In this document: one piece after another, positions 1 through 64,000 of the stretch
How the letters are laid out: each line of letters begins with the position of its first letter
How positions within the stretch are numbered: the first letter of the stretch is position 1
From: a virus
Lineage: Duplodnaviria; Heunggongvirae; Uroviricota; Caudoviricetes
Length of the DNA stretch: 64,000 nt
Direction: 5' to 3' (one strand)
IMG/VR virus record: IMGVR_UViG_3300006226_000014
Location: 24,804 to 88,803 of that record
Program-made: the position numbers and the translations under genes
Notes under the pieces: model-generated
Database searches by the model: none
What the model saw: only the letters and a program-made list of their open reading frames with translations
What the model was told of the DNA's origin: nothing

Positions 1-3000
1 TAACACCAGTTGCAAATTCATCTTTAGTTGTAAATGTTAACCAATAATTTCCACGATATATTCGTATAGTTATTTGGTCAATAACACTTGGACCATCTTT
101 TGGATCAGGTTTTGTTGGATCATATATGTTATCTATTGATGTAAATTGAATAACAAGATCTTCATAAATTGTGCCATCTGGTATTTTTCTATTAGAAATT
201 GTTAGTAAGCCATTTTGAGCTCCAATAGTTCCTCTATCTGTTGTAGCTGGAATTGTTTCCCAAGTTACATTAGTATTTTCCATATCGGCTTCTGTTATTT
301 GGTTACCACCCTCTTTATCAAACCAAGCAATGCCTAATTGGATTTTATCACTTGTTTCTAATTGATAATGTCCTTCTGAGTTTGGAGTTAAACCAATAAT
401 TTTTCCATGTTCAACATGTGTATAAACTCTAATTTCAATTTCTTTCCATTTAGTTGGATCAAAAGCTGAGGTAAATCTAAGTATCGCGTCTCCCTGAGCT
501 TTAGCTAAAATTACAGCAGTATCTTCAACTGAACTTTCTACTTCAATTCTGCTATCACCAGTTATTACTGCCCAGGTTCCATCTATATAAGTTGGTGTAT
601 CATCCCATTCAATATGAGCATCCCAAGGAATGCTAGCATATGGTGGTCTGTGTAAGTATTGTCTATAAGGTGAATCAAGTTGTAAATCTCCTTCAATACC
701 AACTTTAATTTCAAATGTAGTAACTGGTAGAACAGCTTTAAGATTCCAAATTTTTGTAGTACCAGATGCTGTTTGAGTTGTGAATGTTATTATGTCACCT
801 GGTGATGGTTTATTTAAGAGTCTAATTCTAGCATATTCATTTGTATATGTTCCATAAACTCCCAACACTTCTATTTTACTACTATCATAGTCTATAATAC
901 TGATTGGGTCTGTTGCATCTAATGGATCAAATACAAAGTACATTTTGTTAGACTGTTCTTCATCTTCAAAATAAACTAAATCGACTTTATTAGTTATAGG
1001 AGCATTATTCATTTCTAATTCTATATCATATATTCGTTTGTAATACCATGGAAGAATATAAAGAACTGGAATATCCTGGCCTGTTGGAACTGAGGGTAAT
1101 TCTAATATGCGATATTTCCAAGCATAAGAATGGGCGTCTAATGTCATTCCAATGTTATTTGTTTGCTTATAGATAAACCAACCAATTTTTGTAAGTGGAT
1201 TATCTTCCATAATAATTTCAGTTACTATTTCATTATAATATGCTTGATATTGTCCAAAATTCTTAAGTGATTTAACAACACCACTTTGTTGCATGTGATT
1301 AATGTGATTAGGATCAAGTGCAACTAATACCATTTGTGGACTAACTTGGAAATCTAATCTAATGTCACCATAAAATTGATTAAGTGTTACAACTTGATTA
1401 TCTCCAACAAGACCACTACCAACTACTTCGCCAGTAGCTATTACTGTTAATGTCCAGTCGGTTCCACTATCATGATGTCTCCAACCAGTACAATTACCAG
1501 TTACGCCATCACCATTCATAAATTCTGAACGAATTAAAAGGCCTTCATCTACGTTTTTCTGAGCATAAATCTCACCAGTTTTTCGACCATTAGCGTCAAC
1601 TGCTTTGTCAGTTGCTGATGAATTATGAAGAGTTCCTAATATATTTCCAAGTATAATACGATTACCATTAAGTACTGTTGCCATTACTTTAGGAATAATA
1701 TAATTAATTGTAAAGCCACATTCTGAAAGATCAGGATCCGGATTGTCAGTACCAAAAAGATTCATTACAGTTCGACCATTTGGTAGTAAGTTATCTAATC
1801 CACCATCTGTTAGTTCATGTGCATTGTGTAATGTATTAGCAACAGTGAACTTATGAATAACATCTATTTGATCAATATAGAATACATACTCTCTATTTAA
1901 GATAACATTATCAAAATAGACTTTGCTATCTTTATTGATTATGAATCGATAGACAGAATGTTTTGGATCAAGCTTGTATGTGATAATACCAGAGTTATAA
2001 TATGGGTCATCTTCGCCTCTAAATGTATAAGTAATTGTTTCATTTGGTAAGTTTTCAAGAACAGCATTCTTAATTAAGTCATCAACTTCTGGCTTATTAT
2101 AAACTTCTGTTTTATCATAGTAGTTATTAAAATAACCAGACACATTTTCTATTTCTGCTGATAATGCTGCGTCTTCATTTTCTCTAACTGCTGCTTCGTC
2201 TGCTAATTCAGAAATTGTATCTTCGAGAACACCAGATATAACATCTATTCTATCTGCATTATCTTTGATTAAGCCTGATAATATATCATCTGCAGCTTTT
2301 CTTTCCCCTGCTTCAGTATTATCTGCTTGTTCTCTTTGACGAATTTCAGTTAGTAAATCACCGCTTACTACTTCTAATAAGCCACTAACTGCTACAAATG
2401 GTTCTCGTGGTGCATATCGGTTATCTATTTCTTGTCCATAAACTGTTATTTCAGTGTCAGCTTCTTCATCACCATAATCTTTATCTTTACCAATATTGAT
2501 TAAGTCAGATGTTAAGTTGATAGATTCTTCTGTAATAACATTAAAGTCAGCATTAGCGTAAAACTTAATATCTTGCGCTTCTGCATTTATATCACCAGAG
2601 ACATTTAAGTAAGCATCACCAGCAATTTCTGTAGTTGAATCTTCTAATACTTTAGTAATTACTTCTTTAACGTAAGTATCTAATAGACCATCTTCAGCTT
2701 TAATTAAAATATTTCCACCAGTATAATATGGTTGATCAGCTTCCTTATCTAAAATGCCAGCAGTTAAAGTTAAAGTATCTTCTGCATTAACTTCATAATT
2801 TTGAGCGTTTTGTGTCCAATTATGTAAATTGCCTTCATAATCTTTTGACTCAGCAACTACATCACCATATATGATACCATTTATTTCAAGCTTAGCTGTG
2901 TGTAATAAAGCTTTCTTAAAAATTGCTGTATCAGTAACTCTAACTCTTATCTCGTCAAAGTCTTCAAATGTGGCGCCAGGCCATGACCAATTAAACTTAC

Positions 3001-4798
3001 CATCTCCAATTGTTGGGCTTATTGCTATATTACTATTATCTGTTTCAAAATAGATAGGTGTAAAATCATCACTTTCAATATGAGTTACATAAAGTCTAGC
3101 ACTGTATGGAACAGATCCATTATCTTTCATTTCTTGTAATTTTGCCTTAAGACCTGAGAAAAGAACTACATTATCTGATTCAACTTTAATAAGATGACTA
3201 GCATTTAAAGTTTCAGTTACTGATGTACTACCAGGTTGTTGTAGTAAGCCAGCAATTACTGTATCACGATAGACATCCCATCGTTTGTGAGATTCCATAT
3301 CAGCTGTACTTATTTTACCTCTGAGTAATTCAGCTAATCTTTTATTTAAGTCACTCTGTGCTGCTGGGTCACCAGTAATAGTACCCCAAACTGTTTTAAG
3401 CTTAAGCGGTAATCCATTATATGTTGGTTGTCCTTCTTCTGGACCAATTAAATTAATAGGAAGAATACCATCACCAATATCTATTGATGCAACTGGTTTC
3501 CACAAGAAATATAACTTAATGTCTTTGAACACAATTGATTTTTTATCATCATCAGCATAAAGAGTTAATGTATCAAATGGTTGTGTATGTCCATCAAAAT
3601 CATAAATTTGTGAACCACTAGTTGTTGTCCATTTAGGCGTTTTAATACCAGTATTTGTTTCAAACCAGATATAAGTTTGTGCAGTATTTATGCCAGAGAA
3701 TTGTAACTGTATTTTTATGATCTTTTTGTTTTCAGCAAGAAGCTGATTAAACTCTGCTAATAACCCATCACGAATTGTAGAGTTATCTTTAAGACCTGTT
3801 GTAAGTAAACCAGTAATTTCTGTGTATTCAGCTTTTTCATTAGCCATTGCAACTTGTTCGTATGCTTCAACATACTCACCATTTTCTACAACATATCGTT
3901 TGCCATCATTTTCTGGGAATTCAGTAAACTTACCTAAATCATTCCATCGCTTTCTTTCTTCTTCTGAAATGTGTGGAGATAGTTCATCACCAACATCTTC
4001 CATGTGAGTGTGTATCTCACCAGAAATAGCTTCTATATGTTCAGCTGCTTCATTCCACTTTTCGCGTTCAAAATTACCACTAAGATGAAAATCAAAATCA
4101 TCTGTATGTTCATAGAGAGCAGGATATGTTACAAAAGCTCTTAGATCAGGAGCCTCTATTGAAATCCAGTCATCTACTACTTTTCCACCACTAATTTGTT
4201 GTTTTGGTCCATATATCCAATAAGTTGCATAGTTAGATTCTCCAGGTGTTCCTGGTTTTGGTTCAACAAGATAGAACTTATCAATTAAGCCACCGTCTGG
4301 AAAAGTTAGTTGAAGAACTCTATAAGCGTCCTCTGCTCGTTCGTTTGTATCTGGGTCGTTTCGCCACTCTACATAAATATAGGCTTTATCATTATTGTCA
4401 CGAATCTTTTCATCAATAAGTTCATATATCTCTCTCTTAGAATATGTATCAATACTAGCTGGAGTTATCTGAAGCTTAATTGCACCATCTGCAGTAGGTA
4501 ATTGCAATGGACGATCATTAATGGCAATGGCTTGCACTCCATTTGATTCAGCATAAGGAATTTCCATCCATCCAGTCCATCTCGCAACACCGTGAATATC
4601 TTTGACTAATCTTTTCTCATAGACCTTTTTGTCATCAGTGGCTTTAAAGACTTGTCGTCCTGCTTCAAAGTTGTATTTCCAAGATTCAAAAACACCTTCT
4701 TTAGCTGAAGGGAAATCATTGAGCTTACCTTCTCGATAAAATACAGTTCCATTAGTTTGTTTGTCAAACGTCTCTTGTGGGTATATCATTTTAGGCAT
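1..4798 (-). CDS. Large virion structural protein, tail fibre/adhesin-like. Partial: the start codon is at 4796-4798 and the gene runs past the window start, so more than 1599 aa lie in the window.
   Basis: Hand translation of the minus strand from ATG 4798 is open to position 1. SD AAAGGAG lies upstream. The protein is rich in T/G/N/D/Y, as expected of a beta-rich fibre. The track shows only tiny plus-strand ORFs here and no split minus-strand ORFs. Confidence 0.75.
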   Translation of the reverse strand, partial: MPKMIYPQETFDKQTNGTVFYREGKLNDFPSAKEGVFESWKYNFEAGRQVFKATDDKKVYEKRLVKDIHGVARWTGWMEIPYAESNGVQAIAINDRPLQLPTADGAIKLQITPASIDTYSKREIYELIDEKIRDNNDKAYIYVEWRNDPDTNERAEDAYRVLQLTFPDGGLIDKFYLVEPKPGTPGESNYATYWIYGPKQQISGGKVVDDWISIEAPDLRAFVTYPALYEHTDDFDFHLSGNFEREKWNEAAEHIEAISGEIHTHMEDVGDELSPHISEEERKRWNDLGKFTEFPENDGKRYVVENGEYVEAYEQVAMANEKAEYTEITGLLTTGLKDNSTIRDGLLAEFNQLLAENKKIIKIQLQFSGINTAQTYIWFETNTGIKTPKWTTTSGSQIYDFDGHTQPFDTLTLYADDDKKSIVFKDIKLYFLWKPVASIDIGDGILPINLIGPEEGQPTYNGLPLKLKTVWGTITGDPAAQSDLNKRLAELLRGKISTADMESHKRWDVYRDTVIAGLLQQPGSTSVTETLNASHLIKVESDNVVLFSGLKAKLQEMKDNGSVPYSARLYVTHIESDDFTPIYFETDNSNIAISPTIGDGKFNWSWPGATFEDFDEIRVRVTDTAIFKKALLHTAKLEINGIIYGDVVAESKDYEGNLHNWTQNAQNYEVNAEDTLTLTAGILDKEADQPYYTGGNILIKAEDGLLDTYVKEVITKVLEDSTTEIAGDAYLNVSGDINAEAQDIKFYANADFNVITEESINLTSDLINIGKDKDYGDEEADTEITVYGQEIDNRYAPREPFVAVSGLLEVVSGDLLTEIRQREQADNTEAGERKAADDILSGLIKDNADRIDVISGVLEDTISELADEAAVRENEDAALSAEIENVSGYFNNYYDKTEVYNKPEVDDLIKNAVLENLPNETITYTFRGEDDPYYNSGIITYKLDPKHSVYRFIINKDSKVYFDNVILNREYVFYIDQIDVIHKFTVANTLHNAHELTDGGLDNLLPNGRTVMNLFGTDNPDPDLSECGFTINYIIPKVMATVLNGNRIILGNILGTLHNSSATDKAVDANGRKTGEIYAQKNVDEGLLIRSEFMNGDGVTGNCTGWRHHDSGTDWTLTVIATGEVVGSGLVGDNQVVTLNQFYGDIRLDFQVSPQMVLVALDPNHINHMQQSGVVKSLKNFGQYQAYYNEIVTEIIMEDNPLTKIGWFIYKQTNNIGMTLDAHSYAWKYRILELPSVPTGQDIPVLYILPWYYKRIYDIELEMNNAPITNKVDLVYFEDEEQSNKMYFVFDPLDATDPISIIDYDSSKIEVLGVYGTYTNEYARIRLLNKPSPGDIITFTTQTASGTTKIWNLKAVLPVTTFEIKVGIEGDLQLDSPYRQYLHRPPYASIPWDAHIEWDDTPTYIDGTWAVITGDSRIEVESSVEDTAVILAKAQGDAILRFTSAFDPTKWKEIEIRVYTHVEHGKIIGLTPNSEGHYQLETSDKIQLGIAWFDKEGGNQITEADMENTNVTWETIPATTDRGTIGAQNGLLTISNRKIPDGTIYEDLVIQFTSIDNIYDPTKPDPKDGPSVIDQITIRIYRGNYWLTFTTKDEFATGV

Positions 4799-4833
4799 CA
4801 AATTCTCCTTTTAATTTCATTTATTATTTAGTT

Positions 4834-4894
4834 AGACTAAATTTTCTAGTCTTAAGAAAAGCACAAGACTTTTCAACATTTTTTAGAAAAGTCT
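4834..4894. promoter_or_regulatory. Cluster of dyad symmetries in a divergent intergenic region; candidate operator.
   Basis: AGACTA-N7-TAGTCT (4834-4852); GAAAAG-N8-CTTTTC (4855-4874); AGACTTTTC-N11-GAAAAGTCT (4866-4894). Confidence 0.35.
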
Positions 4895-4906
4895 GAACTA
4901 TTTATT

Positions 4907-5143
4907 ATGAGTGGCACCTATCAATGGTATAATAATGGTCGACATAATAAGAAGGTGTACGACATTATTCCAGAGGGGTATGTTATTGGTTACATACTTG
5001 TTAAAGACAAGATCAAACGAATTCGTAAATTGAATGATGATTATGAAAGACGTCGTCATAAATTGAAATCTAAGTTTGAAGAAAAGCTTGCTAAATTAGA
5101 AGAAGAACAGCTTATCAAACAAAAGGAGATTATTGACTTTTAA
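4907..5143 (+). CDS. Hypothetical basic coiled-coil protein (78 aa).
   Basis: Track ORF, first gene after the divergent region. K/R/E-rich heptad-like C-terminus. Confidence 0.5.
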   Translation: MSGTYQWYNNGRHNKKVYDIIPEGYVIGYILVKDKIKRIRKLNDDYERRRHKLKSKFEEKLAKLEEEQLIKQKEIIDF

Positions 5144-5158
5144 GTTAATATAACTATA

Positions 5159-5374
5159 ATGGAGACTATTTTCGTATCTAAAACATCAGACACCTTCTAT
5201 TTAGCTCGGTGGCTTTTTCTCAAGAAGAAAATTACACAAGCTGAAATGATAGAGTACTCGAAGAAATCTTATGACGAATTAGTTACCATCATTAACGATT
5301 TCGGCATTAAAGTCAAAATCCGAAATGAGAATAAAGTTCGTTACGAACCGAGTGGAACTTCTTTATTTGACTAG
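5159..5374 (+). CDS. Hypothetical protein (71 aa).
   Basis: Track ORF, co-directional and non-overlapping. Confidence 0.45.
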   Translation: METIFVSKTSDTFYLARWLFLKKKITQAEMIEYSKKSYDELVTIINDFGIKVKIRNENKVRYEPSGTSLFD

Positions 5375-5410
5375 GCTCTGAACTGTTTGATTATATTTTA
5401 ACTAAATATT

Positions 5411-6025
5411 ATGAATAGAAAAGAATGGAAATTAGCAGTAAAAGAAAAACAGAAAGGAATTTGGGAATTTCGTAATAAAGCAGTCAAATATTTTAACTTA
5501 CAAAAAGGTGAAGTAATTCACCATCTTAGAGATACTGAAGAACAAAGAATCTTTAATGACACTTACTATGAAAGATGGGGTTTTGATCTAAATGGCGAAA
5601 TGAAATATGCTGTAAAATGGGATGCAAAGAAGCACATACAATATCATAGTTCTTCTATAATACATAAAAAATTATCAAGTCAACTAATAACAAAATATAA
5701 TAAATCATTAAAAGGAAAATCTTTAGAAGAAAGACTTGGATATGAAAAAGCAATAGAAGTTAAAAGAAAAATTTCTTTAAAAAGTGCTGGAAAAAATAAT
5801 GGTATGTTTGGAAAAAAACAATCTGAAAATACTAAATTAAAACAAAAAGAAAAAGCATTAAATAGAACTAAAGAACAAATAAAAATTGCCGGTGAACTTT
5901 CTGGAAAAGCAAGATTGGGAAAAAAATATTGGACAAATGGACAAAATCTATATCTTGAGGTTGAATGTCCTAAAGGTTGCTGGAAATATAAAAGACCATT
6001 TAAAGCAAGAAAATTTTTTGATTAA
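5411..6025 (+). CDS. HNH-family homing endonuclease with NUMOD3-like DNA-binding repeats.
   Basis: EVIHHL...H His-rich core. Repeated (G)KK-SEE/N-TK-K-K-A-G modules (NGMFGKKQSENTKLKQKEKALNRTKEQI). Lys/Asn-rich with AAA-heavy codons, unlike its neighbours. Confidence 0.5.
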   Translation: MNRKEWKLAVKEKQKGIWEFRNKAVKYFNLQKGEVIHHLRDTEEQRIFNDTYYERWGFDLNGEMKYAVKWDAKKHIQYHSSSIIHKKLSSQLITKYNKSLKGKSLEERLGYEKAIEVKRKISLKSAGKNNGMFGKKQSENTKLKQKEKALNRTKEQIKIAGELSGKARLGKKYWTNGQNLYLEVECPKGCWKYKRPFKARKFFD

Positions 6026-6030
6026 GCATC

Positions 6031-6083
6031 TTTTGAACGACTAACTCTCTAATCTTATATAATATACGTAAGGGAGATACAGA
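6031..6083 (+). promoter_or_regulatory. Conserved promoter-leader cassette, copy 1 (TTGAAC-N17-TATATAATATA-cGTAAGGGAGAT-ATG).
   Basis: TTGAAC at 6033-6038, TATATAATATA at 6055-6065, SD-containing leader GTAAGGGAGAT at 6068-6078, ATG at 6084. The same module is found at 28931, 50161, 61883 and, in a variant form, at 61561. Confidence 0.6.
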
Positions 6084-6239
6084 ATGAAGGTAATAACTTC
6101 TAAAAACAGACAAACTTGGGTGAATGAGCCCGTCACTATTGACTGGGATAAAGATGACGGACGGATCGTTATTGTTCTCCAAGATGGAACCATAATAACT
6201 GCAACTGACTTCTATCTCACATACAATAAGGATAATTAA
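6084..6239 (+). CDS. Hypothetical small protein (51 aa).
   Basis: ATG lies 5 nt after the conserved leader. Open to TAA 6237-6239. Below the track length cutoff. Confidence 0.45.
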   Translation: MKVITSKNRQTWVNEPVTIDWDKDDGRIVIVLQDGTIITATDFYLTYNKDN

Positions 6240-6240
6240 G

Positions 6241-6648
6241 ATGGCTTTTGATGCACAGAAAGTAGCAGCTGCTAGAAAGATTATTGATGCAGCTCTTAAA
6301 GAAGCTGGACAGATTATTGGTGCCGAAATTAAGATGGGCAACATTCGTTTTAACGACAATATGTTCAGAACCCAGATAACGGCCACCCGTATTGATGGCG
6401 AGACTGGAGAAATTACGGTTGATCCTAACAAAGAGTATAAGGCAAAACGTGCCATTAGTCTTTATAGCGGAAAGCTGGTCAGTCAGAATCGTGTGATAAT
6501 TGGTTCAACTTGCGAAGTAATGGGAATAGGTGAAGTTAGAATTATCGACTTTAACTCCCGTGCCAAAAAGGTGCCTTTCATCGTAGAAACTCCTACCGGA
6601 GTAAAGTACAGAACAGCAGTATCAACTCTTAGATTGCAAGATTTTTAA
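6241..6648 (+). CDS. Hypothetical protein (135 aa).
   Basis: Track ORF with AAGGA SD upstream. Confidence 0.55.
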   Translation: MAFDAQKVAAARKIIDAALKEAGQIIGAEIKMGNIRFNDNMFRTQITATRIDGETGEITVDPNKEYKAKRAISLYSGKLVSQNRVIIGSTCEVMGIGEVRIIDFNSRAKKVPFIVETPTGVKYRTAVSTLRLQDF

Positions 6649-6658
6649 GGAGCAGATT

Positions 6659-6949
6659 ATGCGGAATGTGATTAAAGTCAACTTTACTGGTCCATTTAAC
6701 GGAGCACATATTGCAACTCTTAAGCTTCATGGTTTTACTATCGAAAATGCCAGTGCTAAGGTTGTGGATATAGATCCTAAAGACCCTTCTAAAGGTGTGA
6801 ATGCTTTCTATAACGTAGACATTTACGGTTTGCCCGAAGATTTTGATGACTTTTCTAAAAAATCTTTCAAATGGGCTTATATGCAGGAAGTTGCGAATGG
6901 CGTATCTGCTAAGTTCGCAAATGGTGACTTTGAAGTTATTATGAGGTAG
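6659..6949 (+). CDS. Hypothetical protein (96 aa).
   Basis: Track ORF; SD AAGGAG precedes the ATG. Confidence 0.55.
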   Translation: MRNVIKVNFTGPFNGAHIATLKLHGFTIENASAKVVDIDPKDPSKGVNAFYNVDIYGLPEDFDDFSKKSFKWAYMQEVANGVSAKFANGDFEVIMR

Positions 6950-7095
6950 TTATGCAGGCAATTCATTGGGCTGTAAGAATGAATGTCGTTTATATCGTTT
7001 ATCTCTGTGGAGATGATTATGTAATCTTTAAGAATAACTTCTTTTGGGAGGTAACAAACAGTTTAGATTCAGCTAAGCAGTTAATATACTAATTA

Positions 7096-7399
7096 AAAGG
7101 TAGTAAAACCTCTTCTGTGTAAAAGGCGATAAGCTCTCCCGGGTTAATGACTGAAAGTTAGATCAAGGGCAAAATCAAGAGTTACGGGCTGGAGTATAAA
7201 ATTACTAGGTCAAACTCGACAGCTGACCGAATTAAAGAAAGTCGATGGAATGAGGTTCAAAGTAGCCTATTTTAAAAAGCGGGAGGCATACGGCTTACCT
7301 CAGTAAAGATGAGCCGCCTTTTAACTCTCCGTGGGTTAGTTAGTATACCGCCAGTTTTGGGAACTGGAGATCGTTGGGGCAGAGCCAACCGGGGAGATT
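7096..7399 (+). other. About 300 nt of structured, relatively GC-rich non-coding sequence upstream of the endonuclease gene; candidate leader or ncRNA.
   Basis: No ORF. Several stable hairpins: CGGCTTA/TGAGCCG 7299-7316, CCAGTT-ttggg-AACTGG 7350-7367, GTTGG/CCAAC 7373-7389, TCGAC/GTCGA 7214-7244. Ends in SD GGGGAGATT immediately before ATG 7400. Confidence 0.3.
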
Positions 7400-8086
7400 A
7401 TGATCTGTGAGAAATGCGGAAAAGAAAATGATGGTTCTTATGGATCAGGAAGATTTTGTTCTTCTTTTTGTGCAAGAAGTTTTTCTTCTAATAAAACAGA
7501 TGATATAAAAAGAAAAATTGGAAAAGGTGTTTCTAATTCAGAAATTTATTGGAATTCAGTTGAAAGAAGATATGGAAATAATACTGGAATAAAACAACCA
7601 TTAAAAGTTCCATGTAAAACTTGCGGAACTGAAATAGGAAGAAGAACTAAAACAGGTTTATGTTCAACTTGTTTAAGACAAACAGATGAATATAAAAATA
7701 AAATGAAAGAATTAAGAAAAAAGGAAATTGAAGCAGGAACTTTTAAAGGTTGGCAAAGTAGAAATATATTATCTTATCCTGAAAAATTTTGGATAAAAGT
7801 TTTAAAAAATAATGATATTTCTTTTAAAGGACCTAATATTAAAGTTGGAAAATATTTTTTAGATTTTCTAATTGAAATAAATGAAATTAAAATAGATTTA
7901 GAGATAGACGGTAAACAACATGAATATGAAGATAGAAAAGAAAATGATAAAAGAAGAGATGAATATTTAGAATCTTTATCTTATATAATATACAGAATAT
8001 CTTGGAATGAGATAAACTCTGATCAAGGTAAATTAAAAATGAAAAAGAAAATATCAGATTTTCTTAAATTCATTAAAATTTTTTGA
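7400..8086 (+). CDS. Mobile endonuclease: N-terminal zinc ribbons plus a C-terminal Vsr/DUF559-like PD-(D/E)xK nuclease domain (EDxHD-type homing endonuclease-like).
   Basis: Several CxxC pairs (CEKCG, CKTCG, CSTCL). C-terminal motif YFLDFLIE...IDLEIDGKQHEYEDRK...RRDEYLESLSYIIYRISWNEI matches the DUF559 E-x-DG-x-x-H ... D-x-x-R ... R pattern. Free-standing and AAA-rich. Confidence 0.5.
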   Translation: MICEKCGKENDGSYGSGRFCSSFCARSFSSNKTDDIKRKIGKGVSNSEIYWNSVERRYGNNTGIKQPLKVPCKTCGTEIGRRTKTGLCSTCLRQTDEYKNKMKELRKKEIEAGTFKGWQSRNILSYPEKFWIKVLKNNDISFKGPNIKVGKYFLDFLIEINEIKIDLEIDGKQHEYEDRKENDKRRDEYLESLSYIIYRISWNEINSDQGKLKMKKKISDFLKFIKIF

Positions 8087-8098
8087 GGAGCTAATTAT

Positions 8099-8470
8099 AT
8101 GGCGACAAGATCACTTATTAATGTTGAATGTTCTGATAATAAAGTCAGATCAATTTATGTTCACTGGGACGGTGATAGTCACCTTCCTATTCTGAAGAAA
8201 CATTACAACTCTCAGGAAGATGCAGAGGCGCTTATCTCATTAGGCGATCTCTCTTCGCTCAATGAGAGACTTTCTCCGCGAATGGGCGAACGTCATTCTT
8301 TCGATAAGCCGCTCTCAGATGTTTGTGTTGCTTATGGTAGGGATCGTGGTGAAGATGATTGTGAAGCAAGAGAATTTGATTCACTTGAAGCTGCCAGGAA
8401 GCAAGACAGATGCCAAGCTTTCATTTATGAATGGCAGAATGGAAAGTGGACCAAAAAGAAAGGTTATTGA
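8099..8470 (+). CDS. Hypothetical protein (123 aa).
   Basis: Track ORF; SD GAGGAG 8 nt upstream of the ATG. Confidence 0.55.
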   Translation: MATRSLINVECSDNKVRSIYVHWDGDSHLPILKKHYNSQEDAEALISLGDLSSLNERLSPRMGERHSFDKPLSDVCVAYGRDRGEDDCEAREFDSLEAARKQDRCQAFIYEWQNGKWTKKKGY

Positions 8471-8477
8471 CCGATAT

Positions 8478-8550
8478 TCCCCGGTCATCCAATTGGTTAG
8501 GATGCAAGACTTTGACTCTTGACATGGGGGTTCAAATCCTCCCTGGGGAA
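8478..8550 (+). tRNA. tRNA-Gln (anticodon UUG), 73 nt, no encoded CCA.
   Basis: Manual cloverleaf. Acceptor TCCCCGG/CTGGGGA with one G-U pair. D arm ATCC-aattggtta-GGAT. Anticodon arm CAAGA-cTTTGac-TCTTG with U33 and anticodon TTG. Variable loop acat. T arm GGGGG-TTCAAAT-CCTCC. Discriminator A. Confidence 0.8.
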
Positions 8551-8656
8551 ATAAAGAATGAGCAAATCGTAGCTCTTCTTAAATATTGCAAGAGAACACC
8601 ATCGTTGTATTGGAAAGCTTCTGCAATTCGTCTTATATTATATATAAGGAAACAAA

Positions 8657-17814: not shown

Positions 17815-20800
17815 TTATTTATCCGTCCATGAAGTATTATTTTTAATTAGTTTTTCTGCAATTCCTCTAACATCTTTTGCTATTGTCTCTAATGGATCTT
17901 CTTTATTTTCACCCATTGATGATGATTCTTGAGAATCGCCTTTTTTGAAAAAACCGCTAATTTTACCCAATACACTACTAATAGCTGATGGAGTAGAGTT
18001 ACCAATTTGTCCTAAAGATTTTAATGTATCTTTATTATCTTTAGTTAATTTAGATAATTCGCTATTTAATTCACCAACTGCTCTTCTAACTTCTGTTAAT
18101 TTTGAAATTGGCTTTTCTAATTGTAACAATGGAGCAACTATGCATTCTTCTATATTTAATTTTATATTTTCAAACTCAGATGCCTTATTAGCAATAGTGG
18201 CTAAATTATCTATCAAAGGAATCATTTCACCAGTTGATTTAGTTGCTGCTTTAACTTTAGAAGAAGAGTCACCCAAACCAAAGAAACCACTACTAAAACC
18301 ATTAGCAAAATTTTGTAAGTCTGTGATAAAAGAAGCTATCATTTTAATATTAGAAATACCTAAATCAATGTTCTCTATATTGACTACTTTAAGAATTGTA
18401 TCTGTTATCTGATCTATTGCTTCTGTTAGTGGTACTAAAGCTTGAGTTGCTCTTAATTGACTTTTACTTATTTCTGGCATAGATTCAAATACTTTTAGTA
18501 TTGAAAAGTCACTAGGATTAGGACCAACACCAAAAAACTTATTAAGAATTTCTCCTAAGCTTTCTTGAGCAGATTCTAATAATGCTTGACCTTCTGGATT
18601 ATCTCTACTAAATTTAGCTAATTTAATGATAGTATCAACAATAAGAGCAATTGCTTCAGTAATAGCTCCAATACCAATTTTGAATTTAGCTAAGGCAAAT
18701 ATTGAAGCACCTTCAGTTTTTTCTGATGCATCTTTAATGATACTTGCTAATAAGCTAACAGCTTGAAATACGCCTGAAGGATCAGGAGCGTCGTCTTGAT
18801 ATTCTTTCAATTTCTTAATTGCAGCATATGCTCCCGCAATAGATGCAAATATTGTCAACATCATTACAGAAGCAATTAAAATAGGTGCACCAACAATCAT
18901 TACTTTTAATGCTGCTGCTGCTAATTTTAATGATACTATTCCAAAAAGTGCTAAAATATTATCTCGTATATTATTATAGTCTTCTTTTCCTAATGGCATT
19001 TTATGTATTGCTAAAGCCAATGCAATGGTTAAAGTAAGTGCCACAAATATAACAAGTAATAACACAGCAGCAATAAGTAACGGCACAGCAATTAGAATAA
19101 CACCTAAAGAAGCTAATCCTAATGGAAGTAATGCTAAGAAAAATGCAGTTAACTTTAATGGTAATAATAAAATGCCGGGCCCTTTCATCATCTCTACTAT
19201 AGCTAAAGCTAGTGCAATAGTTATTGTTAATAATAAAAATGAAATAAATAGTAAAATAGAAGAAATAGCTAATAAGAGTACGGCCGGCAACGCATATAAT
19301 AAAATTGGAGTTAACGCGATTAGTCCTAAGAAAAATAATGCTATTATGCCAAATGCTCCAATTAGGCCTTTCGGCATACCTTTAAATTCCATTGACATTA
19401 ATCGTAAAATTGATTTAGCAACAAACTCTAAGAAAATTACGGCCAAGAATAAGAATACTAATCCAATAAGTAATAAAATAGAGGCTACTGCTAAGAACAA
19501 TGCAGCAATCATACCAATTAGAAATACAAAGATATGAGACATGAGCATTAAAAAGAATTCACAAATAATTCCTAATTTTTCATTCACATCACTCATATCT
19601 GGAAATTTTTCTAAAAGTTTGAATACTACAAAAAGAGCTAATACAGCAACTAATAACAATATCGCAGCGGCGGTGATTCCAGCAATAGCAATAGATACTA
19701 TATAACCTAAAATACCTAAAATTGCAAATGCAACAAGTAATATTGCTATCCCAACTACTATCTGTAATGTTTTCTTAATAAGATTAGTCGTAATAGTTAA
19801 ACCAATAACAAATAATGTTAAAGCAAACAATAACATAGTTTTTGCTATCATTAAAGTTGTGGTTGTAAATAGTGCTAATGGAACTTTTAATGCTCCAGCA
19901 ATCAATCCTACAAGGGCAACTAAAAGCAAGAATATTATAACTCCGAGTAAGCCAAAAATAGCTGGGATAATAAAGATCAAAATTAAAGCAGCAAATCCTA
20001 AAGCTACAACCATTGAACTAAAAAGCTTTTTCAACTCATTAGCAACAAGGGTTACTTTAACTACTTGTTCCACCTGTATTTTTTCGGCTACTTTTATTAA
20101 AAGAATAGTTAAATAAAGAAAACCAATTGCTAAAAAGACACCCATAATAGCCATAAGGGCAATCATAGATAATATTGATGCAGACCATGCAGCTGCAACT
20201 AATGAACTCATAGCACTAGCAAATTCTTTAGTAAATGTTGAAAATTCTTTGGCTGTTTTAGCAAGTTCTTTCCAATCACAATCTTTATAGTTAATTAACT
20301 TTATGGCTTCATCTATAAATTTTTCACTCATTCGTAGTCCCATTATAGCTATTTTAGATAATGCTATTAAGACTACTCCTAATAATGATGCTTTTATTAT
20401 TGCAGAAAAAGCAATATTTATAGATTCAATAAAAATCTTAAATTTTTCTACTTGGCCATCTGGTAATTGTTGAACACTAAGAAATATGCTTTTAGCGACT
20501 TCAATAAACTCAGCCATTCTGTGAAGAGAAAAAATGCCTAATTGTATTTGAGCAATATTCATTCCTACAGCAGTTGCTGCAAATAGTGATATTGTTTCAG
20601 CTAACTTTTTCCACCCCTCATCTTCAAAATCAAGTTTTGGACCCTTAGCTGCTGGACCTTGAGCGGGCCCTTTGCTTTCTTTCTTCACTGTTGCAGTTTC
20701 TAAATTATCTACAATTATGCTAATAGCATCTTTTAGGTGATCTAATTGGAACCATAATGGAGAACTCTCTCCTAGAAATTCTTGAAATTTACCAATACTA

Positions 20801-21261
20801 GTTGCAGAACCTTTAACCAACTCTTCTAACTGCGCACTTATTATAGAATCTTTTCCAAAAATTTGTTGTAACTGTGCCCCTAAAAATAATGGTCCAGCTG
20901 CGATATGAGCAGGAAACTTAGATAAATCGCTTGCTTCAAATTTTTGTTGACCAACTTTCTTAGCATCTGATGTTAAAGATTCATCATTAGCGCTCTGAAT
21001 TTCTTCATTTAGTTCTTGTAAAGATTTTATGCCCGCTGTAGTTTGAGATAAAAGATCATATATCTTTGTAATTATATCAGGTAATTGTGTTACTTCAGTT
21101 TTGAGAATCTCATCTTTTATCTGATGAAGGCCCTCAATTCCTTTAGCAATCGCGCCGGATGCGCCTAATCCTGTTTGATTAAGACCAGCGATAGCGGAGT
21201 TAATACTAGAAGTTTGACTATTGATAGCTCCTTCAAGAGCAGGATTTAGTCCATCAGCCAT
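17815..21261 (-). CDS. Tape-measure-like protein (1148 aa) with a central block of about 20 predicted transmembrane helices.
   Basis: N- and C-terminal coiled-coil, Q/A/S-rich regions. Residues about 390-760 are almost entirely hydrophobic helices. The ATG is preceded by ACTAATTACT. Confidence 0.5.
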   Translation of the reverse strand: MADGLNPALEGAINSQTSSINSAIAGLNQTGLGASGAIAKGIEGLHQIKDEILKTEVTQLPDIITKIYDLLSQTTAGIKSLQELNEEIQSANDESLTSDAKKVGQQKFEASDLSKFPAHIAAGPLFLGAQLQQIFGKDSIISAQLEELVKGSATSIGKFQEFLGESSPLWFQLDHLKDAISIIVDNLETATVKKESKGPAQGPAAKGPKLDFEDEGWKKLAETISLFAATAVGMNIAQIQLGIFSLHRMAEFIEVAKSIFLSVQQLPDGQVEKFKIFIESINIAFSAIIKASLLGVVLIALSKIAIMGLRMSEKFIDEAIKLINYKDCDWKELAKTAKEFSTFTKEFASAMSSLVAAAWSASILSMIALMAIMGVFLAIGFLYLTILLIKVAEKIQVEQVVKVTLVANELKKLFSSMVVALGFAALILIFIIPAIFGLLGVIIFLLLVALVGLIAGALKVPLALFTTTTLMIAKTMLLFALTLFVIGLTITTNLIKKTLQIVVGIAILLVAFAILGILGYIVSIAIAGITAAAILLLVAVLALFVVFKLLEKFPDMSDVNEKLGIICEFFLMLMSHIFVFLIGMIAALFLAVASILLLIGLVFLFLAVIFLEFVAKSILRLMSMEFKGMPKGLIGAFGIIALFFLGLIALTPILLYALPAVLLLAISSILLFISFLLLTITIALALAIVEMMKGPGILLLPLKLTAFFLALLPLGLASLGVILIAVPLLIAAVLLLVIFVALTLTIALALAIHKMPLGKEDYNNIRDNILALFGIVSLKLAAAALKVMIVGAPILIASVMMLTIFASIAGAYAAIKKLKEYQDDAPDPSGVFQAVSLLASIIKDASEKTEGASIFALAKFKIGIGAITEAIALIVDTIIKLAKFSRDNPEGQALLESAQESLGEILNKFFGVGPNPSDFSILKVFESMPEISKSQLRATQALVPLTEAIDQITDTILKVVNIENIDLGISNIKMIASFITDLQNFANGFSSGFFGLGDSSSKVKAATKSTGEMIPLIDNLATIANKASEFENIKLNIEECIVAPLLQLEKPISKLTEVRRAVGELNSELSKLTKDNKDTLKSLGQIGNSTPSAISSVLGKISGFFKKGDSQESSSMGENKEDPLETIAKDVRGIAEKLIKNNTSWTDK

Positions 21262-21276
21262 AGTAATTAGTAGAGT

Positions 21277-21663
21277 TTATCTAACTGTGGATTGTAAGAG
21301 GGCTTCGTAATCTATGGTTTCGTCAAAGCAAAGAACCTGATGGGTAACTATTCGATACCACCAATAATAGTGTTCTTCTATAGATATTGGCTTTCCATTA
21401 AGAGGAGACAGATAGTTGTCCATTCTTTGATGTATGAACCGTCGAAGAGTTACAACATTCTTAGGTTGATACAACAGTTCTGGGTGAGCAGACACAGCAA
21501 ATACGTGTGCTCTGTCTTTTATCTTAGGATTACCATCTATGAATTGATAGAACTCTTTAGCTGAAAGACATCTATCAAATTGACAAGCCCGTTTGTCGCG
21601 CTTATCTACGATTGCTTTACACTGGACCCACTTGGGATCATCTGACGATCTATTAGCCACCAT
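21277..21663 (-). CDS. Hypothetical protein (128 aa).
   Basis: Track ORF; ATG preceded by ACTAATTA. Confidence 0.5.
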   Translation of the reverse strand: MVANRSSDDPKWVQCKAIVDKRDKRACQFDRCLSAKEFYQFIDGNPKIKDRAHVFAVSAHPELLYQPKNVVTLRRFIHQRMDNYLSPLNGKPISIEEHYYWWYRIVTHQVLCFDETIDYEALLQSTVR

Positions 21664-21674
21664 TAATTAGTAGA

Positions 21675-22769
21675 TTAACTTACTATGATATCCTCTATTG
21701 TATCTATGTAATCTAACTTTCCTGTAATATTAAGATTCTTTTGATTCCAAGCAAACTCGTTGTTAAAAGTAAACCATACATCTTTATAAGCAGCATATGC
21801 ACCTCCTAATCTAGCTAATGGCTTCTCTAAGATAGGAACATTTGAATCTTGCCAATAACACCAGTCTATAATGCGCCATTCATTATCAGAGGCTAGGTAG
21901 ATACAATAAGCATGTCCACCACAAGAAGTTCCATCACACCTATAATTAAGAGGAGAATGCTTATCAGTATCATATATAAGACTTTTATTTGATCCATTGC
22001 AAACATATCCTGCAGCCACTTTGACTTTATAATTTGGAATACCAGCATTTATGGCAAGAGAAGCAATAAGAATAGCGCCATCTTCACAGTCACCATATCC
22101 AGAACCAGCTGTTTCAAATGGGAAAAGCCAATACTCTGATGAATCATATTTTTGCATATCGTAAGTATAAGTTAAGACTTTTGCCGGTCGTTGTCTTTCT
22201 TCGAGTTGAGTTTTACTTTCAACCTTATGAATTTTATAATCTCCTTGAGTAAAGAAATCATCCATTTTACCATTACAAACAAATTGTTGAATAGCTAACA
22301 TTGTTTTGTCATCTGTTTCTTTCTTTAATTTGTATTTATCTATAATGTATTTCATAACTACGTCATTATCTAAAATGAAGGCTTTAACATCTACTGCTAA
22401 TTGAAAATAATGAAAATATGATATAGTCGGATTACGATCCTGTTTTAAAATACGACCAAAATATGCAATATCTGCTTTCGGCCATTTATTATCCCAATAC
22501 TGTTTTCTTATTTGTTCATCTGTTAATGGCGGATCAGCAAAAATAGTTATGATCTTTTCAACTTCGACTAACTTCTCTTTGATAACTTCAACTTCTTTGA
22601 TAACTTCCTGAATGACCACTTCTTTATGTTCTACTGGAACTTCTCTAATAATTTCAACAACTTTTTCTTCTATAACTGGAACTTCTTTAACCTTTTCTAC
22701 AACTGTTTCTTTAACAATAGTTTCTTCTTCCCAACCTAATTTTCTTAATAACCATAATAAAAATTTCAT
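21675..22769 (-). CDS. Transglutaminase-like (papain-fold) cysteine peptidase with an N-terminal signal or anchor and E/K-V repeats.
   Basis: GYGDCEDGAILIASL (Cys) ... GGHAYC (His) ... DNEWRIIDW (Asp). N-terminus MKFLLWLLRKLGW followed by (E/K)V(P)V repeats. SD GGAGAG. Confidence 0.5.
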   Translation of the reverse strand: MKFLLWLLRKLGWEEETIVKETVVEKVKEVPVIEEKVVEIIREVPVEHKEVVIQEVIKEVEVIKEKLVEVEKIITIFADPPLTDEQIRKQYWDNKWPKADIAYFGRILKQDRNPTISYFHYFQLAVDVKAFILDNDVVMKYIIDKYKLKKETDDKTMLAIQQFVCNGKMDDFFTQGDYKIHKVESKTQLEERQRPAKVLTYTYDMQKYDSSEYWLFPFETAGSGYGDCEDGAILIASLAINAGIPNYKVKVAAGYVCNGSNKSLIYDTDKHSPLNYRCDGTSCGGHAYCIYLASDNEWRIIDWCYWQDSNVPILEKPLARLGGAYAAYKDVWFTFNNEFAWNQKNLNITGKLDYIDTIEDIIVS

Positions 22770-22810
22770 CTTAATCTCTCCTGATAATTAGTTTTAGAGA
22801 ACTAACTAAT

Positions 22811-23299
22811 ATGATACTGTTTGAAAGAGTGTACGCTAAATCATTAGAAGGAAAAGGAGAATACAAACAACCTTTTCGAGATGTATTAAAGTTTGCTCAA
22901 AATTATTTCAAACGGAACTTTATAGATAAGACCTTTCAAACTAAAGAAGGACGAGATATCAAAATAACAGAAAGAGGATTTAATGAACTTTTCTTTTCGA
23001 TAGTAGAAGCTATGAGAGGAGGAGATAAGGGAGCTGCTGAAGTTTTTAAGTCTAGAGCTGATGATGAAGATTATTGGTATGATGTTCTTTCTATTGTGGT
23101 AGAATTAGATGACATAATTGCTGATATGGATTTTGAATATCAGAAGCCTAACTATAAGCAAAACAAAAAGCCAAATGTTCTGAAATATGTAACATTTTCT
23201 AGTGAGGTTGAATTAGATGGCGAATTACATAATGTTATGATTAGAATAGAAGTCCCACATGAGGGCAAACCAAGATACTACTTTCATTATATAGATTAA
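22811..23299 (+). CDS. Hypothetical protein (162 aa).
   Basis: Track ORF; ATG preceded by AACTAACTAAT with no SD. Confidence 0.5.
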   Translation: MILFERVYAKSLEGKGEYKQPFRDVLKFAQNYFKRNFIDKTFQTKEGRDIKITERGFNELFFSIVEAMRGGDKGAAEVFKSRADDEDYWYDVLSIVVELDDIIADMDFEYQKPNYKQNKKPNVLKYVTFSSEVELDGELHNVMIRIEVPHEGKPRYYFHYID

Positions 23300-23889
23300 T
23301 CTATATCCATCTGATACAAAAGCTCATCATACATTTCTTCTGTTAAAGATTCAGTTCCAGCAAACTGTTCAAATCGATCATAATCTAAATCTTTAACGCA
23401 TTGTCGTAATAGTGACGCGCTTGCCTGCTCTGTTGGATCATTACTACTTTCATCTCGTGCACCTGCAGATAAATTTTCTAATTTGTCAAACTCAAAGTAT
23501 TTAGGATTACTTTTATTACCATTATATTTCTGAATTCTTTCCCAGTCATCTTGTCTATCATCCCCACCGATTATATAAACTTCATTATATCCTTGTTCAT
23601 ATAATTCCGGCAATACATCATACATAGTCAAGGCGTCACTTTCTACAACTGTAACATATTGATCTACAGCGTCCCTAACAAATTGTAACTTTTTATCATA
23701 AGATAATGGGTTCTTGCATTTTTCTGATTTAAATTTTCCAGAATCTTTTCCATCATAAGAATGCGACAAATATAAAAGTGCCTGACCATTTAATTTGGTT
23801 GCTTTTTGTAACATAAATTTGGCCATTTTAACATGACCAATTGTAGGAGGATTTAATCTACCAAATGATAAAACTGCTATATTTTTCAT
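23296..23889 (-). CDS. Nucleotidyltransferase with an HxGH motif (NMNAT/NadD/CoaD-like).
   Basis: N-terminus AVLSFGRLNPPTIGH matches G-x-F-x-P-x-H-x-G-H of the class I aaRS-like nucleotidylyltransferases. Confidence 0.45.
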   Translation of the reverse strand: MKNIAVLSFGRLNPPTIGHVKMAKFMLQKATKLNGQALLYLSHSYDGKDSGKFKSEKCKNPLSYDKKLQFVRDAVDQYVTVVESDALTMYDVLPELYEQGYNEVYIIGGDDRQDDWERIQKYNGNKSNPKYFEFDKLENLSAGARDESSNDPTEQASASLLRQCVKDLDYDRFEQFAGTESLTEEMYDELLYQMDID

Positions 23890-24536
23890 TATTTTTCCTT
23901 ATAAGATCTTCTTTTGGGTTGTACCTTCTGATTACTATAATCATAATTTATATCATCATTAGTAGGTTCATATCCAGATTTTTTTCTCCATTCTAATTCT
24001 TGTTTTATATCTTTTTTATCATATTGATTAATTTGATTTTTTCTTCCTCCATATAAACTATTTTTTATTCCTTTTGTAATAAAATTTTCATTTTGATCAT
24101 TTAACATTCTTTGTAATTGCATAGTAGCATCATTAGGGAATAATGATTGTTGTCGTATTTGGGCCCTTTCATTGGTATTTCTATCTTTTAATGCATCCAT
24201 AGAATCTAAAAATTCAAAACTCTCCATTCCATTAGTATAATAAGTAACGTCTCCGTCAATATCAATTGTTTTATTTTTAATCATTTGTTTTATTTGATCA
24301 AGAGTGTATGGACCAGATTGTTGTCCATTAACTTTTAATTGATATTGTTTTTGTTCATTTTGTGATAATCCACTATTTTTTTGTTGAACAAAAGAAGTTG
24401 GTTGATTAGCATATGGATTATATTGAGTTATTGTTTGGCCAGTTCTTGTATTTTGTGGTACTTTTGGTAATTTTTTATTTCTATTAAAAAAACCCTCTCT
24501 TAATTGAGATTGATATATTTCTTCAAATGTTTTCAT
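23889..24536 (-). CDS. Q/N-rich hypothetical protein with an MKTFEEIY leader (215 aa).
   Basis: N-terminus MKTFEEIYQSQL. Confidence 0.5.
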   Translation of the reverse strand: MKTFEEIYQSQLREGFFNRNKKLPKVPQNTRTGQTITQYNPYANQPTSFVQQKNSGLSQNEQKQYQLKVNGQQSGPYTLDQIKQMIKNKTIDIDGDVTYYTNGMESFEFLDSMDALKDRNTNERAQIRQQSLFPNDATMQLQRMLNDQNENFITKGIKNSLYGGRKNQINQYDKKDIKQELEWRKKSGYEPTNDDINYDYSNQKVQPKRRSYKEK

Positions 24537-25393
24537 TATTTCTCCTTAAATAAAACTTTTATATGTGTTGATATATTTATGTCATAATCACATATTTCTT
24601 TTACATAATTTTTCATATATTGTAATGTAAAAGGCTCCCAATAAGTTACACTATATTTAGCATTACCAACTCTATGTAATTTTCTGAATAAGTCTTCTGT
24701 TTTCATATCAAAGTATCGTTCATTTACTTCTCTATCCCAATTATCCCAATAATTCCATTTAGATAATAAATGAATAAGTTCACCATGAGTATCTATTTTA
24801 CCATATATTTTTTCATAAGAGTCTATTCTTTCTTTTCCATTTTCTTGTAATTCTAAGTCTTCTTTTATTTCATTTAACTCATCTTCTAGTATCTTCTTAT
24901 TATAGTCTTTAGCTCTTATTGCCATGTCTCTAATTGAAATATAAGTAAAACCAGAGTTAAATAAATTAGACCAAAATTCTTGTACTTCTTCATCGCTACC
25001 ATAAGAATAAACTTCATGAATTAAAGAATTAGCTGTAATAACTGATGTACCTCTAAATGATCTAATCTTTTCTTTTATCTTATTAAAATCAGTTGTAAAT
25101 GTTACATTACTTTCTTTTACATTTGACTTAGCTCTAGTAATCATATCATCTGATAAGTCATAACCAATATATTCAGCATTTTTTTGAAATGGTAATACAG
25201 CTTTAATAAGTGAGCCTTCTGCACAACCATAATCAACTAATAGATCAAAATCAGATATATGATTTAAGAAAAATATTTTATCATGTATTACTTTATTCAT
25301 ACTAGAATTATATTTTTCTAATTGTTCAGGAGTCATTTTATGATTATCTAAAGCAAATTCTTTTAATCTATATATCTGTTCAAATGTTTTCAT
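24536..25393 (-). CDS. Class I SAM-dependent methyltransferase-fold protein with an MKTFEQIY leader (285 aa).
   Basis: Motif I DLLVDYGCAEGSL; motif II EYIGYDLSDD. Confidence 0.5.
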   Translation of the reverse strand: MKTFEQIYRLKEFALDNHKMTPEQLEKYNSSMNKVIHDKIFFLNHISDFDLLVDYGCAEGSLIKAVLPFQKNAEYIGYDLSDDMITRAKSNVKESNVTFTTDFNKIKEKIRSFRGTSVITANSLIHEVYSYGSDEEVQEFWSNLFNSGFTYISIRDMAIRAKDYNKKILEDELNEIKEDLELQENGKERIDSYEKIYGKIDTHGELIHLLSKWNYWDNWDREVNERYFDMKTEDLFRKLHRVGNAKYSVTYWEPFTLQYMKNYVKEICDYDINISTHIKVLFKEK

Positions 25394-25766
25394 TAACTCC
25401 TCTAAAAAGACTAGTATATTTCATAGTTACGGCACCAAAAAAGTTTTTGCAAAATAGTGCTGCTTTATTTGGATCAAATGATTTACAAGAAAAAATATCT
25501 ATATAAGCTGAGTTATCTTTTTCAGCAAAATGGCCGCTTATTAAAGATGTTTCTATAAGCTGAGCAATAGAATAACCAGTTACATCTGGATTATCTCCAA
25601 AACGAACTATAATTGGATCGCTAAAAGCTTTCATATTTATTTCTTTAACTATAGCAATGAGAAATTCTTCCATCTTTTCTTTACTTCGTATTATATCTGG
25701 ATTACAATTTTGTAAATCAATAGATGTAGATATTCCCCAACAATCTTTATTTTCATATGTTTTCAT
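25380..25766 (-). CDS. S-adenosylmethionine decarboxylase-fold protein (SpeH/class 1 AdoMetDC-like); the catalytic motif is divergent.
   Basis: CWGISTSIDLQNCN ... TGYSIAQLIETSLISGHFAEKDNSAYIDIFSCKSFDP aligns with B. subtilis SpeH [34 protein letters not shown]. It has ETS in place of ESH. Confidence 0.5.
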   Translation of the reverse strand: MKTYENKDCWGISTSIDLQNCNPDIIRSKEKMEEFLIAIVKEINMKAFSDPIIVRFGDNPDVTGYSIAQLIETSLISGHFAEKDNSAYIDIFSCKSFDPNKAALFCKNFFGAVTMKYTSLFRGVNENI

Positions 25767-28700
25767 TTAATCTCCTATTTTATAATCAAATTTTGATATA
25801 TTATTTAAATCATAATTACCGTAATCTTTTTCTTGTTCTTTTACTGATTTTCTTCCACTTATTTTTAAATAATAAACACTTTGATCATCATCTATCTCTT
25901 TATCATCAGAAGAATAAACTAATGGATACTTACAAGCATATGATATAAATCTTGTTAAATTATAAAAAAAATTTTTTTTAGAAGCTGTTCCTCTTCGTTG
26001 ACTAAAATAACTAAATACTTTTTCTATTACTTCTTCATAATTTCCATTAGTTAAATAATTATAATATTTGTCGGCTGCGGTAAATAATTTTAAATCTTCT
26101 ACAGAATATTTTTGACGTATTGTTTCCCTAGCTTCTTCAATAGAAATATTTGAACCATTATTTTTCATTCTATTTTGTAAATTTTTAGCTAAAGAATTAA
26201 ATTTTCCATCTTTAATTCCTTTTGATTGATTATAAATACTATATATTTCATTATCTAAAATTTTTAAAGATAAATTTTTTATTTTTGGATCTAATTTTAA
26301 TAATGTTTTTAAACTATCAGAACCGCGGCCACCTGCGGCATCACTATCATGTAAAACTATTTGAAATCCAGCTGATTCTGTGCCAGATGATCTATAATCT
26401 AAAGTAATAAAACTTTTTGCTGATTTTAAATGATTTTCTTTATTTAAAAATATTTTTACATTAGCACCAGTATTTGTTGAAATAATATTTGAAATATTTT
26501 GTAAAGTATAATCTTTAGGAAAACTCTGGCCGCATCTAAAAGCTAAAAAGTATTCAGGATTAAGATCTGGTGAACCATGTGTTACAGCTGACATATGGGC
26601 CATTCCTTTAGTTTTCTTTAAAGAAATACCAACAACATCTCCAGAATTTAATAAATTATTCCATTGATTTTTATATTCAGAAGTGTTACTTAATTTTTGT
26701 AATTTTGTTGCTTCTGCCCAACCAGTTTTTGGAATTAAAATACAGTCAGATGGATTTATAGAATCTCTTTCAGAATCATCACCTTCACTTTTAGAAAATT
26801 GTTCATTAATTATTTTTTGTATTGTAGAAATATGAGAATTTCTTTTTTCATTTCCTAATTCAGCACTTACTCCATAAAATAATTCATTTCTATTAGGATG
26901 AATAACAATTGAGTTATTAAAATTAATATTTTTACCTTTATAAATATTGATTAAATCTTTTATAACATCATCATCAGTCATCTCATTTATAGATTTACTC
27001 CAATCATTTATAAATTTTTCATAATTTTTACTTGATAGTGTTTTTTTACAAATTAAACTAGATTTTTCATGAGTTATATCGTCTATATTTTCTGGAGCAC
27101 CAAATAATCTTCTTTCTAATAAATAAGAAACAATAGCTTCTTGAACATCTTGTACATATGAGGTTATATTTGTTATTTTCTCTTCTTCAATTTCTTCGTC
27201 TTCTTGTCCCGCTATCCAACCATTTATTTTTTTTCCAGTACCTTGTACTGGAAAGCCATCAAAAGTTCCCCAATTTTTTTTATTATTAATTGATAATTTT
27301 AATTTAGACAATTTTTCTTTATCTTCTTTATTTATATTTTCCATAAAAATAGTAATTTTATTATTTTCATTTTTTGCATCTTTTATACCAACTTGAAAAT
27401 TATCTCCTAAAATATCAGCTAATTTTATTGCAGATTGTTGTAATAAATTTAATTCTTCTTTTTCTCTTAAAGATTGTAAAAACTCAGAAATAAAATTTTC
27501 TTGTTCACTAATCCTAGTTTTAGTTTCAAATCCTTTCACAATATCAGCTGATCTATTAAACATACTAAAAGCTGATCTATCTACTAACTTAACAAAGTTA
27601 CCATCATTATCACTAACTACAAATCCCTCTCCACTAGTAGTCTTCATTCCACTTGATCTAGTTTGCACTTTAGTCATCCACTCATTAGACTTATTGAACT
27701 GGTCTATTAAGATCCCCTTGATGTAAGACGCCCAATATAGTCCATCTGCAATGTCTTGAATCAGTTGTTGATTTTCATTCACAAGATAATGTAACTCATT
27801 AGATGTAGACTTAATAGATAGCCGCTTATTATCTCGGCCCTTCTTAGTTTTAAGCTTATCGAGGCCCATATAGTTTCGTCGCATTTTAGTAGTTATCCAA
27901 TCATGCAACTCTTCTACAAATATCTCAGGTTCTATTTCTTCACCTTTGTCTACTTTATGGTTCTGTAATGTCATAAAATAGAACTGAATGAAGTCATCAT
28001 TGCGAACAAGTTCTTCATAACTATCATGAGCCAAAATCTTCTCGCATCGCTTTTCTAATTCAGTTATGCTATTCTTTAGTCCGTCTGAATCTTTCTTACT
28101 CATAGACACCTTACCAGATAAGTCAGGTAATCGAGCATCTATCACAAAAGCCCAAGATGGTACATTATTCAGTTCTTCTACTTTGGTATCATTTGATTGT
28201 CGTCTGTTTTCGTTATAACGAGTGTGAAATACGATACCAATTTCAGAATTAGCAATTCGTTGACCTAAGTCAGAATCTGCTGGCGCGGCATAGACTATCG
28301 TATTAGGTTGTACATACACCAATTTCTCACCGTCTTCAATATGTGTCTTTTGGTCACCTTGAGTCCAGAGTAGATCACCTTGCCAAATTTGATTAGGTGG
28401 AATGATAGATTGCTGGGCTAATTTCAATGCTGTTTTCAATTTAGCTTGCAACTCAGGAGATCGGCTATCTGCATCTATATCTTCATCAGATTGATAGAAC
28501 TTAGGATTGACATTAAAGACAGATTTAGTAGACACAGCTGGGCCTGGAAAGTCTGGATAAGAAGTCCACATTGTAATGGCTGGAGCGCCATCCCATTTGA
28601 CCGTTGGTCTAGGTTGAGAAGCATCAGATGATCCTTCTACAATAGATAGGGCATGATTAAGAAAATTAATCATTCGTTCGACATATTCTGGTCCTTTTAG

Positions 28701-28775
28701 TAAAGAATCCTCAAGATGTAGGCTGTGAGTATCTTCTTGAAGCTTAATAGCGTCATATCTTTCTTTAAGTGTCAT
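25767..28775 (-). CDS. 1002-aa protein with an N-terminal Rnl1-like RNA ligase nucleotidyltransferase domain and a C-terminal N/K-rich extension of about 550 aa of unknown function.
   Basis: Motif I TVKWDGAP (KxDG). EGFVVSDNDGNFVKLVDRS is comparable to T4 Rnl1 EGYVAVMKDGSHFKIKS (motifs IV and V). The C-terminal half is encoded by much more AT-rich DNA (25767-27400). Confidence 0.5.
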   Translation of the reverse strand: MTLKERYDAIKLQEDTHSLHLEDSLLKGPEYVERMINFLNHALSIVEGSSDASQPRPTVKWDGAPAITMWTSYPDFPGPAVSTKSVFNVNPKFYQSDEDIDADSRSPELQAKLKTALKLAQQSIIPPNQIWQGDLLWTQGDQKTHIEDGEKLVYVQPNTIVYAAPADSDLGQRIANSEIGIVFHTRYNENRRQSNDTKVEELNNVPSWAFVIDARLPDLSGKVSMSKKDSDGLKNSITELEKRCEKILAHDSYEELVRNDDFIQFYFMTLQNHKVDKGEEIEPEIFVEELHDWITTKMRRNYMGLDKLKTKKGRDNKRLSIKSTSNELHYLVNENQQLIQDIADGLYWASYIKGILIDQFNKSNEWMTKVQTRSSGMKTTSGEGFVVSDNDGNFVKLVDRSAFSMFNRSADIVKGFETKTRISEQENFISEFLQSLREKEELNLLQQSAIKLADILGDNFQVGIKDAKNENNKITIFMENINKEDKEKLSKLKLSINNKKNWGTFDGFPVQGTGKKINGWIAGQEDEEIEEEKITNITSYVQDVQEAIVSYLLERRLFGAPENIDDITHEKSSLICKKTLSSKNYEKFINDWSKSINEMTDDDVIKDLINIYKGKNINFNNSIVIHPNRNELFYGVSAELGNEKRNSHISTIQKIINEQFSKSEGDDSERDSINPSDCILIPKTGWAEATKLQKLSNTSEYKNQWNNLLNSGDVVGISLKKTKGMAHMSAVTHGSPDLNPEYFLAFRCGQSFPKDYTLQNISNIISTNTGANVKIFLNKENHLKSAKSFITLDYRSSGTESAGFQIVLHDSDAAGGRGSDSLKTLLKLDPKIKNLSLKILDNEIYSIYNQSKGIKDGKFNSLAKNLQNRMKNNGSNISIEEARETIRQKYSVEDLKLFTAADKYYNYLTNGNYEEVIEKVFSYFSQRRGTASKKNFFYNLTRFISYACKYPLVYSSDDKEIDDDQSVYYLKISGRKSVKEQEKDYGNYDLNNISKFDYKIGD

Positions 28776-28930
28776 AATAATTAGTTACAGATTGGTGAAA
28801 GATAAGAAGTATACAAAACATAACAGTTTCTCGAACCGTTTACTCGTGAAATCTGAAAAGACTAAATTTATCTTTAAAAATGTAAGAAAACATTAGTAAA
28901 CAGTTTGTTTAACGTAAAGCTAAATACAGT

Positions 28931-28985
28931 ATTTTGAACAGATAAATTATCTTTCTTATATAATATAAGTAAGGGAGATTAAAGA
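28931..28985 (+). promoter_or_regulatory. Conserved promoter-leader cassette, copy 2.
   Basis: TTGAAC at 28934-28939, N17, TATATAATATA, aGTAAGGGAGATT, ATG at 28986. Confidence 0.6.
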
Positions 28986-29315
28986 ATGAGAAAAGGGTAC
29001 ATTCCTTCTACTATGAAAGTGGAAGATTTTTGCGAAAAATACGGTTTTGTAGAAATAACTACTAAAAAGATGGAAGGCCGGCAATGGTCCAATGGAAAGA
29101 TCAACATTGGCTGGACGAATAATTGGTACCTTTACAGTTACAAAACTGGTTCTGGCGTCTTTAATCATTATATGCTTCGCAGTTTCTTTTTTGAAAATGA
29201 AGACAAATATCCCGCAGCTTTCAAAGTCTTTAAAGAAAGAAGCGATGATATGACAATTTTTGAGTTCATTCTTGGCTATTTGGATCAGTTCCCTCGCAAA
29301 GCGATGTTCAGTTAA
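28986..29315 (+). CDS. Hypothetical protein (109 aa).
   Basis: Track ORF 5 nt after the cassette leader. Confidence 0.55.
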   Translation: MRKGYIPSTMKVEDFCEKYGFVEITTKKMEGRQWSNGKINIGWTNNWYLYSYKTGSGVFNHYMLRSFFFENEDKYPAAFKVFKERSDDMTIFEFILGYLDQFPRKAMFS

Positions 29316-29335
29316 TCTAATAAAAGGAGAGTAAT

Positions 29336-30676
29336 ATGGCCCACCCCTATATGAAGAGCATTATAGACAAGTTTTACGAAATAGAAGGTACTCAAGGTAC
29401 CAATGCTAAAAAGGCTGTACTTGAGAAGTATCGTACTGATGAAGCTTTCAAATATGTCTTGCAGTGGTACTTTAATAATCTTATCGTAACTGGGTTGAAA
29501 ACAGCCAAAATTGATAAGTCATTCTTAACTATCAAAGGTGGCGAAAAGGCCCTCGGTTTCTCTGAAGATGAGATGGACGATATGAAAACTTGGGGCATAA
29601 TCGACTTGCTCCAGTATTTAGAAGAAAACAACACTGGCCGTGATATGGATGCTCTTGTAGTACTCTATGTCGCTGGGCTTTATGACCAAAAAACTCGTGA
29701 AGGTATAATTCGCATAGCCACTAAATCTTGGGACAAAGGCCTCGGAATTGGCCGGACTATCTGCAATAATGTCTATGGCGATACTTTTCTACCCATTCAC
29801 GAAGTAATGCTTTGTGCTTCCTATTTTGATAATCCTGACTATTACATCGGACAAACATTTGGATATCAAGTTAAGCTGGATGGATTCCGCATGACTATCT
29901 TTAAGAAAGGCGATAAGATTACTGTTCTGTCTCGCTCTGGAAAAGATCAAACTGGCAAGTTCCCTCTAATTGAAGAAGATGTTCGCAAGGCCTTCAAAGG
30001 ACAGAATGTTGTTCTCGATGGCGAGCGGATGCCTATCGGCTTTATGGAAATGGATAGCAAACAGCAATACAAACTTGTTAGCAACTCTACTAAAAAGGGC
30101 GGAAGCACCGAAGTCTGCTTGGCAGTGTATGACTATATGCCTCTTAAGGATTGGGAAAATCGTAAAAGCACAATGACTTATAGTGAGCGCTATTCTGCTT
30201 ATCAGTCTGTATTGACTTCTAAGCCAGGTGTTCCTAAATATGAATATCTGTTTCCTCTTCCTTGTATGTATATCGGTGATGACATTGGCCAAATAGAAGC
30301 CGGCCTCGCTTGGGCTAAAGAAAACGAAAAAGAAGGAATCATCGTAAAAGATATGGCTGGCTTTTATGAATGGGACAGAACAATAGCGTGTGCTAAAGTC
30401 AAATCATTCTTTGATATGGACGTCGTAATTACCGATATGACAGAAGGCAAAGGAAAGCTCAAAGGTGCAGTTGGTGCTCTCTATTTTGACTATAAAGGTA
30501 ACAAAGTAAAAGTTGGAACCGGTCTTAAAGAAGAACAGCGCTTCGAAATGTGGAACAATAAGAAAGCATATATTGGTAAGACAATGGAGATTGTCTACTT
30601 CGAGGAGACGACTAATAAGGCAGGCGGAACAAGCTTAAGGTTCCCAGTGTTCAAGTGCATAAAAAACGGTGATTAA
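29336..30676 (+). CDS. ATP-dependent DNA ligase.
   Basis: Motif I YQVKLDGFR (KxDGxR); motif III VVLDGER; motif IV EGIIVK; a C-terminal OB-like region. Confidence 0.85.
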   Translation: MAHPYMKSIIDKFYEIEGTQGTNAKKAVLEKYRTDEAFKYVLQWYFNNLIVTGLKTAKIDKSFLTIKGGEKALGFSEDEMDDMKTWGIIDLLQYLEENNTGRDMDALVVLYVAGLYDQKTREGIIRIATKSWDKGLGIGRTICNNVYGDTFLPIHEVMLCASYFDNPDYYIGQTFGYQVKLDGFRMTIFKKGDKITVLSRSGKDQTGKFPLIEEDVRKAFKGQNVVLDGERMPIGFMEMDSKQQYKLVSNSTKKGGSTEVCLAVYDYMPLKDWENRKSTMTYSERYSAYQSVLTSKPGVPKYEYLFPLPCMYIGDDIGQIEAGLAWAKENEKEGIIVKDMAGFYEWDRTIACAKVKSFFDMDVVITDMTEGKGKLKGAVGALYFDYKGNKVKVGTGLKEEQRFEMWNNKKAYIGKTMEIVYFEETTNKAGGTSLRFPVFKCIKNGD

Positions 30677-30895
30677 ATGAATAAAGATTACTATCAAAGT
30701 TATCATTTGTATAAGCTTAAAGGTCAACTTACTTCAGCTGAGTCAAAATTAGCTCAATATGAAGCTGATGGCTGTTCTGATACAGTTTTAGCTCATCAAA
30801 TGGTTAACATATTTGAATTAAGATCAGAATTAAGTAAGTTCTCAAAGTATCTTATTAAGCAAGATGAGATAGAAAGAGGTGAACTTCTTGACTAA
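30677..30895 (+). CDS. Hypothetical protein (72 aa).
   Basis: Track ORF; ATGA overlap with the ligase stop. Confidence 0.45.
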   Translation: MNKDYYQSYHLYKLKGQLTSAESKLAQYEADGCSDTVLAHQMVNIFELRSELSKFSKYLIKQDEIERGELLD

Positions 30896-31121
30896 AGTTT
30901 ATTTAAGTAACAACATATCAGATTCAACTAAAATAGACGTTCAAGTTGATTATGACGAGTTTGATCCTAATGTTGAAAATTGGCAATTTTATTATAACGA
31001 TAATCCTTTTGATAAAGATATAATAGGAACACTAGACTTAATAAAGGTATCAATACAAAATGATGTTAACAGAGAACGAGAAAAAATCAAAGAACAAAGA
31101 CGATGGGAATTATTCGATTGA
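30879..31121 (+). CDS. Hypothetical protein; the start is a non-ATG (GTG or TTG) codon and is uncertain.
   Basis: Track ORF with no in-frame ATG. Confidence 0.3.
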   Translation: MNFLTKVYLSNNISDSTKIDVQVDYDEFDPNVENWQFYYNDNPFDKDIIGTLDLIKVSIQNDVNREREKIKEQRRWELFD

Positions 31122-31293
31122 CTATAACAAAACGCCTATGCCATTTGAGTTATTTGCTCAAATGATATTAGTTGTTTTTGAAAAAAAGCAAATGTCTAAA
31201 AGACATTTAGAAGAAGCTTATGAAATCTATTTGAAAGGTTTTGATAATCTATTATCAGATGAGGAATGGGAAAAAGTATATGGCCGAAAATGA
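31060..31293 (+). CDS. Hypothetical protein; start uncertain (alternative ATG at 31138).
   Basis: Track ORF; overlaps its neighbours. Confidence 0.3.
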   Translation: MMLTENEKKSKNKDDGNYSIDYNKTPMPFELFAQMILVVFEKKQMSKRHLEEAYEIYLKGFDNLLSDEEWEKVYGRK

Positions 31294-31486
31294 AGCAACT
31301 ATTAAGAACTTTATGGAAGTTCTAAACATTTTAGGTAGTGGATATATGCCAACATTAGATGATATGATTAAAGAATCAACTCAAAGAATTCAATACGAAT
31401 TTGACAAAGAAAAAGCAATAAAAGAATCAAAAAACTCTGAGTTATTATCAGATGAAGAATACTTAAATTATTTCAAGGAGAAGTAA
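31280..31486 (+). CDS. Hypothetical protein (68 aa).
   Basis: Internal ATG (MAENEATIK) of track ORF 31241, chosen to limit overlap. Confidence 0.4.
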   Translation: MAENEATIKNFMEVLNILGSGYMPTLDDMIKESTQRIQYEFDKEKAIKESKNSELLSDEEYLNYFKEK

Positions 31487-32518
31487 ATGGAAGAAAAGAA
31501 AAAGAAGTTCTTTACTAAGGAAGTAAAGTATCGAAGCGGAGATGTTGAAACTGTTCCTAACACAGCCAACATAATCAAGTTTGGTGTAGGAGCAATACTA
31601 TTCATTATTCTTATATTAGTACTATGGCCATTTAAAGTTATAGGACCTACAGAACGTGGGGTTGTTAAAACATTTGGTGAAGTACAAGAAAGAATATTAG
31701 AGCCCGGCCTAAGAATTAAGGCGCCAATTGCTCAAAGTATTACTACATACGACTTAACTCCTACAAAAGCAAATGTCAACATTCCAATTAGTGATAAAGA
31801 TGATACAAAAGCAGCTATCACTGTAGAACAGCAACCAGTTGGTGTTGAAGGCTTTTATGCTTGGATATATGATGAAACTAAAATCCTTGATATAGCACGA
31901 AATTATAGTTCACTATCTAGGTTGCGTGAATTAGTAGACTCTGAAATATTGTCTGCAATTAGGCAAACGATTGGTAGATATCCTATTGTGAATCTTATTC
32001 CAGATCAAGAGCGTATATCTCAAGAAGCCAGAGATCAAGCATTACGGAACTTAACAATTGCTCGCATACCAGTACTCATAACACAGCTTCAATTGAATAA
32101 CTGGGATTGGTCAGCTGACTATCAGGAAATGATTCAACAAACTATGACAATGAAACAGAATGCTCAAAAAGCTGAAGCAGAGTTACGAATGATAGAACAG
32201 ACAACTCAGCAAGATCGTATCCGAGCAGAAGCAACTGCAGCTGCAAATATTGCAGCAGCGGAAGGTAGACTAAGAGCTGCTGAATTAGATGCACAAGCAA
32301 CAGTAGCTAAAGCAAATGGTGAAAGAGATGCAGCTATTGCAACAGCAGAAGGACGTAACCGAGCTAACGCACTTATCGCACAAAATATGCAAACTGAAAT
32401 TAGGTTAAGAGAACTTGAGATTGCATTGACAGAAGCTGGTAGATGGAATGGAAGAAGAGTTCCTGACTATGTACCGCTTAATCCAGCTGGTGGTATAGTA
32501 ACACTTCCAGGTAGATAG
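31487..32518 (+). CDS. SPFH/band-7 (prohibitin/HflKC/stomatin-like) membrane protein.
   Basis: N-terminal transmembrane helix. GPTERGVVKTFGEVQERILEPGLRIKAPI is the SPFH hallmark. Long Ala/Gln-rich coiled-coil C-terminus. Confidence 0.65.
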   Translation: MEEKKKKFFTKEVKYRSGDVETVPNTANIIKFGVGAILFIILILVLWPFKVIGPTERGVVKTFGEVQERILEPGLRIKAPIAQSITTYDLTPTKANVNIPISDKDDTKAAITVEQQPVGVEGFYAWIYDETKILDIARNYSSLSRLRELVDSEILSAIRQTIGRYPIVNLIPDQERISQEARDQALRNLTIARIPVLITQLQLNNWDWSADYQEMIQQTMTMKQNAQKAEAELRMIEQTTQQDRIRAEATAAANIAAAEGRLRAAELDAQATVAKANGERDAAIATAEGRNRANALIAQNMQTEIRLRELEIALTEAGRWNGRRVPDYVPLNPAGGIVTLPGR

Positions 32519-32526
32519 ACTAACAT

Positions 32527-32558
32527 ACGGGAGGAGCGAGAGTTCCTCCCTATTGTTA
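32527..32558 (+). terminator. Rho-independent terminator after the SPFH gene.
   Basis: GGGAGGA-gcgagagt-TCCTCCC followed by TATTGTT. Confidence 0.5.
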
Positions 32559-32580
32559 ATCTATTTATAGGAGAAAATTA

Positions 32581-32937
32581 ATGAAAATACGAACAGGATT
32601 TGTTAGTAACTCGTCTTCGAGTTCATTCTGCATTTTTGGAGTTTATCTAGATTCAGAAGAGATAGACGATGTCTTTGGCTTTGAATATGATACTGAATCC
32701 GATGATAGAAAAGATGACGAGCGCTGGAATAAAGTAGAAAGTTTGGGTTTTGACTATTATGGTCCAAATGATTATTGGGACGGTTATTACATTGGTGTAG
32801 AAGTATCAGAATGTCCAGATGACCAAACTATGGGCGACTTTAAGAAATCAATTATAGAAAAGATCAATGCTAAAGCTAAGAATCAATTAGATCAAAGAGC
32901 ATTTAGTATAATGTCCCAAGGATGGTATAATGGCTAA
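32581..32937 (+). CDS. GFVSNSSSSSF-leader family member 5 (118 aa).
   Basis: N-terminus MKIRTGFVSNSSSSSFCIF; acidic body. Confidence 0.7.
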   Translation: MKIRTGFVSNSSSSSFCIFGVYLDSEEIDDVFGFEYDTESDDRKDDERWNKVESLGFDYYGPNDYWDGYYIGVEVSECPDDQTMGDFKKSIIEKINAKAKNQLDQRAFSIMSQGWYNG

Positions 32938-33808
32938 CCCCCGCTATTCGGCGAGTCGTTTTGGTTGCTTCAGCTCATGTCTTACTAAATACAAGCTCGT
33001 TTATATTGATGAACTTGTAGTTACTGGTAAAGAGATTGCAGTACAAGCTAAAGGTCTCGCTTTTCATCACATTGCTGAGTTCATGGACTCTACCAAAACA
33101 TTAGAAGAACTCACTGCTAAAGCTAAAGAGATATTAGAAGGCGAAACTTTTGATCAAGAGAAGTATCCAGTCATCAAAGCAATACCTCGATTCTATATGT
33201 GGTGGCATGAGTACATTACTAAATGGGAAGCAGAAGGATTCACATTAGCAAAAGAACAATGGGAGTATTCAGCTATAGACAAAAAGTCAATAGTTGGCGC
33301 AATGGATATCCAATTAGTTAACGAAGCAACTAAAGAAGCTATCATCATAGACTTCAAAACAGGTGCTACTGCTAAAATAGACGGCTATGAGAATCAGCTT
33401 ATGTTGTATGCTTATATGATGAAGAATAAGTTGAAGACAAAGTATAACAAGATACGAACGTATGCTTTCTTTCCAATGGCAGCGCTAAAAGATGAAGACA
33501 TAGATAACCCAGAATCAACTCGCAAGTATATGCTCAAGGCATTTAAGCAGCTTATCTTTACAGAAGACCAAGTCAAAGATATGCTGGATCATTTTAAGAT
33601 TGTCATTAAGAAAACTGATGAAGAAGATTGGTCCAATTTAGATCTATTAAAGAATGCGACAATGAGTTACTCTTGCTCATGGTGTGACTTTTGTGGTCAT
33701 CCTAAATTATGTCCAGCAACATATCAAGCTGGATTTAAGTTCCCCAGGAAATGCAAAGTGATGACAAAGGCTGAACTTAAAGAATTAGAAAAGGCTGAAC
33801 AAACTTAA
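32930..33808 (+). CDS. Cas4/RecB-family PD-(D/E)xK exonuclease with a four-Cys Fe-S cluster.
   Basis: N-terminal Cys (SRFGCFSSC), IDFKTG (the D-x-K of motif III), QLMLY (QxxxY), C-terminus CSWCDFCGHPKLC. Confidence 0.6.
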   Translation: MANPRYSASRFGCFSSCLTKYKLVYIDELVVTGKEIAVQAKGLAFHHIAEFMDSTKTLEELTAKAKEILEGETFDQEKYPVIKAIPRFYMWWHEYITKWEAEGFTLAKEQWEYSAIDKKSIVGAMDIQLVNEATKEAIIIDFKTGATAKIDGYENQLMLYAYMMKNKLKTKYNKIRTYAFFPMAALKDEDIDNPESTRKYMLKAFKQLIFTEDQVKDMLDHFKIVIKKTDEEDWSNLDLLKNATMSYSCSWCDFCGHPKLCPATYQAGFKFPRKCKVMTKAELKELEKAEQT

Positions 33809-33830
33809 TCTTTACAATTAACTAACTATT

Positions 33831-35468
33831 ATGAGTAAGTTAAATGAAGATTGGGACCCCGCTTTAGATGATTTAAGCTTTGAAGATGAATTAGCCCTAT
33901 ATGATGCTCCATATATCCCAGGAGAAGAAACGGATTGGGCTGCTTATGGTAATGATGAGGATGAAATGATAGACGACATGCCTATTGATGATTTTGAATA
34001 TGATGCAGTAGGTGATATAGAATCAGATTATCATCCGCTATTTGAAGCACAAGTATTATCAATATTCAAAGACAATAAGCCATTGACACGAGTTAATCCC
34101 GGAAGTGAACAAGATATAGATCAAGCCTTAGGAATATTAGCCAGAAATCCTGGTAGCATAATGAAGCCTATTCAAGAAAGCAAATTATCAGAAGGCATAT
34201 TTAGTTCTGTTAAGCCAAAAGTTGGTACTGTTACTGGTCGTATTTTCAAAGTAATCGACAGAACAGGTAAAGCCGTAGAAGCTGTATTTACTAATCTAAA
34301 GAATGAAGTAGATAGATACAACAATAAGACAAAGATCGGATTGAACTTTGCTAAAGGAGAATTTTCGGGTGGTGATAAAGAAGCTACTGAAAAAGCTATT
34401 CGTTATGTTATGAGTAGACCTGGCACTTTTATCACTTGTGCACAAAATTCTGCTGGTAGAGTTGTTGAATCTATTAAAGAATACGAAGAATATTTGTTAA
34501 GAGAAAATCTTAAAGACACTATATTTGGAAAAGAAGACTGGCACGGTGATAGAGACTGGGGTAGGACAAAACGACGATTCAAAGCTGCGGTTGCTTCTGG
34601 CAAAAACCCAGTAGATAAGTTCTTAAAAGGTGCTGGTCGTGTTGGCCACGAACTACTGGGTGGTGATATGTGGGACGATATGTCTGAATATATTGATGAC
34701 TACATTGAAGGAAGAGGTCCTTATGCTTATGATCCAAAGTACACTGCAGAATCACAACGAAAACATAGAGTTTGGGAGTTGAAAGATTCTTTAGGTAAAA
34801 GAGCAGGTGACTGGAAAGAACCAAAATTAGTACCTATTGAAAATGCTAAGTTAACTGAAGCTTTTGAAGAAGACAAAATTTTTGATTTAGCTTATGGTTA
34901 TTGGGAAAATGAACCACAAATGGGACATGATGGAATAGCTGTTGCTATTAGTGATGAATTCCCAGAAGAAGATTTCCAACTTATCTATAATATTGTAGAC
35001 GATGCGCGATTAGCAGTTGCACGACCAATAAGAGAGGGCGGACCTCGTAAGAATATAGATTACGAAGGAATAGCCCATCAGTTCTGTCTCATTAAAGATC
35101 CAGTAGCTAGACAAGCTGCATGTGATAAGTTGTTTGATCTAATTAAGTCTAAGAATACTGAAACAGCTGAAAAAGAAGCTAAGAAAGCAATGAAGGCTGC
35201 TAATAAAGCACAAGTTGCTGCAACAGCTGCACAACAAACTTTAACTGAAAGAAAATTAAATGAAATGACTGCTAAATGTGATTGTTGTAATAAAGCATTT
35301 AGTTCAAAAGATGGTGGGATAACAACAACTGTGTATGATTCATATATTGGATCAGAAAGACCAGTTGACTTTTGTGAATCATGCACTGTTGATATTCTAG
35401 GTGATGAATATTGGAATCTAGATGAAGATGAAATTAGAAGAATAGTGGAGGATGAGTATTTTGAATAA
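33831..35468 (+). CDS. Hypothetical protein (545 aa) with an acidic N-terminus and a C-terminal Cys4 motif.
   Basis: Track ORF. ATG preceded by AACTAACTATT. CDCCN ... CESC near the C-terminus. Confidence 0.55.
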   Translation: MSKLNEDWDPALDDLSFEDELALYDAPYIPGEETDWAAYGNDEDEMIDDMPIDDFEYDAVGDIESDYHPLFEAQVLSIFKDNKPLTRVNPGSEQDIDQALGILARNPGSIMKPIQESKLSEGIFSSVKPKVGTVTGRIFKVIDRTGKAVEAVFTNLKNEVDRYNNKTKIGLNFAKGEFSGGDKEATEKAIRYVMSRPGTFITCAQNSAGRVVESIKEYEEYLLRENLKDTIFGKEDWHGDRDWGRTKRRFKAAVASGKNPVDKFLKGAGRVGHELLGGDMWDDMSEYIDDYIEGRGPYAYDPKYTAESQRKHRVWELKDSLGKRAGDWKEPKLVPIENAKLTEAFEEDKIFDLAYGYWENEPQMGHDGIAVAISDEFPEEDFQLIYNIVDDARLAVARPIREGGPRKNIDYEGIAHQFCLIKDPVARQAACDKLFDLIKSKNTETAEKEAKKAMKAANKAQVAATAAQQTLTERKLNEMTAKCDCCNKAFSSKDGGITTTVYDSYIGSERPVDFCESCTVDILGDEYWNLDEDEIRRIVEDEYFE

Positions 35469-35661
35469 ATTATTTGAAGAAATCTATAAAGGAAATCAAT
35501 TAAAAGAATCAAGATATCAGTTTTTAGAAACTGATTATTTAGGTGAAGTAAACGAATATACAGCTAAAACAGAACTCCAATTACTTGAATACGTAAAAGA
35601 TTTTATAGAGAGTTCTAAAGCTTCTTCTGGACCTACAGAATTTACTGTAAAGAGAATATAG
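35452..35661 (+). CDS. Hypothetical small protein (LFEEIY near the N-terminus).
   Basis: Track ORF. Confidence 0.4.
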   Translation: MSILNKLFEEIYKGNQLKESRYQFLETDYLGEVNEYTAKTELQLLEYVKDFIESSKASSGPTEFTVKRI

Positions 35662-36372
35662 ATGAAATCTGTTGATGAATATATCAAATTAGCAAAAGAT
35701 TCAAATAATGCTCTTGATATAATAGAAAATGCTTTAAATGATCGCAGTTTGTCGGATGATGATATATTAAAGCTTATTGGAATTTTAGAATATTTACAGG
35801 CTGGAATATCAAAAGGTCGAGAAATGTTTGGTCAAGACTATTTAGGAGAGAACATGAAAAAGTTTGAAGAAATCTATCAACAAAATAAAGAAAAAAGTTC
35901 AAAGAAACTTAAAGAATTTGAATTAGAAAGATGTGCTGGGTGTGGAAAAAGATTTATTAGTAGATCTGGATTAGATATTCTATGTAGTAAATGTGATCCT
36001 GGTAAAAAAGAAAGAGCAAAATTTGCATATAGAGATAAGTCAACTCCGTTAGCACGCGCTATAAATAAAGAACACAATAATGCAGTTGAACAAAACTATA
36101 TTGAAAAATATGGTCATCCTTATGGTAGAGTTAAAGAATCTTGGGTTAAAGATAGTGATTATAGAGATGAATCAACTGGAATATATGATTCAGAATCACA
36201 ATTTAGATATAGTATTGATAGATTTAAAGATATGACAGAAGATACTCTTAATATTATTGATGATATGCCAGAACAGGATTTAGAACCACATAAAAGTGCT
36301 GACGAGTATTTGCAATATCATTTTGATGTTGCAGTTGAAAGATGGAAAGGACATAAAAAGGATCGTGACTAA
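35662..36372 (+). CDS. Hypothetical protein with a zinc-ribbon (236 aa).
   Basis: CAGCGK ... CSKCD. Contains an internal MKKFEEIY. Confidence 0.5.
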   Translation: MKSVDEYIKLAKDSNNALDIIENALNDRSLSDDDILKLIGILEYLQAGISKGREMFGQDYLGENMKKFEEIYQQNKEKSSKKLKEFELERCAGCGKRFISRSGLDILCSKCDPGKKERAKFAYRDKSTPLARAINKEHNNAVEQNYIEKYGHPYGRVKESWVKDSDYRDESTGIYDSESQFRYSIDRFKDMTEDTLNIIDDMPEQDLEPHKSADEYLQYHFDVAVERWKGHKKDRD

Positions 36373-36788
36373 TGAAAACATTTAATGAAATATTACAAGA
36401 AGCATCAATGCCAAAAAGTATGCGGCATCCGCCTAACCCAGATGCAGTTAAAAATGATGGTGTCAAATTACCAGGCGGAATAAAGGCCTATTGTAGAAAG
36501 AATAAAGAATGCAGTAGTAGCGAGCCAACATTTGATTTGATTTTTGAAGGACCAAATGGTGCAAAACGAGTTATTAGTAATTGGGCATATTATAGAGGTG
36601 GATATGACCAAGGCTGGGGAGCATCTAATAAGCAACAATGGTATTTAGAAACTGAATCTCATTATGGCGCAGGTAACGGTAGTGGTGTTAGCAGCAAGAG
36701 AACACCATCACTTAAGTATTATCGACATATGGAAAGTCATTTGTTAGATCATTACAAAAAAGAACTAAAAGAATTATTAGGACACTAA
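36372..36788 (+). CDS. Hypothetical protein (138 aa); MKTFNEIL leader variant.
   Basis: Track ORF, ATGA junction. Confidence 0.5.
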   Translation: MKTFNEILQEASMPKSMRHPPNPDAVKNDGVKLPGGIKAYCRKNKECSSSEPTFDLIFEGPNGAKRVISNWAYYRGGYDQGWGASNKQQWYLETESHYGAGNGSGVSSKRTPSLKYYRHMESHLLDHYKKELKELLGH

Positions 36789-36789
36789 A

Positions 36790-36996
36790 ATGAATTTTAA
36801 TGATATATATCAAATGGGAAAAGGTCTTCATGTTACTGGAGAAGAAAAAGCACAAATAGGTAATTGGTATTTATTTGAAAATATTGGTTGGCAAATAATT
36901 CAAGATAGATGTAAAGAAAAATTTGGTAAAGAAATTTCCAAAGATAGATTAGAAAAAATAGTGGCCGACTATGAGGATTTGATTGAAAAGTTTTAA
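36790..36996 (+). CDS. Hypothetical protein (68 aa).
   Basis: Track ORF. Confidence 0.45.
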   Translation: MNFNDIYQMGKGLHVTGEEKAQIGNWYLFENIGWQIIQDRCKEKFGKEISKDRLEKIVADYEDLIEKF

Positions 36997-37570
36997 TGAA
37001 ATTTACAATATGAATGAAATAGAAGAATTCCATTTGCAACGAATGGATAAACATATATCTAAAGTTAAAAAATACTTATTAGAATTTACAAACTCAGACT
37101 TATCTAAAGAATTGAACTTTTCTAAAAGAGATGCTATTGAATTAGGTAATAAGCACGACCAAGATAAAATAGAAGGAGATCTATTTGAACAATATAAATA
37201 TATATCTTGGCTTTACAAATGTAAATTAGCCGAGGTACCTTGTGATATTCCATACACTGAAGATATGGACAAAGCAACTACTGCTCATATCCGAAACAAT
37301 AAACACCACCCAGAATATTGGGATCCAAACTTTACCCCACAAGTAGTAACTGACTTTAATCAACGAGACAGTACTAAACTAAAATCTCGTGACGGAAGAA
37401 AGATGCCAGTAGCACATATTATCGAAATGTGCTGTGATTGGAAAGCAACAAGTGAAGAACGCGGCAATAAAGCAGTTGATTGGGCATATAAGTGCTTAAG
37501 AGATAAACGATATATCTTTACAGATAATCAATGGGACTTAATTTATCGTATTTTAGGAATTATTGACTAG
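36983..37570 (+). CDS. Hypothetical protein (195 aa), MKSFNEIY leader; possibly an HD-like hydrolase (weak).
   Basis: His/Asp pairs (NKHDQD, NNKHHPEY). Confidence 0.45.
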   Translation: MKSFNEIYNMNEIEEFHLQRMDKHISKVKKYLLEFTNSDLSKELNFSKRDAIELGNKHDQDKIEGDLFEQYKYISWLYKCKLAEVPCDIPYTEDMDKATTAHIRNNKHHPEYWDPNFTPQVVTDFNQRDSTKLKSRDGRKMPVAHIIEMCCDWKATSEERGNKAVDWAYKCLRDKRYIFTDNQWDLIYRILGIID

Positions 37571-37887
37571 TCTTCAAAACCAATTTGCTTGGTAGTCAGA
37601 TAGCCGGCTAAATCTTCTGGAACAACTTTATAGATAACATCACCTGGTTTGAGATCCATTACATACTTAACACCATTTATGTTGAGCAAAACATCATCCA
37701 TATCATTCATATTGTATTGTTCCCACATTAGAGTCCAAAATCGCGTTAGATCTCTAGCTGTAATCTTATATTCAGTTGGCAATTTAGATAGTATGCCTGT
37801 GTTGTAGTTGATAAGTGGGTCTGGAAAAGTTTGACCATCTGTATCTAATACTGCTGAATCGTGCATCCAGTCATATCTGCTCTTCAT
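37567..37887 (-). CDS. Hypothetical protein (106 aa).
   Basis: Track ORF; ATG preceded by ACTAATTACT. Confidence 0.5.
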   Translation of the reverse strand: MKSRYDWMHDSAVLDTDGQTFPDPLINYNTGILSKLPTEYKITARDLTRFWTLMWEQYNMNDMDDVLLNINGVKYVMDLKPGDVIYKVVPEDLAGYLTTKQIGFED

Positions 37888-37909
37888 AGTAATTAGTTAA
37901 TATATAAAT

Positions 37910-38164
37910 ATGACAGAAGATATGAAACAACAACTAAAGGACCAATTTCCAGAAAACTTCATAATAGAAATAGCCACCGAATATGCGGAAGAAGGCTCTT
38001 GTAAGATTAGAGGCCTTCTAGGACAATATGCTATCGTTATAGAATGGTATTACAATGAAGAGCCAACTACTGTATTTTTAGCAGCAACAAGCATTTCCGG
38101 ACAATCTAAAACTGGTCCATGTGAAATATCTAATCTTAAAAATGCACTATTATCCCTTAGTTAA
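37910..38164 (+). CDS. Hypothetical protein (84 aa).
   Basis: Track ORF. Confidence 0.45.
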   Translation: MTEDMKQQLKDQFPENFIIEIATEYAEEGSCKIRGLLGQYAIVIEWYYNEEPTTVFLAATSISGQSKTGPCEISNLKNALLSLS

Positions 38165-38186
38165 TATATCAATAGGAGTTAAATAA

Positions 38187-39371
38187 ATGACAGAATTCAA
38201 AATTAAGAAAGACCAAATAGTAAGGCTCAAGGCACTTAATGATTACATAAAGAAAATGGAGTCTTTCTCACCACTTGCTGAAAAGCAGTTGTTCATTCTG
38301 AAGAATGATAAACTTTCTATTTATGGAACAGCTAATACTGCAGGCTCAGGCCATATAGAAGCAACTTTTGATGTTGACAGCAAAAATGAGGCATCGTTTG
38401 GATTAGAGTTAAGTAAGTTCATTACTTATTTAGAAAAGACCAAAGCTGATGAGATCAATGTATCTATCGTAAAAGATAAGATGACAGTAAAAGCTAAGAC
38501 ATCTAAAATAGAGATCAATCAAGCACTTATCTTCACAACACCAGAACAAACAGTATTAGATGAAATACAGAATAATATTAAGACAAAATTAGCATTGAAA
38601 GAATTCAAAACTCCTATTGAAGTTAAGTTAGACCATAAAGATATCATTAATGATTTAGGAATGATGACAAAGCTTCAGAATACTAATCAAGAAATTTTGG
38701 TTAGCAAAAACTATATTAAGTCAGCAGATAATCTTTGTATTGTATCAATGCAAATTAATGAGCCAGAAGAAGATGAAGTTGAACAAGAGATTCTTATAGA
38801 TAAAGATATTATTCCTATCTTTAAGAATATAGATTCTTTCAAAGTATCTTCTGATAAAAAGTATTTCTATTTTGATATAACTCAATTCGGAATTCAGATT
38901 ATATTTGTTCCGAAAAAATATAATTGGGATTATCCAACAGAAAAAGATTTAATAGACATTAGTCCAATTGCAACAAAACAAATTACTTTAGAAGTAAATA
39001 CTTTGAATTTCTTTGAAACATTAAAAGAATATAGCGGCGTATTTGATAGTTCATCTTGGAAATATGAACAAATCTTTTTTAGAACTCCAAAAGGATTCAA
39101 AACAAAGAAAGAATTTGAATTACATTTTGATAATATGGATGTTGAAATTCGAAATACTTTACCAGTTGAAATTAAAGAAGATACTGATACAAAAGAAGAT
39201 TTTGAGTTCTTATTACCAACACAGCATCTGAAGTTATTAGAAAACTTGTTAATGAGACAACCAACATTCTTAATGAAATATTCGTCAACTGATATACATG
39301 ATCCAAATGGGATAGCAGTTATATTAGAAAATAATGAAGTTAGTATTATACTAGCAAAAATGGTGCCATAA
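38187..39371 (+). CDS. Candidate DNA polymerase sliding clamp (DnaN-like, three domains).
   Basis: 394 aa. N-terminus MTEFKIKKDQIVRLKALN resembles the DnaN start; the beta-rich periodicity repeats three times. The assignment is tentative. Confidence 0.4.
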   Translation: MTEFKIKKDQIVRLKALNDYIKKMESFSPLAEKQLFILKNDKLSIYGTANTAGSGHIEATFDVDSKNEASFGLELSKFITYLEKTKADEINVSIVKDKMTVKAKTSKIEINQALIFTTPEQTVLDEIQNNIKTKLALKEFKTPIEVKLDHKDIINDLGMMTKLQNTNQEILVSKNYIKSADNLCIVSMQINEPEEDEVEQEILIDKDIIPIFKNIDSFKVSSDKKYFYFDITQFGIQIIFVPKKYNWDYPTEKDLIDISPIATKQITLEVNTLNFFETLKEYSGVFDSSSWKYEQIFFRTPKGFKTKKEFELHFDNMDVEIRNTLPVEIKEDTDTKEDFEFLLPTQHLKLLENLLMRQPTFLMKYSSTDIHDPNGIAVILENNEVSIILAKMVP

Positions 39372-39529
39372 TGAAAATAGTAAAAGAATTTGAAATTGAG
39401 ATAGAAGGCGATAAGGGTATTGCAGTAATTATCTATAGAAAGAATTTCTATAAGCAAATTACTGTCAATGAATTATTAAAAATGCTACAGGATGGTATGT
39501 ATGAAGAAGAGAACTGGATTCGTCAGCAA
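39371..39529 (+). CDS. Hypothetical small protein (52 aa).
   Basis: TAATG overlap with the upstream stop; below the track cutoff. Confidence 0.3.
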
Positions 39530-39875
39530 TAGTAGTACAAGTAGTTTTATTATTATTGGACTACGAATAGATGATGAACTTAAGAAAAAGTTTGAAGCTT
39601 ATGCAATTAATAATGAATTAAGAGAGTGCTTTTATCAAAATGAATTTAATGTTGTAGATTTCGCAGAACAATTTGATTTAGATTGTGAATCAGATAATGA
39701 AGGCGATACTTACAATATTGGTGTAGACATAAATACAAGTGGAGAAGAATGGCTAGAGTATTCTGCTAATTCTTGGAAAGAACTTATTGAAAATGAAAAG
39801 ATTAAGAAGTTATTAGAACTCTCTGATAAAACAGCAGATGATCTACTAATTATTACTGGAACAGAAGCTTGTTAG
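39501..39875 (+). CDS. GFVSNSSSSSF-leader family member 6 (124 aa).
   Basis: MKKRTGFVSNSSTSSFIII. The ATG at 39501 is chosen over the track start at 39492 to match the other family members. Confidence 0.65.
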   Translation: MKKRTGFVSNSSTSSFIIIGLRIDDELKKKFEAYAINNELRECFYQNEFNVVDFAEQFDLDCESDNEGDTYNIGVDINTSGEEWLEYSANSWKELIENEKIKKLLELSDKTADDLLIITGTEAC

Positions 39876-40055
39876 CCTTTTGACAACTAAAGGCTTTAAC
39901 CTAAAAGGTTGTAGATTTTGACTCTCTATAGTCCGTCAAAAAGCGTAGAGAGTAAAGACCGAGGTGCACGGTCGCTAAATATACAGCATCGGTCTCTATG
40001 AGAAAGGAGACGGGGATTGTACAATGAGAAAAACAGTCCCCAATTTTTTTTTATT
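39874..40055 (+). other. Structured non-coding region of 180 nt; candidate small RNA or terminator array.
   Basis: Five tandem hairpins: AGCCTTT/AAAGGCT 39874-39895; CTCTCTA/TAGAGAG 39923-39953; GACCG/CGGTC 39957-39973; GTCTC/GAGAC about 39992-40011; GGGGA/TCCCC 40012-40041. A T9 run follows at 40044-40052. Confidence 0.35.
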
Positions 40056-40259
40056 ATGATACAAAAATCTATCTCTTTAGAAGTTTTCAAATGTCTCGAA
40101 TGTAATGCTGTTATAGTATGTAATCCTTCAGCTCATGGACGGCCCGCTGTATGTGATAAGTGCGGTGTACCAGCAAATGTGGAATTAACTCAAGAACAGC
40201 GAACTCAAATGGAAAGAATGCAACAGCAAGGTCCAAGAGTTCATACTATTAGGTTTTAA
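40056..40259 (+). CDS. Small zinc-ribbon protein (67 aa).
   Basis: ATG 40056 after the T-run. CLEC ... CDKC. The track start at 40017 is TTG. Confidence 0.45.
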   Translation: MIQKSISLEVFKCLECNAVIVCNPSAHGRPAVCDKCGVPANVELTQEQRTQMERMQQQGPRVHTIRF

Positions 40260-40261
40260 GA

Positions 40262-40966
40262 ATGTGGAAATATCAGAAGTATTTAGACAAAGAATTTATA
40301 GATAAGTTCACTCAAGATTTAACAGATGACTTATATAACAAGAAAGATATCAAATCAATACAAAGCAAATATAGTCAACGACTCAAACGAAAAATAGATG
40401 TTTTATTCTCTTTAGAACTCATAACTAAAAATCCAAAAGTTAAGCTCTCCGGTAAAAAGGAGTACTTCAATAAAGTCTTAAAGATTGCTAGACGAAAATA
40501 TATTGGTGATGCTTGTTATGATTGGGATAAGAAAATCTGCATTCAAATAACATATTTTGGCTATTTAGCAATGAAACACAAAGTTGACAAAGAGATGTTC
40601 AGAGCTATGCTGCATGATACTTTTGTTCACGAACTAACACATGCTTTTCAACATAAGTCACGAAAAGTAAGTTTGCGCTTATCTGGTGACTTAGGAGATT
40701 TTGATGAACGAACTGATCCTAAAGTTGATAAGAAATGGAAAGCATATCTTTCGGACCAGGCTGAATTAGAAGCCTGGGCAGCAGGAATGGCTGCATTTTT
40801 AGAAAAACGATATAAGAACAAAGGGATAGCATATCGAGCTATTTCGTCTGGTAAAGTAGCAAAATTTCCAGTCAGATGGAATTTCATTTTGAACAAATAT
40901 GCTAATATGAATAAGAAAGTATTTAATGAATTCTTATATCATGTGTATACTTATCTTTACAGTTAA
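40262..40966 (+). CDS. Putative zinc metallopeptidase (HExxH).
   Basis: FVHELTHAFQH; 234 aa. Confidence 0.4.
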   Translation: MWKYQKYLDKEFIDKFTQDLTDDLYNKKDIKSIQSKYSQRLKRKIDVLFSLELITKNPKVKLSGKKEYFNKVLKIARRKYIGDACYDWDKKICIQITYFGYLAMKHKVDKEMFRAMLHDTFVHELTHAFQHKSRKVSLRLSGDLGDFDERTDPKVDKKWKAYLSDQAELEAWAAGMAAFLEKRYKNKGIAYRAISSGKVAKFPVRWNFILNKYANMNKKVFNEFLYHVYTYLYS

Positions 40967-40975
40967 TATATCATA

Positions 40976-41611
40976 ATGAAAATAATAGAAGCCTCAACAG
41001 AAATCATCTATCCTTCAAAGCTTTCAGAATGGTTAAAAGAAGTCAAATTGATAGAATTAGCTGCACGGAATTGTTACAAATCAGAAGACAAAATAACTGA
41101 TAACAGTTGGAAGAAAATGGTCAAAAAGCTTATAGAACTTAATCACGGAGCAATGCTAGAATTCGGTAACTTTATATGTCGTATCATTACAGACCGTGGT
41201 GTAACCCATGAATTAGTAAGACATCGATTAGCATCTTATGCACAAGAATCTACACGTTATTGTAATTACAGTCAAGATAAATTTAACAATGAACTCACAT
41301 TTGTTAAGCCATCTCAAGTATTGGCCTATGAAGGTAGTGCCGCTGAAAATGGTTGGCTAAGATCAATGGAACATGCCGAAAATTCTTACTTACATCTTAT
41401 TCAGAATAACTGTTCTCCTCAACAGGCTAGATCAGTATTACCAAATAGTCTTAAGACTGAAATCATAATGAAATGTAATTGGAGAGAACTTATGTACATT
41501 ATCAAATTACGAACATCACCAGCAGCTCATCCTGATATTGTGAAAGTCTTCAAAGACATTCAAGCTAAAGTTCAAAAAGCTATGCCAGAAGTATTCGCAG
41601 TAGAATGTTAA
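40976..41611 (+). CDS. thyX: Flavin-dependent thymidylate synthase ThyX.
   Basis: ThyX motif LVRHRLASYAQESTRY (RHR-x7-STRY). Confidence 0.7.
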   Translation: MKIIEASTEIIYPSKLSEWLKEVKLIELAARNCYKSEDKITDNSWKKMVKKLIELNHGAMLEFGNFICRIITDRGVTHELVRHRLASYAQESTRYCNYSQDKFNNELTFVKPSQVLAYEGSAAENGWLRSMEHAENSYLHLIQNNCSPQQARSVLPNSLKTEIIMKCNWRELMYIIKLRTSPAAHPDIVKVFKDIQAKVQKAMPEVFAVEC

Positions 41612-41821
41612 TATAATAATAACTTACTACCCTGACGTATTATTTCCGGAGGGAGATAATCTGCAGCGAAAGGAGTTTTTTGAACAAAACGGATGAAGAA
41701 AACAGTCCGGGGATCAGGCGGGATGCGGAATACAGGCCCGCTTGCCCATTTTTAACTAAATAATATAAGCAGTATCGCGAAAGGTTATTGCTTCATATAC
41801 TTAAAACGCTAGGAGGGTTTT
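41612..41821 (+). promoter_or_regulatory. GC-rich structured leader upstream of hsp20; candidate RNA regulatory element.
   Basis: About 50% GC against a 35% background. GCGGG/CCCGC and CCGGA/TCCGG stems. SD CTAGGAGGG at the 3-prime end. Confidence 0.3.
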
Positions 41822-42691
41822 ATGAACACAAAAGAGAAATTCACAAATTTTGTCAATTCTGTCTCATCTATTTCACCAGATGATTCTATGCATCAAAGAG
41901 TGCTATCTAATGGAGATATTGAACTCGATATGCCAGATGGAATGGGCGGAAGAGCAAAGGCCGTTTTTAGTACATCACCTACTATAGGGAGAGAAGTTAC
42001 TTATTGGGGTGGATATAACGACGGCAATTTTAATGGAGAGAGCCAACATTATTGGAATGGAGATACTAGTATTCAGACATTTCCTAATACTGTGACTAGT
42101 CCAGATTATGCACCAGGTGGATATGGAAGTGGTGGTAATGGTAATTCTGAACATTGGGTGTTGCCCAACAAACAGTCAGGCTGGAGTAGAACTCATGACC
42201 ATACAATTGTGGGTAGTCCTGATTATGACCGTATTAACATTAAGAAAAAGATTGAAGAATTAGAAAAGTCTATCGAAAAAGTTGTACCTAACAAAATAGA
42301 TAAAGACTTAATAGACACAAAGATTCCTTACAATGTCAAAAAAGACTTAGATGCTAATTTGATCTATATGTTTGCTATTGCTGGTTACAAAGAGAACCAA
42401 ATAGAATTAGTAATGAAGAAAGATGGTCTTCTTCTCAAACTTAAATCAGCACCAGACGACAATGACTTAATAGGCGAAGGCTTTGAGTACTTATGTCATG
42501 GCATAAAAGATAGCGAACAAGAAGTTGGCATCTATTTAGACGTTGACGAATACGAAACAGCCAACTCAGAAGTAGAATTAGACAATGGCATCTTACAGAT
42601 CTTCATACCCAGACGTAAAGAACTGAAGAACAGAATCAAAGTCAAAGCTAAGCCGACTGTAAAAAAGAAGATTGACTTCGAGTTAATCTAA
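41822..42691 (+). CDS. Small heat-shock protein (Hsp20/alpha-crystallin domain) with an N-terminal extension.
   Basis: C-terminal alpha-crystallin domain: DANLIYMFAIAGYKENQIELVMKKDGLLLKL ... LDNGILQIFIPRRKE. Confidence 0.6.
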   Translation: MNTKEKFTNFVNSVSSISPDDSMHQRVLSNGDIELDMPDGMGGRAKAVFSTSPTIGREVTYWGGYNDGNFNGESQHYWNGDTSIQTFPNTVTSPDYAPGGYGSGGNGNSEHWVLPNKQSGWSRTHDHTIVGSPDYDRINIKKKIEELEKSIEKVVPNKIDKDLIDTKIPYNVKKDLDANLIYMFAIAGYKENQIELVMKKDGLLLKLKSAPDDNDLIGEGFEYLCHGIKDSEQEVGIYLDVDEYETANSEVELDNGILQIFIPRRKELKNRIKVKAKPTVKKKIDFELI

Positions 42692-42695
42692 TCAT

Positions 42696-44783
42696 ATGGG
42701 ATTTCAATTTGGAAGCGTCCGACAGCAAGAAAAACCTCGGCAAAACTTACAGAAATTTGACAGTTTACTAAAAGAGCATTGGCAACCAGGTAGCAAGTAC
42801 TATCTGTTTGTAGTTGATAATGTCATTAGTAAGACACATTTAGACATATTAGCAAAAGATATCGAAAAGCATTACATAACGTCATACAACATCGTATCGG
42901 CTATTTCAGTAAAAGATCCAACTAATGATTCTACTGATTCGCTACTATCGTATGAAAGTAACTGGCGGCAATATTTAACATTCAATGATACACCAGCACA
43001 CTGCATAATAGCATTTGGCTCCGTTATCCGTATTCTTAACAGATCCGGTGATGTTACTTACTATGACTTCTTCGATGATAAGTTCAATGATCCGCGATAC
43101 TATTGTGGCAGCGAATTTGTTGATGGTCCAAACAAGTGGATCTATCCAGTAGCACCGGTCAAAGAACTATATCCAGTTCATATCAATAATGATCCAACTA
43201 ATATGCTCACTAGATTCTTTAGAGAGAAACTAGAACGCATACAGCGTGATGATATGTCTACTGACTCATTAGATGTTAGACCATATCAAATCCACTATAT
43301 CGACACAAAAGAGGAAACATCAAAAAGCTTACAGTTACTAATGAATGCTGAACTTTTGGCACTTGATACAGAAACAGATGGCTTAGACTTTCTTGTCAAT
43401 AAGTTAGGCACTGTGCAACTATCAGTTGATGGTGAGAATAGTTATGTGTTTGATTGGGAGAATGTAGATAAGCGCATCTTTAAGAAAGTACTAACAACAG
43501 CAACTCGTATCACATTAGCAAATGCTAAGTTCGATGTTAAGTTCATTTGGAAGAATGGAGTAACTGGATGGTACCCAACAGATGATACGGTGCTCTTGTC
43601 TCATGCGATCAACTCTAATCGTTCTAAGGGTTTGAAGCCAGGTGCAATTTTCTATTGCGGTAAGTTCACAGGATATGATGATGAATTAGACAAAGCGAGA
43701 AAGCAACTCAAGGTTGACAACTTCTTACAAATACCAAAACAGATATTGATCAAATATGCTGGATTAGATGCAATAGTAACTTGGCGAGTTCAAAAAGCTC
43801 TCGATAAGCATGTGGCTTGGGTTGATAAGATGTACCCAAATGAAAAGCTTAAAGAATGGACAATAGAAAGATGGTACCGTGAAGTGATGATCCCAAATGC
43901 TAATACTGTAACGGATGTAGAATTTGAAGGCATTTACTTCGATAAGGATCAATTCGCCATTTCGGAAAAGATCATAGTAGAAAAGATTGCCTCATTGAAA
44001 GATGAACTTAGCAAACTTTGGAATGTGCCAACTACATTTAAGTTCGAGTCAACTAAAGAGCTCGGCTTATTGTTCAAGAGAATGGGTTGGCCGGAAATAG
44101 ACACTGCAAAAGATGGTGGTTACAAAACATCTGATACAGTACTTACTGAATATGAACTATTAGAAAAGGATGCCAAACTGAAAGCTAAGGGCATCAACAT
44201 ATGCGGCATTAAGACATTGAAAGATCTTCGTTCATACAATGTAGCGTTGAAGACATTCATCAATGGATGGAGAGAATGGCTCAGACGGCATCCGGATGGT
44301 TCATGGCGGATTCATCCATCATGCAATACGTTTGGTACTGAATCATATCGTCACGCAATGAGAGATCCAAACTTCCAACAAATACCGAGTGGAAGCACAA
44401 TAGCGCCCCACATTAAGAAACTGTTCACAGTACCAGATAAGAATGATTGGCTATTAGTGAACGCCGACTTTAGATCTTTGCAGTTGATATTAGCATTTTG
44501 TGATTGTGGTATCAATAAGAATGGTGTTGATCCGATTGCTTATAAGATCTATGGACAAGGTGGAACACAAGATGCTCACTCAATGACGACACATAGTGTC
44601 TTTTGTGAACCAGTTCATTTAGAAATCATAGAGATAGAAGATGATGATGGTAATAAGATCATTTTTGGTGAAGAACAGAAGATTAAGATTCTACGAAAAG
44701 GACTTATTGATGATAATGAAGAACTTGTCATTAAGGGTGCTGAGTTCCAAGCAGATGATGTCTTTGTGGAGTACGTATTATGA
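42696..44783 (+). CDS. Family A DNA polymerase, N-terminal part (3-prime to 5-prime exonuclease domain and polymerase through motif A).
   Basis: Exo I LALDTETDGLD. Motif A LLVNADFRSLQLIL. O-helix-preceding DAHSMTTHSVF. Then about 65 aa without homology before the stop. Confidence 0.8.
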   Translation: MGFQFGSVRQQEKPRQNLQKFDSLLKEHWQPGSKYYLFVVDNVISKTHLDILAKDIEKHYITSYNIVSAISVKDPTNDSTDSLLSYESNWRQYLTFNDTPAHCIIAFGSVIRILNRSGDVTYYDFFDDKFNDPRYYCGSEFVDGPNKWIYPVAPVKELYPVHINNDPTNMLTRFFREKLERIQRDDMSTDSLDVRPYQIHYIDTKEETSKSLQLLMNAELLALDTETDGLDFLVNKLGTVQLSVDGENSYVFDWENVDKRIFKKVLTTATRITLANAKFDVKFIWKNGVTGWYPTDDTVLLSHAINSNRSKGLKPGAIFYCGKFTGYDDELDKARKQLKVDNFLQIPKQILIKYAGLDAIVTWRVQKALDKHVAWVDKMYPNEKLKEWTIERWYREVMIPNANTVTDVEFEGIYFDKDQFAISEKIIVEKIASLKDELSKLWNVPTTFKFESTKELGLLFKRMGWPEIDTAKDGGYKTSDTVLTEYELLEKDAKLKAKGINICGIKTLKDLRSYNVALKTFINGWREWLRRHPDGSWRIHPSCNTFGTESYRHAMRDPNFQQIPSGSTIAPHIKKLFTVPDKNDWLLVNADFRSLQLILAFCDCGINKNGVDPIAYKIYGQGGTQDAHSMTTHSVFCEPVHLEIIEIEDDDGNKIIFGEEQKIKILRKGLIDDNEELVIKGAEFQADDVFVEYVL

Positions 44784-44941
44784 GTATCTTCAAAATAGTA
44801 AATGGTGAAAAGAAACCAATAGTTGGTCTGAAATTAGTCAATGCCCAAGAAGAAGATAGAAAAATGATAGAAAAGCTTAAAGAAGAACTTGAAAGAAAAG
44901 ACAGACTTATTAAGTACTTACAGGAGTTAGTTAATCTATAA
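44780..44941 (+). CDS. Small coiled-coil ORF (53 aa) lying between the two DNA polymerase parts.
   Basis: ATGA overlap with the polymerase-N stop. Open to TAA 44939-44941. ATG of polymerase-C at 44944. Confidence 0.35.
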   Translation: MSIFKIVNGEKKPIVGLKLVNAQEEDRKMIEKLKEELERKDRLIKYLQELVNL

Positions 44942-44943
44942 TT

Positions 44944-45825
44944 ATGTATAAGATAACCAAACGATCAATAACGATAGACGACTTTCTCAAGTTGAAGAAC
45001 TTCCCGCCATTCAAGAAGATGCGTTCAAATGGGAAGACGCTAAATCTAGCAACTATCTTTGCGTGCACTGGCCCAACTTTGGGCAGACAAATGAAAGGTG
45101 CTGGCTTCTCAGAACACGATTGTGATTTGACTATTGAGACATTCAACTTAGAGAATGCATACAACACAGCATTACGTACAACCAAAGATAAGACGCCATT
45201 AGAACTCAAGTACATCATAGTAGGCAATAAGCTTAGAGAACTGTTCTTCCAAACATATCCCGGTCTATTAGACAGAGTGAATAGAGAACAACAGTTCGCA
45301 ATGAAGCACGGCTATGTTAGAACCTGGACCGGGCCAGTGAGACACTTTCCAGAGTTCCGCTATATGAAACGAAACATCAATGGAAATCTAATAGGAGTTG
45401 ATCAAAAACTGTATAGTAAGATGTTTGCCGGTATGAAGAATGAAGCTAGCAATACTTCAATTCAGACTGCTGAAGTCTATCAAGCAATGCCAGACTGTAC
45501 TGCAACTAATGTGCTGTTGAAAGAATGGGGATTGAAAAGTCGACTTTACAATTATGTGCACGATTCATTATCATTGTATGTGTACAAACCAGAAGCTAGA
45601 TTGATATATGCATTATTGAATCGACTATCATTAGAGCATAGAGAGCCATACTATGATCTGCGTATGTACATTGATGTAATAGAGGCTGACTTAACTAATC
45701 CAGAACATTACTATGACAAAGGAAAAGAGATCAATATCGAAAACTATGATTTAGATGAAGAACTCACCTCATGGAATGCAGAACATGGAACTAATTTAGT
45801 ATATAAGGAGTTGATACCAAAATGA
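44944..45825 (+). CDS. Family A DNA polymerase, C-terminal part (motifs B and C).
   Basis: Motif B RSNGKTLNLATIFACTGP (RxxxKxxNFGxxYG-like); motif C YNYVHDSL. Confidence 0.8.
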   Translation: MYKITKRSITIDDFLKLKNFPPFKKMRSNGKTLNLATIFACTGPTLGRQMKGAGFSEHDCDLTIETFNLENAYNTALRTTKDKTPLELKYIIVGNKLRELFFQTYPGLLDRVNREQQFAMKHGYVRTWTGPVRHFPEFRYMKRNINGNLIGVDQKLYSKMFAGMKNEASNTSIQTAEVYQAMPDCTATNVLLKEWGLKSRLYNYVHDSLSLYVYKPEARLIYALLNRLSLEHREPYYDLRMYIDVIEADLTNPEHYYDKGKEINIENYDLDEELTSWNAEHGTNLVYKELIPK

Positions 45826-45995
45826 GATATCTAATTTCAATGGCAGTTGCACTGTTCATCATATTTGGAATATCACTCATTATTGTTCCAGTTGTGCTAG
45901 CTATTCTTTTTCAGACACTTTGGTACATGTTAATATGGGTATTACCAATAGCACTTATAGTCGGCTTGATTAGGCTATTGACTGATTTAGTATGA
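45822..45995 (+). CDS. Small membrane protein (57 aa, two transmembrane helices).
   Basis: ATGA overlap with the polymerase-C stop; hydrophobic throughout. Confidence 0.4.
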   Translation: MRYLISMAVALFIIFGISLIIVPVVLAILFQTLWYMLIWVLPIALIVGLIRLLTDLV

Positions 45996-46109
45996 AAAGC
46001 AGATGTGTCGGCTGTAAGGCTGAGTGTGAAGATAGAGACTCACTTACACTAGACGAGAAAATAGAGGTAGTTGTAACAGATTGTAGCAACTTTACGAAGG
46101 AGAAGAAGA

Positions 46110-46529
46110 ATGATACAGTGGGACGAAAGCAAAGACAACCCAGTGAACATAAAGATACGTAAGATATGGGCAGCAGAAACATTTGAAGAATGTCAAACAC
46201 TTTGTAGAGAGCTATTTGAATTAGGTCATACAGATGGCCAACAATATGTGTGGGCTGTCAGAGCTGGTGACTTTACCGGACACAAGATAACTGAGCATGG
46301 AAAAGAAATGGCTAAAAAGTTAGGTCAAACTGAAGAGGAGTTCTTAGGCATTGATACTAACAAGTTCGAAAAGGTTGGAGATGAATGGGTACTCAGAAAG
46401 ACTCCAATAAAAGATGAGACGATAACTGTTACTAACAATAGCAACATTCAACAATATGTCGAATTTGATAACGGCAAATTCAGATTGAAGGAGAGACCAT
46501 TTGATACGGACAACAATAAGACGCAATAA
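46110..46529 (+). CDS. Hypothetical protein (139 aa).
   Basis: Strong SD GAAGGAGAAGAAGA before the ATG. Confidence 0.55.
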   Translation: MIQWDESKDNPVNIKIRKIWAAETFEECQTLCRELFELGHTDGQQYVWAVRAGDFTGHKITEHGKEMAKKLGQTEEEFLGIDTNKFEKVGDEWVLRKTPIKDETITVTNNSNIQQYVEFDNGKFRLKERPFDTDNNKTQ

Positions 46530-46845
46530 GAAGCACGCTACATCATCATTCTTTGATGATATCAGATTGCTACGACGTTCTAGGTTTGATACTGACTATC
46601 GAGACTTAAAGAATGGTATGGCCTTCGATGTTGGTAAGTTGCAATTAGCATATGCTGCACAGGAGATCATATTGTGGCGACGTGGTTGTATGGAGTTATC
46701 TGACTACATCAATAGATTGCCAAATGATCAGTTGAAAGATTTAGTAGCTGACTATATGGGAGAAGACTGGACAGAAGACAAAGAGCCAGTTGCAATAGAG
46801 ACACATGATAAGTTTATCGCAGATCCAGACAACGAAGAGGCTTGA
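46501..46845 (+). CDS. Hypothetical protein; start uncertain (the track uses TTG).
   Basis: Track ORF; first in-frame ATG at about 46618. Confidence 0.35.
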   Translation: MIRTTIRRNKKHATSSFFDDIRLLRRSRFDTDYRDLKNGMAFDVGKLQLAYAAQEIILWRRGCMELSDYINRLPNDQLKDLVADYMGEDWTEDKEPVAIETHDKFIADPDNEEA

Positions 46846-47176
46846 GAATCCACAAACATTAGTTGACTATTTTGAATCTATTAGTGACAGAAATCGAATT
46901 ACTGATCATCTAATAGAGCCAATAAAGAAATGCGACTTTCTTCTGAGTAGATATCCAAAACGTATTAGGAGTGATATATTAGCTCTTCTGAAAAGAGGGG
47001 CTGTGATGTCTTCCAGTCAAAAGATGGAAAAAGTTGCTGAAGATCATCTAAGAGAATTTGTCAAACTTCAAAAACAAAATGACACTTTGAAGAAAGAGCT
47101 TGCTGAACTTAAGAACAATAGGTCACTCGAAAAACGTCGTTTAGAACTATTAGAAAGTACTCATTTGTTTGACTAA
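46805..47176 (+). CDS. Hypothetical coiled-coil protein (123 aa).
   Basis: Track ORF. Confidence 0.45.
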   Translation: MISLSQIQTTKRLENPQTLVDYFESISDRNRITDHLIEPIKKCDFLLSRYPKRIRSDILALLKRGAVMSSSQKMEKVAEDHLREFVKLQKQNDTLKKELAELKNNRSLEKRRLELLESTHLFD

Positions 47177-47220
47177 TACTTAAGGAAATATATCTGTTGG
47201 AATAAAAATAACTAATTATT

Positions 47221-47904
47221 ATGAATTATAGAGAAATATATCTAAAAATAATTATTAGTACTCAAAAACAAAATAGAAAAAAAGTTCGTGGTAAAAATCA
47301 ATACTATTATGAAAAACATCATATATTACCGAAATCTTTATTTCCTTTATGGAAAGATAGAAAAAGTAATTTAGTTATTTTAACCGCTAGAGAACATTTT
47401 TTCTGTCATCAATTATTATGTAAAATCTATCCGTCAAGATCAATGTATAATGCATTATGGCGATTATCAACTGATGGAAGAAGAAAAATAACTTCAAAAG
47501 AATATGAAAGAATAAAAATTAAAAGATCTGAATTATTATCTCAAAAAAGAGGATATAAAAGACCACCTTTTTCAGAACAATGGAAACAAAATATAAAATT
47601 AGGAAGACAAAAACAAATAATAACAGATGAACACAAACAAAAAATTAGTGATTGGGCAACAAAATGTAAATGGTATAATAATGGAATAAAAGAAACTTTT
47701 TGTGAAATAATGCCAAAAGGTTATAAAGTTGGAAGATTACCTGGCTTAAATAACACTAAAAAAGTATTTTGTGTAGAATTAAATAAATCATTTAATAGTT
47801 TAAAAGAAGCTTCATTAGTTACAGGAGCAAACTATACTAAAATATGTGAAGTATGTAGAGGTTCACGAAAACAGTCTGGTGGCTATACTTGGAAATACAT
47901 TTAA
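47221..47904 (+). CDS. HNH homing endonuclease with NUMOD-type DNA-binding modules.
   Basis: YYYEKHHILPKSLF ... SNLVILTAREHFFCHQ (HNH). SEQWKQNIKLGRQ and TDEHKQKISDWA (NUMOD3-like). C-terminal GANYTKICEVCRGSRKQSGGYTWKYI. Very AT-rich and free-standing. Confidence 0.7.
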   Translation: MNYREIYLKIIISTQKQNRKKVRGKNQYYYEKHHILPKSLFPLWKDRKSNLVILTAREHFFCHQLLCKIYPSRSMYNALWRLSTDGRRKITSKEYERIKIKRSELLSQKRGYKRPPFSEQWKQNIKLGRQKQIITDEHKQKISDWATKCKWYNNGIKETFCEIMPKGYKVGRLPGLNNTKKVFCVELNKSFNSLKEASLVTGANYTKICEVCRGSRKQSGGYTWKYI

Positions 47905-48467
47905 TATTTTATAATTTCTCTTCTTAATGCCATCTGATGTACTGTTTCAATTAATTCTGGTGGTAGATTTTCTGTTGGAATCGTGGCCTTACACTTATTC
48001 ATAATCATTTTGTGCATACCAAATGTGCCTAATAGTTCCTGAATTTCTATTGGAATGATAATCGGATACTTTTGTGCTTCATCTAACATAATACGAAATA
48101 GCAAATCTTTCACATTTATGTCAAACTCAAATGGTATCTGTAAGGTGTAGAACTTTTCTTGTGCGTCATCTTCAAATGCTGATACTAATGATGTCAACGA
48201 CCAAGCTCGAGTCTCTGGATCAACATTGACTTTACGATATGGAACATCTGTTAGTGGTGGGAATACAGCTGATATGACATCACATGAGTCTACTATTATG
48301 CTTATCTTATCGCCTTCAAATGTATTGCGTGGACGTATTCTAACACAGTCAACTGGAGTGTCTATCCAATAGAGATTAGTTCCATCTATCAGTTTTCGTC
48401 GTAAATTATCTTGCTTCATACCTAATCTAGATTGAAAAGATGAAACTCTCATACGGTCAAAGTTCAT
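47901..48467 (-). CDS. Hypothetical protein (188 aa).
   Basis: ATG at 48465-48467 preceded by TACTAATTAAT. The track extends it to a TTG at 48488. Confidence 0.5.
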   Translation of the reverse strand: MNFDRMRVSSFQSRLGMKQDNLRRKLIDGTNLYWIDTPVDCVRIRPRNTFEGDKISIIVDSCDVISAVFPPLTDVPYRKVNVDPETRAWSLTSLVSAFEDDAQEKFYTLQIPFEFDINVKDLLFRIMLDEAQKYPIIIPIEIQELLGTFGMHKMIMNKCKATIPTENLPPELIETVHQMALRREIIKY

Positions 48468-48497
48468 ATTAATTAGTAAAGACGGCAACTAATTACT

Positions 48498-49286
48498 ATG
48501 AGAAAAATAGCACTAATATTGTTGGCTTTTTGCTTATTTGCATGCCAACGCGACGGTTTAACGATAAAGAACGGTGTTCTAACAGTAGGAGTAGAGGCTA
48601 ACTATCCGCCTATGGAGTATTTGACACCTTACGGAGAGTTCATTGGCTTTGATATTGATTTAGCTAGAGCACTCGGAAAGAAACTCGATTTAGAAGTTAG
48701 ATTTGTCAACACTAAATGGAACAGTATCTTTACTGAATTAAGTATGAGACGCTTCGATGTCATCATTTCAAGTGTTAGCATTTTGCCAGAGAGGGAATTA
48801 AGTTATGCTTTTTCTAAGCCATATTTAGAAAACTCGCTCAGCTTGATTGTCAATAAGAATGCCGACATAAAGCCAACCACATTAAAAGAGTTAGTTGGAT
48901 TACGTATTGCATATCAAGCTGAAACATCAACAGATCATCTATTACATCAGTGGGCTCGAGATAACGATGTTCAATTAGATTGTAACCCGCACTTTAGAGT
49001 TGACTCTTGCTTAGGTGCATTACAAAATGGACAAGTTGATGTTGTCATTATTGACGGAATAGTAGCATATGAATACTTACGCTATTTGAACTTTGATGAT
49101 AGATTTGAAATGTCAGGAGTTATCTTTAATGAAGACTTACTCGGTGTTTGTATGCTACAAGACAACCCCGAACTATTAGAACTTGTCAACTCCGCGCTCA
49201 AAGAACTCAAAACAGAAGGCATTTTAGAACAACTCTCTTATAAGTACTTTAATCAGAATTTGATTAGAGATTGCTTAACTCACTAA
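48498..49286 (+). CDS. Lipoprotein: amino-acid ABC-transporter substrate-binding protein (family 3 SBP).
   Basis: Signal and lipobox LLAFCLFAC. GVEANYPPMEY ... GFDIDLARALGKKL ... VIIS fits the polar amino-acid SBP family. Confidence 0.65.
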   Translation: MRKIALILLAFCLFACQRDGLTIKNGVLTVGVEANYPPMEYLTPYGEFIGFDIDLARALGKKLDLEVRFVNTKWNSIFTELSMRRFDVIISSVSILPERELSYAFSKPYLENSLSLIVNKNADIKPTTLKELVGLRIAYQAETSTDHLLHQWARDNDVQLDCNPHFRVDSCLGALQNGQVDVVIIDGIVAYEYLRYLNFDDRFEMSGVIFNEDLLGVCMLQDNPELLELVNSALKELKTEGILEQLSYKYFNQNLIRDCLTH

Positions 49287-49717
49287 TTATTATGAACCTT
49301 CAAGAACTTAAGATACGAGAGTTGGGACTTCTTAATACTCATAGGGATCGATATGTCGAATATGGAGTTGCTTACACTGACATACGAAAAATATGTGAAA
49401 ACTTTAGCGGCCCTAAATTGTCAGACGGCATTCTTATATCTGAAATAGCACAGCAATATGCTCTCAAAGAAAAGAAGCTATATGATCTAACAAAAGATAA
49501 GAAACATCTTATGCATATCAAAGCAGCCTCTGAATTGTTTAAGAAAGAATTTGTATCATTCAATGTGCTATTTGACTTTTTCTCAAAACAAAAGCGCAAC
49601 ATTAAGTTCGAAGAAGCTAAGCACTTATTGTCTCAAACGTCATTTTATGACAGAGTGAACCCACAAACATTGGTAGATGTGTTACAGTTCATAGAGATGA
49701 ATGCAAAGGAAGAATAG
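49271..49717 (+). CDS. Hypothetical protein (148 aa).
   Basis: Track ORF. Confidence 0.5.
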   Translation: MLNSLIIMNLQELKIRELGLLNTHRDRYVEYGVAYTDIRKICENFSGPKLSDGILISEIAQQYALKEKKLYDLTKDKKHLMHIKAASELFKKEFVSFNVLFDFFSKQKRNIKFEEAKHLLSQTSFYDRVNPQTLVDVLQFIEMNAKEE

Positions 49718-50160
49718 TGAAATACATCAGGACTACTGCTAATAACATAGAGTTGAAATACCCGCTCTCATCATTAACATTAGTGTACGAATATATTGGT
49801 CCTTATAGAACTCACGGTGACATGTATCTTGATGATTCTAAATATGTATGGATAGAGTGCTTCACTGAGATTAATGATCTAATTTACTCAAATGGTCGAC
49901 CAGTAGCTATTTTGTGTCTAACTGAAAACCAACACCTTCCATTAAGTTTGCATTTATCAGTTATTGAGGTGTTCCAAGACGTCCGAAAAGAGGGCATTGG
50001 TTCAATAATCATGAATGATCTAATCTCTATAGCTAAAAGTCTGAACTTTAAGACAATGACGCTACAAGTTCATACCCCATCTCTAAAGTCATATTATGCT
50101 CGTTTTGGGTTCAAAAACCGCAAAATAGACGGCTATCAAATAATGAGAAAATACTTATAG
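49717..50160 (+). CDS. GNAT-family N-acetyltransferase.
   Basis: Motif A VRKEGIGSIIMNDLISIAK ... YARFGF. Confidence 0.6.
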   Translation: MKYIRTTANNIELKYPLSSLTLVYEYIGPYRTHGDMYLDDSKYVWIECFTEINDLIYSNGRPVAILCLTENQHLPLSLHLSVIEVFQDVRKEGIGSIIMNDLISIAKSLNFKTMTLQVHTPSLKSYYARFGFKNRKIDGYQIMRKYL

Positions 50161-50242
50161 ATTTTGAACATCTAATCTTTCCATCTTATATTATATATGT
50201 AAGGGACAATGAAATCCCAATATATCTTAAGGAGATAAGAAG
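50161..50242 (+). promoter_or_regulatory. Conserved promoter-leader cassette, copy 3 (extended leader).
   Basis: TTGAAC at 50164-50169, N17, TATATTATATA, tGTAAGGGAC, a second SD AAGGAGAT, ATG at 50243. Confidence 0.55.
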
Positions 50243-50626
50243 ATGAGAAAAGAACTGATTGACAGAGTCGAAAACACTTTTGGAGCCGTCATTGCAGACG
50301 TGCAGAAGAACCCCAAGAACCTGCGTGAAGCTCAGGCGCTGATCCGAGATCAGACCAAGCTGTTTCGTGAGCAGGCTGCAGCTGCTTATACGGCGTCCGT
50401 CGCTGCCCGGAAGGAAGAAAGGGCTGCTAAGCGTGAAGCTAAGGCCACTGCCATTACTGAGGCCCGTACTGCCCGTGATGAAGCCAAGGCCAAGTTCGCG
50501 GCTGCTCTCGCTATCAAGGTGAACGGAAATGTCGCCAAGAAACGTGCGAAGAAAGCCGGACCTGTGCAGATGGAACTGCCGATTTTGCCTGAACCAACCG
50601 AAACTGGGGAAGCAGATATATTCTAA
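50243..50626 (+). CDS. Ala/Lys/Arg-rich basic protein (histone H1-like low complexity) encoded by GC-rich DNA.
   Basis: About 53% GC with CTG/GCC/CGT codons, unlike the genome. Flanked by its own promoter cassette and a hairpin terminator. Confidence 0.55.
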   Translation: MRKELIDRVENTFGAVIADVQKNPKNLREAQALIRDQTKLFREQAAAAYTASVAARKEERAAKREAKATAITEARTARDEAKAKFAAALAIKVNGNVAKKRAKKAGPVQMELPILPEPTETGEADIF

Positions 50627-50630
50627 ACAA

Positions 50631-50662
50631 AAGGTCCTCCCTTATGGGAGGACCACTAACTT
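50631..50662. terminator. GC-rich hairpin; terminator-like, orientation ambiguous.
   Basis: GGTCCTCCC-ttat-GGGAGGACC. The T-tract is better on the minus strand (TTTTGTTT). Confidence 0.45.
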
Positions 50663-50677
50663 TAAAGAGGTAAACTT

Positions 50678-51352
50678 ATGAAAAGAATGATGTTGTTAAT
50701 GTTGACAGTAATTGTACTGTCTGGGTGTCCGACTCCTACTGGTGGAAATGGAAACGGTGATGATGATCCTATTCACACCCACAGTTGGGGAGAATGGTTT
50801 GTAACTGGAAATAACACAGTCCCGGCTACGTGTGTTGATTATGAACAAATAGAATGGAGAAGGAATTGTAGTAATTCTCCAACTCATTTTGAAGTTGAAA
50901 TGAGAAATGGTGACAGTCCAAATGTAAATTATCATAATGGAACAACTTCAAATAGTAGTTCTGTTCGGTGTCGAGATTGTTCAACCTTTATAGATTGGTC
51001 AGATTCCTTAGATTGGTCTAGTCCCTTGTCATATTGGAAAAATGATGATGGTGATTATTTAGGGTTTGGTTATCAAACTTCTCCAGGAGAAGGAACTTCT
51101 GCGTTTATTACATCAACCACTGGTTTAACTCCTGGGTTAGAGTTTTACAGATTAATTAATCTTACTGAAAATACATTTACATTAAAATATTTAAATCCCA
51201 ATCAGGGATATCCAAATATGTGGGGTAATGAATCCTATACTATTGAATATGAATTCGGACCTGGAGACGATGAAATTACAATAATTGATTTTGGTAGTTT
51301 TCCTTTTCCAATTCCGACTGGAGTTTACGAAAAATGGGATAGAATTTATTAA
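50678..51352 (+). CDS. Lipoprotein (224 aa).
   Basis: Signal and lipobox MLLMLTVIVLSGC. Gly/Asn/Thr-rich body with several Cys. Confidence 0.55.
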   Translation: MKRMMLLMLTVIVLSGCPTPTGGNGNGDDDPIHTHSWGEWFVTGNNTVPATCVDYEQIEWRRNCSNSPTHFEVEMRNGDSPNVNYHNGTTSNSSSVRCRDCSTFIDWSDSLDWSSPLSYWKNDDGDYLGFGYQTSPGEGTSAFITSTTGLTPGLEFYRLINLTENTFTLKYLNPNQGYPNMWGNESYTIEYEFGPGDDEITIIDFGSFPFPIPTGVYEKWDRIY

Positions 51353-51364
51353 AAATAACTTCTA

Positions 51365-51396
51365 CAGCCCCGGCTTCTCGGCCGGGGCTTTTTATG
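51365..51396 (+). terminator. Rho-independent terminator, possibly bidirectional between convergent genes.
   Basis: AGCCCCGGC-ttctc-GCCGGGGCT followed by TTTTTATGTTT. Confidence 0.65.
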
Positions 51397-51422
51397 TTTA
51401 AAATAAAGATCATTTTTAATAT

Positions 51423-52733
51423 CTAATCAATTGATTCTTCTATGTCACTTATTCCAAAAGTATCTATCAAATACTTTTCTAACTCTCCACTGTTTTTAAA
51501 CATCATTCCTTGAAACTCAAACGGTCGTTTTATGTCTCCTTGTTCTAGATAATCGTACATCAGATTCAAGTTCATCTTTCCGTCTTTATTCGTAATTGAA
51601 GTTACATCTAACTCAAACATATCACCTTGTCTAATCATAAAGTCTTCTTTGTCTATATCTAAATCATCGAATTCGTGTCTGTCAAATGAGTGTGGTCTAG
51701 TGTTATTTATTGGGTGTTGTTTGAATGTGTCTATGTCTTCAGATTCAGAAATATCCCATAATGGTTCATTTGGATCAAACGGTCTAACTGGTCGGTATAT
51801 AGTTTCTCTTTTATTGTCGTATCTAATTATCTGTATGTTCTCTGGGTTGAATACAAATATATTACCGACACCATTTTCTTCTGAAACGTAACCGTCATAA
51901 TTTAGCTTACGAACAATATCAGTGATCATAGGATTTTCCATTTGACTCCATTTATGAGTTCTAAATACTTCTGTTAGTTCACTTTGCAAAGTTCTATACA
52001 CTGCGCCAGGTTGCTTCATAGCAAAATTGAAGAAAAACTCTCTAGGATTCTTTCTCACTTCAGTCAAAAAAGCTGTTCTGTCTTTTCGACTACCTGGATT
52101 AAATAGATTAAGTGGCTTAGTCAATAAACATCGATATAGGTAATATTCATCTTGCCGGAACTTATCCATGAGATAGTCTCTTAAGTAGTCATTGATCATT
52201 ACTAATTTAGGTGTTAGAAAAGTGCCGCCGTATGATACATCAGTGCCTCTAAAGCGATTACGTTTTTCGAACTTAGTGAACTTATTAGGAGATATATGAT
52301 AGTAAGACTTTCCAGTTCGATAGATTTGTTCAAATAACTGTGACTCCTTAATTGTGTTGGGCTTCAATGCGACATAAGTGTCTGCCACTACTTTTGGGTC
52401 TTTTACATTTTCTATAACTAATCCGTCATGGTCATTCTCATAAGCCATTAAGGATAACTTATCAGAATTGTATCTTTTTCCATCTATTTGTATGTCATGA
52501 TAATCAGCACCTTCCGCATCAATGATCATTGGGTCATCAAATTCTAATTCATTTTTAATGACTTTTCCATCACCATACCATTCAGCAACTTCTGGATCTG
52601 ATGTGTACCATTTTCCTACAGACTTTTTTGAAGTGATCTTATCAAATTCTCCAGGTTCCCAGAAGTTTTTGCCGTCATCACTTCCTCCTGACATTCCACG
52701 ATAACCAGTATAGATTTCTTCAAATAGTTTCAT
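51423..52733 (-). CDS. Hypothetical 436-aa protein with an MKLFEEIY leader.
   Basis: Track ORF; SD AGGAAAG. Confidence 0.55.
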   Translation of the reverse strand: MKLFEEIYTGYRGMSGGSDDGKNFWEPGEFDKITSKKSVGKWYTSDPEVAEWYGDGKVIKNELEFDDPMIIDAEGADYHDIQIDGKRYNSDKLSLMAYENDHDGLVIENVKDPKVVADTYVALKPNTIKESQLFEQIYRTGKSYYHISPNKFTKFEKRNRFRGTDVSYGGTFLTPKLVMINDYLRDYLMDKFRQDEYYLYRCLLTKPLNLFNPGSRKDRTAFLTEVRKNPREFFFNFAMKQPGAVYRTLQSELTEVFRTHKWSQMENPMITDIVRKLNYDGYVSEENGVGNIFVFNPENIQIIRYDNKRETIYRPVRPFDPNEPLWDISESEDIDTFKQHPINNTRPHSFDRHEFDDLDIDKEDFMIRQGDMFELDVTSITNKDGKMNLNLMYDYLEQGDIKRPFEFQGMMFKNSGELEKYLIDTFGISDIEESID

Positions 52734-52742
52734 AATTCTTTC

Positions 52743-54497
52743 CTAAGCGAAAAAGTAATGGATATCATCAGCTGTGTCATATATCACATAGACACTATCA
52801 TCATATCGCTTCAAATAGATAGGCTCCCAACCTGGAAAGCCTTTCATTAATTGAACTGGAACATCACATGCAGCCCACAACTGATCTCTGCTAATTTCTT
52901 CAAAGTTACTATCTTCTGGTCCTCCATCAAAATCATCTAACCTAGCATAATAGCCCATGTCCTGCGCGCACTCAGTTTCATCTTCCCAGGGCAAGTCATC
53001 ATTGATTCCTAATTCACGACAGTCACCAAGATATTGCTTTCGTTTCTTCGGAGGTTTGGGTACTTTCTTCTCATTTCGTAGCTTCTTAAGCTCATTAATA
53101 GCTTCTATGTTCTCTTTAGAATAAGGTTCTGTCTTGCTATAGACATTCATCCAATAGGCTTCGTCTTTTGCTTCTTGTAAGTTTGATACATAATAGATAT
53201 TAGCTCTGATATCTAAAAAGTCATTATGATAAGCATATGCTGCTCTATGATGTCCATCCATTATGCAGTAATAGCCATTCCACTCACACACGTCTATTGG
53301 GTCACAGTTGAAAGTGTCTCCGCCTTCTATATCATCAAATTGACTCCAGTCGTAAGGTTCATCACCATCGCCGTCCATGTCTTGTCGTAATCTGCCAATA
53401 GGTATAAGGCCTGACTTATGTGGCAACTTAGCTCTCACACAATCTGTCCATACTCGATATCTGTCTTCTGGGTCAATATCAGGAAAGTCTTCCCAATCCA
53501 TTTCTGGTGCAAAGTACTTAGTCTTAGGCCGATTAGATTCTTGGAGTGCTCTACGATAGATAGACTCCATTAAGCCAACTTCTTTCCTAGTATCTTCTAA
53601 TGGTTCATTATTGGCTATCTCTTCAGCCTCTTCGTTGTTCTTAACTGCAACATTTGGTTCTTCAATGGGCGGCTCAGCTTCTTGTGGACCTTCAGCTGCT
53701 TCTGTTTCAGCCTCTACTGGTTTAGCTTCAACGGTACTGGTGTCCATTACCGGTAAGTCGTTCTGCTCTGAAGTCGACTGCACCTCGTCTATGTCAGCAC
53801 TGACTGCATCAGCTGCTTTCTCACTCTTGATGCCACCTTGAGATTGCGTTCTTTCATCTGGTAAGCCAGCTGGTTGTTCTGGTGCTTCGAGAGTATCTTC
53901 TTGTGATGTAGATGCAGCAGAGGAAGTCGCAGTTTGAGCACCGCCTAATTGCTTCAATATGTTAGGTATCTCTTTGTCTAAATCTTCAATAGCAGCCCAG
54001 AGGTGCTTACATAATTGTTGTCCTCTAACATTGCCACTGCTATCATGTCGATTAGCCCAAATGTCTTTGCCTTGTTGGCCAGTGAATGGTGAGTACGTGT
54101 TGTCTTTCTTATCGTCTTCTTCGAACATACCCTGCCAATAGAACGCGCCACAGTCACATTGTACTTTAACGTCTGCTTTGTCAAATACTGTCTGTAGAAT
54201 CTGAGCTTGTTGACTATATGGAAGAGTCTCAAAGTTCTTGGGTATGATGTTTGCTATGTTGTAGAAGTGTAGTTGAACAGCGTAACCCTTACTTAGGCCA
54301 GCCATCTCTTGTCCATTGACGCTAAAGTGAACATTGTTGCTTTTGCTGCTTTCAACTTCAAATAAGATATGAAGACTGTTTGGGTAATTTAGTATGCTTC
54401 GGACCAAGTTTGTTGAGCCAGTACCATCTTTGCTAATGGCTTTGTTCGTAATGCCTGACGTTACAAATTGATCTAGACGATATTCTACAAGCTGCAT
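52743..54497 (-). CDS. ParB/Srx-fold (DGHHR) domain protein with an acidic low-complexity linker (584 aa).
   Basis: GYYCIMDGHHRAAYA is the ParB-like nuclease-domain signature. ATG preceded by ACTAACTAAT. Confidence 0.5.
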   Translation of the reverse strand: MQLVEYRLDQFVTSGITNKAISKDGTGSTNLVRSILNYPNSLHILFEVESSKSNNVHFSVNGQEMAGLSKGYAVQLHFYNIANIIPKNFETLPYSQQAQILQTVFDKADVKVQCDCGAFYWQGMFEEDDKKDNTYSPFTGQQGKDIWANRHDSSGNVRGQQLCKHLWAAIEDLDKEIPNILKQLGGAQTATSSAASTSQEDTLEAPEQPAGLPDERTQSQGGIKSEKAADAVSADIDEVQSTSEQNDLPVMDTSTVEAKPVEAETEAAEGPQEAEPPIEEPNVAVKNNEEAEEIANNEPLEDTRKEVGLMESIYRRALQESNRPKTKYFAPEMDWEDFPDIDPEDRYRVWTDCVRAKLPHKSGLIPIGRLRQDMDGDGDEPYDWSQFDDIEGGDTFNCDPIDVCEWNGYYCIMDGHHRAAYAYHNDFLDIRANIYYVSNLQEAKDEAYWMNVYSKTEPYSKENIEAINELKKLRNEKKVPKPPKKRKQYLGDCRELGINDDLPWEDETECAQDMGYYARLDDFDGGPEDSNFEEISRDQLWAACDVPVQLMKGFPGWEPIYLKRYDDSVYVIYDTADDIHYFFA

Positions 54498-54502
54498 ATT
54501 AG

Positions 54503-54925
54503 TTAGTTATGCAGTGGGTCTCTTTTCTTATCGGTGTAAAAGTCAACGACAGCCATTTGATCAGATGAGTCCGTTGGCGCAACCCATAGAGTGATTTGAT
54601 ACGGTTTGAGTTCAGCCTTCTTAACTGCGTAAGCTGTCAATGCAGCATTCTTACCCTTCTTAGATTTCCAATAGAGGCCGTCGTCATCAAAAGTGAGCTT
54701 ACAGTCATCCCATCTAAAGCGGTCATCATATTCTGGATCTTCTTCATCCTTGTCTTTATCATCACCTTCGTGGCTATAGTCGAAGCACGAAAATGATCCG
54801 CGTTTTGGCTCATCACTGTAGATTTGTACGTGATCTAATTCATGCATTTCTTCAATGAGCATCGTATAGAAGCTATTCTCCAATACTTTCTCTCTAAGTT
54901 GGTAGATCTCCTCAAAGCTTTTCAC
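54503..54925 (-). CDS. Hypothetical 140-aa protein with an MKSFEEIY leader.
   Basis: Track ORF. Confidence 0.5.
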   Translation of the reverse strand: MKSFEEIYQLREKVLENSFYTMLIEEMHELDHVQIYSDEPKRGSFSCFDYSHEGDDKDKDEEDPEYDDRFRWDDCKLTFDDDGLYWKSKKGKNAALTAYAVKKAELKPYQITLWVAPTDSSDQMAVVDFYTDKKRDPLHN

Positions 54926-57179
54926 CGCTAATCATCTCCTCTATGTCCTCACGTAATGGCTCACTTAGCATTTGATCTAAGTTGTGATATTGTTCTTTTG
55001 TCTCATTTAGCATATCTGATACACTCATTTCTTTGAGCTTAGTCTTACCAACTCCGCCGAATTCGAGGTTCTTATCTGTTAGTACTTGGAATGTCTCAAA
55101 TAGCGGATTAGCTGTGTTGATCTTAGGAACGAGCATCTCGTGTGAATGTCCAGGTCGACTCCATTCAGTTAAGTTCTGCTCAGCTAACCAGTTGAAGTAG
55201 ATCTCATTGCGGGCTTCTTTGTAGCGCTCGCTTATCTCTTTGAGTCGTTTCATCTTAGCTTCATATAGCGTTTGTTGCTTCTCTTTAGCCAACTTTTCAC
55301 GCAGCATCTTTCGAGTTCGTAGATAGTACTCACGTTCAGCTGCATTCATAGATTCTGGCATTGGTTCAACATCACCGCCACCGTCACCTAGGTCTTCTCC
55401 ACCGCCATCTCCACCTTCGCCTCCAGCACCACCAGACATATCGATGTCCATGTCTCCACCGTCACCACCTTCACCCTCTTCTTCGTCTCCTTCAGAATTG
55501 GCTTTAGCAGCGGCCTTGGCGATCGCAGACAATCTGATCCATCGTTGTAAGTCAGTTGGATCTAAAAATGTGTACTTAGAGAGAATGTCAGCAACAACAT
55601 CTTCAGGAAGTGGTTCACCCTCTTCCATTCCGAGTACGCCTTGAAGCATCTCAATGATGCCATTAGCTAATTCAACTGATGCTGATCTAGCTTCTCTCTT
55701 CTCATCACCCATGTCCTCAGCAGGGAAGCGCATTGACAATACGAACGGTATGTTGTAGTCAAACTCACCGGTAATAGCAAAGTGCAATCTAATAAGTTGG
55801 CCGAGACATTCGAGAAAGGTGGACTGTATTGTGTACACATGTCGAGCAAATGGTTTGTACTGTTCAGTTAGCGCGATGCCGCTATTTCCAAATCCGCCAA
55901 ATTCTTGGTCAAGATAAGACTTCGGAACACCACAAGCAATAGCGACTCTATCCTGATACATCTCTAAGTCGCCAGTAAAGTCCATATCAACTTTTGATTC
56001 GTGTATCTTCATATCTAAGAGCCCTTCAGGCACCCAAACTTTTGTATTGACGGTATACACCTCAAGACTGTTGCTTAATGGACTAACTCCTATGTTCTCA
56101 TAGTCTTCACGTACGCTGTTGACTGTTTCAAATGCTGTTGCTACACCAACGCCTTCCGTTCCTTTGACACTGTAGACCTGCACTGGGAAAGAAGAAGCTC
56201 TAGCTAATCCCTGAAGTGCCATTGTGCTGTAGCATTGTTTGAATGGCGCTAATGCCATAAGTAGTGGTGGATAACCGTATGGAAAGAACTCACTGTTGTC
56301 AGCTTGATAGCGGAAGTGGCTAATTAGCCAAGGTGGAACTATGATGCCATCTGCAAACTCGAATCCGAGTAGTTTGGTGTCAAACATATCGGCAAAGTTG
56401 TCATCGAGATCAGACAATGTGTCTTTTCCGCTGCGTGTAGTCAACAAGTCAACTAATCGGCTTATCTTGCTATTGCGGTTCTTCATCATCTCTTGCTCGC
56501 CTGTCATTTGAGCAACTACTTCAGCCATGTGTACTGCACTGAACTCAAGTCGTTCTTTAAGCATTGGTACTTTGAGAGGGATGATACGCTCTACACCTTT
56601 GTCAGACACTCGATGAGCCCAAAGTGCTTCACCGTATTGTTCTATGTCGTAACAAGCAGCACTGATACGTTGCTGTGTCAATCCCCATTGACTAAATAGT
56701 TCATAACACTTGTTGACGAATGGGATAGATGGGCTCTCTACTGAAAGCAATCTGTTTTGATCATCTAATTGTGTTGCTTCATCTGCGACTAGGCGACATA
56801 CCCTAGATAAGAATGGGTCATTTAGAACAGCAAATCTGAGTTCATTCAGTCGTTGTTGTCGTTCGGCTATATCGCTATAGACAAGAGTTGTCTCATTGAT
56901 ATATGCATTGAAGTACTTATTGAGAGTTGTAGCTAATGGTGCTGATTTGAAGATGCTGCCTAATGCGGCATGCTTAACTCTGTACGAATCATTTGCGACA
57001 TCTACTTTGACTAATCGAATGCCGTTTGCTTTCTCAAATTCGGACTGTGCATCTTTACGTTGCACTCCCTGCCAGCCCCAAAGGCTACTTAATCTCTTTG
57101 AGAAGCTGGACTTAAAGATTTCAGACTTTGGTTTTTGTCCACTAGTATATATTGATTCTTGTAATTGACTATCTGCCAT
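54912..57179 (-). CDS. Large hypothetical protein (755 aa); possibly portal or morphogenesis-related.
   Basis: Long ORF. C-terminal Gly/Asp/Glu low-complexity tract (EGDEEEGEGGDGGDMDID ...). ATG preceded by ACTAACTAAT. Confidence 0.5.
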   Translation of the reverse strand: MADSQLQESIYTSGQKPKSEIFKSSFSKRLSSLWGWQGVQRKDAQSEFEKANGIRLVKVDVANDSYRVKHAALGSIFKSAPLATTLNKYFNAYINETTLVYSDIAERQQRLNELRFAVLNDPFLSRVCRLVADEATQLDDQNRLLSVESPSIPFVNKCYELFSQWGLTQQRISAACYDIEQYGEALWAHRVSDKGVERIIPLKVPMLKERLEFSAVHMAEVVAQMTGEQEMMKNRNSKISRLVDLLTTRSGKDTLSDLDDNFADMFDTKLLGFEFADGIIVPPWLISHFRYQADNSEFFPYGYPPLLMALAPFKQCYSTMALQGLARASSFPVQVYSVKGTEGVGVATAFETVNSVREDYENIGVSPLSNSLEVYTVNTKVWVPEGLLDMKIHESKVDMDFTGDLEMYQDRVAIACGVPKSYLDQEFGGFGNSGIALTEQYKPFARHVYTIQSTFLECLGQLIRLHFAITGEFDYNIPFVLSMRFPAEDMGDEKREARSASVELANGIIEMLQGVLGMEEGEPLPEDVVADILSKYTFLDPTDLQRWIRLSAIAKAAAKANSEGDEEEGEGGDGGDMDIDMSGGAGGEGGDGGGEDLGDGGGDVEPMPESMNAAEREYYLRTRKMLREKLAKEKQQTLYEAKMKRLKEISERYKEARNEIYFNWLAEQNLTEWSRPGHSHEMLVPKINTANPLFETFQVLTDKNLEFGGVGKTKLKEMSVSDMLNETKEQYHNLDQMLSEPLREDIEEMISGEKL

Positions 57180-57184
57180 ATTAG

Positions 57185-57940
57185 TTAGTGAGAAGAGTTA
57201 GAATTGGCATGCAGAGCTTTAGCATCTGAGTTAACCCGGTCAACAGCGGACAATAGTTTAGATGACACTTCAATAGTTTCTAAATAAGTTAAGAATGATG
57301 GCACATCTTTGTTGAAGCAGTGACTGTCATAATAGGGCTTATCTGGATAGACAAAAGTATGTGACGGACCAACTCTCTCGTCTGCAACAAAGAGTTCCCT
57401 AAGCTCGGGATAAGCTACACCTATTTTGTCTGCTATCTTATTGAACTCAGCACAGAATGTCACCTTCATTGCTAAATAACAGTTCAGCATGTATTTAGAA
57501 AGTTCAGCTGTTTCTAATGTTGTAAAGATGCATCTAAATGAACCTGTCTTAACTCGTGAGTAAAGTTCAGCTACTTTTGCAGTATCTCCCCTATTGCCTC
57601 CCAGAATAACGAAATTAGGAGTTGGCGCATGTTGTGTACTTCCATAGTGTTCGGGAGAGAACACAACATTTGGTCCAAGTTTCGCGCATGTTCCAGGTGG
57701 CACTGTTGATTTGACTACATAGATACTAGCACTTATGTTTTGTATCGACTGTTCTACTATTGAAGTATCGCAGCCATTCTTGTGGTCAGTTGGCACACAA
57801 ATGAAGGCAAAATCGTAGTGTCCTTCATATGTGCTGTCTTTTATGAGTGGATCATATATTGTGGGCTTTAAGTTATGGAATTCTTGTTCTATGTGCTTAC
57901 CGACTACTCCATAACCAACTATAAGTATTCGGTAGTTCAT
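57185..57940 (-). CDS. UDP-glucose/GDP-mannose 6-dehydrogenase family protein, truncated (lacks the C-terminal UDP-binding domain).
   Basis: ILIVGYGVVGK Rossmann fold. FAFICVPTD, VVKSTVPPGT, VVFSPEH, FTTLETAELSKYMLNCYLAMKVTFCAEFN and YYDSHCFNKD align with E. coli Ugd [53 protein letters not shown] and GGYCLPKD. Confidence 0.7.
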   Translation of the reverse strand: MNYRILIVGYGVVGKHIEQEFHNLKPTIYDPLIKDSTYEGHYDFAFICVPTDHKNGCDTSIVEQSIQNISASIYVVKSTVPPGTCAKLGPNVVFSPEHYGSTQHAPTPNFVILGGNRGDTAKVAELYSRVKTGSFRCIFTTLETAELSKYMLNCYLAMKVTFCAEFNKIADKIGVAYPELRELFVADERVGPSHTFVYPDKPYYDSHCFNKDVPSFLTYLETIEVSSKLLSAVDRVNSDAKALHANSNSSH

Positions 57941-58782
57941 TAATCGTCAAAATCTTCGTCTTCAAAATCGTCTTCATCTGGACCAAAATCTTCGTCCATT
58001 TGTTGATACCAATCAGTTTCTCCAAGTTCGTCTTCATCATAATCATCTTCGTCTTCTAACTGTTCAAAATCAAAGTCATCATCAAAGTCGTCTTCTTCAC
58101 TTTTTGGTCCAACTATGTTGCCCATATCGTCTAGGCTATCATCATCTAATCCAGCCGCTTTCCATATCTCATGTTGTCGTTCTTCATCAGGATCTATTCC
58201 ATCATCGCTCATCATGCCAGCTTCATCTATATCACAGTATGGACAGTTGCCATCGATCATTTCTTCACCGCACTCTTCACATATTTCAGTTCCTGGCATA
58301 TAGTTATCCATATCTATAAATGCTTGCTTACTTCCGGGTCCAAATTCATCCCAGTCATCAAAACTGTCAGCCATTGCTCTACGCTGTTCTGGTGTTTGAG
58401 CAGCTTCTTTCACTGGTTTTCTAACAGGACGTTTCTTAGATGCAGCTAATGCTTTCTTATCTTTTGCGTTAGCTTTTCGCTTGGCTTCATTTTCTTTTCT
58501 CCAAGCAGCGTCTTCTGCTTTAGCATTTCGTTTTGCAGCGCCTTTAGGATCTTCCTTATTCTTCTTTTCTCGCCATTCATCTTTGGCGCGCTGTGAAGCT
58601 TCAGGTCGTTTGGCTTCTGCTAATATGTTCTCAAATGTTCTCATAGTATTCTCCTTCATGTTCCAAGCTCTAGATAGTACATTCATGGCTTTATTGACAT
58701 ATTCATATGTAGTATCAGGATCATCATAACAGCTGTTAACTGCCTTTGATAGATATTTGTATGCTGTTATTATGTTACTCAT
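57940..58782 (-). CDS. Hypothetical protein with a basic Ala/Lys tract, a zinc ribbon and an acidic tail (280 aa).
   Basis: CEECGEEMIDGNCPYC; the C-terminus is very rich in D/E/F. Confidence 0.5.
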   Translation of the reverse strand: MSNIITAYKYLSKAVNSCYDDPDTTYEYVNKAMNVLSRAWNMKENTMRTFENILAEAKRPEASQRAKDEWREKKNKEDPKGAAKRNAKAEDAAWRKENEAKRKANAKDKKALAASKKRPVRKPVKEAAQTPEQRRAMADSFDDWDEFGPGSKQAFIDMDNYMPGTEICEECGEEMIDGNCPYCDIDEAGMMSDDGIDPDEERQHEIWKAAGLDDDSLDDMGNIVGPKSEEDDFDDDFDFEQLEDEDDYDEDELGETDWYQQMDEDFGPDEDDFEDEDFDD

Positions 58783-58792
58783 AGTATTCTCC

Positions 58793-59329
58793 TTAATATG
58801 ATGGGTTAAGTGACTTATTCAAGCCCTCAATGAACTCATCAAATGAAGCATTAGATAAGTTAAGTCTTTTCCAAGAGGCCAAAAATAGTCGGACATCTTC
58901 TCTAGCAATGCGTAGGTATATGTCTCTTTGATTATCGGCTTTTTCTATTTGGTCTTTCACAGCCATCATACGCTCATTGTCACTTCTAATAGCTTGTAAG
59001 TCATAAGATGGTGGGATATTGATAACACCAGGTAGAGTGTTAACTTGCTGTGGAACATCCCTGCCGTACTTAGTAGATATGTCAGCACTTTCAGCTTGTA
59101 AGTTGATAGAATCTATCATACATTCTTTGTAGATCTTTAAGTTTTGAATTAGATGGCTTAAACTGCCAATAGTTGATTCAATAGCTGTAACAGATGTTTT
59201 AGCAATAGTCGCCAATATAGAGGCATCTTTTTGAGGCAAGTTTTTCGGTGTGTAATATTCAGTCAGCTTATCTTCATTTAACGGTGCTAAAGTTGGCTGT
59301 TCTCGTAACTCATTAAAGTTTGTAGTCAT
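58793..59329 (-). CDS. Hypothetical protein (178 aa from the ATG; the track uses a GTG at 59371).
   Basis: The internal ATG at 59327-59329 is preceded by TACTAACTATT, matching the recurrent start-box. Confidence 0.45.
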   Translation of the reverse strand: MTTNFNELREQPTLAPLNEDKLTEYYTPKNLPQKDASILATIAKTSVTAIESTIGSLSHLIQNLKIYKECMIDSINLQAESADISTKYGRDVPQQVNTLPGVINIPPSYDLQAIRSDNERMMAVKDQIEKADNQRDIYLRIAREDVRLFLASWKRLNLSNASFDEFIEGLNKSLNPSY

Positions 59330-59357
59330 AATAGTTAGTACAAACAAACTAACTAAT

Positions 59358-60746
59358 ATGAATGAACTCACTATACAAATATTAGCACAATTTAAAGAAC
59401 GCCTACAAGCGCATAGACTACGGGAGGGCTTTAAGTCAGCTGATGATTTCAGTGTAGCTCAAGTTGTCTCTCCATCATCGATTACTAAATGGGAAGGCAA
59501 ATCTCATAAGCAGCTATTCAAAGCAGCTAAAGCTAACGATAAGACAGCTCTAGAGTATCTTTTCTATAAGATGGGTGGAGCAATTCAGGCCGCATTTTGG
59601 AAGAACTATTTAGGTCCTAGCGGATCAATTCGTAGATACCGTATACAAGCAGACAGTGCATGGGAACAATGGCTTTCTATCGCATGGATGGCTATGACAG
59701 AAGGTTTCTCTGAGATATACAACACATCATACAAAGGTGGTACAGATGCTTACACTGCCACAGAAGACGACAAGTCAGAACATAAAAGTTCGGGCGCCCT
59801 TGAGAAATTTGATATAGACAAAACGCCAGAGAAGCATTTGCTCAATGTCTTTGCTTCTCGATATAAGAACATTCTTCGTAATGCAGCTATCAATGCCAAC
59901 ACTGCAGCTCGAGTTGGTGGTATGACAGGTAGAGAGATCACCGGCGGCAGTGCTGAGGTGCAAGTTCATCAATATGAACCAACTTGGGCTGAGGATGGAA
60001 AAGACGACACTGACTGGGGTGGAACTGGTGATTATGAATCTACGTCATCTCGAGGCTATAAAGATGAGACCTTCGATATAGCATATGAAGAGGGTGGATT
60101 CAGGGCAGCCGAAAAAGGTGCTGCTGCTGATGCCTTTTTGACTAAATGGAAGCAGTTCTCACAAGATCCAGGTCTACAACAGAATACTAAAGGTGTAACA
60201 GCTGGAATGATCTTTGGAGAAGTCATTGGCAATAAAGATGCCGAGCTTCGCAAGATAGGGGTTAAGTTTGGCATATCGAGAAATAGTGCGCAGACACTAT
60301 TGACTAAAGCTCAAGAAGTAATGACACAACACGCTATCCCGCCAGCTGACTTGTTCGCAGCTATTAAGTACTACGGCAATGAGAAAGTTGCATCGTATCT
60401 ATCAGCAGTCAAAGCAACTGGAGAAAGTCCTAAAAAGACAGAAGCACCTAAAGAACAACAAACAGCTGGCTTTATGGAAGCATTTAGCGCTATTGGAGAA
60501 GATCCAGGATTGAAGAAGCCATCTAAAGCAGGTGTTAGTCGAGGAAGATGCTTATCTGATATGGTGAGAATGAACTTCCCAACAGCTGAAAAGTTAAGTG
60601 ACAAATATGGCATATCAGAGAAAGATGCACAGTGGTGGATCGGGGCAACTAAGAAATTCTTAAAAGGATACGGCATAACAGAGGCTGATCTTAAGAGTGC
60701 GATTAAAGAATACGGTAAGAAAGAGATTTTGACACTAATTAAATAA
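59358..60746 (+). CDS. Helix-turn-helix protein; possibly sigma-factor-like (tentative).
   Basis: KIGVKFGISRNSAQTLLTKAQEVM resembles sigma region 4.2. 462 aa. Confidence 0.5.
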   Translation: MNELTIQILAQFKERLQAHRLREGFKSADDFSVAQVVSPSSITKWEGKSHKQLFKAAKANDKTALEYLFYKMGGAIQAAFWKNYLGPSGSIRRYRIQADSAWEQWLSIAWMAMTEGFSEIYNTSYKGGTDAYTATEDDKSEHKSSGALEKFDIDKTPEKHLLNVFASRYKNILRNAAINANTAARVGGMTGREITGGSAEVQVHQYEPTWAEDGKDDTDWGGTGDYESTSSRGYKDETFDIAYEEGGFRAAEKGAAADAFLTKWKQFSQDPGLQQNTKGVTAGMIFGEVIGNKDAELRKIGVKFGISRNSAQTLLTKAQEVMTQHAIPPADLFAAIKYYGNEKVASYLSAVKATGESPKKTEAPKEQQTAGFMEAFSAIGEDPGLKKPSKAGVSRGRCLSDMVRMNFPTAEKLSDKYGISEKDAQWWIGATKKFLKGYGITEADLKSAIKEYGKKEILTLIK

Positions 60747-60748
60747 GT

Positions 60749-61558
60749 ATGCTGAAAGTATTTGTACCATCTCATAAGAGGCCAGATGCACCATTATTTA
60801 AGATAGCAAAAGGTTTGAATATTGTATTACAACATGAAGAAGATGTTGAACCGTATCAAAAAGCTAATGTGAATAATCATAACATCATATATATTCCAGA
60901 ATTAAGAGGATTGTTAGACGCGAGAAATTGGATATTAGATCAACCCTATGAATGGATCCTTATGATGGATGACGATGCTTCTGAAATTAAAAAATATGGA
61001 AATAAAAATAATTATTCAAAAAAAAAATTTAATTATATAATTACATGGGATGAGTTTATTATAGACTTAAAAAAATTAGTTCTTATATTAGAAAAAAATA
61101 AAATAGGATTAGCTGGTTTTAAGTCATATACAACTTTTAATGAAAATAATCTTTATTTTATAGATGATCAAAATTTATATAATATTACTACTATAAAGTT
61201 TTTTAGAGCTTATTTAATGAATAAATATTTATTAAAATCAAAAAATTTTAAATTCGAAGGATATCCAGATGATGGTGAAAATGGACAAAAAGCATTATGT
61301 GAAGATTCAGATTTATTATATTGGTGTTCTGCAAATAGTGTTAAAAAAGCAATTATAAATTCACATTGTCCATATTATTATGAAGAACAAGAATCTACAG
61401 TTTGGGAAACACATAATTATAAAAAGGAAATGCTTAGATTAGCATATATTTGGTTATTAAATAAATATAAAGATTATCCAAATATAAGAAAAGATATAGT
61501 TCAAGTTTTATTTTATTTTCATAAAGACTATTATAATGAAAGAAAGCGATTCCGCTAA
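60749..61558 (+). CDS. Putative GT-A-fold glycosyltransferase (DxD).
   Basis: KVFVPSHKRPD ... ILMMDDDASEI. Very AT-rich and Lys/Asn-rich. Confidence 0.35.
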   Translation: MLKVFVPSHKRPDAPLFKIAKGLNIVLQHEEDVEPYQKANVNNHNIIYIPELRGLLDARNWILDQPYEWILMMDDDASEIKKYGNKNNYSKKKFNYIITWDEFIIDLKKLVLILEKNKIGLAGFKSYTTFNENNLYFIDDQNLYNITTIKFFRAYLMNKYLLKSKNFKFEGYPDDGENGQKALCEDSDLLYWCSANSVKKAIINSHCPYYYEEQESTVWETHNYKKEMLRLAYIWLLNKYKDYPNIRKDIVQVLFYFHKDYYNERKRFR

Positions 61559-61560
61559 AA

Positions 61561-61634
61561 ATTTGATTCAATTAAAAATAAATCTTATATATTATAATAA
61601 GGAGGAGTAACATGTTGTAAATAGGAGATTATTT
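61561..61634 (+). promoter_or_regulatory. Variant copy of the conserved promoter module.
   Basis: TTGATT at 61563-61568, N17, TCTTATATATTATAATAAGGAGG; ATG at 61635. Confidence 0.45.
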
Positions 61635-61880
61635 ATGGCACATAGTTACAAAAAATTCCCTGGTTTTTCGGATAACGATAATCGCAAGTTCTTTCAGAAA
61701 AGAGCTGCTAATCGGGTAGTCCGTCACACAATGGAAGTTTCAAATGGAAAGGCTTACCGCAAGCTTTATAATCCTTGGAAGATCTGCGATCATAATTGTC
61801 GCTACTATTCTAAGGCAGACGGTTGGAATATGGCTGAAAAGTTTGATTGGGACTTCAACTACAAATATTGGATTAAATAG
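61635..61880 (+). CDS. Hypothetical protein (81 aa).
   Basis: Track ORF; SD AGGAGA. Confidence 0.5.
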   Translation: MAHSYKKFPGFSDNDNRKFFQKRAANRVVRHTMEVSNGKAYRKLYNPWKICDHNCRYYSKADGWNMAEKFDWDFNYKYWIK

Positions 61881-61882
61881 CA

Positions 61883-61938
61883 GATTTTGAACATCTAATC
61901 TCCCTTTCTTATATAATATATGTAAGGGAGATTAAATA
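61883..61938 (+). promoter_or_regulatory. Conserved promoter-leader cassette, copy 4.
   Basis: GATTTTGAACATCTAATCT (identical to copy 3 upstream), TATATAATATA, tGTAAGGGAGATT, ATG at 61939. Confidence 0.6.
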
Positions 61939-62373
61939 ATGGGAAATTCAAAAGAAAGATACACAATCGAAGCTATTATCAATATTCCTGGCACTTATAC
62001 TCGTGCCAATGAAATAATGATTTATCCATTGGAGCAGTTACCGAAGGGCTCACCTAAAGGAACAAAGCCTCAGAGAATTCCCGGTTATCAAATTGCATTG
62101 AAAGTTGATCACCCGGTTACACTCGAATTACAAAAATTAGGTTTTCAATACTTAAAGTTCAGTAAGGGTTATTGGAATCAAAATGGGTATTGGGTAAAAC
62201 CACAACTTAGAATATCAAAAGCAGCTAATGTTTCTACTTCATCGCCTTGTAGATTTCTCTATGAAAAAGGAATGAACTTAAGTTTAGATTCCAAAGATAG
62301 GGTTCGTAAAATTGATAACGACCTCTTTAATTGGGAACTTACAAATCTTGGCGTAAAAGGAATTGATTATTAA
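61939..62373 (+). CDS. Hypothetical protein (144 aa).
   Basis: Track ORF after the cassette. Confidence 0.55.
   Translation: MGNSKERYTIEAIINIPGTYTRANEIMIYPLEQLPKGSPKGTKPQRIPGYQIALKVDHPVTLELQKLGFQYLKFSKGYWNQNGYWVKPQLRISKAANVSTSSPCRFLYEKGMNLSLDSKDRVRKIDNDLFNWELTNLGVKGIDY

Positions 62374-64000: not shown

Follow-up and report, generated by a model that had tools for sequence, protein, structure and literature searches.

The window, the whole 64,000-nucleotide stretch of phage DNA that was analysed, carries a block of about 55 bases that recurs in four plus-strand copies of the form TTGAAC-N17-TATATWATATA-NGTAAGGGA (Table 1). All four copies are intergenic, point in the same direction as the next gene and have the same layout, in which a T-rich lead-in precedes the hexamer TTGAAC, 17 nt separate this hexamer from the invariant AT-rich 11-mer TATATWATATA, and a single free base divides the 11-mer from GTAAGGG, of which GTAAGG is invariant. 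From the -35-like hexamer to the ATG there are about 53 nt in copies 1, 2 and 4. When the window was searched with the pattern TTGAAC-N14-TCTTATATWATATANGTAAGGGA, four matches with 0 mismatches were obtained against 0.00 expected from 100 shuffles, and a profile built from 12 family members recovered copies 1–4 at E = 1e-11 to 2e-15. The initial annotation had counted five copies; the four exact ones stand, and the fifth, with its -35-like element at 61563, turned out to be only a looser relative (profile E = 8).

Copy 1 begins 7 nt past the stop codon of a NUMOD3 homing-endonuclease gene (5411–6025) and heads the plus-strand block 6084–16641. Copy 2 sits within a 210-nt divergent intergenic region and heads a plus-strand replication and nucleotide-metabolism block with ATP-dependent DNA ligase, DNA polymerase A and other genes. 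These two blocks, of about 10.5 kb and 22 kb, respectively, are polycistronic, with genes for RNA ligase, DNA ligase and DNA polymerase among them. The leader of copy 3 is longer, with a small GGGA...TCCC stem-loop (50203–50218) and a separate SD, AAGGAGAT (50229–50236). In copy 4, the SD AAGGGAGAT (61924–61932) and the spacer segment ATCTCCCTT (61898–61906) are exact reverse complements of each other, so that the -10 region, with the palindromic TATATAATATA at the centre, lies within a near-palindrome of 35 bp. Copies 3 and 4 had been described as identical over 19 nt upstream of the -35 element, which is imprecise; what they share is the 20-mer AGATTTTGAACATCTAATCT, made up of 5 nt upstream of the -35 element, the six bases of that element and spacer positions 1–9.

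Table 1. Cassette copies, related sites and the terminator of the copy-3 unit in the window.
Feature	Coordinates	Strand	-35-like element	Spacer	-10 block	3' part	ATG at	Remarks
Cassette copy 1	6031–6083	+	TT, then TTGAAC 6033–6038	GACTAACTCTCTAATCT	TATATAATATA 6056–6066	C, GTAAGGGAGAT 6068–6078, ACAGA	6084	
Cassette copy 2	28932–28985	+	TTGAAC 28934–28939	AGATAAATTATCTTTCT	TATATAATATA 28957–28967	A, GTAAGGGAGAT, TTAAAGA	28986	
Cassette copy 3	50162–50242	+	TTGAAC 50164–50169	ATCTAATCTTTCCATCT	TATATTATATA 50187–50197	T, GTAAGGGA	50243	
Cassette copy 4	61885–61938	+	TTGAAC 61887–61892	ATCTAATCTCCCTTTCT	TATATAATATA 61910–61920	T, GTAAGGGAGAT, TAAATA	61939	
Promoter-like site	61561–61634	+	TTGATT 61563–61568	N17	TATATATTATAAT 61586–61598	SD AAGGAGGAG 61599–61607; second SD ATAGGAGAT	61635	fifth copy of the initial annotation
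Weak sixth variant	8611–8656	+	TGGAAA 8611–8616	N17	TATATTATATA 8634–8644	TAAGGAAAC	8657	
Isolated -10 block	7980–7992	+			CTTATATAATATA			inside 3' end of ORF 7400–8086
Strong intrinsic terminator	51366–51389	+						10-bp stem, 8 G-C pairs, then T run

Judged by its sequence, the looser relative is a related but distinct promoter-like site of a type also seen in the relative L005; it has a two-codon mini-ORF, ATG-TTG-TAA (61612–61620), between its first and second SD. Two sites in the window had been missed by the initial annotation. One is a weak variant (profile E = 0.03) between tRNA-Gln (8477–8551) and the next gene, and the other is an isolated -10 block that has neither a -35 element nor GTAAGG and is probably not a member of the cassette class. 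Group I introns were considered for the structured non-coding gaps at 6949–7400 and 39875–41822 and were rejected, as Rfam did not support them and gave a tRNA-like match instead.

The genes downstream of the cassettes include those for DNA ligase, DNA polymerase A, RNA ligases and ThyX together with many small ORFans, a content that fits early or middle functions. Pfam searches of the genes directly downstream returned nothing informative, the only match being a sub-threshold, HK97-gp10-like one for 6241–6648. Each cassette had been thought to drive a small, moron-like gene or gene pair, which does not hold in general, since copies 1 and 2 head long operons and copy 3 alone is a self-contained unit of promoter, two genes (50243–50626 and 50678–51352) and terminator. 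The terminator that closes this unit and one on the minus strand at 50654–50633 are the only strong intrinsic terminators found in the window. Within the copy-3 unit, the promoter and the first gene are orthologous in four genomes; the second gene, which encodes a lipoprotein and lacks a promoter of its own, is specific to the window and absent from the relatives L017 and L005.

The cassette core was found at 44 unique sites on approximately 20 uncultivated phage contigs of up to 329 kb. Bacterial and archaeal genomes, 596 Gb in all, were scanned for the core as part of a host promoter or a prophage and gave zero matches. TTGAAC lies exactly 17 bp upstream of the 11-mer, forming the full cassette, in 42 of about 45 occurrences in the phage DNA analysed. 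At 40 of the 44 sites an ORF in the same orientation starts (ATG) 6–51 nt, median 20.5, past the conserved G13. The first gene is usually small, and the upstream ORF often terminates 1–9 nt ahead of the -35 element. In the window's clade, GTAAGG runs straight into GGGAGAT, the SD, which lies 5–7 nt before the ATG. In a second group of contigs, clade B, the SD lies 8–15 nt further downstream, yet GTAAGG is still conserved, and its retention where it is not the SD indicates a role at the start site or in the initial transcript. Clade B further conserves an upstream AATTCGT..AAAAAGTT and, within the spacer, TTTTT..AAAA..TCCTA, and the cassettes on these contigs form arrays 0.3–2.5 kb apart, each ahead of a small ORF.

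Copy 3 is retained upstream of an orthologous gene of 127–137 aa in L017/L037, L033 and L005. The proteins that flank these sites are only 43–60% identical, while TTTTGAACA and TCTTATAT..TAT are invariant in the alignment of the copy-3 orthologs. Orthology of copy 3 despite such divergence of its flanks points to a selected promoter or leader signal rather than a recent mobile repeat. Together with the intergenic position, the common orientation and the placement of 40 of 44 sites before an ORF, this conservation across genomes and at an orthologous locus supports the initial description of the block as a promoter joined to a leader with its SD.

The relatives are jumbo-sized, at 174–329 kb, and 90 kb has been assembled of the window phage's probably larger genome. 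Nucleotide searches of GenBank phages found no relative; the DNA polymerase of the window phage is at most 27% identical to that of any GenBank phage and unrelated to the polymerases of known jumbo-phage groups. The nearest cellular homologues of the phage lipoprotein, at 50–56% identity, are found in Clostridia MAGs. As a clue to the host this points to Clostridia, and the host is probably Gram-positive. Clostridia-type hosts use SD sequences and promoters of the sigma-A type.

Two further motifs occur at gene starts, aGTTAATmTA (class 2) and aACTAAYTAnTATG (class 3), the latter abutting the start codon. Class 2 is so placed that transcripts would begin either with the A of the ATG or with the SD's first base, and motifs of both classes apparently give leaderless mRNAs. 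The use of different start signals by other genes implies separate promoter classes. Class 3 has the geometry of the promoters of the AR9 and phiKZ non-virion polymerases.

The bipartite geometry with a fixed 17-bp gap is a hallmark of recognition by the sigma-70 family. The initial annotation had seen a strong sigma-70-type promoter with optimal spacing, and this was overstated. TTGAAC is a 4/6 match to TTGACA (TTGA plus two mismatches), and it is invariant in 41 of about 45 sites rather than drifting toward TTGACA. With the 17-bp spacer, the -10 hexamer reads TATATA or TATATT and position -7 is A in three of the four window copies. In the alternative frame TATAAT or TATTAT, A-11 and T-7 are correct in all copies, but this good TATWAT hexamer requires a 19-bp spacer, against the 17 ± 1 bp of sigma-70-family promoters; aligned as TGAACA-18-TATAAT, 10 of 12 positions agree with the sigma-70 consensus. 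In a generic sigma-70 scan the cassettes scored 9–10 of 12, no better than dozens of chance sites. Sigma-70-family promoters start transcription 6–8 nt past the -10 hexamer; the conserved purines G13 and A15 lie at the right distances for the two frames, and the conserved stretch of approximately 40–60 bp exceeds what a housekeeping sigma needs. Two known promoter types were rejected as alternatives: a Bacteroidetes-type promoter (TTTG / TAnnTTTG), given its missing -7 motif and the presence of SD sequences at the genes, and a T4 MotA-box middle promoter, because the sequence and spacing do not fit.

The best reading of these data, to which we give a probability of roughly 55%, is that the block is the strong promoter regularly used by this phage lineage, joined to a minimal 5' leader, and thus an early-class, lineage-specific signal that would be read by a sigma-70-family holoenzyme. 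Most probably this would be the host RNA polymerase with its housekeeping sigma, binding both elements at the onset of infection. Transcription would start within GTAAGG, at G13 if the hexamer is TATATW with the 17-bp spacer or at A15 if it is TATWAT, so that the mRNA would begin 0–2 nt before its own SD with a leader of only 12–17 nt. At about 53 nt from the -35 element to the ATG, the whole signal fits between tightly packed genes. The cassette would start or boost the operons for replication and nucleotide metabolism as well as clusters of small genes, and the sequence beyond the hexamers may have been kept for promoter strength and start-site properties, as in strong phage early promoters. 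Promoters of this kind, read by the host RNA polymerase and conserved beyond the core consensus, are known from phages T4 (its early promoters) and T5 (such as PN25).

The spacer calls for a separate explanation. Spacers are more similar within a genome than between genomes (permutation p = 0.0004), and the spacers of the orthologous copy-3 sites resemble their own-genome paralogues rather than each other. Genome-specific spacers of this kind point to concerted evolution or a co-evolving factor; under the preferred promoter reading, either recombination would have homogenised the copies within each genome or the spacer would have co-evolved with a phage factor. The initial annotation had proposed a portable cassette spread by recombination or regulated through its spacer or leader, and the likeness of spacers within a genome lends some support to this part of the proposal, while the orthologous retention of copy 3 indicates that the cassette is stable and not recently mobile.

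One possible but distinctly less probable explanation of the spacers follows the promoter-early stem-loop cassettes, or PeSLs, of T4-type phages (Arbiol et al. 2010, PMC2839356; Comeau et al. 2014, PMC4122927). Here the blocks would be real early promoters that also serve as patches of homology for recombination, which inserts, deletes and swaps the small flanking genes. PeSLs flank ORFan insertions, deletions or replacements that distinguish close relatives, and they recombine into mini-circles. Besides the homogenised spacers and the match of the copy-3 orthologs to their own paralogues, the gene content around copy 3 is in line with this idea: it differs among the window, L017 and L005, with an extra promoter and two small ORFs in L005 and the extra lipoprotein gene in the window; the relatives are too distant for the junctions to be mapped. 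In addition, copy 1 of the window and L048 have an identical leader through the ATG (GGGAGATACAGAATG) ahead of unrelated downstream genes, the clade B arrays favour a linker, and the CCC...GGG stem over the -10 region in some copies corresponds to a described PeSL sub-class. Of the two parts of a PeSL, the promoter with SD and start codon is found here, in the ~53-nt architecture that precedes an ORF at 40 of 44 sites. The stable, terminating or attenuating stem-loop is missing, since a significant stem occurs in 4 of 12 clade A copies, or about one third, and has no U-tail. The persistence of copy 3 at the same locus over deep divergence also argues against a linker, and the fixed and free positions that stand side by side in the clade B spacer speak for position-specific selection rather than tract conversion.

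An equally tentative alternative concerns the polymerase. A phage-encoded machine, either a virion or early multisubunit RNA polymerase or a sigma-like or appropriator factor, may read the promoter, in which case the 11-mer and the start base 6–7 nt downstream would be the recognition site and TTGAAC an additional, lineage-specific contact. In RNA-polymerase-encoding jumbo phages, early promoters are described as highly conserved, AT-rich elements of about 10 nt centred at -10, with a conserved start 6 nt downstream (PMC5312081, PMC7598289), and in the Bacillus phage AR9 the virion RNA polymerase recognises the early consensus AAATATATATTAT-(6N)-G (PMC5312081). The -10 block of the cassette closely resembles this AR9 early consensus, and clade B has the exact TATATATTAT. 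The same genomes carry the class 3 motif, which has the AR9 late geometry A(-11)AC-N-(6N)-T-A(+1) and contains the phiKZ late TATG. The incomplete sigma-70 match with its problematic -7 position, the zero matches in bacterial genomes and the jumbo size of the relatives point in the same direction. An invariant AT-rich element of about 10–13 nt near -10 is present as in AR9 and phiKZ, with the conserved G13 and A15 downstream as candidate start bases. However, TTGAAC accompanies the 11-mer at exactly 17 bp and is equally invariant, while the known vRNAP promoters lack a -35-like element and do not need one. Phages of the AR9/phiKZ type encode split beta/beta'-like multisubunit RNA polymerases. 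Six-frame translations of the window and about 250 kb of related loci, from genomes that are partly assembled (90 kb of this genome; relatives of 174–329 kb), contained no DFDGD or other RNA-polymerase catalytic motif, and Pfam, PHROG and PDB sequence searches with the large orphan ORFs found no polymerase or sigma match. The DNA polymerase, being unrelated to those of known jumbo-phage groups, likewise provides no link to phages with such machines.

Somewhat less probable still is an extension of this idea to the whole genome, namely a three-tier, phage-specific code, made up of the early cassette and the two putatively leaderless classes, in an as yet undescribed large-phage clade whose hosts are probably Clostridia. 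The cassette would be read by a phage polymerase, sigma or appropriator instead of plain host holoenzyme, with the spacer as its co-evolving contact surface. The phage factor would then read both the -35-like box and the extended -10 block.

We consider it similarly unlikely that the cassette is a regulated promoter whose spacer or -10 near-palindrome serves as an operator for a phage DNA-binding protein, forming a class-wide switch. The lineage-specific spacer consensus, rwCTAATCT...TCT in the window's clade and TTTTTnnnAAAAnnTCCTA in clade B, has conserved as well as free positions, and the spacers follow the genome, not the locus, which would suit an operator, as would the near-palindrome of copy 4. 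ATCTAAT is also found within the class 3 gene-start motif GTTAATCTAAT. Against this, no candidate regulator was identified, a good palindrome is present in only a few copies, and ATCTAAT, most copies of which fall inside genes, shows no more than about 2-fold enrichment in the window. Spacer composition can alter promoter strength without a bound protein.

A translational gate is doubtful as a general function. It would require that the pyrimidine-rich spacer act as an anti-SD, such that read-through RNA pairs its spacer with the SD and is not translated, whereas RNA from the cassette's own promoter, which starts inside the hairpin, is; the T4 genes e, soc and I-TevI use a gating arrangement of this type. 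Copy 4 fits well, with 9/9 complementarity, an MFE of -17.4 kcal/mol (z = -2.67) and 0 of 200 shuffles as good; L002, L003 and L008 fold in the same way (z = -2.0 to -3.0), and read-through is expected because the cassettes commonly abut the upstream gene without a terminator. As a family-wide anti-SD, however, the conserved spacer was rejected: only 4 of the 12 clade A copies beat shuffled spacers (mean z -0.9), and cognate and non-cognate spacer/leader pairs have equal energies (-7.56 versus -7.47 kcal/mol). Moreover, copies 1 and 3 do not fold in this way, and a gate leaves the conservation of TTGAAC and the 11-mer unexplained. Within the promoter reading, the spacer could still act as an anti-SD in a minority of copies, including copy 4, and mask the ribosome site on read-through transcripts.

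A dispersed repeat without promoter function, whether a miniature mobile element, the target of a homing endonuclease or a signal for packaging or replication, is very improbable: copy 1 directly follows a homing-endonuclease gene and the repeat is phage-specific, but the other three window copies have no adjoining endonuclease gene, the block ends in an SD and ATG with strict orientation and distance to the start codon at 40 of 44 sites, copy 3 is retained at an orthologous locus, similarity between the flanks stops at the edges of the block, and the inverted terminal repeats, target-site duplications and orientation-free insertion expected if the copies were pieces of a mobile element were looked for and not found.

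Read as a promoter class, the cassette gives a first map of the transcription programme for a clade that is mostly without recognisable protein homologues, and the map indicates the genes that are probably first on, the beginnings of operons and the genes with other signals. With 22 fixed bases and matches in only a handful of metagenomes, it is also a sequence tag with which more members of the clade could be recruited. Should its activity be confirmed, the compact design of about 53 nt from -35 to ATG could provide a small expression part for Gram-positive hosts of low GC content, and the genome-specific spacers offer a tractable test of concerted evolution versus co-evolution with a trans-acting factor. 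The cassette is a useful but fairly ordinary kind of regulatory signal, and it leaves the current understanding of phage promoters unchanged unless the polymerase proves to be phage-encoded.

Among known systems, morons resemble the copy-3 unit, in which a promoter likewise precedes one or two genes that are closed off by a strong terminator, the second gene being present in the window phage only. Morons are foreign genes that bring their own promoter and terminator and sit between neighbours that adjoin each other in relatives, whereas in the copy-3 unit both the promoter and the first gene are conserved core features in four genomes, and copies 1 and 2 drive long operons; the cassette promoter is the phage's own class signal and not one imported with a foreign gene. 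The PeSLs are closer. They, too, are dispersed, highly similar intergenic blocks of about 50–100 bp in which a sigma-70-like early promoter leads to an SD and start codon, a small ORFan frequently comes next, a G/C stem overlaps the -10 box in some copies, and copies are more alike than a promoter alone requires and are associated with differences in gene content between relatives. In contrast to PeSLs, the cassettes have no consistent stem-loop, no terminator function and an imperfect sigma-70 match, the PeSL promoters being described as identical to the consensus (PMC2839356, PMC4122927). Furthermore, two window copies head long core operons instead of ORFans, and the lineage is unrelated, with a probably Gram-positive host.

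The early promoters of AR9 and phiKZ share with the cassette an invariant AT-rich stretch of 11–13 nt near -10, a purine 6–7 nt downstream, over-representation of the motif before early operons and discovery by bioinformatics; AR9 additionally shares TATATATTAT with clade B, and the second motif is like the AR9/phiKZ late promoters (PMC5312081, PMC7598289). They differ in having no -35-like element, where the cassette has its invariant TTGAAC at 17 bp, and in the AR9 leaders of 26–491 nt (PMC5312081, PMC7598289), the predicted leaders of the window phage being minimal or absent; searches of the available sequence found no gene for a phage RNA polymerase. The early promoters of T4 and T5 are unrelated to the cassette in sequence, and the cassette is set apart from them by its predicted leader of about 12–17 nt, whose SD would sit at the 5' end or directly beside it. 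In their organisation, the cassette is like these promoters, with bipartite -35 and -10 elements, phage-specific deviations in the hexamers, many copies per genome and strong conservation upstream, in the spacer and in the initially transcribed region, and T4 and T5 use such promoters at the onset of infection.

An exact search for TTGAAC-N14-TCTTATATWATATANGTAAGGGA returned four matches without mismatches on the + strand of the window, at 6033, 28934, 50164 and 61887 (copies 1–4), and none in 100 dinucleotide-preserving shuffles. All four copies comprise TT followed by TTGAAC, a 17-nt spacer ending in TCT, a near-palindromic 11-mer (TATATAATATA, or TATATTATATA in copy 3), a single free base, and GTAAGGGAGAT. 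A further 5–7 bases lead from GTAAGGGAGAT to ATG in copies 1, 2, and 4; the leader of copy 3 is longer and includes both a small stem-loop (GGGA...TCCC) and a distinct Shine-Dalgarno (SD) sequence. A profile built from 12 family members recovered copies 1–4 with E = 1e-11 to 2e-15. The fifth copy counted in the initial annotation, at 61563, reached only E = 8 with this profile and is a looser TTGATT-N17-TATATA site, a type also seen in L005, a locus on a related uncultivated phage contig. A sixth, weak variant lies at 8611–8656, between the tRNA-Gln gene and the next ORF. The reported identity of copies 3 and 4 holds for a shared 20-mer, AGATTTTGAACATCTAATCT, which extends across the -35 hexamer and halfway through the spacer, and not for 19 nt upstream of -35.

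Scanning IMG/VR with the -10 block and leader only yielded four more sites, all with TTGAAC exactly 17 bp upstream and with flanks unrelated to the window. The pattern TTGAAC-N17-TATAWWATATANGTAAGG was found at 22 sites in IMG/VR and in 22 stretches of metagenome contigs, with no match in 596 Gb of bacterial and archaeal genomes, and the collection amounts to 44 unique cassette sites on ~20 contigs. In the collected phage DNA, 42 of about 45 occurrences of the 11-mer fall inside a full cassette. An ATG-initiated ORF lies 6–51 nt (median 20.5) downstream of the conserved G at 40 of the 44 sites, where a small first gene is usual; the upstream ORF often ends 1–9 nt short of -35, and no terminator intervenes. 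We consider it very probable that the cassette is a promoter at all. Our full reading, to which we assign a probability of roughly 0.55, is that the cassette is a genuine promoter-plus-leader signal, under selection and specific to this lineage, that it most likely belongs to the early class, and that the enzyme reading it is most likely a sigma-70-family holoenzyme.

Common to both large clades of cassettes are TTTTGAAC, the 17-bp distance, TATATWATATA, and NGTAAGG; elsewhere the clades differ. In the window's clade (clade A), GTAAGG runs on as GGGAGAT and serves as the SD. In clade B (contigs of sample 3300020048), the SD lies 8–15 nt further downstream, yet GTAAGG is invariant all the same, which argues that it is conserved for the start site or the initial transcript rather than for ribosome binding. 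Conservation in clade B extends to upstream AATTCGT..AAAAAGTT and to TTTTTnnnAAAAnnTCCTA within the spacer, so that ~60 bp are conserved altogether. One clade B contig (IMGVR_UViG_3300020048_000055, locus L019) carries tandem cassettes 115 nt apart on the - strand (7115 and 7000 of L019), and the next gene begins only after ~250–370 nt free of ORFs. For this stretch Rfam returned nothing significant; it may represent either an extended leader or a non-coding RNA.

Each lineage has its own spacer: the window and two relatives share rwCTAATCT...TCT, the Ga0131853 contigs have AAAAAttCAA..aTCT, and the related loci L028, L039, and L044 have TTTTTaGTaCTTTTTCG. Spacer similarity is greater within than between genomes (p = 0.0004), a pattern that may reflect either concerted evolution through recombination among copies or co-evolution with a genome-specific factor. 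Clade B spacers, in which some positions are fixed and others free, would favour position-specific selection.

The history of the cassette can be followed at copy 3, which precedes a conserved Ala/Lys-rich protein of 127–137 aa. The promoter has kept its location in L017/L037, L033, and L005, loci of related phages whose flanking proteins are just 43–60% identical, which argues for an old, selected site; this retention also rules out a recent insertion. TTTTGAACA and TCTTATAT..TAT are invariant among the orthologues, and GTAAGG is lost in L005. The orthologous spacers resemble the other cassettes of their own genome rather than each other; in Ga0131853, the copy-3 spacer matches paralogues at 9–11 of 14 positions versus 2–5 of 14 for orthologues. 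An inverted repeat of 8 bp without mismatches, GAACATTC-gttt-GAATGTTC, is made up of the -35 hexamer and spacer of the L005 orthologue (16964–16985) and could be an operator or chance.

Sigma-70-family promoters have a bipartite layout with a fixed gap. The cassette shares this layout, although its fit to the hexamers is weaker than the "strong" promoter with optimal spacing first described. TTGAAC matches the -35 consensus at four of six positions, with no variation toward TTGACA. With the 17-bp spacer, the -10 hexamer is TATATA or TATATT, and the critical -7 is A in three of the four window copies; a TATWAT hexamer meets A-11 and T-7 in every copy, the spacer then being 19 bp. In a generic sigma-70 scan, the cassettes scored 9–10 of 12, a level reached by 65 sites against 59 expected by chance. 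Transcription would start at one of two conserved purines of GTAAGG, G13 in the TATATA/TATATT frame or A15 in the TATWAT frame, and in both frames the mRNA 5' end would lie 0–2 nt upstream of AAGGGAG. The weaker fit is not disqualifying, because strong host-dependent promoters such as T4 early and T5 PN25 likewise deviate, with phage-specific hexamers and a conserved spacer and initial transcript.

As the main alternative, the cassette could be read by a phage-encoded RNA polymerase of the AR9/jumbo-phage type, which we think unlikely. The 11-mer closely resembles the AT-rich early blocks of these phages: AR9 early promoters, read by the virion RNA polymerase, are AAATATATATTAT-(6N)-G (PMC5312081), and all RNA-polymerase-encoding jumbo phages have early promoters with an invariant AT-rich block of ~10 nt near -10 (PMC7598289). 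However, those promoters have no -35 box, whereas TTGAAC is obligatory in the cassette, and neither a polymerase catalytic motif nor a family match was found in the window and ~250 kb of related DNA from incomplete genomes. The alternative also draws on a second motif of the same genomes, aACTAAYTAnTATG (class 2), which sits directly on start codons, matches the AR9 late geometry A(-11)AC-N-(6N)-T-A(+1), and includes the phiKZ late TATG. The window contains 11 instances of its relaxed form AACTANNTANTATG, with 0.08 expected, and clade A phages have 29 unique sites of the motif, clade B none. The start codon forms the end of the motif, with no SD; the motif is kept at orthologous starts and commonly forms back-to-back divergent pairs with a gap of about 12–26 nt; it is probably a phage-specific promoter yielding leaderless mRNAs. 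It also stands at the start of two of the three endonuclease-type genes. A class-3 motif, aGTTAAT(C/A)TA, occurs 12 times versus 4.2 expected; in 10 of 12 cases ATG follows 14–16 nt downstream without an SD or 25–27 nt downstream with AGGAG between, and A-11/T-7 of the internal TAATmT are spaced for a start on the A of ATG or the first SD base. This motif is kept at orthologous starts in L005 and L017, and as GTTAATCTAATCATATG it marks the junction of the two DNA polymerase A ORFs, an arrangement kept in L005. A phage-encoded polymerase, or confirmation of a three-class, partly leaderless promoter code, would raise the interest of the system.

Features of the window other than the cassettes
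Feature	Position	Strand	Remarks
Class-2 motif starts	4896, 5400, 16189, 22800, 33820, 47210, 48487, 49282, 59347	+	
Class-2 motif starts	59339, 57189, 54508, 48477, 37898, 28786, 21271	-	
Class-3 motif starts	5144, 29311, 32555, 37896, 38160, 40962, 42682, 44930, 63217	+	
Class-3 motif start	21679	-	
Free-standing endonuclease-type gene, NUMOD3	5411-6025	+	ends 7 nt before copy 1
Second tRNA-like match	7325-7397	+	Rfam 44 bits; not called by ARAGORN
Free-standing endonuclease-type gene, DUF559/MTES_1575	7400-8086	+	
tRNA-Gln(UUG)	8477-8551	+	ARAGORN and Rfam agree
LPD3 "polyvalent protein" domain gene	22811-23299	+	
DNA polymerase A, exonuclease-containing 289-aa ORF	41822-42691	+	functions split over two adjacent ORFs
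DNA polymerase A, 695-aa polymerase ORF	42696-44783	+	functions split over two adjacent ORFs
Free-standing endonuclease-type gene, I-HmuI-like NUMOD	47221-47904	+	
Lipoprotein-type gene, SBP_bac_3 solute-binding protein	48498-49286	+	
Lipoprotein-type gene, second of copy-3 unit	50678-51352	+	lipobox signal peptide; absent from L017, L005
436-aa protein	51423-52733	-	59% identical to homologue P0002
Sugar/putative DNA-modification genes and neighbours	57185-57940	-	
Sugar/putative DNA-modification genes and neighbours	60749-61558	+	
Two-codon mini-ORF ATG-TTG-TAA	61612-61620	+	own strong SD AAGGAGGAG

The window is phage DNA and belongs to a 90,449-bp metagenomic contig (ena:ERZ27257348:k141_859843), fragments identical to which are present in two other samples. 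It encodes DNA polymerase A, an ATP-dependent DNA ligase, RNA ligases, ThyX, and sugar-nucleotide enzymes, carries three homing-endonuclease-like genes, and has giant adhesin-like proteins directly to its left. Among 50,697 GenBank phage records, it has no nucleotide relative, and its DNA polymerase shares no more than 27% identity with any of them; L005, with a 68% identical polymerase, lies on a 198.6-kb IMG/VR contig and L017/L037 on a 329-kb contig. The closest cellular homologues of the SBP_bac_3 lipoprotein (50–56% identical) come from MAGs of Eubacteriales Family XIII and Oscillospiraceae, pointing to Clostridia as the likely host. The genes at 57185–57940, at 60749–61558, and nearby encode UDP-glucose dehydrogenase, cytidylyltransferases, a TET-associated glycosyltransferase, and a glucosyl-HMC-type transferase family match, a set that together suggests glycosylated, hypermodified DNA bases. 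In P0002, an ART-PolyVal ADP-ribosyltransferase domain passes the Pfam threshold, and the N-terminal region is near-identical to that of the 436-aa protein; the latter and the LPD3 product may be injected effectors, and, speculatively, host-dependent early promoters would be compatible with a protein that modifies the host RNA polymerase as Alt does. The second tRNA-like match sits in a structured non-coding gap of 450 nt (6949–7400), where a suspected group I intron had no Rfam match.

Intrinsic terminators are almost absent from the window (1–64000): the only strong one on the + strand is at 51366–51389, and a - strand hairpin lies at 50654–50633. Strand blocks are otherwise very long, with abutting or overlapping genes. 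Copy 1 heads block 6084–16641 (RNA ligase and many small genes) and copy 2 a 22-kb replication block from 28986, so the "moron-like" label given to the downstream genes could apply to no more than one of them, the second in the copy-3 unit, a window-specific lipoprotein gene and candidate superinfection-exclusion moron. Copy 3 itself is the internal promoter of this two-gene unit, which the + strand terminator closes. Small ORFans follow copy 4 and the 61563 variant. The mini-ORF, between that variant and the true gene start at 61635 with its second SD, may be a start-stop or leader-peptide element. The minus-strand blocks of the window have no cassette and carry the class-2 motif at their starts, often in divergent back-to-back pairs separated by just ~26 nt.

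Finally, the SD of copy 4 is exactly complementary to ATCTCCCTT, a segment of its spacer. The fold of the read-through RNA has an energy of -17.4 kcal/mol (z = -2.67), and the related loci L002, L003, and L008 behave similarly. Shuffled spacers were beaten in only 4 of 12 clade A copies, and cognate and non-cognate spacer/leader pairs had equal folding energy, so SD masking would be no more than an extra confined to individual copies. By analogy, the closest published concept would be the PeSL, although its defining terminator stem is missing from the cassettes and PeSL-type recombination applies to them as an analogy only. PeSLs combine a promoter with an SD and resemble one another more closely than they need to; in some, a stem covers the -10 box, and they occur in association with variable small genes (PMC2839356, PMC4122927).

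Follow-up and report, generated by a model that had tools for sequence, protein, structure and literature searches.

The window, meaning the whole stretch of 64,000 nucleotides that was analysed, encodes 92 proteins (19,023 aa) of a phage with a family A DNA polymerase and a 200-330 kb genome. At least 12 proteins in these 64 kb carry a leader (the tag) with the consensus M-K-[TSL]-F-[END]-[EQN]-I-[YL]; in about 70% of cases L-x-E stands 0-5 residues behind it. All eight copies reported by a first-pass annotation of the sequence were recovered in place. Positions of the tagged genes and of the portal gene are listed in Table 1.

Table 1. Leaders, internal copies and portal gene in the window. 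A slash marks the predicted junction behind the Glu of L-x-E.
Feature	Position	Strand	Gene and remarks
Weak leader MILFERVYAKSLE	22811..22849	+	22811-23299 (162 aa)
Leader MKTFEEIYQSQLRE/G	24495..24536	-	23889-24536; HMM 16.4
Leader MKTFEQIYRLKE/F	25358..25393	-	24536-25393; HMM 16.1
Minimal N-terminal L-x-E, MSKLNE/DWDP	33831..33848	+	33831-35468; orthologue MMKPLKE/DWDP
Leader MSILNKLFEEIYKGNQLKE/S	35452..35508	+	35452-35661 (69 aa)
Leader MKKFEEIYQQNKEKSSKKLKE/F, contains MKKFEEIYQ	35854..35916	+	Within ORF 35662-36372
Short-form leader MKTFNEILQE/A	36372..36401	+	36372-36788 (138 aa)
Weak leader MNFNDIYQ	36790..36813	+	36790-36996 (68 aa); HMM 6.0
Leader (TTG)KSFNEIYNMNEIEE/F	36983..37027	+	36983-37570 (195 aa, DUF5662); TTG start
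Internal copy SQLFEQIY	52320..52343	-	Within 51423-52733, just ahead of second ART-like module (YYHISPNKF)
Leader MKLFEEIY, no L-x-E after it	52710..52733	-	51423-52733 (436 aa)
Internal leader GLMESIYRRALQE/S	53538..53576	-	Within 52743-54497 (584 aa)
Leader (GTG)KSFEEIYQLRE/K	54890..54925	-	54503-54925 (140 aa, acidic); GTG start
Portal protein, predicted T4 gp20 type, 755 aa	54912..57179	-	Homologue clusters matching Portal_T4
Leader MRTFENILAE/A	58615..58644	-	Within ORF 57940-58782
Start MTTNFNELRE/Q	59300..59329	-	58793-59371; orthologues MNTHFNDLKE, MNSHFDNLKE

Gene 33831-35468 stands at the head of the + strand cluster of tagged genes, and gene 54503-54925 lies directly downstream of the portal gene; the portal ORF adjoins a tagged cluster. 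The ATG of MRTFENILAE is probably the true start of its gene, because AAGGAG is found 6 nt 5' of it and the L002 orthologue starts with MRTFKQILRE; one half of the protein is basic, and its tail behind this half is very acidic. MTTNFNELRE is the probable true start of gene 58793-59371 and a compressed form of the leader (F-x-x-L-x-E). With GGAG 6 nt upstream, the ATG at 35854 may likewise serve for initiation, either internally or as an alternative start.

The core of the tag, F[END][EQND]I[YL], was counted 11 times in the window proteins; shuffling the residues of the same proteins 2000 times gave 0.41 occurrences on average and never more than 4. In 8 of the 92 genes it lies within the first 10 residues, positions that hold 4.8% of all residues, and the strict tag motif was absent from the non-coding frames of the window. 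F4 and I7 are present in every N-terminal copy, and conservation is highest at F-x-x-I-[YL], not at L-x-E. A profile HMM of 9 positions separated the tag cleanly, yielding in ~1.35 Mb of other large-phage DNA a single match scoring 8 or above, itself from a relative of this phage. A scan of IMG/VR for exact MKxFEEIY gave 62 matches, nearly all from two unrelated single families that also start in this way, and the 8-mer by itself therefore has no diagnostic value; the distinctive feature here is the tag on many genes within one genome.

Such single families elsewhere, together with a genome GC of 25-43% (2-kb windows), could suggest an accident of AT-rich composition, or diverged paralogues that kept their N-termini. 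The shuffles stand against this, as do the different Pfam families of the tagged proteins, the existence of untagged homologues and the pairwise BLASTP comparison of the tagged proteins minus their first 20 aa (all E > 0.1, no similarity). Chance and paralogy, which we consider scarcely credible, were rejected on the shuffle statistics and on the missing mutual similarity of the cargo. The cargo is thus otherwise unrelated, as had been claimed for the proteins behind the leader, and so was the observation that the DNA of the copies differs at synonymous sites borne out (E, GAA/GAG; I, ATA/ATC/ATT; Y, TAT/TAC).

Phe is encoded by TTT in all tag copies. This constancy, the A/T-rich sequence, the AAA second codon, which favours initiation, and the gene fusions and fissions found at the tag would suit a nucleic-acid signal for translation initiation or mRNA stability, or a DNA joint for cassette shuffling. 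The synonymous sites vary, however, and position 3 may be T, S, L or K; orthologues conserve internal in-frame copies that have no start codon; the portal, fibre and 1148-aa protein genes, presumably abundant structural genes, are without the tag; and the shared DNA (~24 nt with mismatches) is too short for homologous recombination. A signal of this kind is judged very improbable, and its translational form was rejected on the synonymous variation, the conserved internal copies and the untagged structural genes.

In the 584-aa product of 52743-54497, GLMESIYRRALQE is placed between an acidic linker and a ParB-like C-terminal half (DGHHR motif; Pfam matches sub-threshold, ParBc_2 at E 0.081 and SWIM at E 0.067). 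It is kept in orthologues as ESFENIYSNSLKE and ESFERIYQQSLRE, and in L003 the last domain of this protein is a separate gene that starts with MKTFEQIYQLRE. The internal SQLFEQIY of 51423-52733 is preceded by AAGGAG and I-K-E, as if left over from the fusion of two genes.

By sequence comparison the tag is a detachable, portable module acquired by enzymes and binding proteins that are unrelated to one another. Homologues of the DUF5662 protein that are 55-58% identical to the product of 36983-37570 are without exactly these 9 tag residues. In the AF2 model of this protein (mean pLDDT 91.9) values below 50 are confined to residues 1-8, so that the leader falls outside both the Pfam domain and the confident region of the model; a fold search with the model gave no significant match, with faint HD-domain hints only. 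Long and short forms of the tag are interchanged between orthologues while the E/A junction is conserved: the L173 orthologue of 36372-36788 has the long form MRIKSFEDIYKLNE/A, and the two proteins share the junction A[SG]MPK[SC]MRHPPN.

The Pfam domains of the cargo begin downstream of the tag. They comprise two ART-PolyVal modules, LPD3, a methyltransferase, DUF5662, a ParB-like and a GYF-like domain, a set that is, on these domain assignments, typical of injected effectors. LPD3 (PF18798, large polyvalent-protein-associated domain 3) was found at aa 27-157 of the 22811-23299 product, where it scored 43.4 bits (cut-off 27). The product of 23889-24536 (215 aa, pI 9.4) is Q/N-rich with a GYF_2 domain, and that of 24536-25393 (285 aa) has a class I methyltransferase fold, its domain starting at about aa 51. 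The first module of the 51423-52733 protein is ART-PolyVal-like: a 59%-identical homologue (P0002) matches PF18760 at E 4.6e-8 (34.4 bits, cut-off 31.2), the window protein itself scoring below the reporting threshold. Tagged proteins are 69-584 aa long with one to three modules each, and no giant multidomain polypeptide was seen. Most of them, and the portal, had no direct match in Pfam, PHROGs or PDB sequence searches.

The product of 54912-57179 is assigned to the T4 gp20 type of portal protein through its homologues. These form 289 clusters, and 16 of the 48 sampled matched Portal_T4 (PF07230; best E 6.4e-14); the window portal itself has no direct Pfam match, and in the PDB it matches phiKZ gp129 weakly. 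Its N-terminus is MADSQLQE/S, and the L-x-E of this start is conserved in orthologues. The portal block, the polymerase and a 390-aa protein were compared with 50,697 cultured phage records at the DNA and protein levels, with no match or remote PolA matches only, which leaves no cultured relative to lean on. Among the searches for further parts of the genome, the tail-fibre C-terminus found no relatives, the 5 kb past the window start held further fibre genes only and no head genes, a walk on the FEN side found no head genes, and a scan with the first leader of the window returned mostly other phages.

A prohead protease gene, which the first-pass annotation had proposed to look for elsewhere in the genome, is absent from the window and its 90-kb source contig, as is the major capsid protein gene. 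T4 gp21 was used as a phmmer query against all loci of the analysis, and a gp21-like protease was found on contigs that carry orthologues of the window portal. Its NKRxYP, DHP and SSSGFG segments align with gp21, and its invariant DHP histidine and SSSGFG serine fall on gp21 NHP and SSRG. Alignment with hhalign gave a probability of 85.7% and E 5.5e-6; T4 gp21 (5jbl) was the second-best match in a PDB sequence search; and Foldseek with an AF2 model (pLDDT 49.5) returned 5jbl chains as its top three matches and sole significant fold (E 1e-4, probability 1.0). Pfam and PHROGs gave no named match. On these moderate scores the protease of the lineage is assigned to the gp21 type.

This predicted protease is fused to a coiled-coil scaffold on contigs of 200-330 kb with close portal orthologues; in L197 the fusion gene occupies 9980-12154, with the protease domain at about aa 60-290. 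Orthologues of the protease, 65-68% identical to the L036/L197 query, share contigs with portal orthologues that are 78-90% identical to that of the window, and it is through these relatives, which carry both genes, that the protease is linked to the window phage. A near-identical protease fragment also came from a sister sample that holds identical pieces of the window. The protease starts with MERLRE/S (compare T4 gp21, ...LLIE/T, and gp24, MAKINELLRE/S), and its neighbours start with the tag or with a minimal M-x-x-L-x-E; Pfam searches of these neighbours gave no major capsid protein. Tagged genes are thus found on the flanks of both the portal and the protease gene.

An amphipathic peptide could also serve as an address for another partner, such as a chaperone, the tail or ejection apparatus, the membrane or a phage-nucleus-like compartment. 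The free, low-confidence N-terminal helix end would suit docking of any kind, and several tagged genes are found amid replication genes: the five at 35452-37570 share their + strand block with these and not with structural genes. The sequence covered is moreover a part of each 200-330 kb genome. Against such an address, tagged genes cluster beside the portal and prohead protease genes, the L-x-E that accompanies the tag suits a head protease, the tag has no hydrophobic signal-peptide character, and nucleus-shell or secretion genes were not seen in the ~64 kb window or in ~150 kb of relatives. We hold this explanation to be unlikely.

Substrates of gp21 are cut after L/I-X-E (PMC9026906). In the lineage, [LI]xE follows the tag in 22 of 31 instances, against a background of 9.9% (p 7e-16), whereas ~30% of tags have no L-x-E nearby, among them both copies in the 51423-52733 ART protein. 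The spacing of 0-5 residues between the two argues for tag and L-x-E being separate elements and not one helix register. In the T4 tag, mutagenesis assigned targeting to residues 4 and 7 and processing to residues 8 and 10 (PMC9026906). MKTFNEILQE/A, the short form, and MRTFENILAE/A agree with T4 MKTYQEFIAE/A at all four positions, and both hold L8 and E10.

The leaders might be a processing signal only, that is, a removable propeptide that keeps an enzyme inactive until head maturation or marks it for turnover, with head entry determined otherwise or absent. The L-x-E enrichment and the gp21-like protease favour cleavage and are silent on targeting, and structural proteins of the lineage have the minimal M-x-x-L-x-E start without F-x-x-I-Y. 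But the peak of conservation at F-x-x-I-[YL] and the tags that lack L-x-E do not fit, the equivalent T4 positions 4 and 7 are targeting determinants, and a gp21-type protease works inside the prohead, where its substrates must then be (PMC9026906). Processing alone is accordingly given little weight.

The first-pass annotation had ascribed MKTYQEFIAE to T4 IPI to IPIII and Alt. This is correct for IPII and IPIII; IPI starts with MKTFKEFTST...ITE (Mullaney and Black, 1996; reviewed in PMC9026906, PMC3012670) and Alt with MELITELFDE (T4 record; PMC9958956). With the tag HMM, IPI scored 4.3, level with the best unrelated T4 match, and IPII and IPIII were outside the top 15; peptides of this length are too short to reach significance. 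Since the HMM ranks IPII and IPIII no higher than noise, the T4 tag cannot be shown to be homologous, and convergence or coincidence could account for the resemblance. The proposal that the leader targets proteins to the capsid was favoured by all computational tests that could have refuted it, its support from T4 sequence resemblance being the part that could not be upheld statistically.

We consider it likely that the tag is a capsid-targeting (prohead-core) propeptide that is removed by the protease. During assembly of the prohead on a T4-type portal, hydrophobic residues 4 and 7-8 would dock the protein on the scaffold core. The gp21-type serine protease, fused to the coiled-coil scaffold, would then cut behind the Glu of L-x-E and free the mature protein within the head, from which it would later leave together with the DNA. 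In fusion proteins the internal tag would probably act as a cleavable linker between modules.

A wider reading, which seems to us possible but somewhat less than evenly balanced, is that tag and L-x-E form a portable address-and-release cassette by which a large effector set, readable from the sequence, is loaded (at least 12 in 64 kb, possibly dozens per genome). This would resemble a polyvalent system split into tagged modules, in which the head protease would cut at the internal copies, these being linkers, and so split the fusions in the capsid.

If the targeting reading holds, the head-carried, injected proteins of an uncultured giant phage could be listed from sequence alone, and the list would supply candidates for anti-defence and host takeover: ADP-ribosyltransferases, a methyltransferase and a ParB-like nuclease, as well as several folds without known function. 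The tag HMM combined with L-x-E would be a simple finder of injected proteins in metagenomic genomes of this lineage, and the tag, being so short, could serve to package foreign proteins in the capsids of non-model phages. A 10-residue address in the T4 style, taken off by the head protease, would be in use far outside the T4 relatives and on a larger scale, and the T4 packaging trick would be tied to the domain repertoire of polyvalent proteins.

Of known systems, the T4 capsid-targeting sequence is compared first. In both, a tag of ~10 residues is found on otherwise unrelated proteins, with an M-K-T-aromatic start, a hydrophobic position 7 and an L/I-x-E end. Both genomes have a gp20-type portal and a gp21-type protease (the latter taken here from contigs of relatives), and diverse, fast-evolving cargo that includes an ADP-ribosyltransferase (Alt in T4). 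Unlike T4, this phage has a family A DNA polymerase, a genome of 200-330 kb and no match among cultured phages. The consensus here is F-E-E-I-Y, in two forms with the cleavage site shifted by 0-5 residues; tags occur also inside fusion proteins; at least 12 tagged genes lie in 64 kb, compared with three internal proteins in T4; and the cargo is mostly acidic or neutral where that of T4 is basic.

In phiKZ, 201phi2-1 and SPN3US, propeptides of head and ejection proteins are cut at S/A-x-E or A-x-E by gp175 or gp245 (PMC5694885, PMC10052503). These too are giant phages with a gp21-related protease cutting after Glu, and many of their internal or ejected proteins have N-terminal propeptides thought to target the prohead, as is proposed here; the paralogues gp53 and gp54 in this set have an identical 15-residue start. 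Their propeptides are mostly 80-130 residues long, however, and no common short tag is shared across unrelated proteins. The P3 preference is for Ala or Ser in these phages and for Leu here, as in T4.

In phages and conjugative elements, polyvalent proteins carry effectors that are predicted to be packaged in the head, to be injected along with the DNA and to undergo proteolytic processing (Iyer et al., 2017; PMC5512222). They are single giant polypeptides of many disparate domains, anchored by MuF or portal domains and processed by a zincin-like peptidase (PMC5512222), an architecture unlike the one here, where most modules have a small gene and a tag of their own. The domain repertoire is shared (ART-PolyVal, LPD3, ParB-like and methyltransferase domains), and so is the predicted biology of packaged, injected and processed effectors (PMC5512222).

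Five open reading frames of the window open M/V/L-K-x-F-[EN]-[EQ]-I-Y, and every tag instance named in the first-pass annotation was found in its place. Further copies were found within 51423-52733 (a second one), 57940-58782 (MRTFENILAE) and 52743-54497 (GLMESIYRRALQE); 36790 and 22811 have weaker forms. Across the 92 window proteins, the core F[END][EQND]I[YL] occurred 11 times (mean 0.41, maximum 4 in 2000 shuffles), and inside the first 10 residues of 8 genes. Chance or paralogy was considered against these counts; without their first 20 residues the tagged proteins had no similarity to one another, in agreement with the annotation, and they matched different families (GYF_2, methyltransferase, DUF5662, LPD3 and ART-PolyVal). 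A signal at the nucleic-acid level was another rival. The synonymous codon differences reported among the copies were seen, and the motif had zero occurrences in non-coding frames of the window. Two "internal" copies, whose ATGs lie at 35854 and 58644, have GGAG or AAGGAG upstream at Shine-Dalgarno distance, and the ATG at 58644 is the exact start point in an orthologue; this makes both of them probable genuine or alternative starts. The S-adenosylmethionine decarboxylase gene 25380-25766 (AdoMet_dc, E 2.9e-22) opens MKTYEN, sharing the T4 tag's first four residues without I-[YL] and L-x-E, and was left out of the tagged-gene count.

Tagged genes and other features (window positions unless a locus is named; L-numbers are fetched loci of other contigs)
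Position	Feature	Remark
23889-24536	Tagged ORF
24536-25393	Tagged ORF
51423-52733	Tagged ORF
54503-54925	Tagged ORF	GTG start
36983-37570	Tagged ORF	TTG start
36372-36788	Short-form ORF	Opens MKTFNEILQE
35452-35661	ORF	Motif at residue 8
35662-36372	ORF	Motif internal
22811-25393	Cluster 1	Upstream of 1148-aa and 390-aa genes, same strand
33831-37570	Cluster 2
51423-54925, 57940-59371	Cluster 3	Flanks portal gene on both sides
L197 9980-12154	gp21-like protease fusion
L198 10004-12130	gp21-like protease fusion
L199 10001-12172	gp21-like protease fusion
L200 10001-12181	gp21-like protease fusion
23296-23889; L197-L200 ~2000-7000	Putative NAD-related gene set
42696-44783, 44944-45825	Family A DNA polymerase in two ORFs	53-aa ORF in between
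5411-6025, 7400-8086, 47221-47904; L001 12750-13331	Homing-endonuclease-like genes	NUMOD3, DUF559/MTES_1575, I-HmuI NUMOD-like
48498-49286, 50678-51352	Two host-like genes	Lipoprotein-type N-termini
11213-11617, 11822-12175, 12175-12600, 13137-13868, 32581-32937, 39492-39875	Other leader	MKxRxGFVSNSS(S/T)SSF

The tag is a detachable module. Homologues of the DUF5662 protein at 57-82% identity were tagged, and others at 55-58% begin exactly past the tag. In its AF2 model (mean pLDDT 91.9) values fell below 50 in residues 1-8 only, where the first helix has its free end. Pfam domains start behind the tag in every case. The L173 orthologue of 36372-36788 carries the long tag, MRIKSFEDIYKLNE↓AGMPKCMRHPPN (arrows mark predicted cleavage), and the window the short one, MKTFNEILQE↓ASMPKSMRHPPN; the predicted junction was kept and the tag form switched. 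Locus L003 encodes the C-terminal domain of the window's 584-aa protein as a gene by itself, with its own tag (MKTFEQIYQLRE↓D), and the ART family has one or two modules with a tag ahead of each.

An [LI]-x-E followed the tag in 22 of 31 lineage instances, ending 7-13 residues past the Phe (background 9.9%; binomial p 7e-16, the counted orthologues not being independent), with Arg or Lys at P2 in most. Its spacing was variable (ILQE, IYQLRE, IYQSQLRE, IYKGNQLKE), which argues for a separate functional element, not a fixed helical face. T4 gp21, the prohead protease, has specificity L/I-X-E and cuts after Glu; in the T4 capsid targeting sequence (CTS), residues 4 and 7 serve targeting and 8 and 10 processing (PMC9026906). 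Judged from sequence, the tag is likely a capsid-targeting propeptide of T4-CTS type, removed by a gp21-type protease. The rival that it is a processing signal only was weighed on the L-x-E excess and on the ~30% of tags without L-x-E. Minimal N-terminal L-x-E elements were found on 52743-54497 (MQLVE↓Y) and 33831-35468 (MSKLNE↓DWDP; orthologue MMKPLKE↓DWDP). The window portal N-terminus (57156-57179) reads MADSQLQE↓S and its orthologues MADKLQE↓T, MAKEKLNE↓S and MAKIKE↓S; from this L/I-x-E, conserved at residues 6-8, it seems that the portal may itself shed a short N-terminal peptide. The first 14 residues of 25767-28775 (1002 aa), MTLKERYDAIKLQE, contain two L-x-E sites; its N-terminal DUF6267 domain (E 4.6e-62) contains VKWDGAPAI, resembling the nucleotidyltransferase KxDG motif. 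A 462-aa protein, transcribed divergently from the portal-side block, opens MNELTIQILAQFKERLQAHRLRE↓GF (59358-59432). LREGF is common to this protein, the tagged gene 23889-24536 and orthologues of the latter, and the 462-aa protein may have a leader of another kind that shares their cleavage site.

The 755-aa ORF 54912-57179 had no direct match in Pfam, PHROG or PDB. It has 289 homologue clusters; Pfam Portal_T4 was matched by 16 of 48 sampled homologues (best E 6.4e-14), and its profile weakly matches the phiKZ portal gp129. By this homology it is a gp20-type portal. A prohead protease gene had also been sought, and a gp21-like one was found on relatives' contigs carrying portal orthologues. 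T4 gp21 was used as query against all fetched loci and singled out one 724-aa ORF in L036/L197 (IMG/VR 3300006226_001721), whose motifs NGNKRVYP, CDHP and TSSSGFG align with NRNKRLYP, LNHP and VSSRGLG of gp21. A profile of 10 family members was aligned to gp21 with an hhalign probability of 85.7% (E 5.5e-6). Among all PDB sequences T4 gp21 (5jbl) was the second-best match; the catalytic His and Ser, mutated in that entry, coincide with the family's invariant H and S. With a low-confidence AF2 model (pLDDT 49.5), the only significant fold matches were three 5jbl chains (E 1e-4, probability 1.0), herpesvirus proteases coming next, weakly. Behind the protease domain come a Q/A-rich linker and a coiled coil of ~400 residues that is probably the scaffold, and the ORF was thus read as a protease-scaffold fusion. 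Protease orthologues sharing 65-68% identity with the L036/L197 product are encoded on the same contigs as portal orthologues. P0005, a fetched homologue, is a near-identical protease fragment from ERZ27257302, a sister sample also containing identical window pieces. L-x-E is conserved at several points of the protease propeptide (MERLRE↓S, RLTE↓, RLTE↓).

Tagged genes of the window form three clusters. One sits among replication genes, and the rival that the tag addresses another destination or partner was weighed here, beside the cluster around the portal and the gene order of relatives. There, tagged genes stand directly before the protease gene (MKTFDEIYKLNE↓K, MKTFRQIYQINKLQE↓K, MKTFEEIYRLNE↓K, MNAVLFSKLYPKLKE↓N), the protease has MERLRE↓S[YW] as its own start, and the genes after it begin MARLNE↓A, MNKLNE↓A, MAKRLRE↓D and MARYNLRE↓K. 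In the capsid-targeting reading, the gp21-type protease known from these contigs would remove the tag after targeting. The central 600-700 residues of the 1148-aa protein (17815-21261) are nearly all hydrophobic, and many membrane-spanning segments are probable; neither it nor the 390-aa protein that comes next (16642-17814) had a family or cultured-phage match. The polymerase gene is likewise in separate ORFs in L002, and in L001 a homing-endonuclease-like gene splits the orthologue of 52743-54497 into two ORFs. Of the two host-like genes, one encodes a solute-binding protein of family 3 (SBP_bac_3, E 3.6e-39) and the other a Cys-rich 224-aa protein.

The cargo was assigned where possible. 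Two ART-like modules in tandem make up 51423-52733; its 59%-identical homologue P0002 matches ART-PolyVal (E 4.6e-8), and second-module relatives match weakly and have a common conserved YYH[IG]S. Alt of T4 is the classical packaged ART. LPD3 was assigned to 22811-23299, and 24536-25393 is a methyltransferase; the first-pass annotation had listed a methyltransferase-fold protein among those tagged. 52743-54497 comprises a SWIM-like N-domain, acidic linker, tag and ParB-like part with DGHHR (sub-threshold assignment). The remaining tagged proteins matched no known fold. ART-PolyVal, LPD and ParB domains have been described in proteins for which packaging into heads and injection are predicted (PMC5512222). 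In the tagged protein 57940-58782 the first half is rich in Lys, Ala and Arg, and the tail is extremely acidic (DDFDDDFDFEQLEDEDDYDEDE...EDEDFDD). This tail is reminiscent of the acidic one in gp67, a prohead core protein of T4. A cytidylyltransferase-like gene, possibly an NMN adenylyltransferase, adjoins tagged genes (23296-23889), and in relatives the protease locus is preceded, at short distance, by ORFs that we take by eye to be nicotinamide phosphoribosyltransferase- and NAD synthetase-like. The NAD-related genes may supply NAD for tagged ADP-ribosyltransferases.

The window is contained in ENA contig ERZ27257348 k141_859843 (90,449 nt), and no similar sequence was found among 50,697 cultured phage records. 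Its polymerase is a distant member of family A. The closest relatives, IMG/VR contigs 3300006226_001702, 3300010049_000010 and 3300010167_000010 (199-329 kb), have synteny around the 755-aa ORF at 78-90% identity, which makes the window a piece of an uncultured jumbo-phage genome. Relatives carry the tag on orthologous and additional genes. In ~1.35 Mb of other large-phage DNA it was not found, except for a single strong match, a lineage member whose sample also holds an identical window piece. The bare 8-mer MKxFEEIY begins two unrelated single families elsewhere (L009-L070, IMG/VR): radical-SAM proteins (exact MK[QN]FEEIY; mostly ~30-33% GC contigs, some ~240 kb) and a 145-aa family (MKTFEEIYRDAAVRNG). 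The 8-mer by itself is thus not to be read as the tag, whose special feature is deployment on many genes within one genome. The other leader had 6 pattern matches in the window and is far more widespread, with at least 119 IMG/VR stretches from many different phages (contigs 100-550 kb), often in tandem gene arrays among the matches listed.

T4 N-termini were taken from the T4 sequence record itself. MKTYQEFIAE, previously ascribed to IPI-IPIII and Alt, is carried by IPII and IPIII (MKTYQEFIAE↓A); IPI has MKTFKEFTSTTTPVSTITE↓A and Alt MELITE↓L. T4 gp24 begins MAKINELLRE↓S and gp21 MNEPQLLIE↓T. MKTFNEILQE↓A and MRTFENILAE↓A agree with the tag of IPIII at positions 1-4 and 6, and also at 7 (hydrophobic), 8 (L for I) and 10 (E). 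A tag HMM, a peptide-length model, left both IPII and IPIII within the noise when run on T4 and scored IPI level with it; the likeness is thus one of design, common descent not being demonstrable. The tag is likened to the T4 CTS in mode of action, but here it belongs to an unrelated jumbo-phage lineage, with its own consensus and two forms, and is placed on a much larger and more varied set of proteins and reused within fusion proteins.

Follow-up and report, generated by a model that had tools for sequence, protein, structure and literature searches.

The split family B polymerase of phage phiKZ forms a stable 1:1 complex, with the break located in an insertion domain built by both subunits (PMC13648687). 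Among family A enzymes, the PolA of T7-like, S-SBP1-like phages is likewise encoded by two genes, which part whole domains (exonuclease | polymerase)—a split that its authors called the first observed in any PolA (Czernecki et al. 2023, PMC10201439). Polymerases on two genes were also reported in cyanophage MAGs (10.1101/325100) and in the OM43 phages MEP401/402, where a small unknown ORF sits between the two polymerase genes (PMC10580990). In the T4-like examples cited in PMC2677866 (nrdA of Aeh1, split by mobE, and the split gp43 polymerase of Aeromonas phages), an essential replication enzyme is carried by adjacent ORFs, sometimes with another gene in the gap, and the halves reassociate without splicing; in those cases the gap gene encodes a homing endonuclease, and the breakage is confined to particular lineages. 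Finally, fractured split-intein genes combine an N-part bearing a C-terminal extension, a variable ORF and a C-part bearing an N-terminal extension, with breaks that adjoin conserved catalytic motifs (Dassa et al. 2009, PMC2677866).

The window analysed in this study is a stretch of 64,000 nucleotides of viral DNA, to which all coordinates refer; every feature given by coordinates is on the + strand. Two ORFs in this window, at 42696..44783 (piece 1, 695 aa) and 44944..45825 (piece 2, 293 aa), together make up one family A polymerase, each supplying a complementary half in colinear order, and a 53-codon ORF at 44780..44941 separates them. Colinear Pfam and PHROG coverage bears out the preliminary description of the region, which had placed one PolA in two ORFs at these positions. 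Piece 1 comprises an N-terminal α/β domain, a 3'-5' exonuclease (Pfam exo1, residues 200-373), the thumb, palm motif A, helix N and a C-terminal tail, with Pfam DNA_pol_A matching residues 424-600; piece 2 contributes the O-helix (motif B), the remaining fingers and palm motif C. From the 381 positions of DNA_pol_A, piece 1 covers 8-168 and piece 2 covers 239-355. The match of piece 1 to PHROG 17 spans positions 637-1048 and stops exactly at residue 636, and that of piece 2 spans positions 1057-1242 and begins at residue 22—leaving only ~8 positions uncovered between the halves. The exonuclease domain scored above the cutoff (PF01612, E 1.4e-12), and its motifs extend over 43365..43772, with ExoI (DTETDGL, residues 224-230) at 43365-43385, ExoII (NAKFD) at 43521-43535 and ExoIII (YAGLDA) at 43755-43772.

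Motif A (LLVNADFRSLQL, residues 586-597, 44451..44486) holds the catalytic Asp591 together with Gln596, which occupies the position of Glu710 in E. coli Pol I; both residues are invariant across 14 paired sequences, and the substitution of Gln for Glu suggests that the properties of the enzyme may depart from those of a standard PolA. The final polymerase-homologous stretch on piece 1 is helix-N-like (DAHSMTTHSVF, residues 626-636, 44571..44603). Piece 2 carries motif B (RSNGKTLNLATIFA, residues 27-40 of this piece, 45022..45063), with R722 and K726 present, Leu730 at the position of E. coli F762 and F734 at that of Y766, followed by motif C (YVHDSL, residues 204-209 of this piece, 45553..45570), which includes the second catalytic Asp (H901 and D902 in concatenated numbering). 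The catalytic residues D591, R722, K726, H901 and D902 are thus spread over both ORFs, and all of them are invariant in the 14 paired sequences. The preliminary description had already allotted DTETDGL, motif A and DAHSMTTHSVF to the first ORF and motif B and YVHDSL to the second, and it had rightly set the break between motifs A and B; DAHSMTTHSVF, however, is the equivalent of the segment around helix N in E. coli Pol I, not of the O-helix region named there. Because the O-helix is motif B itself, the break falls between helix N and the O-helix. With exonuclease, thumb and motif A all on piece 1, this is not the exo|pol split of S-SBP1-like phages: the cut runs through the polymerase domain, separating motif A from motif B, and in relatives a further cut lies ahead of motif A.

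A concatenated AF2 model of the two pieces adopts a Klenow-like fold, aligning with Klenow, the Bst large fragment and phage G20c Pol I over 750-870 columns (E ~1e-17), with fingers and palm partly at low confidence. Two contigs carry the protein in identical form (P0001; sources JGI and ENA), and the break recurs in dozens of independent metagenome assemblies; it is not an assembly artefact. A DNA similarity search against known phages gave no match, and the best protein-level similarity to a known phage Pol I was only ~25% identity; an alignment with a Serratia phage Pol I that seemed to run into the tail proved to be spurious.

The window belongs to an uncultivated jumbo-phage clade, with related contigs reaching 200-386 kb, in which the polymerase occurs in one, two or three pieces. 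All homologs recovered in the first searches were split, i.e., 58/58 for part 1 (573-714 aa, with one exception of 889 aa that has a larger N-terminal piece) and 46/46 for part 2 (290-337 aa), with no fused form among them down to 35% identity. The arrangement of the genes varies. They overlap by 8 nt in L001 and L044, with piece 2 in the +1 frame, and are separated by an 8-nt gap in L009, with no ORF between them in any of these three loci; IspH/LytB lies between the pieces in L002 and L031, and other ORFs do so in L008 and L027. The order is reversed in L006 (part 2 upstream of part 1), the pieces are scattered in L004, L014 and L018, and in L005, L014 and L004 they are set apart by other genes, some on the opposite strand, or by >10 kb. 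With gene order and spacing so varied, neither recoding nor cis-splicing can be the general mechanism, and the pieces must be separate subunits; from the pair of options offered in the preliminary description, namely two subunits or recoding, the first one is retained. The reading of the gap as the recent scar left by a degraded mobile element is not supported, as the break is ancient and conserved: about 100 relatives (35-77% identity) have it with their catalytic motifs intact, and L001, L044 and L009 display the two-gene arrangement with no inserted remnant.

The ~65 aa that follow the last polymerase-homologous residue of piece 1, previously described as having no polymerase homology, form part of a conserved module that contains the invariant residues G652 and D688. 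The tail (residues 637-695, 59 aa, 44604..44780) is acidic and β-rich, has a net charge of -11 and is conserved in all group A homologs. Its counterpart is the basic N-terminus of piece 2 (MYKITKRSITID, beginning MYKITKR, 44944..44979), where I699, R702 and D708 are invariant; in the paired alignment (concatenated numbering), I699 and R702 thus join G652 and D688 as invariant positions of the module. Identity to L001 is 70% in the tail versus 68% in the core, and net charge across relatives ranges from -1 to -11 in the tails and from 0 to +5 in the first 12 residues of the next piece. AF2 predicted five strands in the tail (block-mean pLDDT 64-82) and left the N-terminus of piece 2 undocked from it, with residues 695-710 at pLDDT <50; since the input alignment (13 part 1 and 5 part 2 homologs, unpaired) included only five sequences for piece 2, the lack of docking is weak evidence either way. 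Pfam searches with tails and unbroken modules returned no match, and PDB profile searches with the module returned no significant one. A tail HMM, run against every ORF of the window and of 55 loci, matched solely polymerase pieces, which indicates that within this set the module is not a general split-gene device.

A second break (site 1) occurs just before motif A in many relatives, at a homologous tail-plus-start module, and gives rise to three-piece enzymes. In the three-piece enzyme of L005, the tail ends piece 1 and a 120-aa middle piece starts with MLKIEKAKSDW; a search of representatives yielded ~30 distinct middle pieces, most of them with an M-x-K-I-x-K start. The tails of site 1 and site 2 (the site broken in the window) are homologous to each other (hhalign probability 94.9%, E 4.7e-8). 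Unbroken modules were identified as well, at site 1 in five relatives (L051, L017, P0155, P0158 and P0169) and at site 2 in P0202, which is cut at site 1 only; in these proteins, the tail runs on without interruption through a linker of 12-35 aa into the K-I-x-K segment, and the basic start becomes internal. Unsplit relatives of 1065-1071 aa (P0159 and P0173) carry no more than a hairpin of ~30 aa at site 2. As far as the sequences tell, the clade includes unsplit enzymes, enzymes cut at either site and enzymes cut at both, and the break lies inside a pre-existing inserted module, not in the polymerase sequence proper. A single called protein possibly represents a permuted fusion.

We consider it likely that this replicative PolA is permanently encoded as separate subunits that assemble non-covalently, with the break inside an inserted docking module. 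In the window, the catalytic domain has a single break, which lies in the fingers and separates helix N from the O-helix; piece 1 brings the motif A Asp together with the proofreading exonuclease, the thumb and the N-terminal domain, and piece 2 brings motif B and the motif C Asp. Neither piece should be able to polymerise alone, so that post-translational assembly would be required. The tail and the MYKITKR start would come together through charge attraction and complete one small fold, and the joined halves would then help to dock the pieces without a covalent bond. Physical assembly of the pieces, with a role for the module in it, is the most likely mechanism. The phiKZ enzyme (DNAP-N/DNAP-C, PMC13648687) may serve as a precedent for such assembly: it is also a jumbo-phage replicative polymerase produced from two genes, it is broken within a lineage-specific insertion and its catalytic aspartates are divided between the subunits. 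A non-covalent 1:1 complex was demonstrated in that case, whereas here the genes point to assembly. Moreover, the phiKZ polymerase belongs to family B, its break lies in a large helical palm insertion instead of a ~70-aa β module in the fingers, and a second homologous break site or three-piece forms are not described there. In comparison with the T4-like cases cited in PMC2677866, the ORF between the pieces does not encode an endonuclease, the cargo differs from one relative to the next, and the break extends across the clade and is linked to a conserved module.

Alternatively, the pieces could assemble via the ordinary palm/fingers interface, with the module doing another job (e.g., with a helicase or a clamp-like factor, or in DNA binding) and the breaks being tolerated because they fall in surface insertions. 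The hairpin kept at the same site in unsplit relatives and the existence of unbroken modules would fit this proposal—relatives with the short hairpin show that the polymerase can dispense with the full module, which could have another role—and so would the undocked N-terminus of piece 2 in the AF2 model. Structured insertions in the fingers and thumb of PolA, furthermore, often bind a partner or DNA (PMC10201439). Against these points stand two independent break sites at the same position of a homologous module, each of which leaves an acidic tail on one side and a basic M-x-K-I-x-K start on the other; a shared break position is hard to explain if the module is irrelevant to the break, and we regard a module without a docking role as unlikely.

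Where a docking module of this type might come from is a matter for a more tentative proposal, which we put forward as a doubtful but arguable idea: the module could be the remnant of split inteins that invaded two conserved sites, one immediately ahead of motif A and the other immediately ahead of motif B, lost their catalytic half and kept their association half, which was retained as a non-covalent docking device. The lost part would be the N-terminal ~50 aa with Cys1 and TxxH, plus blocks F/G with His-Asn; the kept part would be the acidic second half of the N-intein and the basic first strand of the C-intein. A dead half-intein of this sort would allow an essential enzyme to survive as two or three pieces while the genes drift apart. 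C-inteins have starts that can be likened to MYKITKR, such as MIKIATRK in Npu DnaE and MVKVIGRR in Ssp. With an hhalign P of ~1e-3 and no Pfam match, the case for a degenerate split-intein origin is suggestive only.

A stronger version of the intein connection, protein trans-splicing, would have the tail and MYKITKR act as a very small active split intein that ligates the pieces and excises itself. The similarity counted in its favour is weak and colinear (hhalign score 23.2, P 0.0013, probability 19%, against six intein sequences), with column-shuffle controls reaching at most 14.4 and 18.1; the tail alone, compared with split inteins, gave an hhalign P of 0.13. Inteins also make up 5/19 sub-threshold PDB matches of the tail profile, the first tail residue is frequently Cys or Ser, and a genuine intein is present elsewhere in the polymerase family, in the ExoII motif of P0192. 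However, no inteins were retrieved from the PDB by the tail-plus-start profile, and position 1 of the tail is not conserved (C in 10/14, else V, S or Q; I in L014). TxxH is absent from the tail, where the equivalent positions read G-E-E-Q or N-S-x-Y, and piece 2 has neither a terminal His-Asn nor a conserved C/S/T at +1, as the residue after MYKITKR varies (S, E, A, R, K or D) and polymerase sequence follows directly. The module measures ~70 aa versus at least 130 for a Hint domain, and the Pfam models Intein_splicing, Hint and PT-HINT found no match at E up to 10 in seven module sequences, with the P0192 intein detected as a control at 1.6e-8. The layout of the locus does resemble that of fractured split-intein genes, and the series of arrangements among relatives mirrors the model of Dassa et al. 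(2009, PMC2677866), in which the endonuclease is later lost and the halves become uncoupled. In contrast to those genes, intein catalytic residues are missing here, the module is half the size of Hint and no intein profile matches significantly, so ligation is not expected; we judge trans-splicing to be very improbable.

It is harder still to believe that a frameshift, readthrough or intron removal produces a contiguous polymerase from one mRNA. The polA genes of some phages carry group I introns (cited in PMC2677866), which speaks for splicing, and the 8-nt overlap of L001 and L044 is such that a +1 shift could fuse the pieces there. Yet in the window a translated-looking 53-codon ORF lies in a third frame between the pieces, and relatives have whole genes between the pieces, reversed order, opposite strands or distances of >10 kb. 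An Rfam E-value scan of 42000-48000 found no intron or ribozyme, so that the intron contemplated in the preliminary description finds no match in the gap. The +1 frameshift fusion was rejected as a general mechanism on account of the other gene arrangements. Reassignment of TGA or TAG was also discarded, as readthrough of the part 1 TGA meets a TAG five codons on. Barely credible, too, is a decaying or non-functional polymerase—a pseudogene broken by the insertion, with another enzyme replicating the genome—for which the interruption of the gene and the Gln in place of the usual Glu in motif A could be cited, but against which both pieces are full-length ORFs that keep all catalytic residues over ~100 cluster representatives (35-77% identity), tail conservation equals that of the core and the gene packing implies expression.

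A non-covalently docked, multi-subunit PolA would bear on several questions. As far as the family A splits compared here go, only a cut between whole domains has been described; in the window, the catalytic domain is cut and the two active-site aspartates are on different polypeptides. Cuts in two copies of one small module offer a natural series on the tolerance of an essential enzyme to fragmentation, and the module, at ~60 + 10 residues, might serve protein engineers as a naturally evolved heterodimerisation tag. An intein ancestry, if true, would represent a new evolutionary fate for inteins. For annotation purposes, it would be wrong to label middle pieces of 100-145 aa and C-terminal pieces of ~300 aa in such phages as truncated genes or pseudogenes.

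The 53-codon ORF between the pieces, which has a coiled-coil-like C-terminal half, overlaps the stop codon of part 1 with its start (ATGA), and only 2 nt separate its end from the ATG of part 2; L001, L044 and L009 lack it. As the preliminary description had supposed, the ORF is an insertion relative to the closest relatives: DNA alignment and junction sequences, compared with relatives that have an uninterrupted junction, place ~168 extra nt in the window at approximately 44774..44943, with TTATG on both flanks. The 53-aa product has no Pfam or PHROG family and no relative in viral contigs or in any relative's locus examined; the homing-endonuclease or intein signature expected of a mobile-element remnant was not found in it with Pfam or PHROG, and it does not qualify as an intervening homing endonuclease. 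These comparisons indicate that the ORF is lineage-specific, unrelated cargo inserted at the gene boundary, and that the polA gene boundary is a recurrent insertion slot in the clade. A promoter and terminator scan between the three ORFs gave nothing above chance; considering also the ATGA overlap and the 2-nt gap, the three tightly packed ORFs are probably co-transcribed and translationally coupled. Separately, an HNH homing endonuclease is located 1.4 kb downstream, outside the gap.

Both long reading frames of the polymerase, and the small one between them, were recovered exactly where the preliminary description had placed them. On the plus strand, part 1 (42696-44783, 695 aa) contains the motifs of the proofreading exonuclease, then motif A (LLVNADFRSLQL, residues 586-597, window 44451-44486, plus strand), the helix-N segment and a tail. 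The 53-codon ORF (44780-44941, plus strand) starts over the part 1 stop in an ATGA junction and ends 2 nt short of the ATG of part 2 (44944-45825, plus strand, 293 aa), which holds motif B (residues 27-40) and motif C (YVHDSL, residues 204-209). Of the Pfam DNA_pol_A profile, part 1 covers positions 8-168 and part 2 covers 239-355; the PHROG 17 polymerase profile is matched at 637-1048 by part 1, stopping exactly at residue 636, and at 1057-1242 by part 2, beginning at residue 22. In addition, when the two sequences were concatenated and modelled, the resulting structure aligned over 750-870 columns with Klenow, the Bst large fragment and phage G20c Pol I (E ~1e-17). These matches confirm the two long ORFs as complementary halves of a single family A polymerase (PolA). 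The break falls in the fingers, between helix N and the O-helix: DAHSMTTHSVF (part 1 residues 626-636), previously assigned to the O-helix region, matches the part of E. coli Pol I around helix N, the O-helix itself being motif B.

Motif A reads DFRSLQ. Its Gln596 aligns with Glu710 of E. coli Pol I, which takes part in sugar discrimination. The 14 paired family members all share this glutamine, which may alter nucleotide selectivity; in some distant relatives SLE replaces SLQ. A thumb-region insertion of ~13 aa (KDAKLKAKGINIC, part 1 residues ~491-503, window 44166-44204) is lineage-specific and missing from all aligned relatives. Residues 1-200 of part 1 (window 42696-43290) are confidently predicted as an alpha/beta domain (pLDDT about 90) that has no match in Pfam and is kept throughout the family, unsplit members included; UDG-PolA fusions are known (PMC10201439).

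A DNA-level search of known phages gave no close match, and known phage Pol I share ~25% protein identity with the window polymerase. A large protein collection contained 58 homologs of part 1 (33-68% identity; 573-714 aa, apart from one protein of 889 aa and some fragmentary ones) and 46 of part 2 (complete ones 289-337 aa), with no fusion of the two among them; the break is old and clade-wide. Contigs encoding these homologs reach 200-386 kb and therefore indicate a jumbo-phage lineage. The other content of the window comprises mostly unknown proteins, along with a DNA ligase, ThyX and a homing endonuclease.

The 59 residues that follow DAHSMTTHSVF up to the part 1 stop, initially described as devoid of polymerase homology, proved to be a conserved tail. 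They are retained in every homolog breaking at the same site (site 2, between motifs A and B), show 70% identity to the related phage locus L001 (68% for the remainder of the protein), and include G652 and D688, both invariant in 14 genome-matched pairs at 36-72% identity. In the same pairs, I699, R702 and D708 (numbering of part 1 plus part 2) are invariant in the part 2 start, MYKITKRSITIDDF. AF2 predicted five beta strands across residues 644-693 (block-mean pLDDT 64-82). A tail of similar pattern ends 44 of the 58 part 1 homologs, which stop earlier, just before motif A (site 1). In locus L005, a separate 120-aa gene supplies the missing segment; it starts MLKIEKAKSDW, continues with motif A and helix N and ends in the site-2 tail, which makes the polymerase a three-piece one. 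An exhaustive HMMER search with residues 560-695 retrieved about 30 different middle pieces (96-145 aa), most of which begin M-x-K-I-x-K. Comparison of site-1 and site-2 tails by hhalign (probability 94.9%, E 4.7e-8, 44 columns) shows them to be homologous. The tails are acidic, their net charge ranging from -1 to -11 (the window's own tail stands at -11), and the 12 residues that open the following piece range from neutral to basic (0 to +5). A tail HMM run against the window and all fetched loci matched polymerase pieces alone.

Every degree of fragmentation occurs among relatives. The HMMER search revealed unsplit polymerases (P0159 and P0173, 1065-1071 aa) in which site 1 is empty and site 2 has only a ~30-aa hairpin. 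P0202 is split at site 1 only, and its unbroken site-2 module runs from the tail through a 12-aa linker into HKIVKKVRRELTIHDF; P0155, P0158, P0169, L051 and L017 are split at site 2 only, with the site-1 module unbroken. The break therefore lies in a linker inside an inserted module, and the starting segment of the downstream gene is internal to that module where it is unbroken. One further protein (P0165, 491 aa) joins a motif B/C piece (residues 1-302) upstream of a motif A and tail piece (368-475), and is either a circularly permuted fusion or a gene-calling artefact.

The genes for the pieces are arranged in many ways. In L001 and L044 they share an 8-nt overlap: TATGTATAA is read as Y-V-stop at the end of piece 1 and, in the +1 frame, as M-Y-K at the start of piece 2. 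In L009, 8 nt separate them. The preliminary description had read the gap as the scar of a degraded mobile element; that reading is not supported, since these three loci share the two-gene arrangement and have no inserted remnant. Their DNA alignment with the window did uncover an insertion at the junction, ~168 extra nt with TTATG at both flanks. The 53-codon ORF belongs to no family and has no relative among viral contigs or the 55 fetched loci; the most plausible reading is cargo particular to this lineage, placed at a gene boundary that serves as a recurrent insertion slot. Its start (MSIFKIVNGEKK, window 44780-44820) loosely echoes the M-x-K-I-x-K start of downstream pieces, which could be coincidence or mimicry of a putative docking segment. 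Elsewhere, the intervening gene is IspH/LytB (L002 and L031), two small ORFs (L008) or a Cys-rich 100-aa ORF (L027). The IspH/LytB gene, of the isoprenoid pathway, occupies this place in two distinct lineages among the related jumbo phages (7085-7927 in L002 numbering for L002/L003/L013/L030; 3179-4054 in L031). In L006 the order is reversed, part 2 immediately preceding part 1, and kilobases separate the pieces in L004, L014-L016 and L018, with one piece on the opposite strand. Part 1 of L021 comprises two overlapping ORFs (2111-4172; 421 + 274 aa), through a sequencing frameshift or a further break.

The two-subunit alternative raised initially is supported by these varied arrangements and by the division of the catalytic aspartates, that of motif A on piece 1 and that of motif C on piece 2; activity would therefore require assembly. 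The evidence best fits a non-covalent enzyme of two subunits, or of three in many relatives, and conservation argues that it is functional. The two halves of the module may come together and help the pieces dock; AF2 left the piece 2 N-terminus unplaced (pLDDT <50 for residues 695-710) in an unpaired alignment with five part 2 sequences. A parallel is found in phiKZ, whose family B polymerase forms a stable 1:1 complex and is broken within an insertion domain made up jointly by the two subunits (PMC13648687).

Could the module have originated as an intein? Both break sites abut catalytic motifs, as in split inteins, and the module is broken where inteins carry an endonuclease or are naturally split. 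Its acidic upstream and basic downstream halves show a charge pattern like that of split DnaE inteins, and the piece 2 start MYKITKR resembles C-intein starts (Npu MIKIATRK, Ssp MVKVIGRR). In hhalign, the module profile was colinear with six split inteins (score 23.2, P 0.0013, probability 19%; shuffle maxima 14.4 and 18.1), the tail-only profile giving P 0.13. Against PDB, inteins made up 5 of 19 tail-profile matches, all sub-threshold, and the tail-plus-start profile found none. The series from adjacent through cargo-separated to dispersed genes fits the gene-breaking model that Dassa et al. put forward in 2009 (PMC2677866). Pfam intein/Hint models did not match the module sequences; a genuine intein with a LAGLIDADG endonuclease, inside the ExoII motif of the family member P0192 (1065 aa; N|C...SN|CKFD), reached 1.6e-8 with Intein_splicing once its endonuclease region was removed. 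Descent from a degenerate intein seems possible, though unlikely. Active trans-splicing, by which the module would join the pieces, is very unlikely, since the module lacks intein catalytic residues, is half as large as a Hint domain and matches no Pfam intein/Hint model. Recoding and cis-splicing are excluded as general mechanisms by the gene arrangements in relatives, and an Rfam scan of 42000-48000 found no intron.

Polymerases already known to be split include T4-like gp43, phiKZ PolB and archaeal PolB, the last both in forms that have a split intein and in forms that lack one. Pol III alpha is split in jumbo phages (PMC7824862), and T7-like PolAs, reported as the first PolA split, are cut between the exonuclease and polymerase domains (PMC10201439), whereas the cut described here falls inside the family A catalytic domain. 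Further differences are a second, homologous cut site yielding three-piece enzymes, the link of both cuts to one small repeated module, and the presence of all fragmentation states side by side in one clade; a limited literature search found no published description of such a system.

A promoter/terminator scan gave no signal above chance, and tight gene packing suggests a single transcript with translational coupling. Directly upstream of piece 1, a gene (window 41822-42691, plus strand) whose C-terminal half is Hsp20-like (phrog_432, E 7.7e-8) keeps this position in relatives (L001 5266-5991, L002 4242-4985). A free-standing HNH homing endonuclease with a NUMOD-like C-terminus (window 47221-47904, plus strand; phrog_655, E 6e-42) lies 1.4 kb downstream of piece 2, outside the inter-piece gap.

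Follow-up and report, generated by a model that had tools for sequence, protein, structure and literature searches.

A conserved box on the start codons of an uncultured phage clade is a candidate late-class promoter for leaderless mRNAs

The late promoter of bacteriophage T4 is a short element, TATAAATA, located at -13 to -6 and recognized by gp55 together with gp33 and the gp45 clamp; phage Aeh1 carries the variant CTAAATA at -12 to -6 (PMC1524935). In the Thermus phages YS40 and Lalka27a, most transcripts lack a leader and have the A or G of the start codon as their first base (bioRxiv 10.64898/2026.04.20.719267). Promoters with a -10 region adjacent to the ORF are also a feature of Deinococcus-Thermus. 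The late promoter of the AR9 non-virion RNA polymerase has the form A(-11)ACA-N6-T-A/G(+1) (PMC5312081, PMC7598289). Here, we compare these systems with a short box that, in one phage lineage, sits directly on the start codon.

The stretch of DNA analysed (64 kb, hereafter the window) comes from a metagenomic contig of 90 kb that belongs to an uncultured phage clade whose members are phages of 200-375 kb with a T4-type portal. More than 449 portal homologs were found in this clade, on contigs of up to 375 kb, and the portal family PF07230 was matched in 14 of 25 homologs (best E 1.9e-9). Megablast and tblastn searches of GenBank phages detected no relative of the portal or the 584-aa protein, and searches of GenBank phages gave only distant matches for the PolA and DUF6267 proteins. 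Queries with the 289-aa protein and the tail-fibre protein recovered no related loci, and a scan of genome contigs with a portal homolog as query gave no match and thus no host clue. The sole Rfam match was a tRNA-Gln, and the predicted structure of the portal (pLDDT 52) was too poor for use. The gene set of the window comprised 92 ORFs, and eleven clade loci were compared (the window, L003-L006, and L127-L132).

The box has the consensus aACTAAnTAwT (10-11 bases; fuller form aACTAA(A/C/T)TA(A/T)T) and lies at the ORF-opening ATG of 16 genes in the window. Its sites, including displaced and variant copies, are as follows.

4823 to 4832, minus strand: box ACTAAATAAT, 24 nt before ATG 4798 of a tail-fibre-like gene (>1600 aa), with AAAGGAG in the leader
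5401 to 5410, plus strand: box ACTAAATATT abutting ATG 5411 (204 aa, NUMOD3 homing-endonuclease-like); the L004 homolog is also box-led
16190 to 16199, plus strand: box ACTAACTAAT abutting ATG 16200 (68 aa); the TAA within the box ends the upstream ORF
21262 to 21271, minus strand: box ACTAATTACT abutting ATG 21261 (1148 aa, no family)
21662 to 21671, minus strand: box ACTAATTAAT overlapping ATG 21663 (128 aa) by 2 nt; motif 2 lies just upstream and the assignment is ambiguous
22783 to 22792, minus strand: box variant ACTAATTATC, then AGGAGAGATTAAG and ATG 22769 (364 aa); box plus a 13-nt SD leader
22801 to 22810, plus strand: box ACTAACTAAT abutting ATG 22811 (162 aa, LPD3 domain), back-to-back with the 22792(-) box
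28776 to 28785, minus strand: box ACTAATTATT abutting ATG 28775 (1002 aa, DUF6267)
33821 to 33830, plus strand: box ACTAACTATT abutting ATG 33831 (545 aa, ORFan)
37888 to 37897, minus strand: box ACTAATTACT abutting ATG 37887 (106 aa), divergent from a motif-2 gene at 37910
39845 to 39854, plus strand: orphan box ACTAATTATT inside the 3' end of ORF 39492-39875
41755 to 41764, plus strand: box ACTAAATAAT in a 210-nt intergenic region, 57 nt before the SD-led ATG 41822
47211 to 47220, plus strand: box ACTAATTATT abutting ATG 47221 (227 aa, I-HmuI NUMOD-like homing endonuclease)
48468 to 48477, minus strand: box ACTAATTAAT abutting ATG 48467 (188 aa); orthologs in L004, L005, and L006 are box-led too
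48488 to 48497, plus strand: box ACTAATTACT abutting ATG 48498 (262 aa, SBP_bac_3)
49282 to 49291, plus strand: box ACTAATTATT abutting ATG 49292 (141 aa); the upstream ORF stops within the box, and orthologs are box-led in three relatives
50655 to 50664, plus strand: box variant ACTAACTTTA, then AAGAGGTAAACTT and ATG 50678 (224 aa); box plus SD leader
54498 to 54507, minus strand: box ACTAACTAAT abutting ATG 54497 (584 aa); the upstream ORF stops within the box
57180 to 57189, minus strand: box ACTAACTAAT abutting ATG 57179 (755 aa, T4 gp20-type portal)
59330 to 59339, minus strand: box ACTAACTATT abutting ATG 59329 (178 aa); the L006 ortholog has the box, AAGGAATAATA, and ATG
59348 to 59357, plus strand: box ACTAACTAAT abutting ATG 59358 (462 aa), the site of the original observation
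60734 to 60743, plus strand: box-like ACTAATTAAA, 5 nt, then ATG 60749 (TET-associated glycosyltransferase)

The box is far more frequent in the window than expected. ACTAAYTAWT matched 13 times against 1.95 expected, and the box joined to a start codon, ACTAAHTAHTATG (ACTAAHTAHT+ATG), matched 15 times against 0.07 expected, a count that none of 100 shuffles reached. An ORF-opening ATG lay no more than 14 nt from the core ACTAA[ACT]T at 17 places (0.47 expected). Within CTAA[A/C/T]TA, the C, T, A, A, T, and A are invariant in 33 sites, while box positions 6 and 9 vary freely and the sequence upstream of -11 is not conserved. The base after the 10-nt box is almost always an A, preceded by T, and A is also enriched at +4 and +5. 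In 15 window sites, the distance from core to ATG is exactly 10 nt. The start codon is ATG in all 33 abutting clade sites (with one possible TTG, in L003), a weak criterion for leaderless mRNA given that ATG also accounts for 90% of other starts.

The original prediction listed 13 starts abutted by the box, most of them without an SD. All 13 sites were verified, the box ending one base before an ORF-opening ATG at each except 21663(-), where the box is present and the ATG overlaps its last 2 nt. Three additional starts, at 5411(+), 47221(+), and 49292(+), bring the total to 16. The motif search and position-relative-to-ATG statistics that had been proposed as a check gave the enrichment at starts described above. 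The scarcity of SDs also held: an SD of at least 4 nt precedes 0 of 16 box genes compared with 45 of 76 others (Fisher p = 6.8e-6). Other parts of the description did not survive. TAA was said to occur in all three frames of the box, whereas it occurs only in the two non-ATG frames, in one frame for several variants, and never in three. Nearly all sites were said to be unit-initial or at a strand switch; about half lack an upstream same-strand ORF and lie at strand switches, and eight are at same-strand gene junctions. At four of these junctions (16200, 49292, 54497, and 57179), the first TAA of the box serves as stop codon for the upstream ORF, 5 nt ahead of the ATG. Read-through transcripts would carry the box at same-strand junctions, which hold half of the boxes. 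The near-palindromes reported for divergent pairs exist as inverted pairs, but each is merely two independent boxes, with 21-30 nt between the ATGs in the window and its relatives. We dropped the idea of a functional hairpin, as single boxes are unstructured and the pairs fold only through the inversion of their two boxes.

Among genes with a recognizable product, the box precedes the portal gene, the tail-fibre-like gene, and homing endonuclease genes. Most other box-led genes have no known function, and the 545-aa gene is an ORFan for which a homolog search recovered only the protein itself. The annotated genes that bear on late timing are few. The PolA, ligase, and ThyX genes carry a different element, motif 2, which resembles a sigma70 -10 and is independent of the box. 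Motif 2 and sigma70-type early promoters were found at these positions.

42682 to 42698, plus strand: motif 2 as GTTAATCT-N6-ATG of the PolA N-terminal part
37896, 40962, 44930, and 63217: motif 2 in the same layout (N6, then ATG)
29311, 32555, and 38160: motif 2 as GTTAATHT-N6-AGGAG
61887 to 61927, plus strand: sigma70-type early promoter TTGAAC-N17-TATATA, then GTAAGGGAG
28934 to 28974 and 50164 to 50204: sigma70-type early promoters in the same layout

GTTAATHT-N6-ATG has 5 sites against 0.25 expected, GTTAATHT-N6-AGGAG has 3 sites, and the sigma70 early promoters end just before GTAAGGGAG. These layouts suggest that the phage habitually puts its predicted transcription starts on the ATG or on the SD. 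A general sigma70 consensus scan yielded 73 matches compared with 67 in shuffles; because the matches are no commoner than in shuffles, the scan cannot locate alternative promoters.

Comparison with the related loci separated the box from the start codon. Six genes (the portal gene and those for the 584-, 178-, 462-, 188-, and 141-aa proteins) keep the box in orthologs at 38-82% protein identity, while their flanks diverge. Each lineage has its own fixed distance from core to ATG: 10 nt for the window, L004, L005, and L006, 11 nt for L127 and L128, and 12 nt for L131, with L129 and L130 as exceptions in which it varies. When the box is away from the ATG, an SD lies between the two and never begins before box position 11. 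In the window, ACTAATTATC is followed directly by AGGAG at 22792(-) and ACTAACTTTA by AAGAGG at 50655. At 9426 in L006, ACTAACTATT is followed by AAGGAATAATA and ATG, and three orthologs of that gene have the box directly on the ATG. The L130 portal gene reads ACTAATTAATC, AAGGAATAAACTAA, and ATG, and sites 7626, 14578, and 16366 of L129 likewise have an SD between box and ATG. The box is thus displaced 11-30 nt from the ATG yet kept in orthologs, which then carry an SD. For the portal, M1 is invariant in 25 homologs, so this ATG is the real start. A conserved box at a lineage-specific distance, with SD leaders intervening, argues that the box marks the transcript 5' end and is not a translation signal. 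Moreover, the 21-30 nt between the ATGs of divergent pairs are filled by the two boxes, leaving no room for another promoter.

Three roles had been suggested for the box, and we weighed each of them. It could be a promoter whose mRNAs are leaderless or nearly so, a signal for initiation without an SD, or either an operator of the RegA type or a processing site. The promoter role is favored by the ortholog conservation, the lineage-specific spacing, the inserted SD leaders, and the lack of room in divergent pairs, and the other roles fit poorly. Overall, we put a probability of about 65% on the box being a late-class promoter that gives leaderless mRNAs. It would be a compact promoter made of one element and serving a single temporal class, most probably that of the late/morphogenesis genes, with transcription starting at the base directly after the 10-nt box. 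In the window lineage, this base would usually be the A of the start codon, producing a 5'-AUG leaderless mRNA translated free of an SD. At a minority of sites, the start base would be the first A of the SD (AGGAG or AAGAGG) or of a longer leader. We infer the transcription start position, the late timing, and the leaderless translation from sequence. The likeliest reader is host RNA polymerase carrying a phage late specificity factor, because the core CTAAnTA resembles the gp55-dependent promoters of T4 and Aeh1; a phage-encoded polymerase is a conceivable alternative.

Searches for a reading factor covered the window and parts of the related genomes. Pfam and PHROGs searches of all 92 ORFs in the 64-kb window revealed neither a sigma factor nor a gp55/gp33-like protein or RNA polymerase, a DxDxD regular expression recovered no polymerase in the window, and PDB sequence searches with six proteins or profiles gave no polymerase or sigma match. 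A phmmer search with T4 gp55 found no homolog in the ORFs of the eleven clade loci, which are partial genomes, and homologs of gp33 and gp45 were likewise not found in the clade sequence examined, also partial. Replication genes here include PolA, not a T4-type PolB with clamp.

The T4-like late promoters provide the closest comparison. Like these promoters, the box is a single short AT-rich, -10-type element with no -35, and the few box-led genes with a recognizable product include morphogenesis genes such as that of a T4-type portal. The Aeh1 motif equals the box core CTAAnTA when n is A. In the Aeh1 genome, we found the 7-mer followed by 5 nt and AAAGGAG, including a back-to-back pair between divergent late genes similar to the paired boxes of the window. 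L129 and L130 have this same layout (7-mer, about 5 nt, and A-AGGAG), and both T4 and this phage have sigma70-type early promoters. The systems differ in geometry. In the window lineage, 2 nt separate the 7-mer from the predicted start, compared with 5 nt in T4 and Aeh1, and the predicted leader is zero, compared with Aeh1 sites located 25-40 nt before an ATG with an SD. The box also has an extra conserved A (position 1) before the C, and its TAwT (positions 7-10) extends 2 nt beyond the 3' end of the 7-mer. Under the T4 position rule (-13/-12 to -6), transcription starts 6 nt after the last A, whereas in the window lineage the 7-mer's last A lies 3 nt before the first base of the ATG or SD. 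T4-type geometry is present only in L129 and L130, and nearly so in L131. Applied to the window lineage, the T4 placement of TATAAATA at -13 to -6 would put the start after the ATG. A 2-nt distance from 7-mer to start is unusually short for a sigma-type open complex.

The leaderless units of YS40 and Lalka27a share other features with the box genes: an element at a fixed short distance from the start codon, the absence of an SD, occurrence at many genes of one phage, and a 5' end at the A of AUG, which for the box genes is our prediction. However, the elements of those phages are sigma70-type -10 hexamers of the form TANNNT or TAGGGT, placed about 6-7 nt from the ATG. The box is not TANNNT and directly abuts the ATG; counting from the A of ATG (+1), the sequence at -12 to -7 is nnACTA rather than a TANNNT ending about 7 nt before the ATG. 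In this phage, the TANNNT signature is instead fitted by motif 2, with TAATnT at -12 to -7 of five other genes. Leaderless mRNA is also common in the Thermus phage hosts, whereas the other genes of this phage use strong SDs, and its host is for that reason taken to be an SD user.

When the A of ATG is set as +1, the box reads a(-11)A(-10)C(-9)...T(-1)A(+1), which has the AR9 spacing and matches 5 of 6 specified positions. Both elements are 11 bp, lack a -35, and belong to giant phages. In contrast to AR9, which has A at -8, the box has T at this position in all sites; the box spacing shifts 1-2 nt in sister lineages, unlike that of the AR9 promoter, and AR9 leaders are 26-491 nt compared with a predicted zero in the window lineage. 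AR9 transcription needs uracil DNA and a split beta/beta' polymerase, whereas this phage encodes ThyX and has sigma70 early promoters, and no RNA polymerase domains were found in the window. On these grounds (the T at -8, ThyX, the early promoters, and the absence of polymerase domains from the window), we rejected an AR9-type late promoter. In poxvirus late promoters, the TAAATG initiator overlaps the ATG, and the mRNAs have essentially no templated leader. The box would similarly be the initiator of a viral late-class promoter on the start codon, but poxviruses are eukaryotic viruses with their own multisubunit polymerase and 5' poly(A) heads made by slippage, and they have no evolutionary relation to this phage.

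The box could instead act in RNA, as a translation signal in the 5' UTR of transcripts started upstream, recruiting ribosomes without an SD through rRNA pairing, S1, or a phage factor. The exact abutment of box and ATG at 16 genes lacking an SD would suit such a signal, as would the A enrichment at +4 and +5 and the eight same-strand junctions, where polycistronic RNA would carry the box. A ribosome-spacing constraint could account equally well for the 10-12 nt of the different lineages, and the layouts of box then SD resemble A/U-rich enhancers upstream of an SD. We nevertheless consider a translation signal unlikely. It fits poorly because the box is kept at a variable distance from the start, and an SD is then needed; the displaced boxes are still conserved in orthologs although an SD is present, so the box is no SD substitute there. 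Two boxes in intergenic DNA are followed, after 24 and 57 nt, by genes that have an SD. Divergent pairs would need promoters inside each other's coding sequence, where nothing is conserved upstream of -11, free variation at positions 6 and 9 is odd for rRNA pairing, and the box appears specific to a gene class. The box-SD-ATG layout in itself is one also expected of an A/U-rich translational enhancer. Cleavage by a sequence-specific endoribonuclease of phage or host, trimming transcripts to 5'-AUG or 5'-SD ends, would place the 5' end right after the box just as a promoter would and would suit the boxes at same-strand junctions; generation of leaderless mRNA by MazF-type enzymes is a known principle and offers a precedent. 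Divergent pairs would still need promoters, of which none is visible, no RNase-like gene was recognized in the window, and the sequence and geometry match T4-family late promoters in L129, L130, and Aeh1, making cleavage very unlikely.

A regulatory site overlapping the start codon, bound by a RegA-type translational repressor or a DNA-binding regulator, would explain an AU-rich conserved sequence on the AUG of many genes, and the inverted pairs in divergent regions resemble dimer-binding sites. RegA-type sites lie on the AUG of SD-bearing mRNAs, however, and the box genes have no SD; an operator fits poorly because the translation of these SD-less genes would be left unexplained. Most boxes are also single, paired boxes have no constant spacing (21-30 nt), and other lineages keep the box at a distance from the ATG, so that an operator appears highly improbable. 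The upstream ORFs that end within the box at four junctions raise the notion of a stop-then-start junction, serving translational coupling or blocking read-through, or of mere AT-rich composition. When we scanned IMG/VR for the exact 14-mer AACTAACTAATATG, the matches listed were mostly single chance copies in many unrelated viral contigs, as composition would predict, compared with 4-15 box copies per locus in clade members. Half of the boxes have no upstream same-strand ORF, the stops fall in only one or two frames, and 15 copies were found where 0.07 were expected. The divergent sites and the enrichment largely refute this explanation, to which we give almost no credence.

It is possible, though doubtful, that in the sublineage of the window nearly the whole late program consists of true leaderless mRNAs in an SD-using host, with a distance from -10-like element to start 3 nt shorter than in any described sigma-type system. 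Late protein synthesis would then depend on 70S-type leaderless initiation, perhaps favored by phage changes to ribosomes or initiation factors. The shortened distance would in that case imply a late specificity factor or polymerase of a new type, which might recognize the modified DNA that the phage appears to make.

A late promoter fused to start codons would provide a sequence rule for late genes and true starts in a large unannotated clade. It would also suggest an evolutionary series from a T4-like promoter with SD leaders to leaders of zero length, in which the origin of leaderless genes could be compared between sister genomes. How an SD-using host translates a whole class of leaderless mRNAs late in infection would become a testable question, and the 11 bp would be a candidate promoter-plus-start module for synthetic use. 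For annotation, gene callers trained on SDs assign wrong starts to genes led by the box, as with the 584-aa gene, whose recorded length is 520 aa.

The box, aACTAAnTAwT (10-11 nt, with the core 7-mer CTAAnTA), directly abuts the ATG of 16 genes in our hand-checked gene table. All 13 sites listed in the original prediction were confirmed as described, and three further box-led starts were found at 5411, 47221, and 49292. A motif search yielded 13 occurrences of ACTAAYTAWT in the window versus 1.95 expected, and the 13-mer ACTAAHTAHTATG occurs 15 times versus 0.07 expected. The reported absence of Shine-Dalgarno (SD) sites at these starts also held. Counting an SD as present at a length of at least 4 nt, we detected one at 0 of 16 box-led genes versus 45 of 76 other genes (p = 6.8e-6). 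Other details needed correction. The box had been said to contain TAA in all three frames; TAA occurs in one or two frames only, and the frame of the ATG is always free of it. Placement at unit-initial genes or strand switches holds only in part, as 8 of the 16 sites are same-strand junctions, and at 4 of these 8 the stop codon of the upstream gene falls inside the box. At site 21663, the ATG and the box share 2 nt. The near-palindromes noted at divergent pairs are indeed inverted sequence, but they consist merely of two inverted boxes at variable spacing.

The window is a portion of a 90,449-bp metagenomic contig (ENA ERZ27257348 k141_859843) and consists of phage DNA with a GC content of ~35%. 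It encodes a family-A DNA polymerase in split form, ThyX, an ATP-dependent ligase, an RNA ligase, several homing endonucleases, a tail-fibre-like ORF of >1600 aa, and a DUF6267 protein. DNA-modification genes include a TET-associated glycosyltransferase, a UDP-glucose dehydrogenase, and methyltransferases. Together with ThyX and a radical-SAM-like protein, these form a gene set that suggests hypermodified DNA (candidate genes at 60749-61558, 57185-57940, 9103-10335, and 40976-41611). Neither nucleotide searches of GenBank phages nor tblastn with the two best-conserved structural proteins as queries found a relative. The 755-aa protein at 54912-57179 (-) has >449 homologs, on contigs of up to 375 kb. 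Because 14 of 25 aligned homologs match Pfam Portal_T4 (PF07230; best E 1.9e-9), we identify this protein as a T4 gp20-type portal. We compared the window with relatives whose portals share 48-90% identity.

Portal-bearing relatives and core-to-ATG distances (counted from the first base of ACTAA to the ORF-opening ATG)
Window: 10 nt (15 sites)
L003/L004: 329 kb; 10 nt in L004 (8 sites)
L005: 261 kb; 10 nt (6 sites)
L006: 199 kb; 10 nt (4 sites)
L127: GenBank LSPZ01000001, termite-gut virome, not described in PMC5759034; 299 kb; 11 nt (2 sites)
L128: 335 kb; 11 nt (5 sites)
L129: 237 kb; variable
L130: 109 kb; variable
L131: 375 kb; 12 nt (7 sites)
L132: 125 kb, 49% GC

Orthologs of the portal, 584-, 178-, 462-, 188-, and 141-aa genes retain the box in L004, L005, and L006, while their flanks diverge. 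The core-to-ATG distance is constant inside a lineage and different across lineages. The L004 ortholog (12275-15898) of the 584-aa gene (window 52743-54497) is interrupted near residue 158 by a NUMOD3 homing-endonuclease gene that lies on the other strand and is homologous to window 5411-6025. Both the endonuclease gene and the downstream half of the interrupted gene begin at a box of their own.

Across six genomes, we aligned 33 non-redundant sites at which a box abuts an ATG. Conservation spans only -11 to -1, with none upstream of -11, and A occupies -11 at 24 of the 33 sites. Two positions vary freely, -5 (any base but G) and -2 (A or T); the invariance of the other 8 of the 10 positions from -10 to -1 was imposed by the search pattern. 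Positions +4 and +5 are enriched for A. Divergent gene pairs have 21-30 nt between their ATGs, wholly filled by two boxes, and therefore have no space for other promoters. One such gene, the box-led 48498-49286 (+), lies divergent to the conserved 188-aa gene and encodes a homolog of bacterial periplasmic solute-binding proteins (SBP_bac_3, E 3.6e-39). A perfect box, ACTAATTATT, at 39845-39854 (+) lies within the 3' end of ORF 39492-39875 and is followed by neither ATG nor SD. Gene callers trained on SDs place the starts of box-led genes wrongly; the public call for 52743-54497 (-) (P0122, 520 aa) begins 64 codons beyond the ATG at the box.

Where the box stands away from the ATG, an SD always lies between them (13 cases).

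Boxes displaced from the start codon
L130 portal: ACTAATTAATC-AAGGAATAAACTAA-ATG
L130 6702: ACTAATTAATTAT-AGGAGACACAT-ATG
L129 7626: ACTAATTTCCATA-AAGGAGGCTA-ATG
L129 14578 and 16366: SD between box and ATG
L131 15099: SD between box and ATG
L006 9426: ACTAACTATT-AAGGAATAATA-ATG
Window 22792 (-): ACTAATTATC-AGGAGAGATTAAG-ATG
Window 50655 (+): ACTAACTTTA-AAGAGGTAAACTT-ATG
Window tail-fibre gene: box 24 nt before the ATG, AAAGGAG between
Window gene 41822: box 57 nt upstream

In the window, L004, and L005, the orthologs of the L006 9426 gene carry a box that abuts the ATG. Numbered from the box, the SD starts at positions 11, 11, 11, 12, 12, 13, 14, 14, 15, 16, 18, 23, and 57, and never before position 11, which in the window lineage is nearly always A, preceded by T. 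Since either an AUG or an SD follows and no SD begins before position 11, the box appears to fix the transcript 5' end rather than to be a signal required to touch the start codon.

The core CTAAnTA matches late promoters of the T4 family. In T4, the phage sigma factor gp55 reads the late promoter TATAAATA at -13 to -6; in Aeh1, a divergent T4-like phage, the late promoter is CTAAATA from -12 (PMC1524935). As a control, we searched 50 kb of the Aeh1 structural region for CTAAATA; 5 sites precede late-gene ATGs by 25-40 nt, with the 7-mer followed by 5 nt and AAAGGAG, and one divergent back-to-back pair is among them. Boxes of L129 and L130 share this layout. Given the core match, a portal of T4 type, and the presence of boxes at portal, tail-fibre, and homing-endonuclease genes, the box is best read as a late-class promoter of the T4 kind. 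This uncharacterised giant-phage clade would, on our best reading, have an apparently leaderless late regulon, with a late promoter like that of the T4 family brought right up to the start codons.

The window lineage differs from T4 in geometry. The 7-mer is followed by 5 bases before the inferred start in T4, Aeh1, L129, and L130, by 4 in L131, by 3 in L127 and L128, and by 2 in the window lineage, a discrepancy of 3 nt. T4 geometry would place the window-lineage start downstream of the ATG, an impossible position for genes with a Met1 that is invariant in 25 homologs. Either this lineage has moved its start site relative to the box, or another enzyme reads the box. Searches of the window and of ~170 kb of portal neighbourhoods yielded no sigma factor, gp55 or gp33 homolog, or RNA polymerase.

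Among the roles originally proposed, that of a promoter producing leaderless mRNA is the supported one. Under this model, +1 would be the base right after the box, and most box transcripts of the window lineage would be leaderless 5'-AUG mRNAs translated via the leaderless pathway. The reader may be the host polymerase with a phage late factor, to which we give slightly less than even odds, or a phage enzyme. A 5'-UTR translation enhancer or an RNase processing site would each account for part of the positional data, but these explanations either cannot accommodate the divergent pairs or have no gene to back them. The missing SDs, the strand-switch sites, and the statistics contradict a RegA-type operator, a stop-start coupling junction, and mere AT-rich composition.

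With +1 set at the A of the ATG, box spacing agrees with that of the AR9 non-virion polymerase promoter, A(-11)ACA-N6-T-A(+1) (PMC5312081, PMC7598289), but the two differ at -8. An AR9-type reading is further opposed by the 1-2 nt movement of box spacing in sister lineages, by ThyX and sigma70 early promoters in this phage, and by the lack of polymerase genes in the sequence searched. A precedent comes from Thermus phages YS40 and Lalka27a, in which leaderless transcripts are the rule (bioRxiv 10.64898/2026.04.20.719267); these phages, however, rely on sigma70-type -10 elements, and leaderless mRNA is common in their host.

Besides the T4-like box, the window carries two other predicted promoter classes, one host-early-like and one for DNA metabolism. 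The latter is motif 2, GTTAATHT, with G at -14 and a hexamer, TAATnT, that resembles a sigma70 -10 element. At 5 sites versus 0.25 expected, exactly 6 nt separate it from an ATG (that of ThyX, of each PolA part, and of two small ORFs), a layout that matches the classical leaderless-gene signature. At 3 sites, 6 nt and AGGAG follow instead (ligase, 32581, and 38187). Motif 2 is kept in relatives.

Other predicted promoters in the window
37896-37912, 40962-40978, 42682-42698, 44930-44946, 63217-63233 (+): motif 2 and ATG
29311, 32555, 38160 (+): motif 2, 6 nt, and AGGAG
28934-28974, 50164-50204, 61887-61927 (+): near-identical sigma70-type promoters, TTGAAC-N17-TATATA

The three sigma70-type promoters all have GTAAGGGAG no more than 7 nt downstream and are conserved in L004 and L127-L130; host polymerase presumably reads them as early promoters. 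Both classes resemble the box in design, which independently supports its reading as a promoter: the phage habitually sets its predicted starts on an ATG or SD.

The family-A DNA polymerase is divided between 42696-44783 (+), with the exonuclease and N-terminal part, and 44944-45825 (+), with the C-terminal part. A 53-codon ORF lies between them, each part has its own motif-2 start, and the split is also seen in L005. In the termite-gut relative L127, a eukaryotic-type topoisomerase I is split between two ORFs (3205-5003; Topoisom_I_N/Topoisom_I and Topoisom_I/Topo_C_assoc), each preceded by an early-type promoter. Within the plus-strand gene array of the window, a tRNA-Gln (UUG) lies at 8477-8551 (+), and the two ORF calls that overlap it (8262-8522 and 8431-8700) are probably spurious. 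A strong GC-rich hairpin with a 10 bp stem and T-runs at 51366-51389 is likely a bidirectional terminator for the genes that converge on it, 50678-51352 (+) and 51423-52733 (-).
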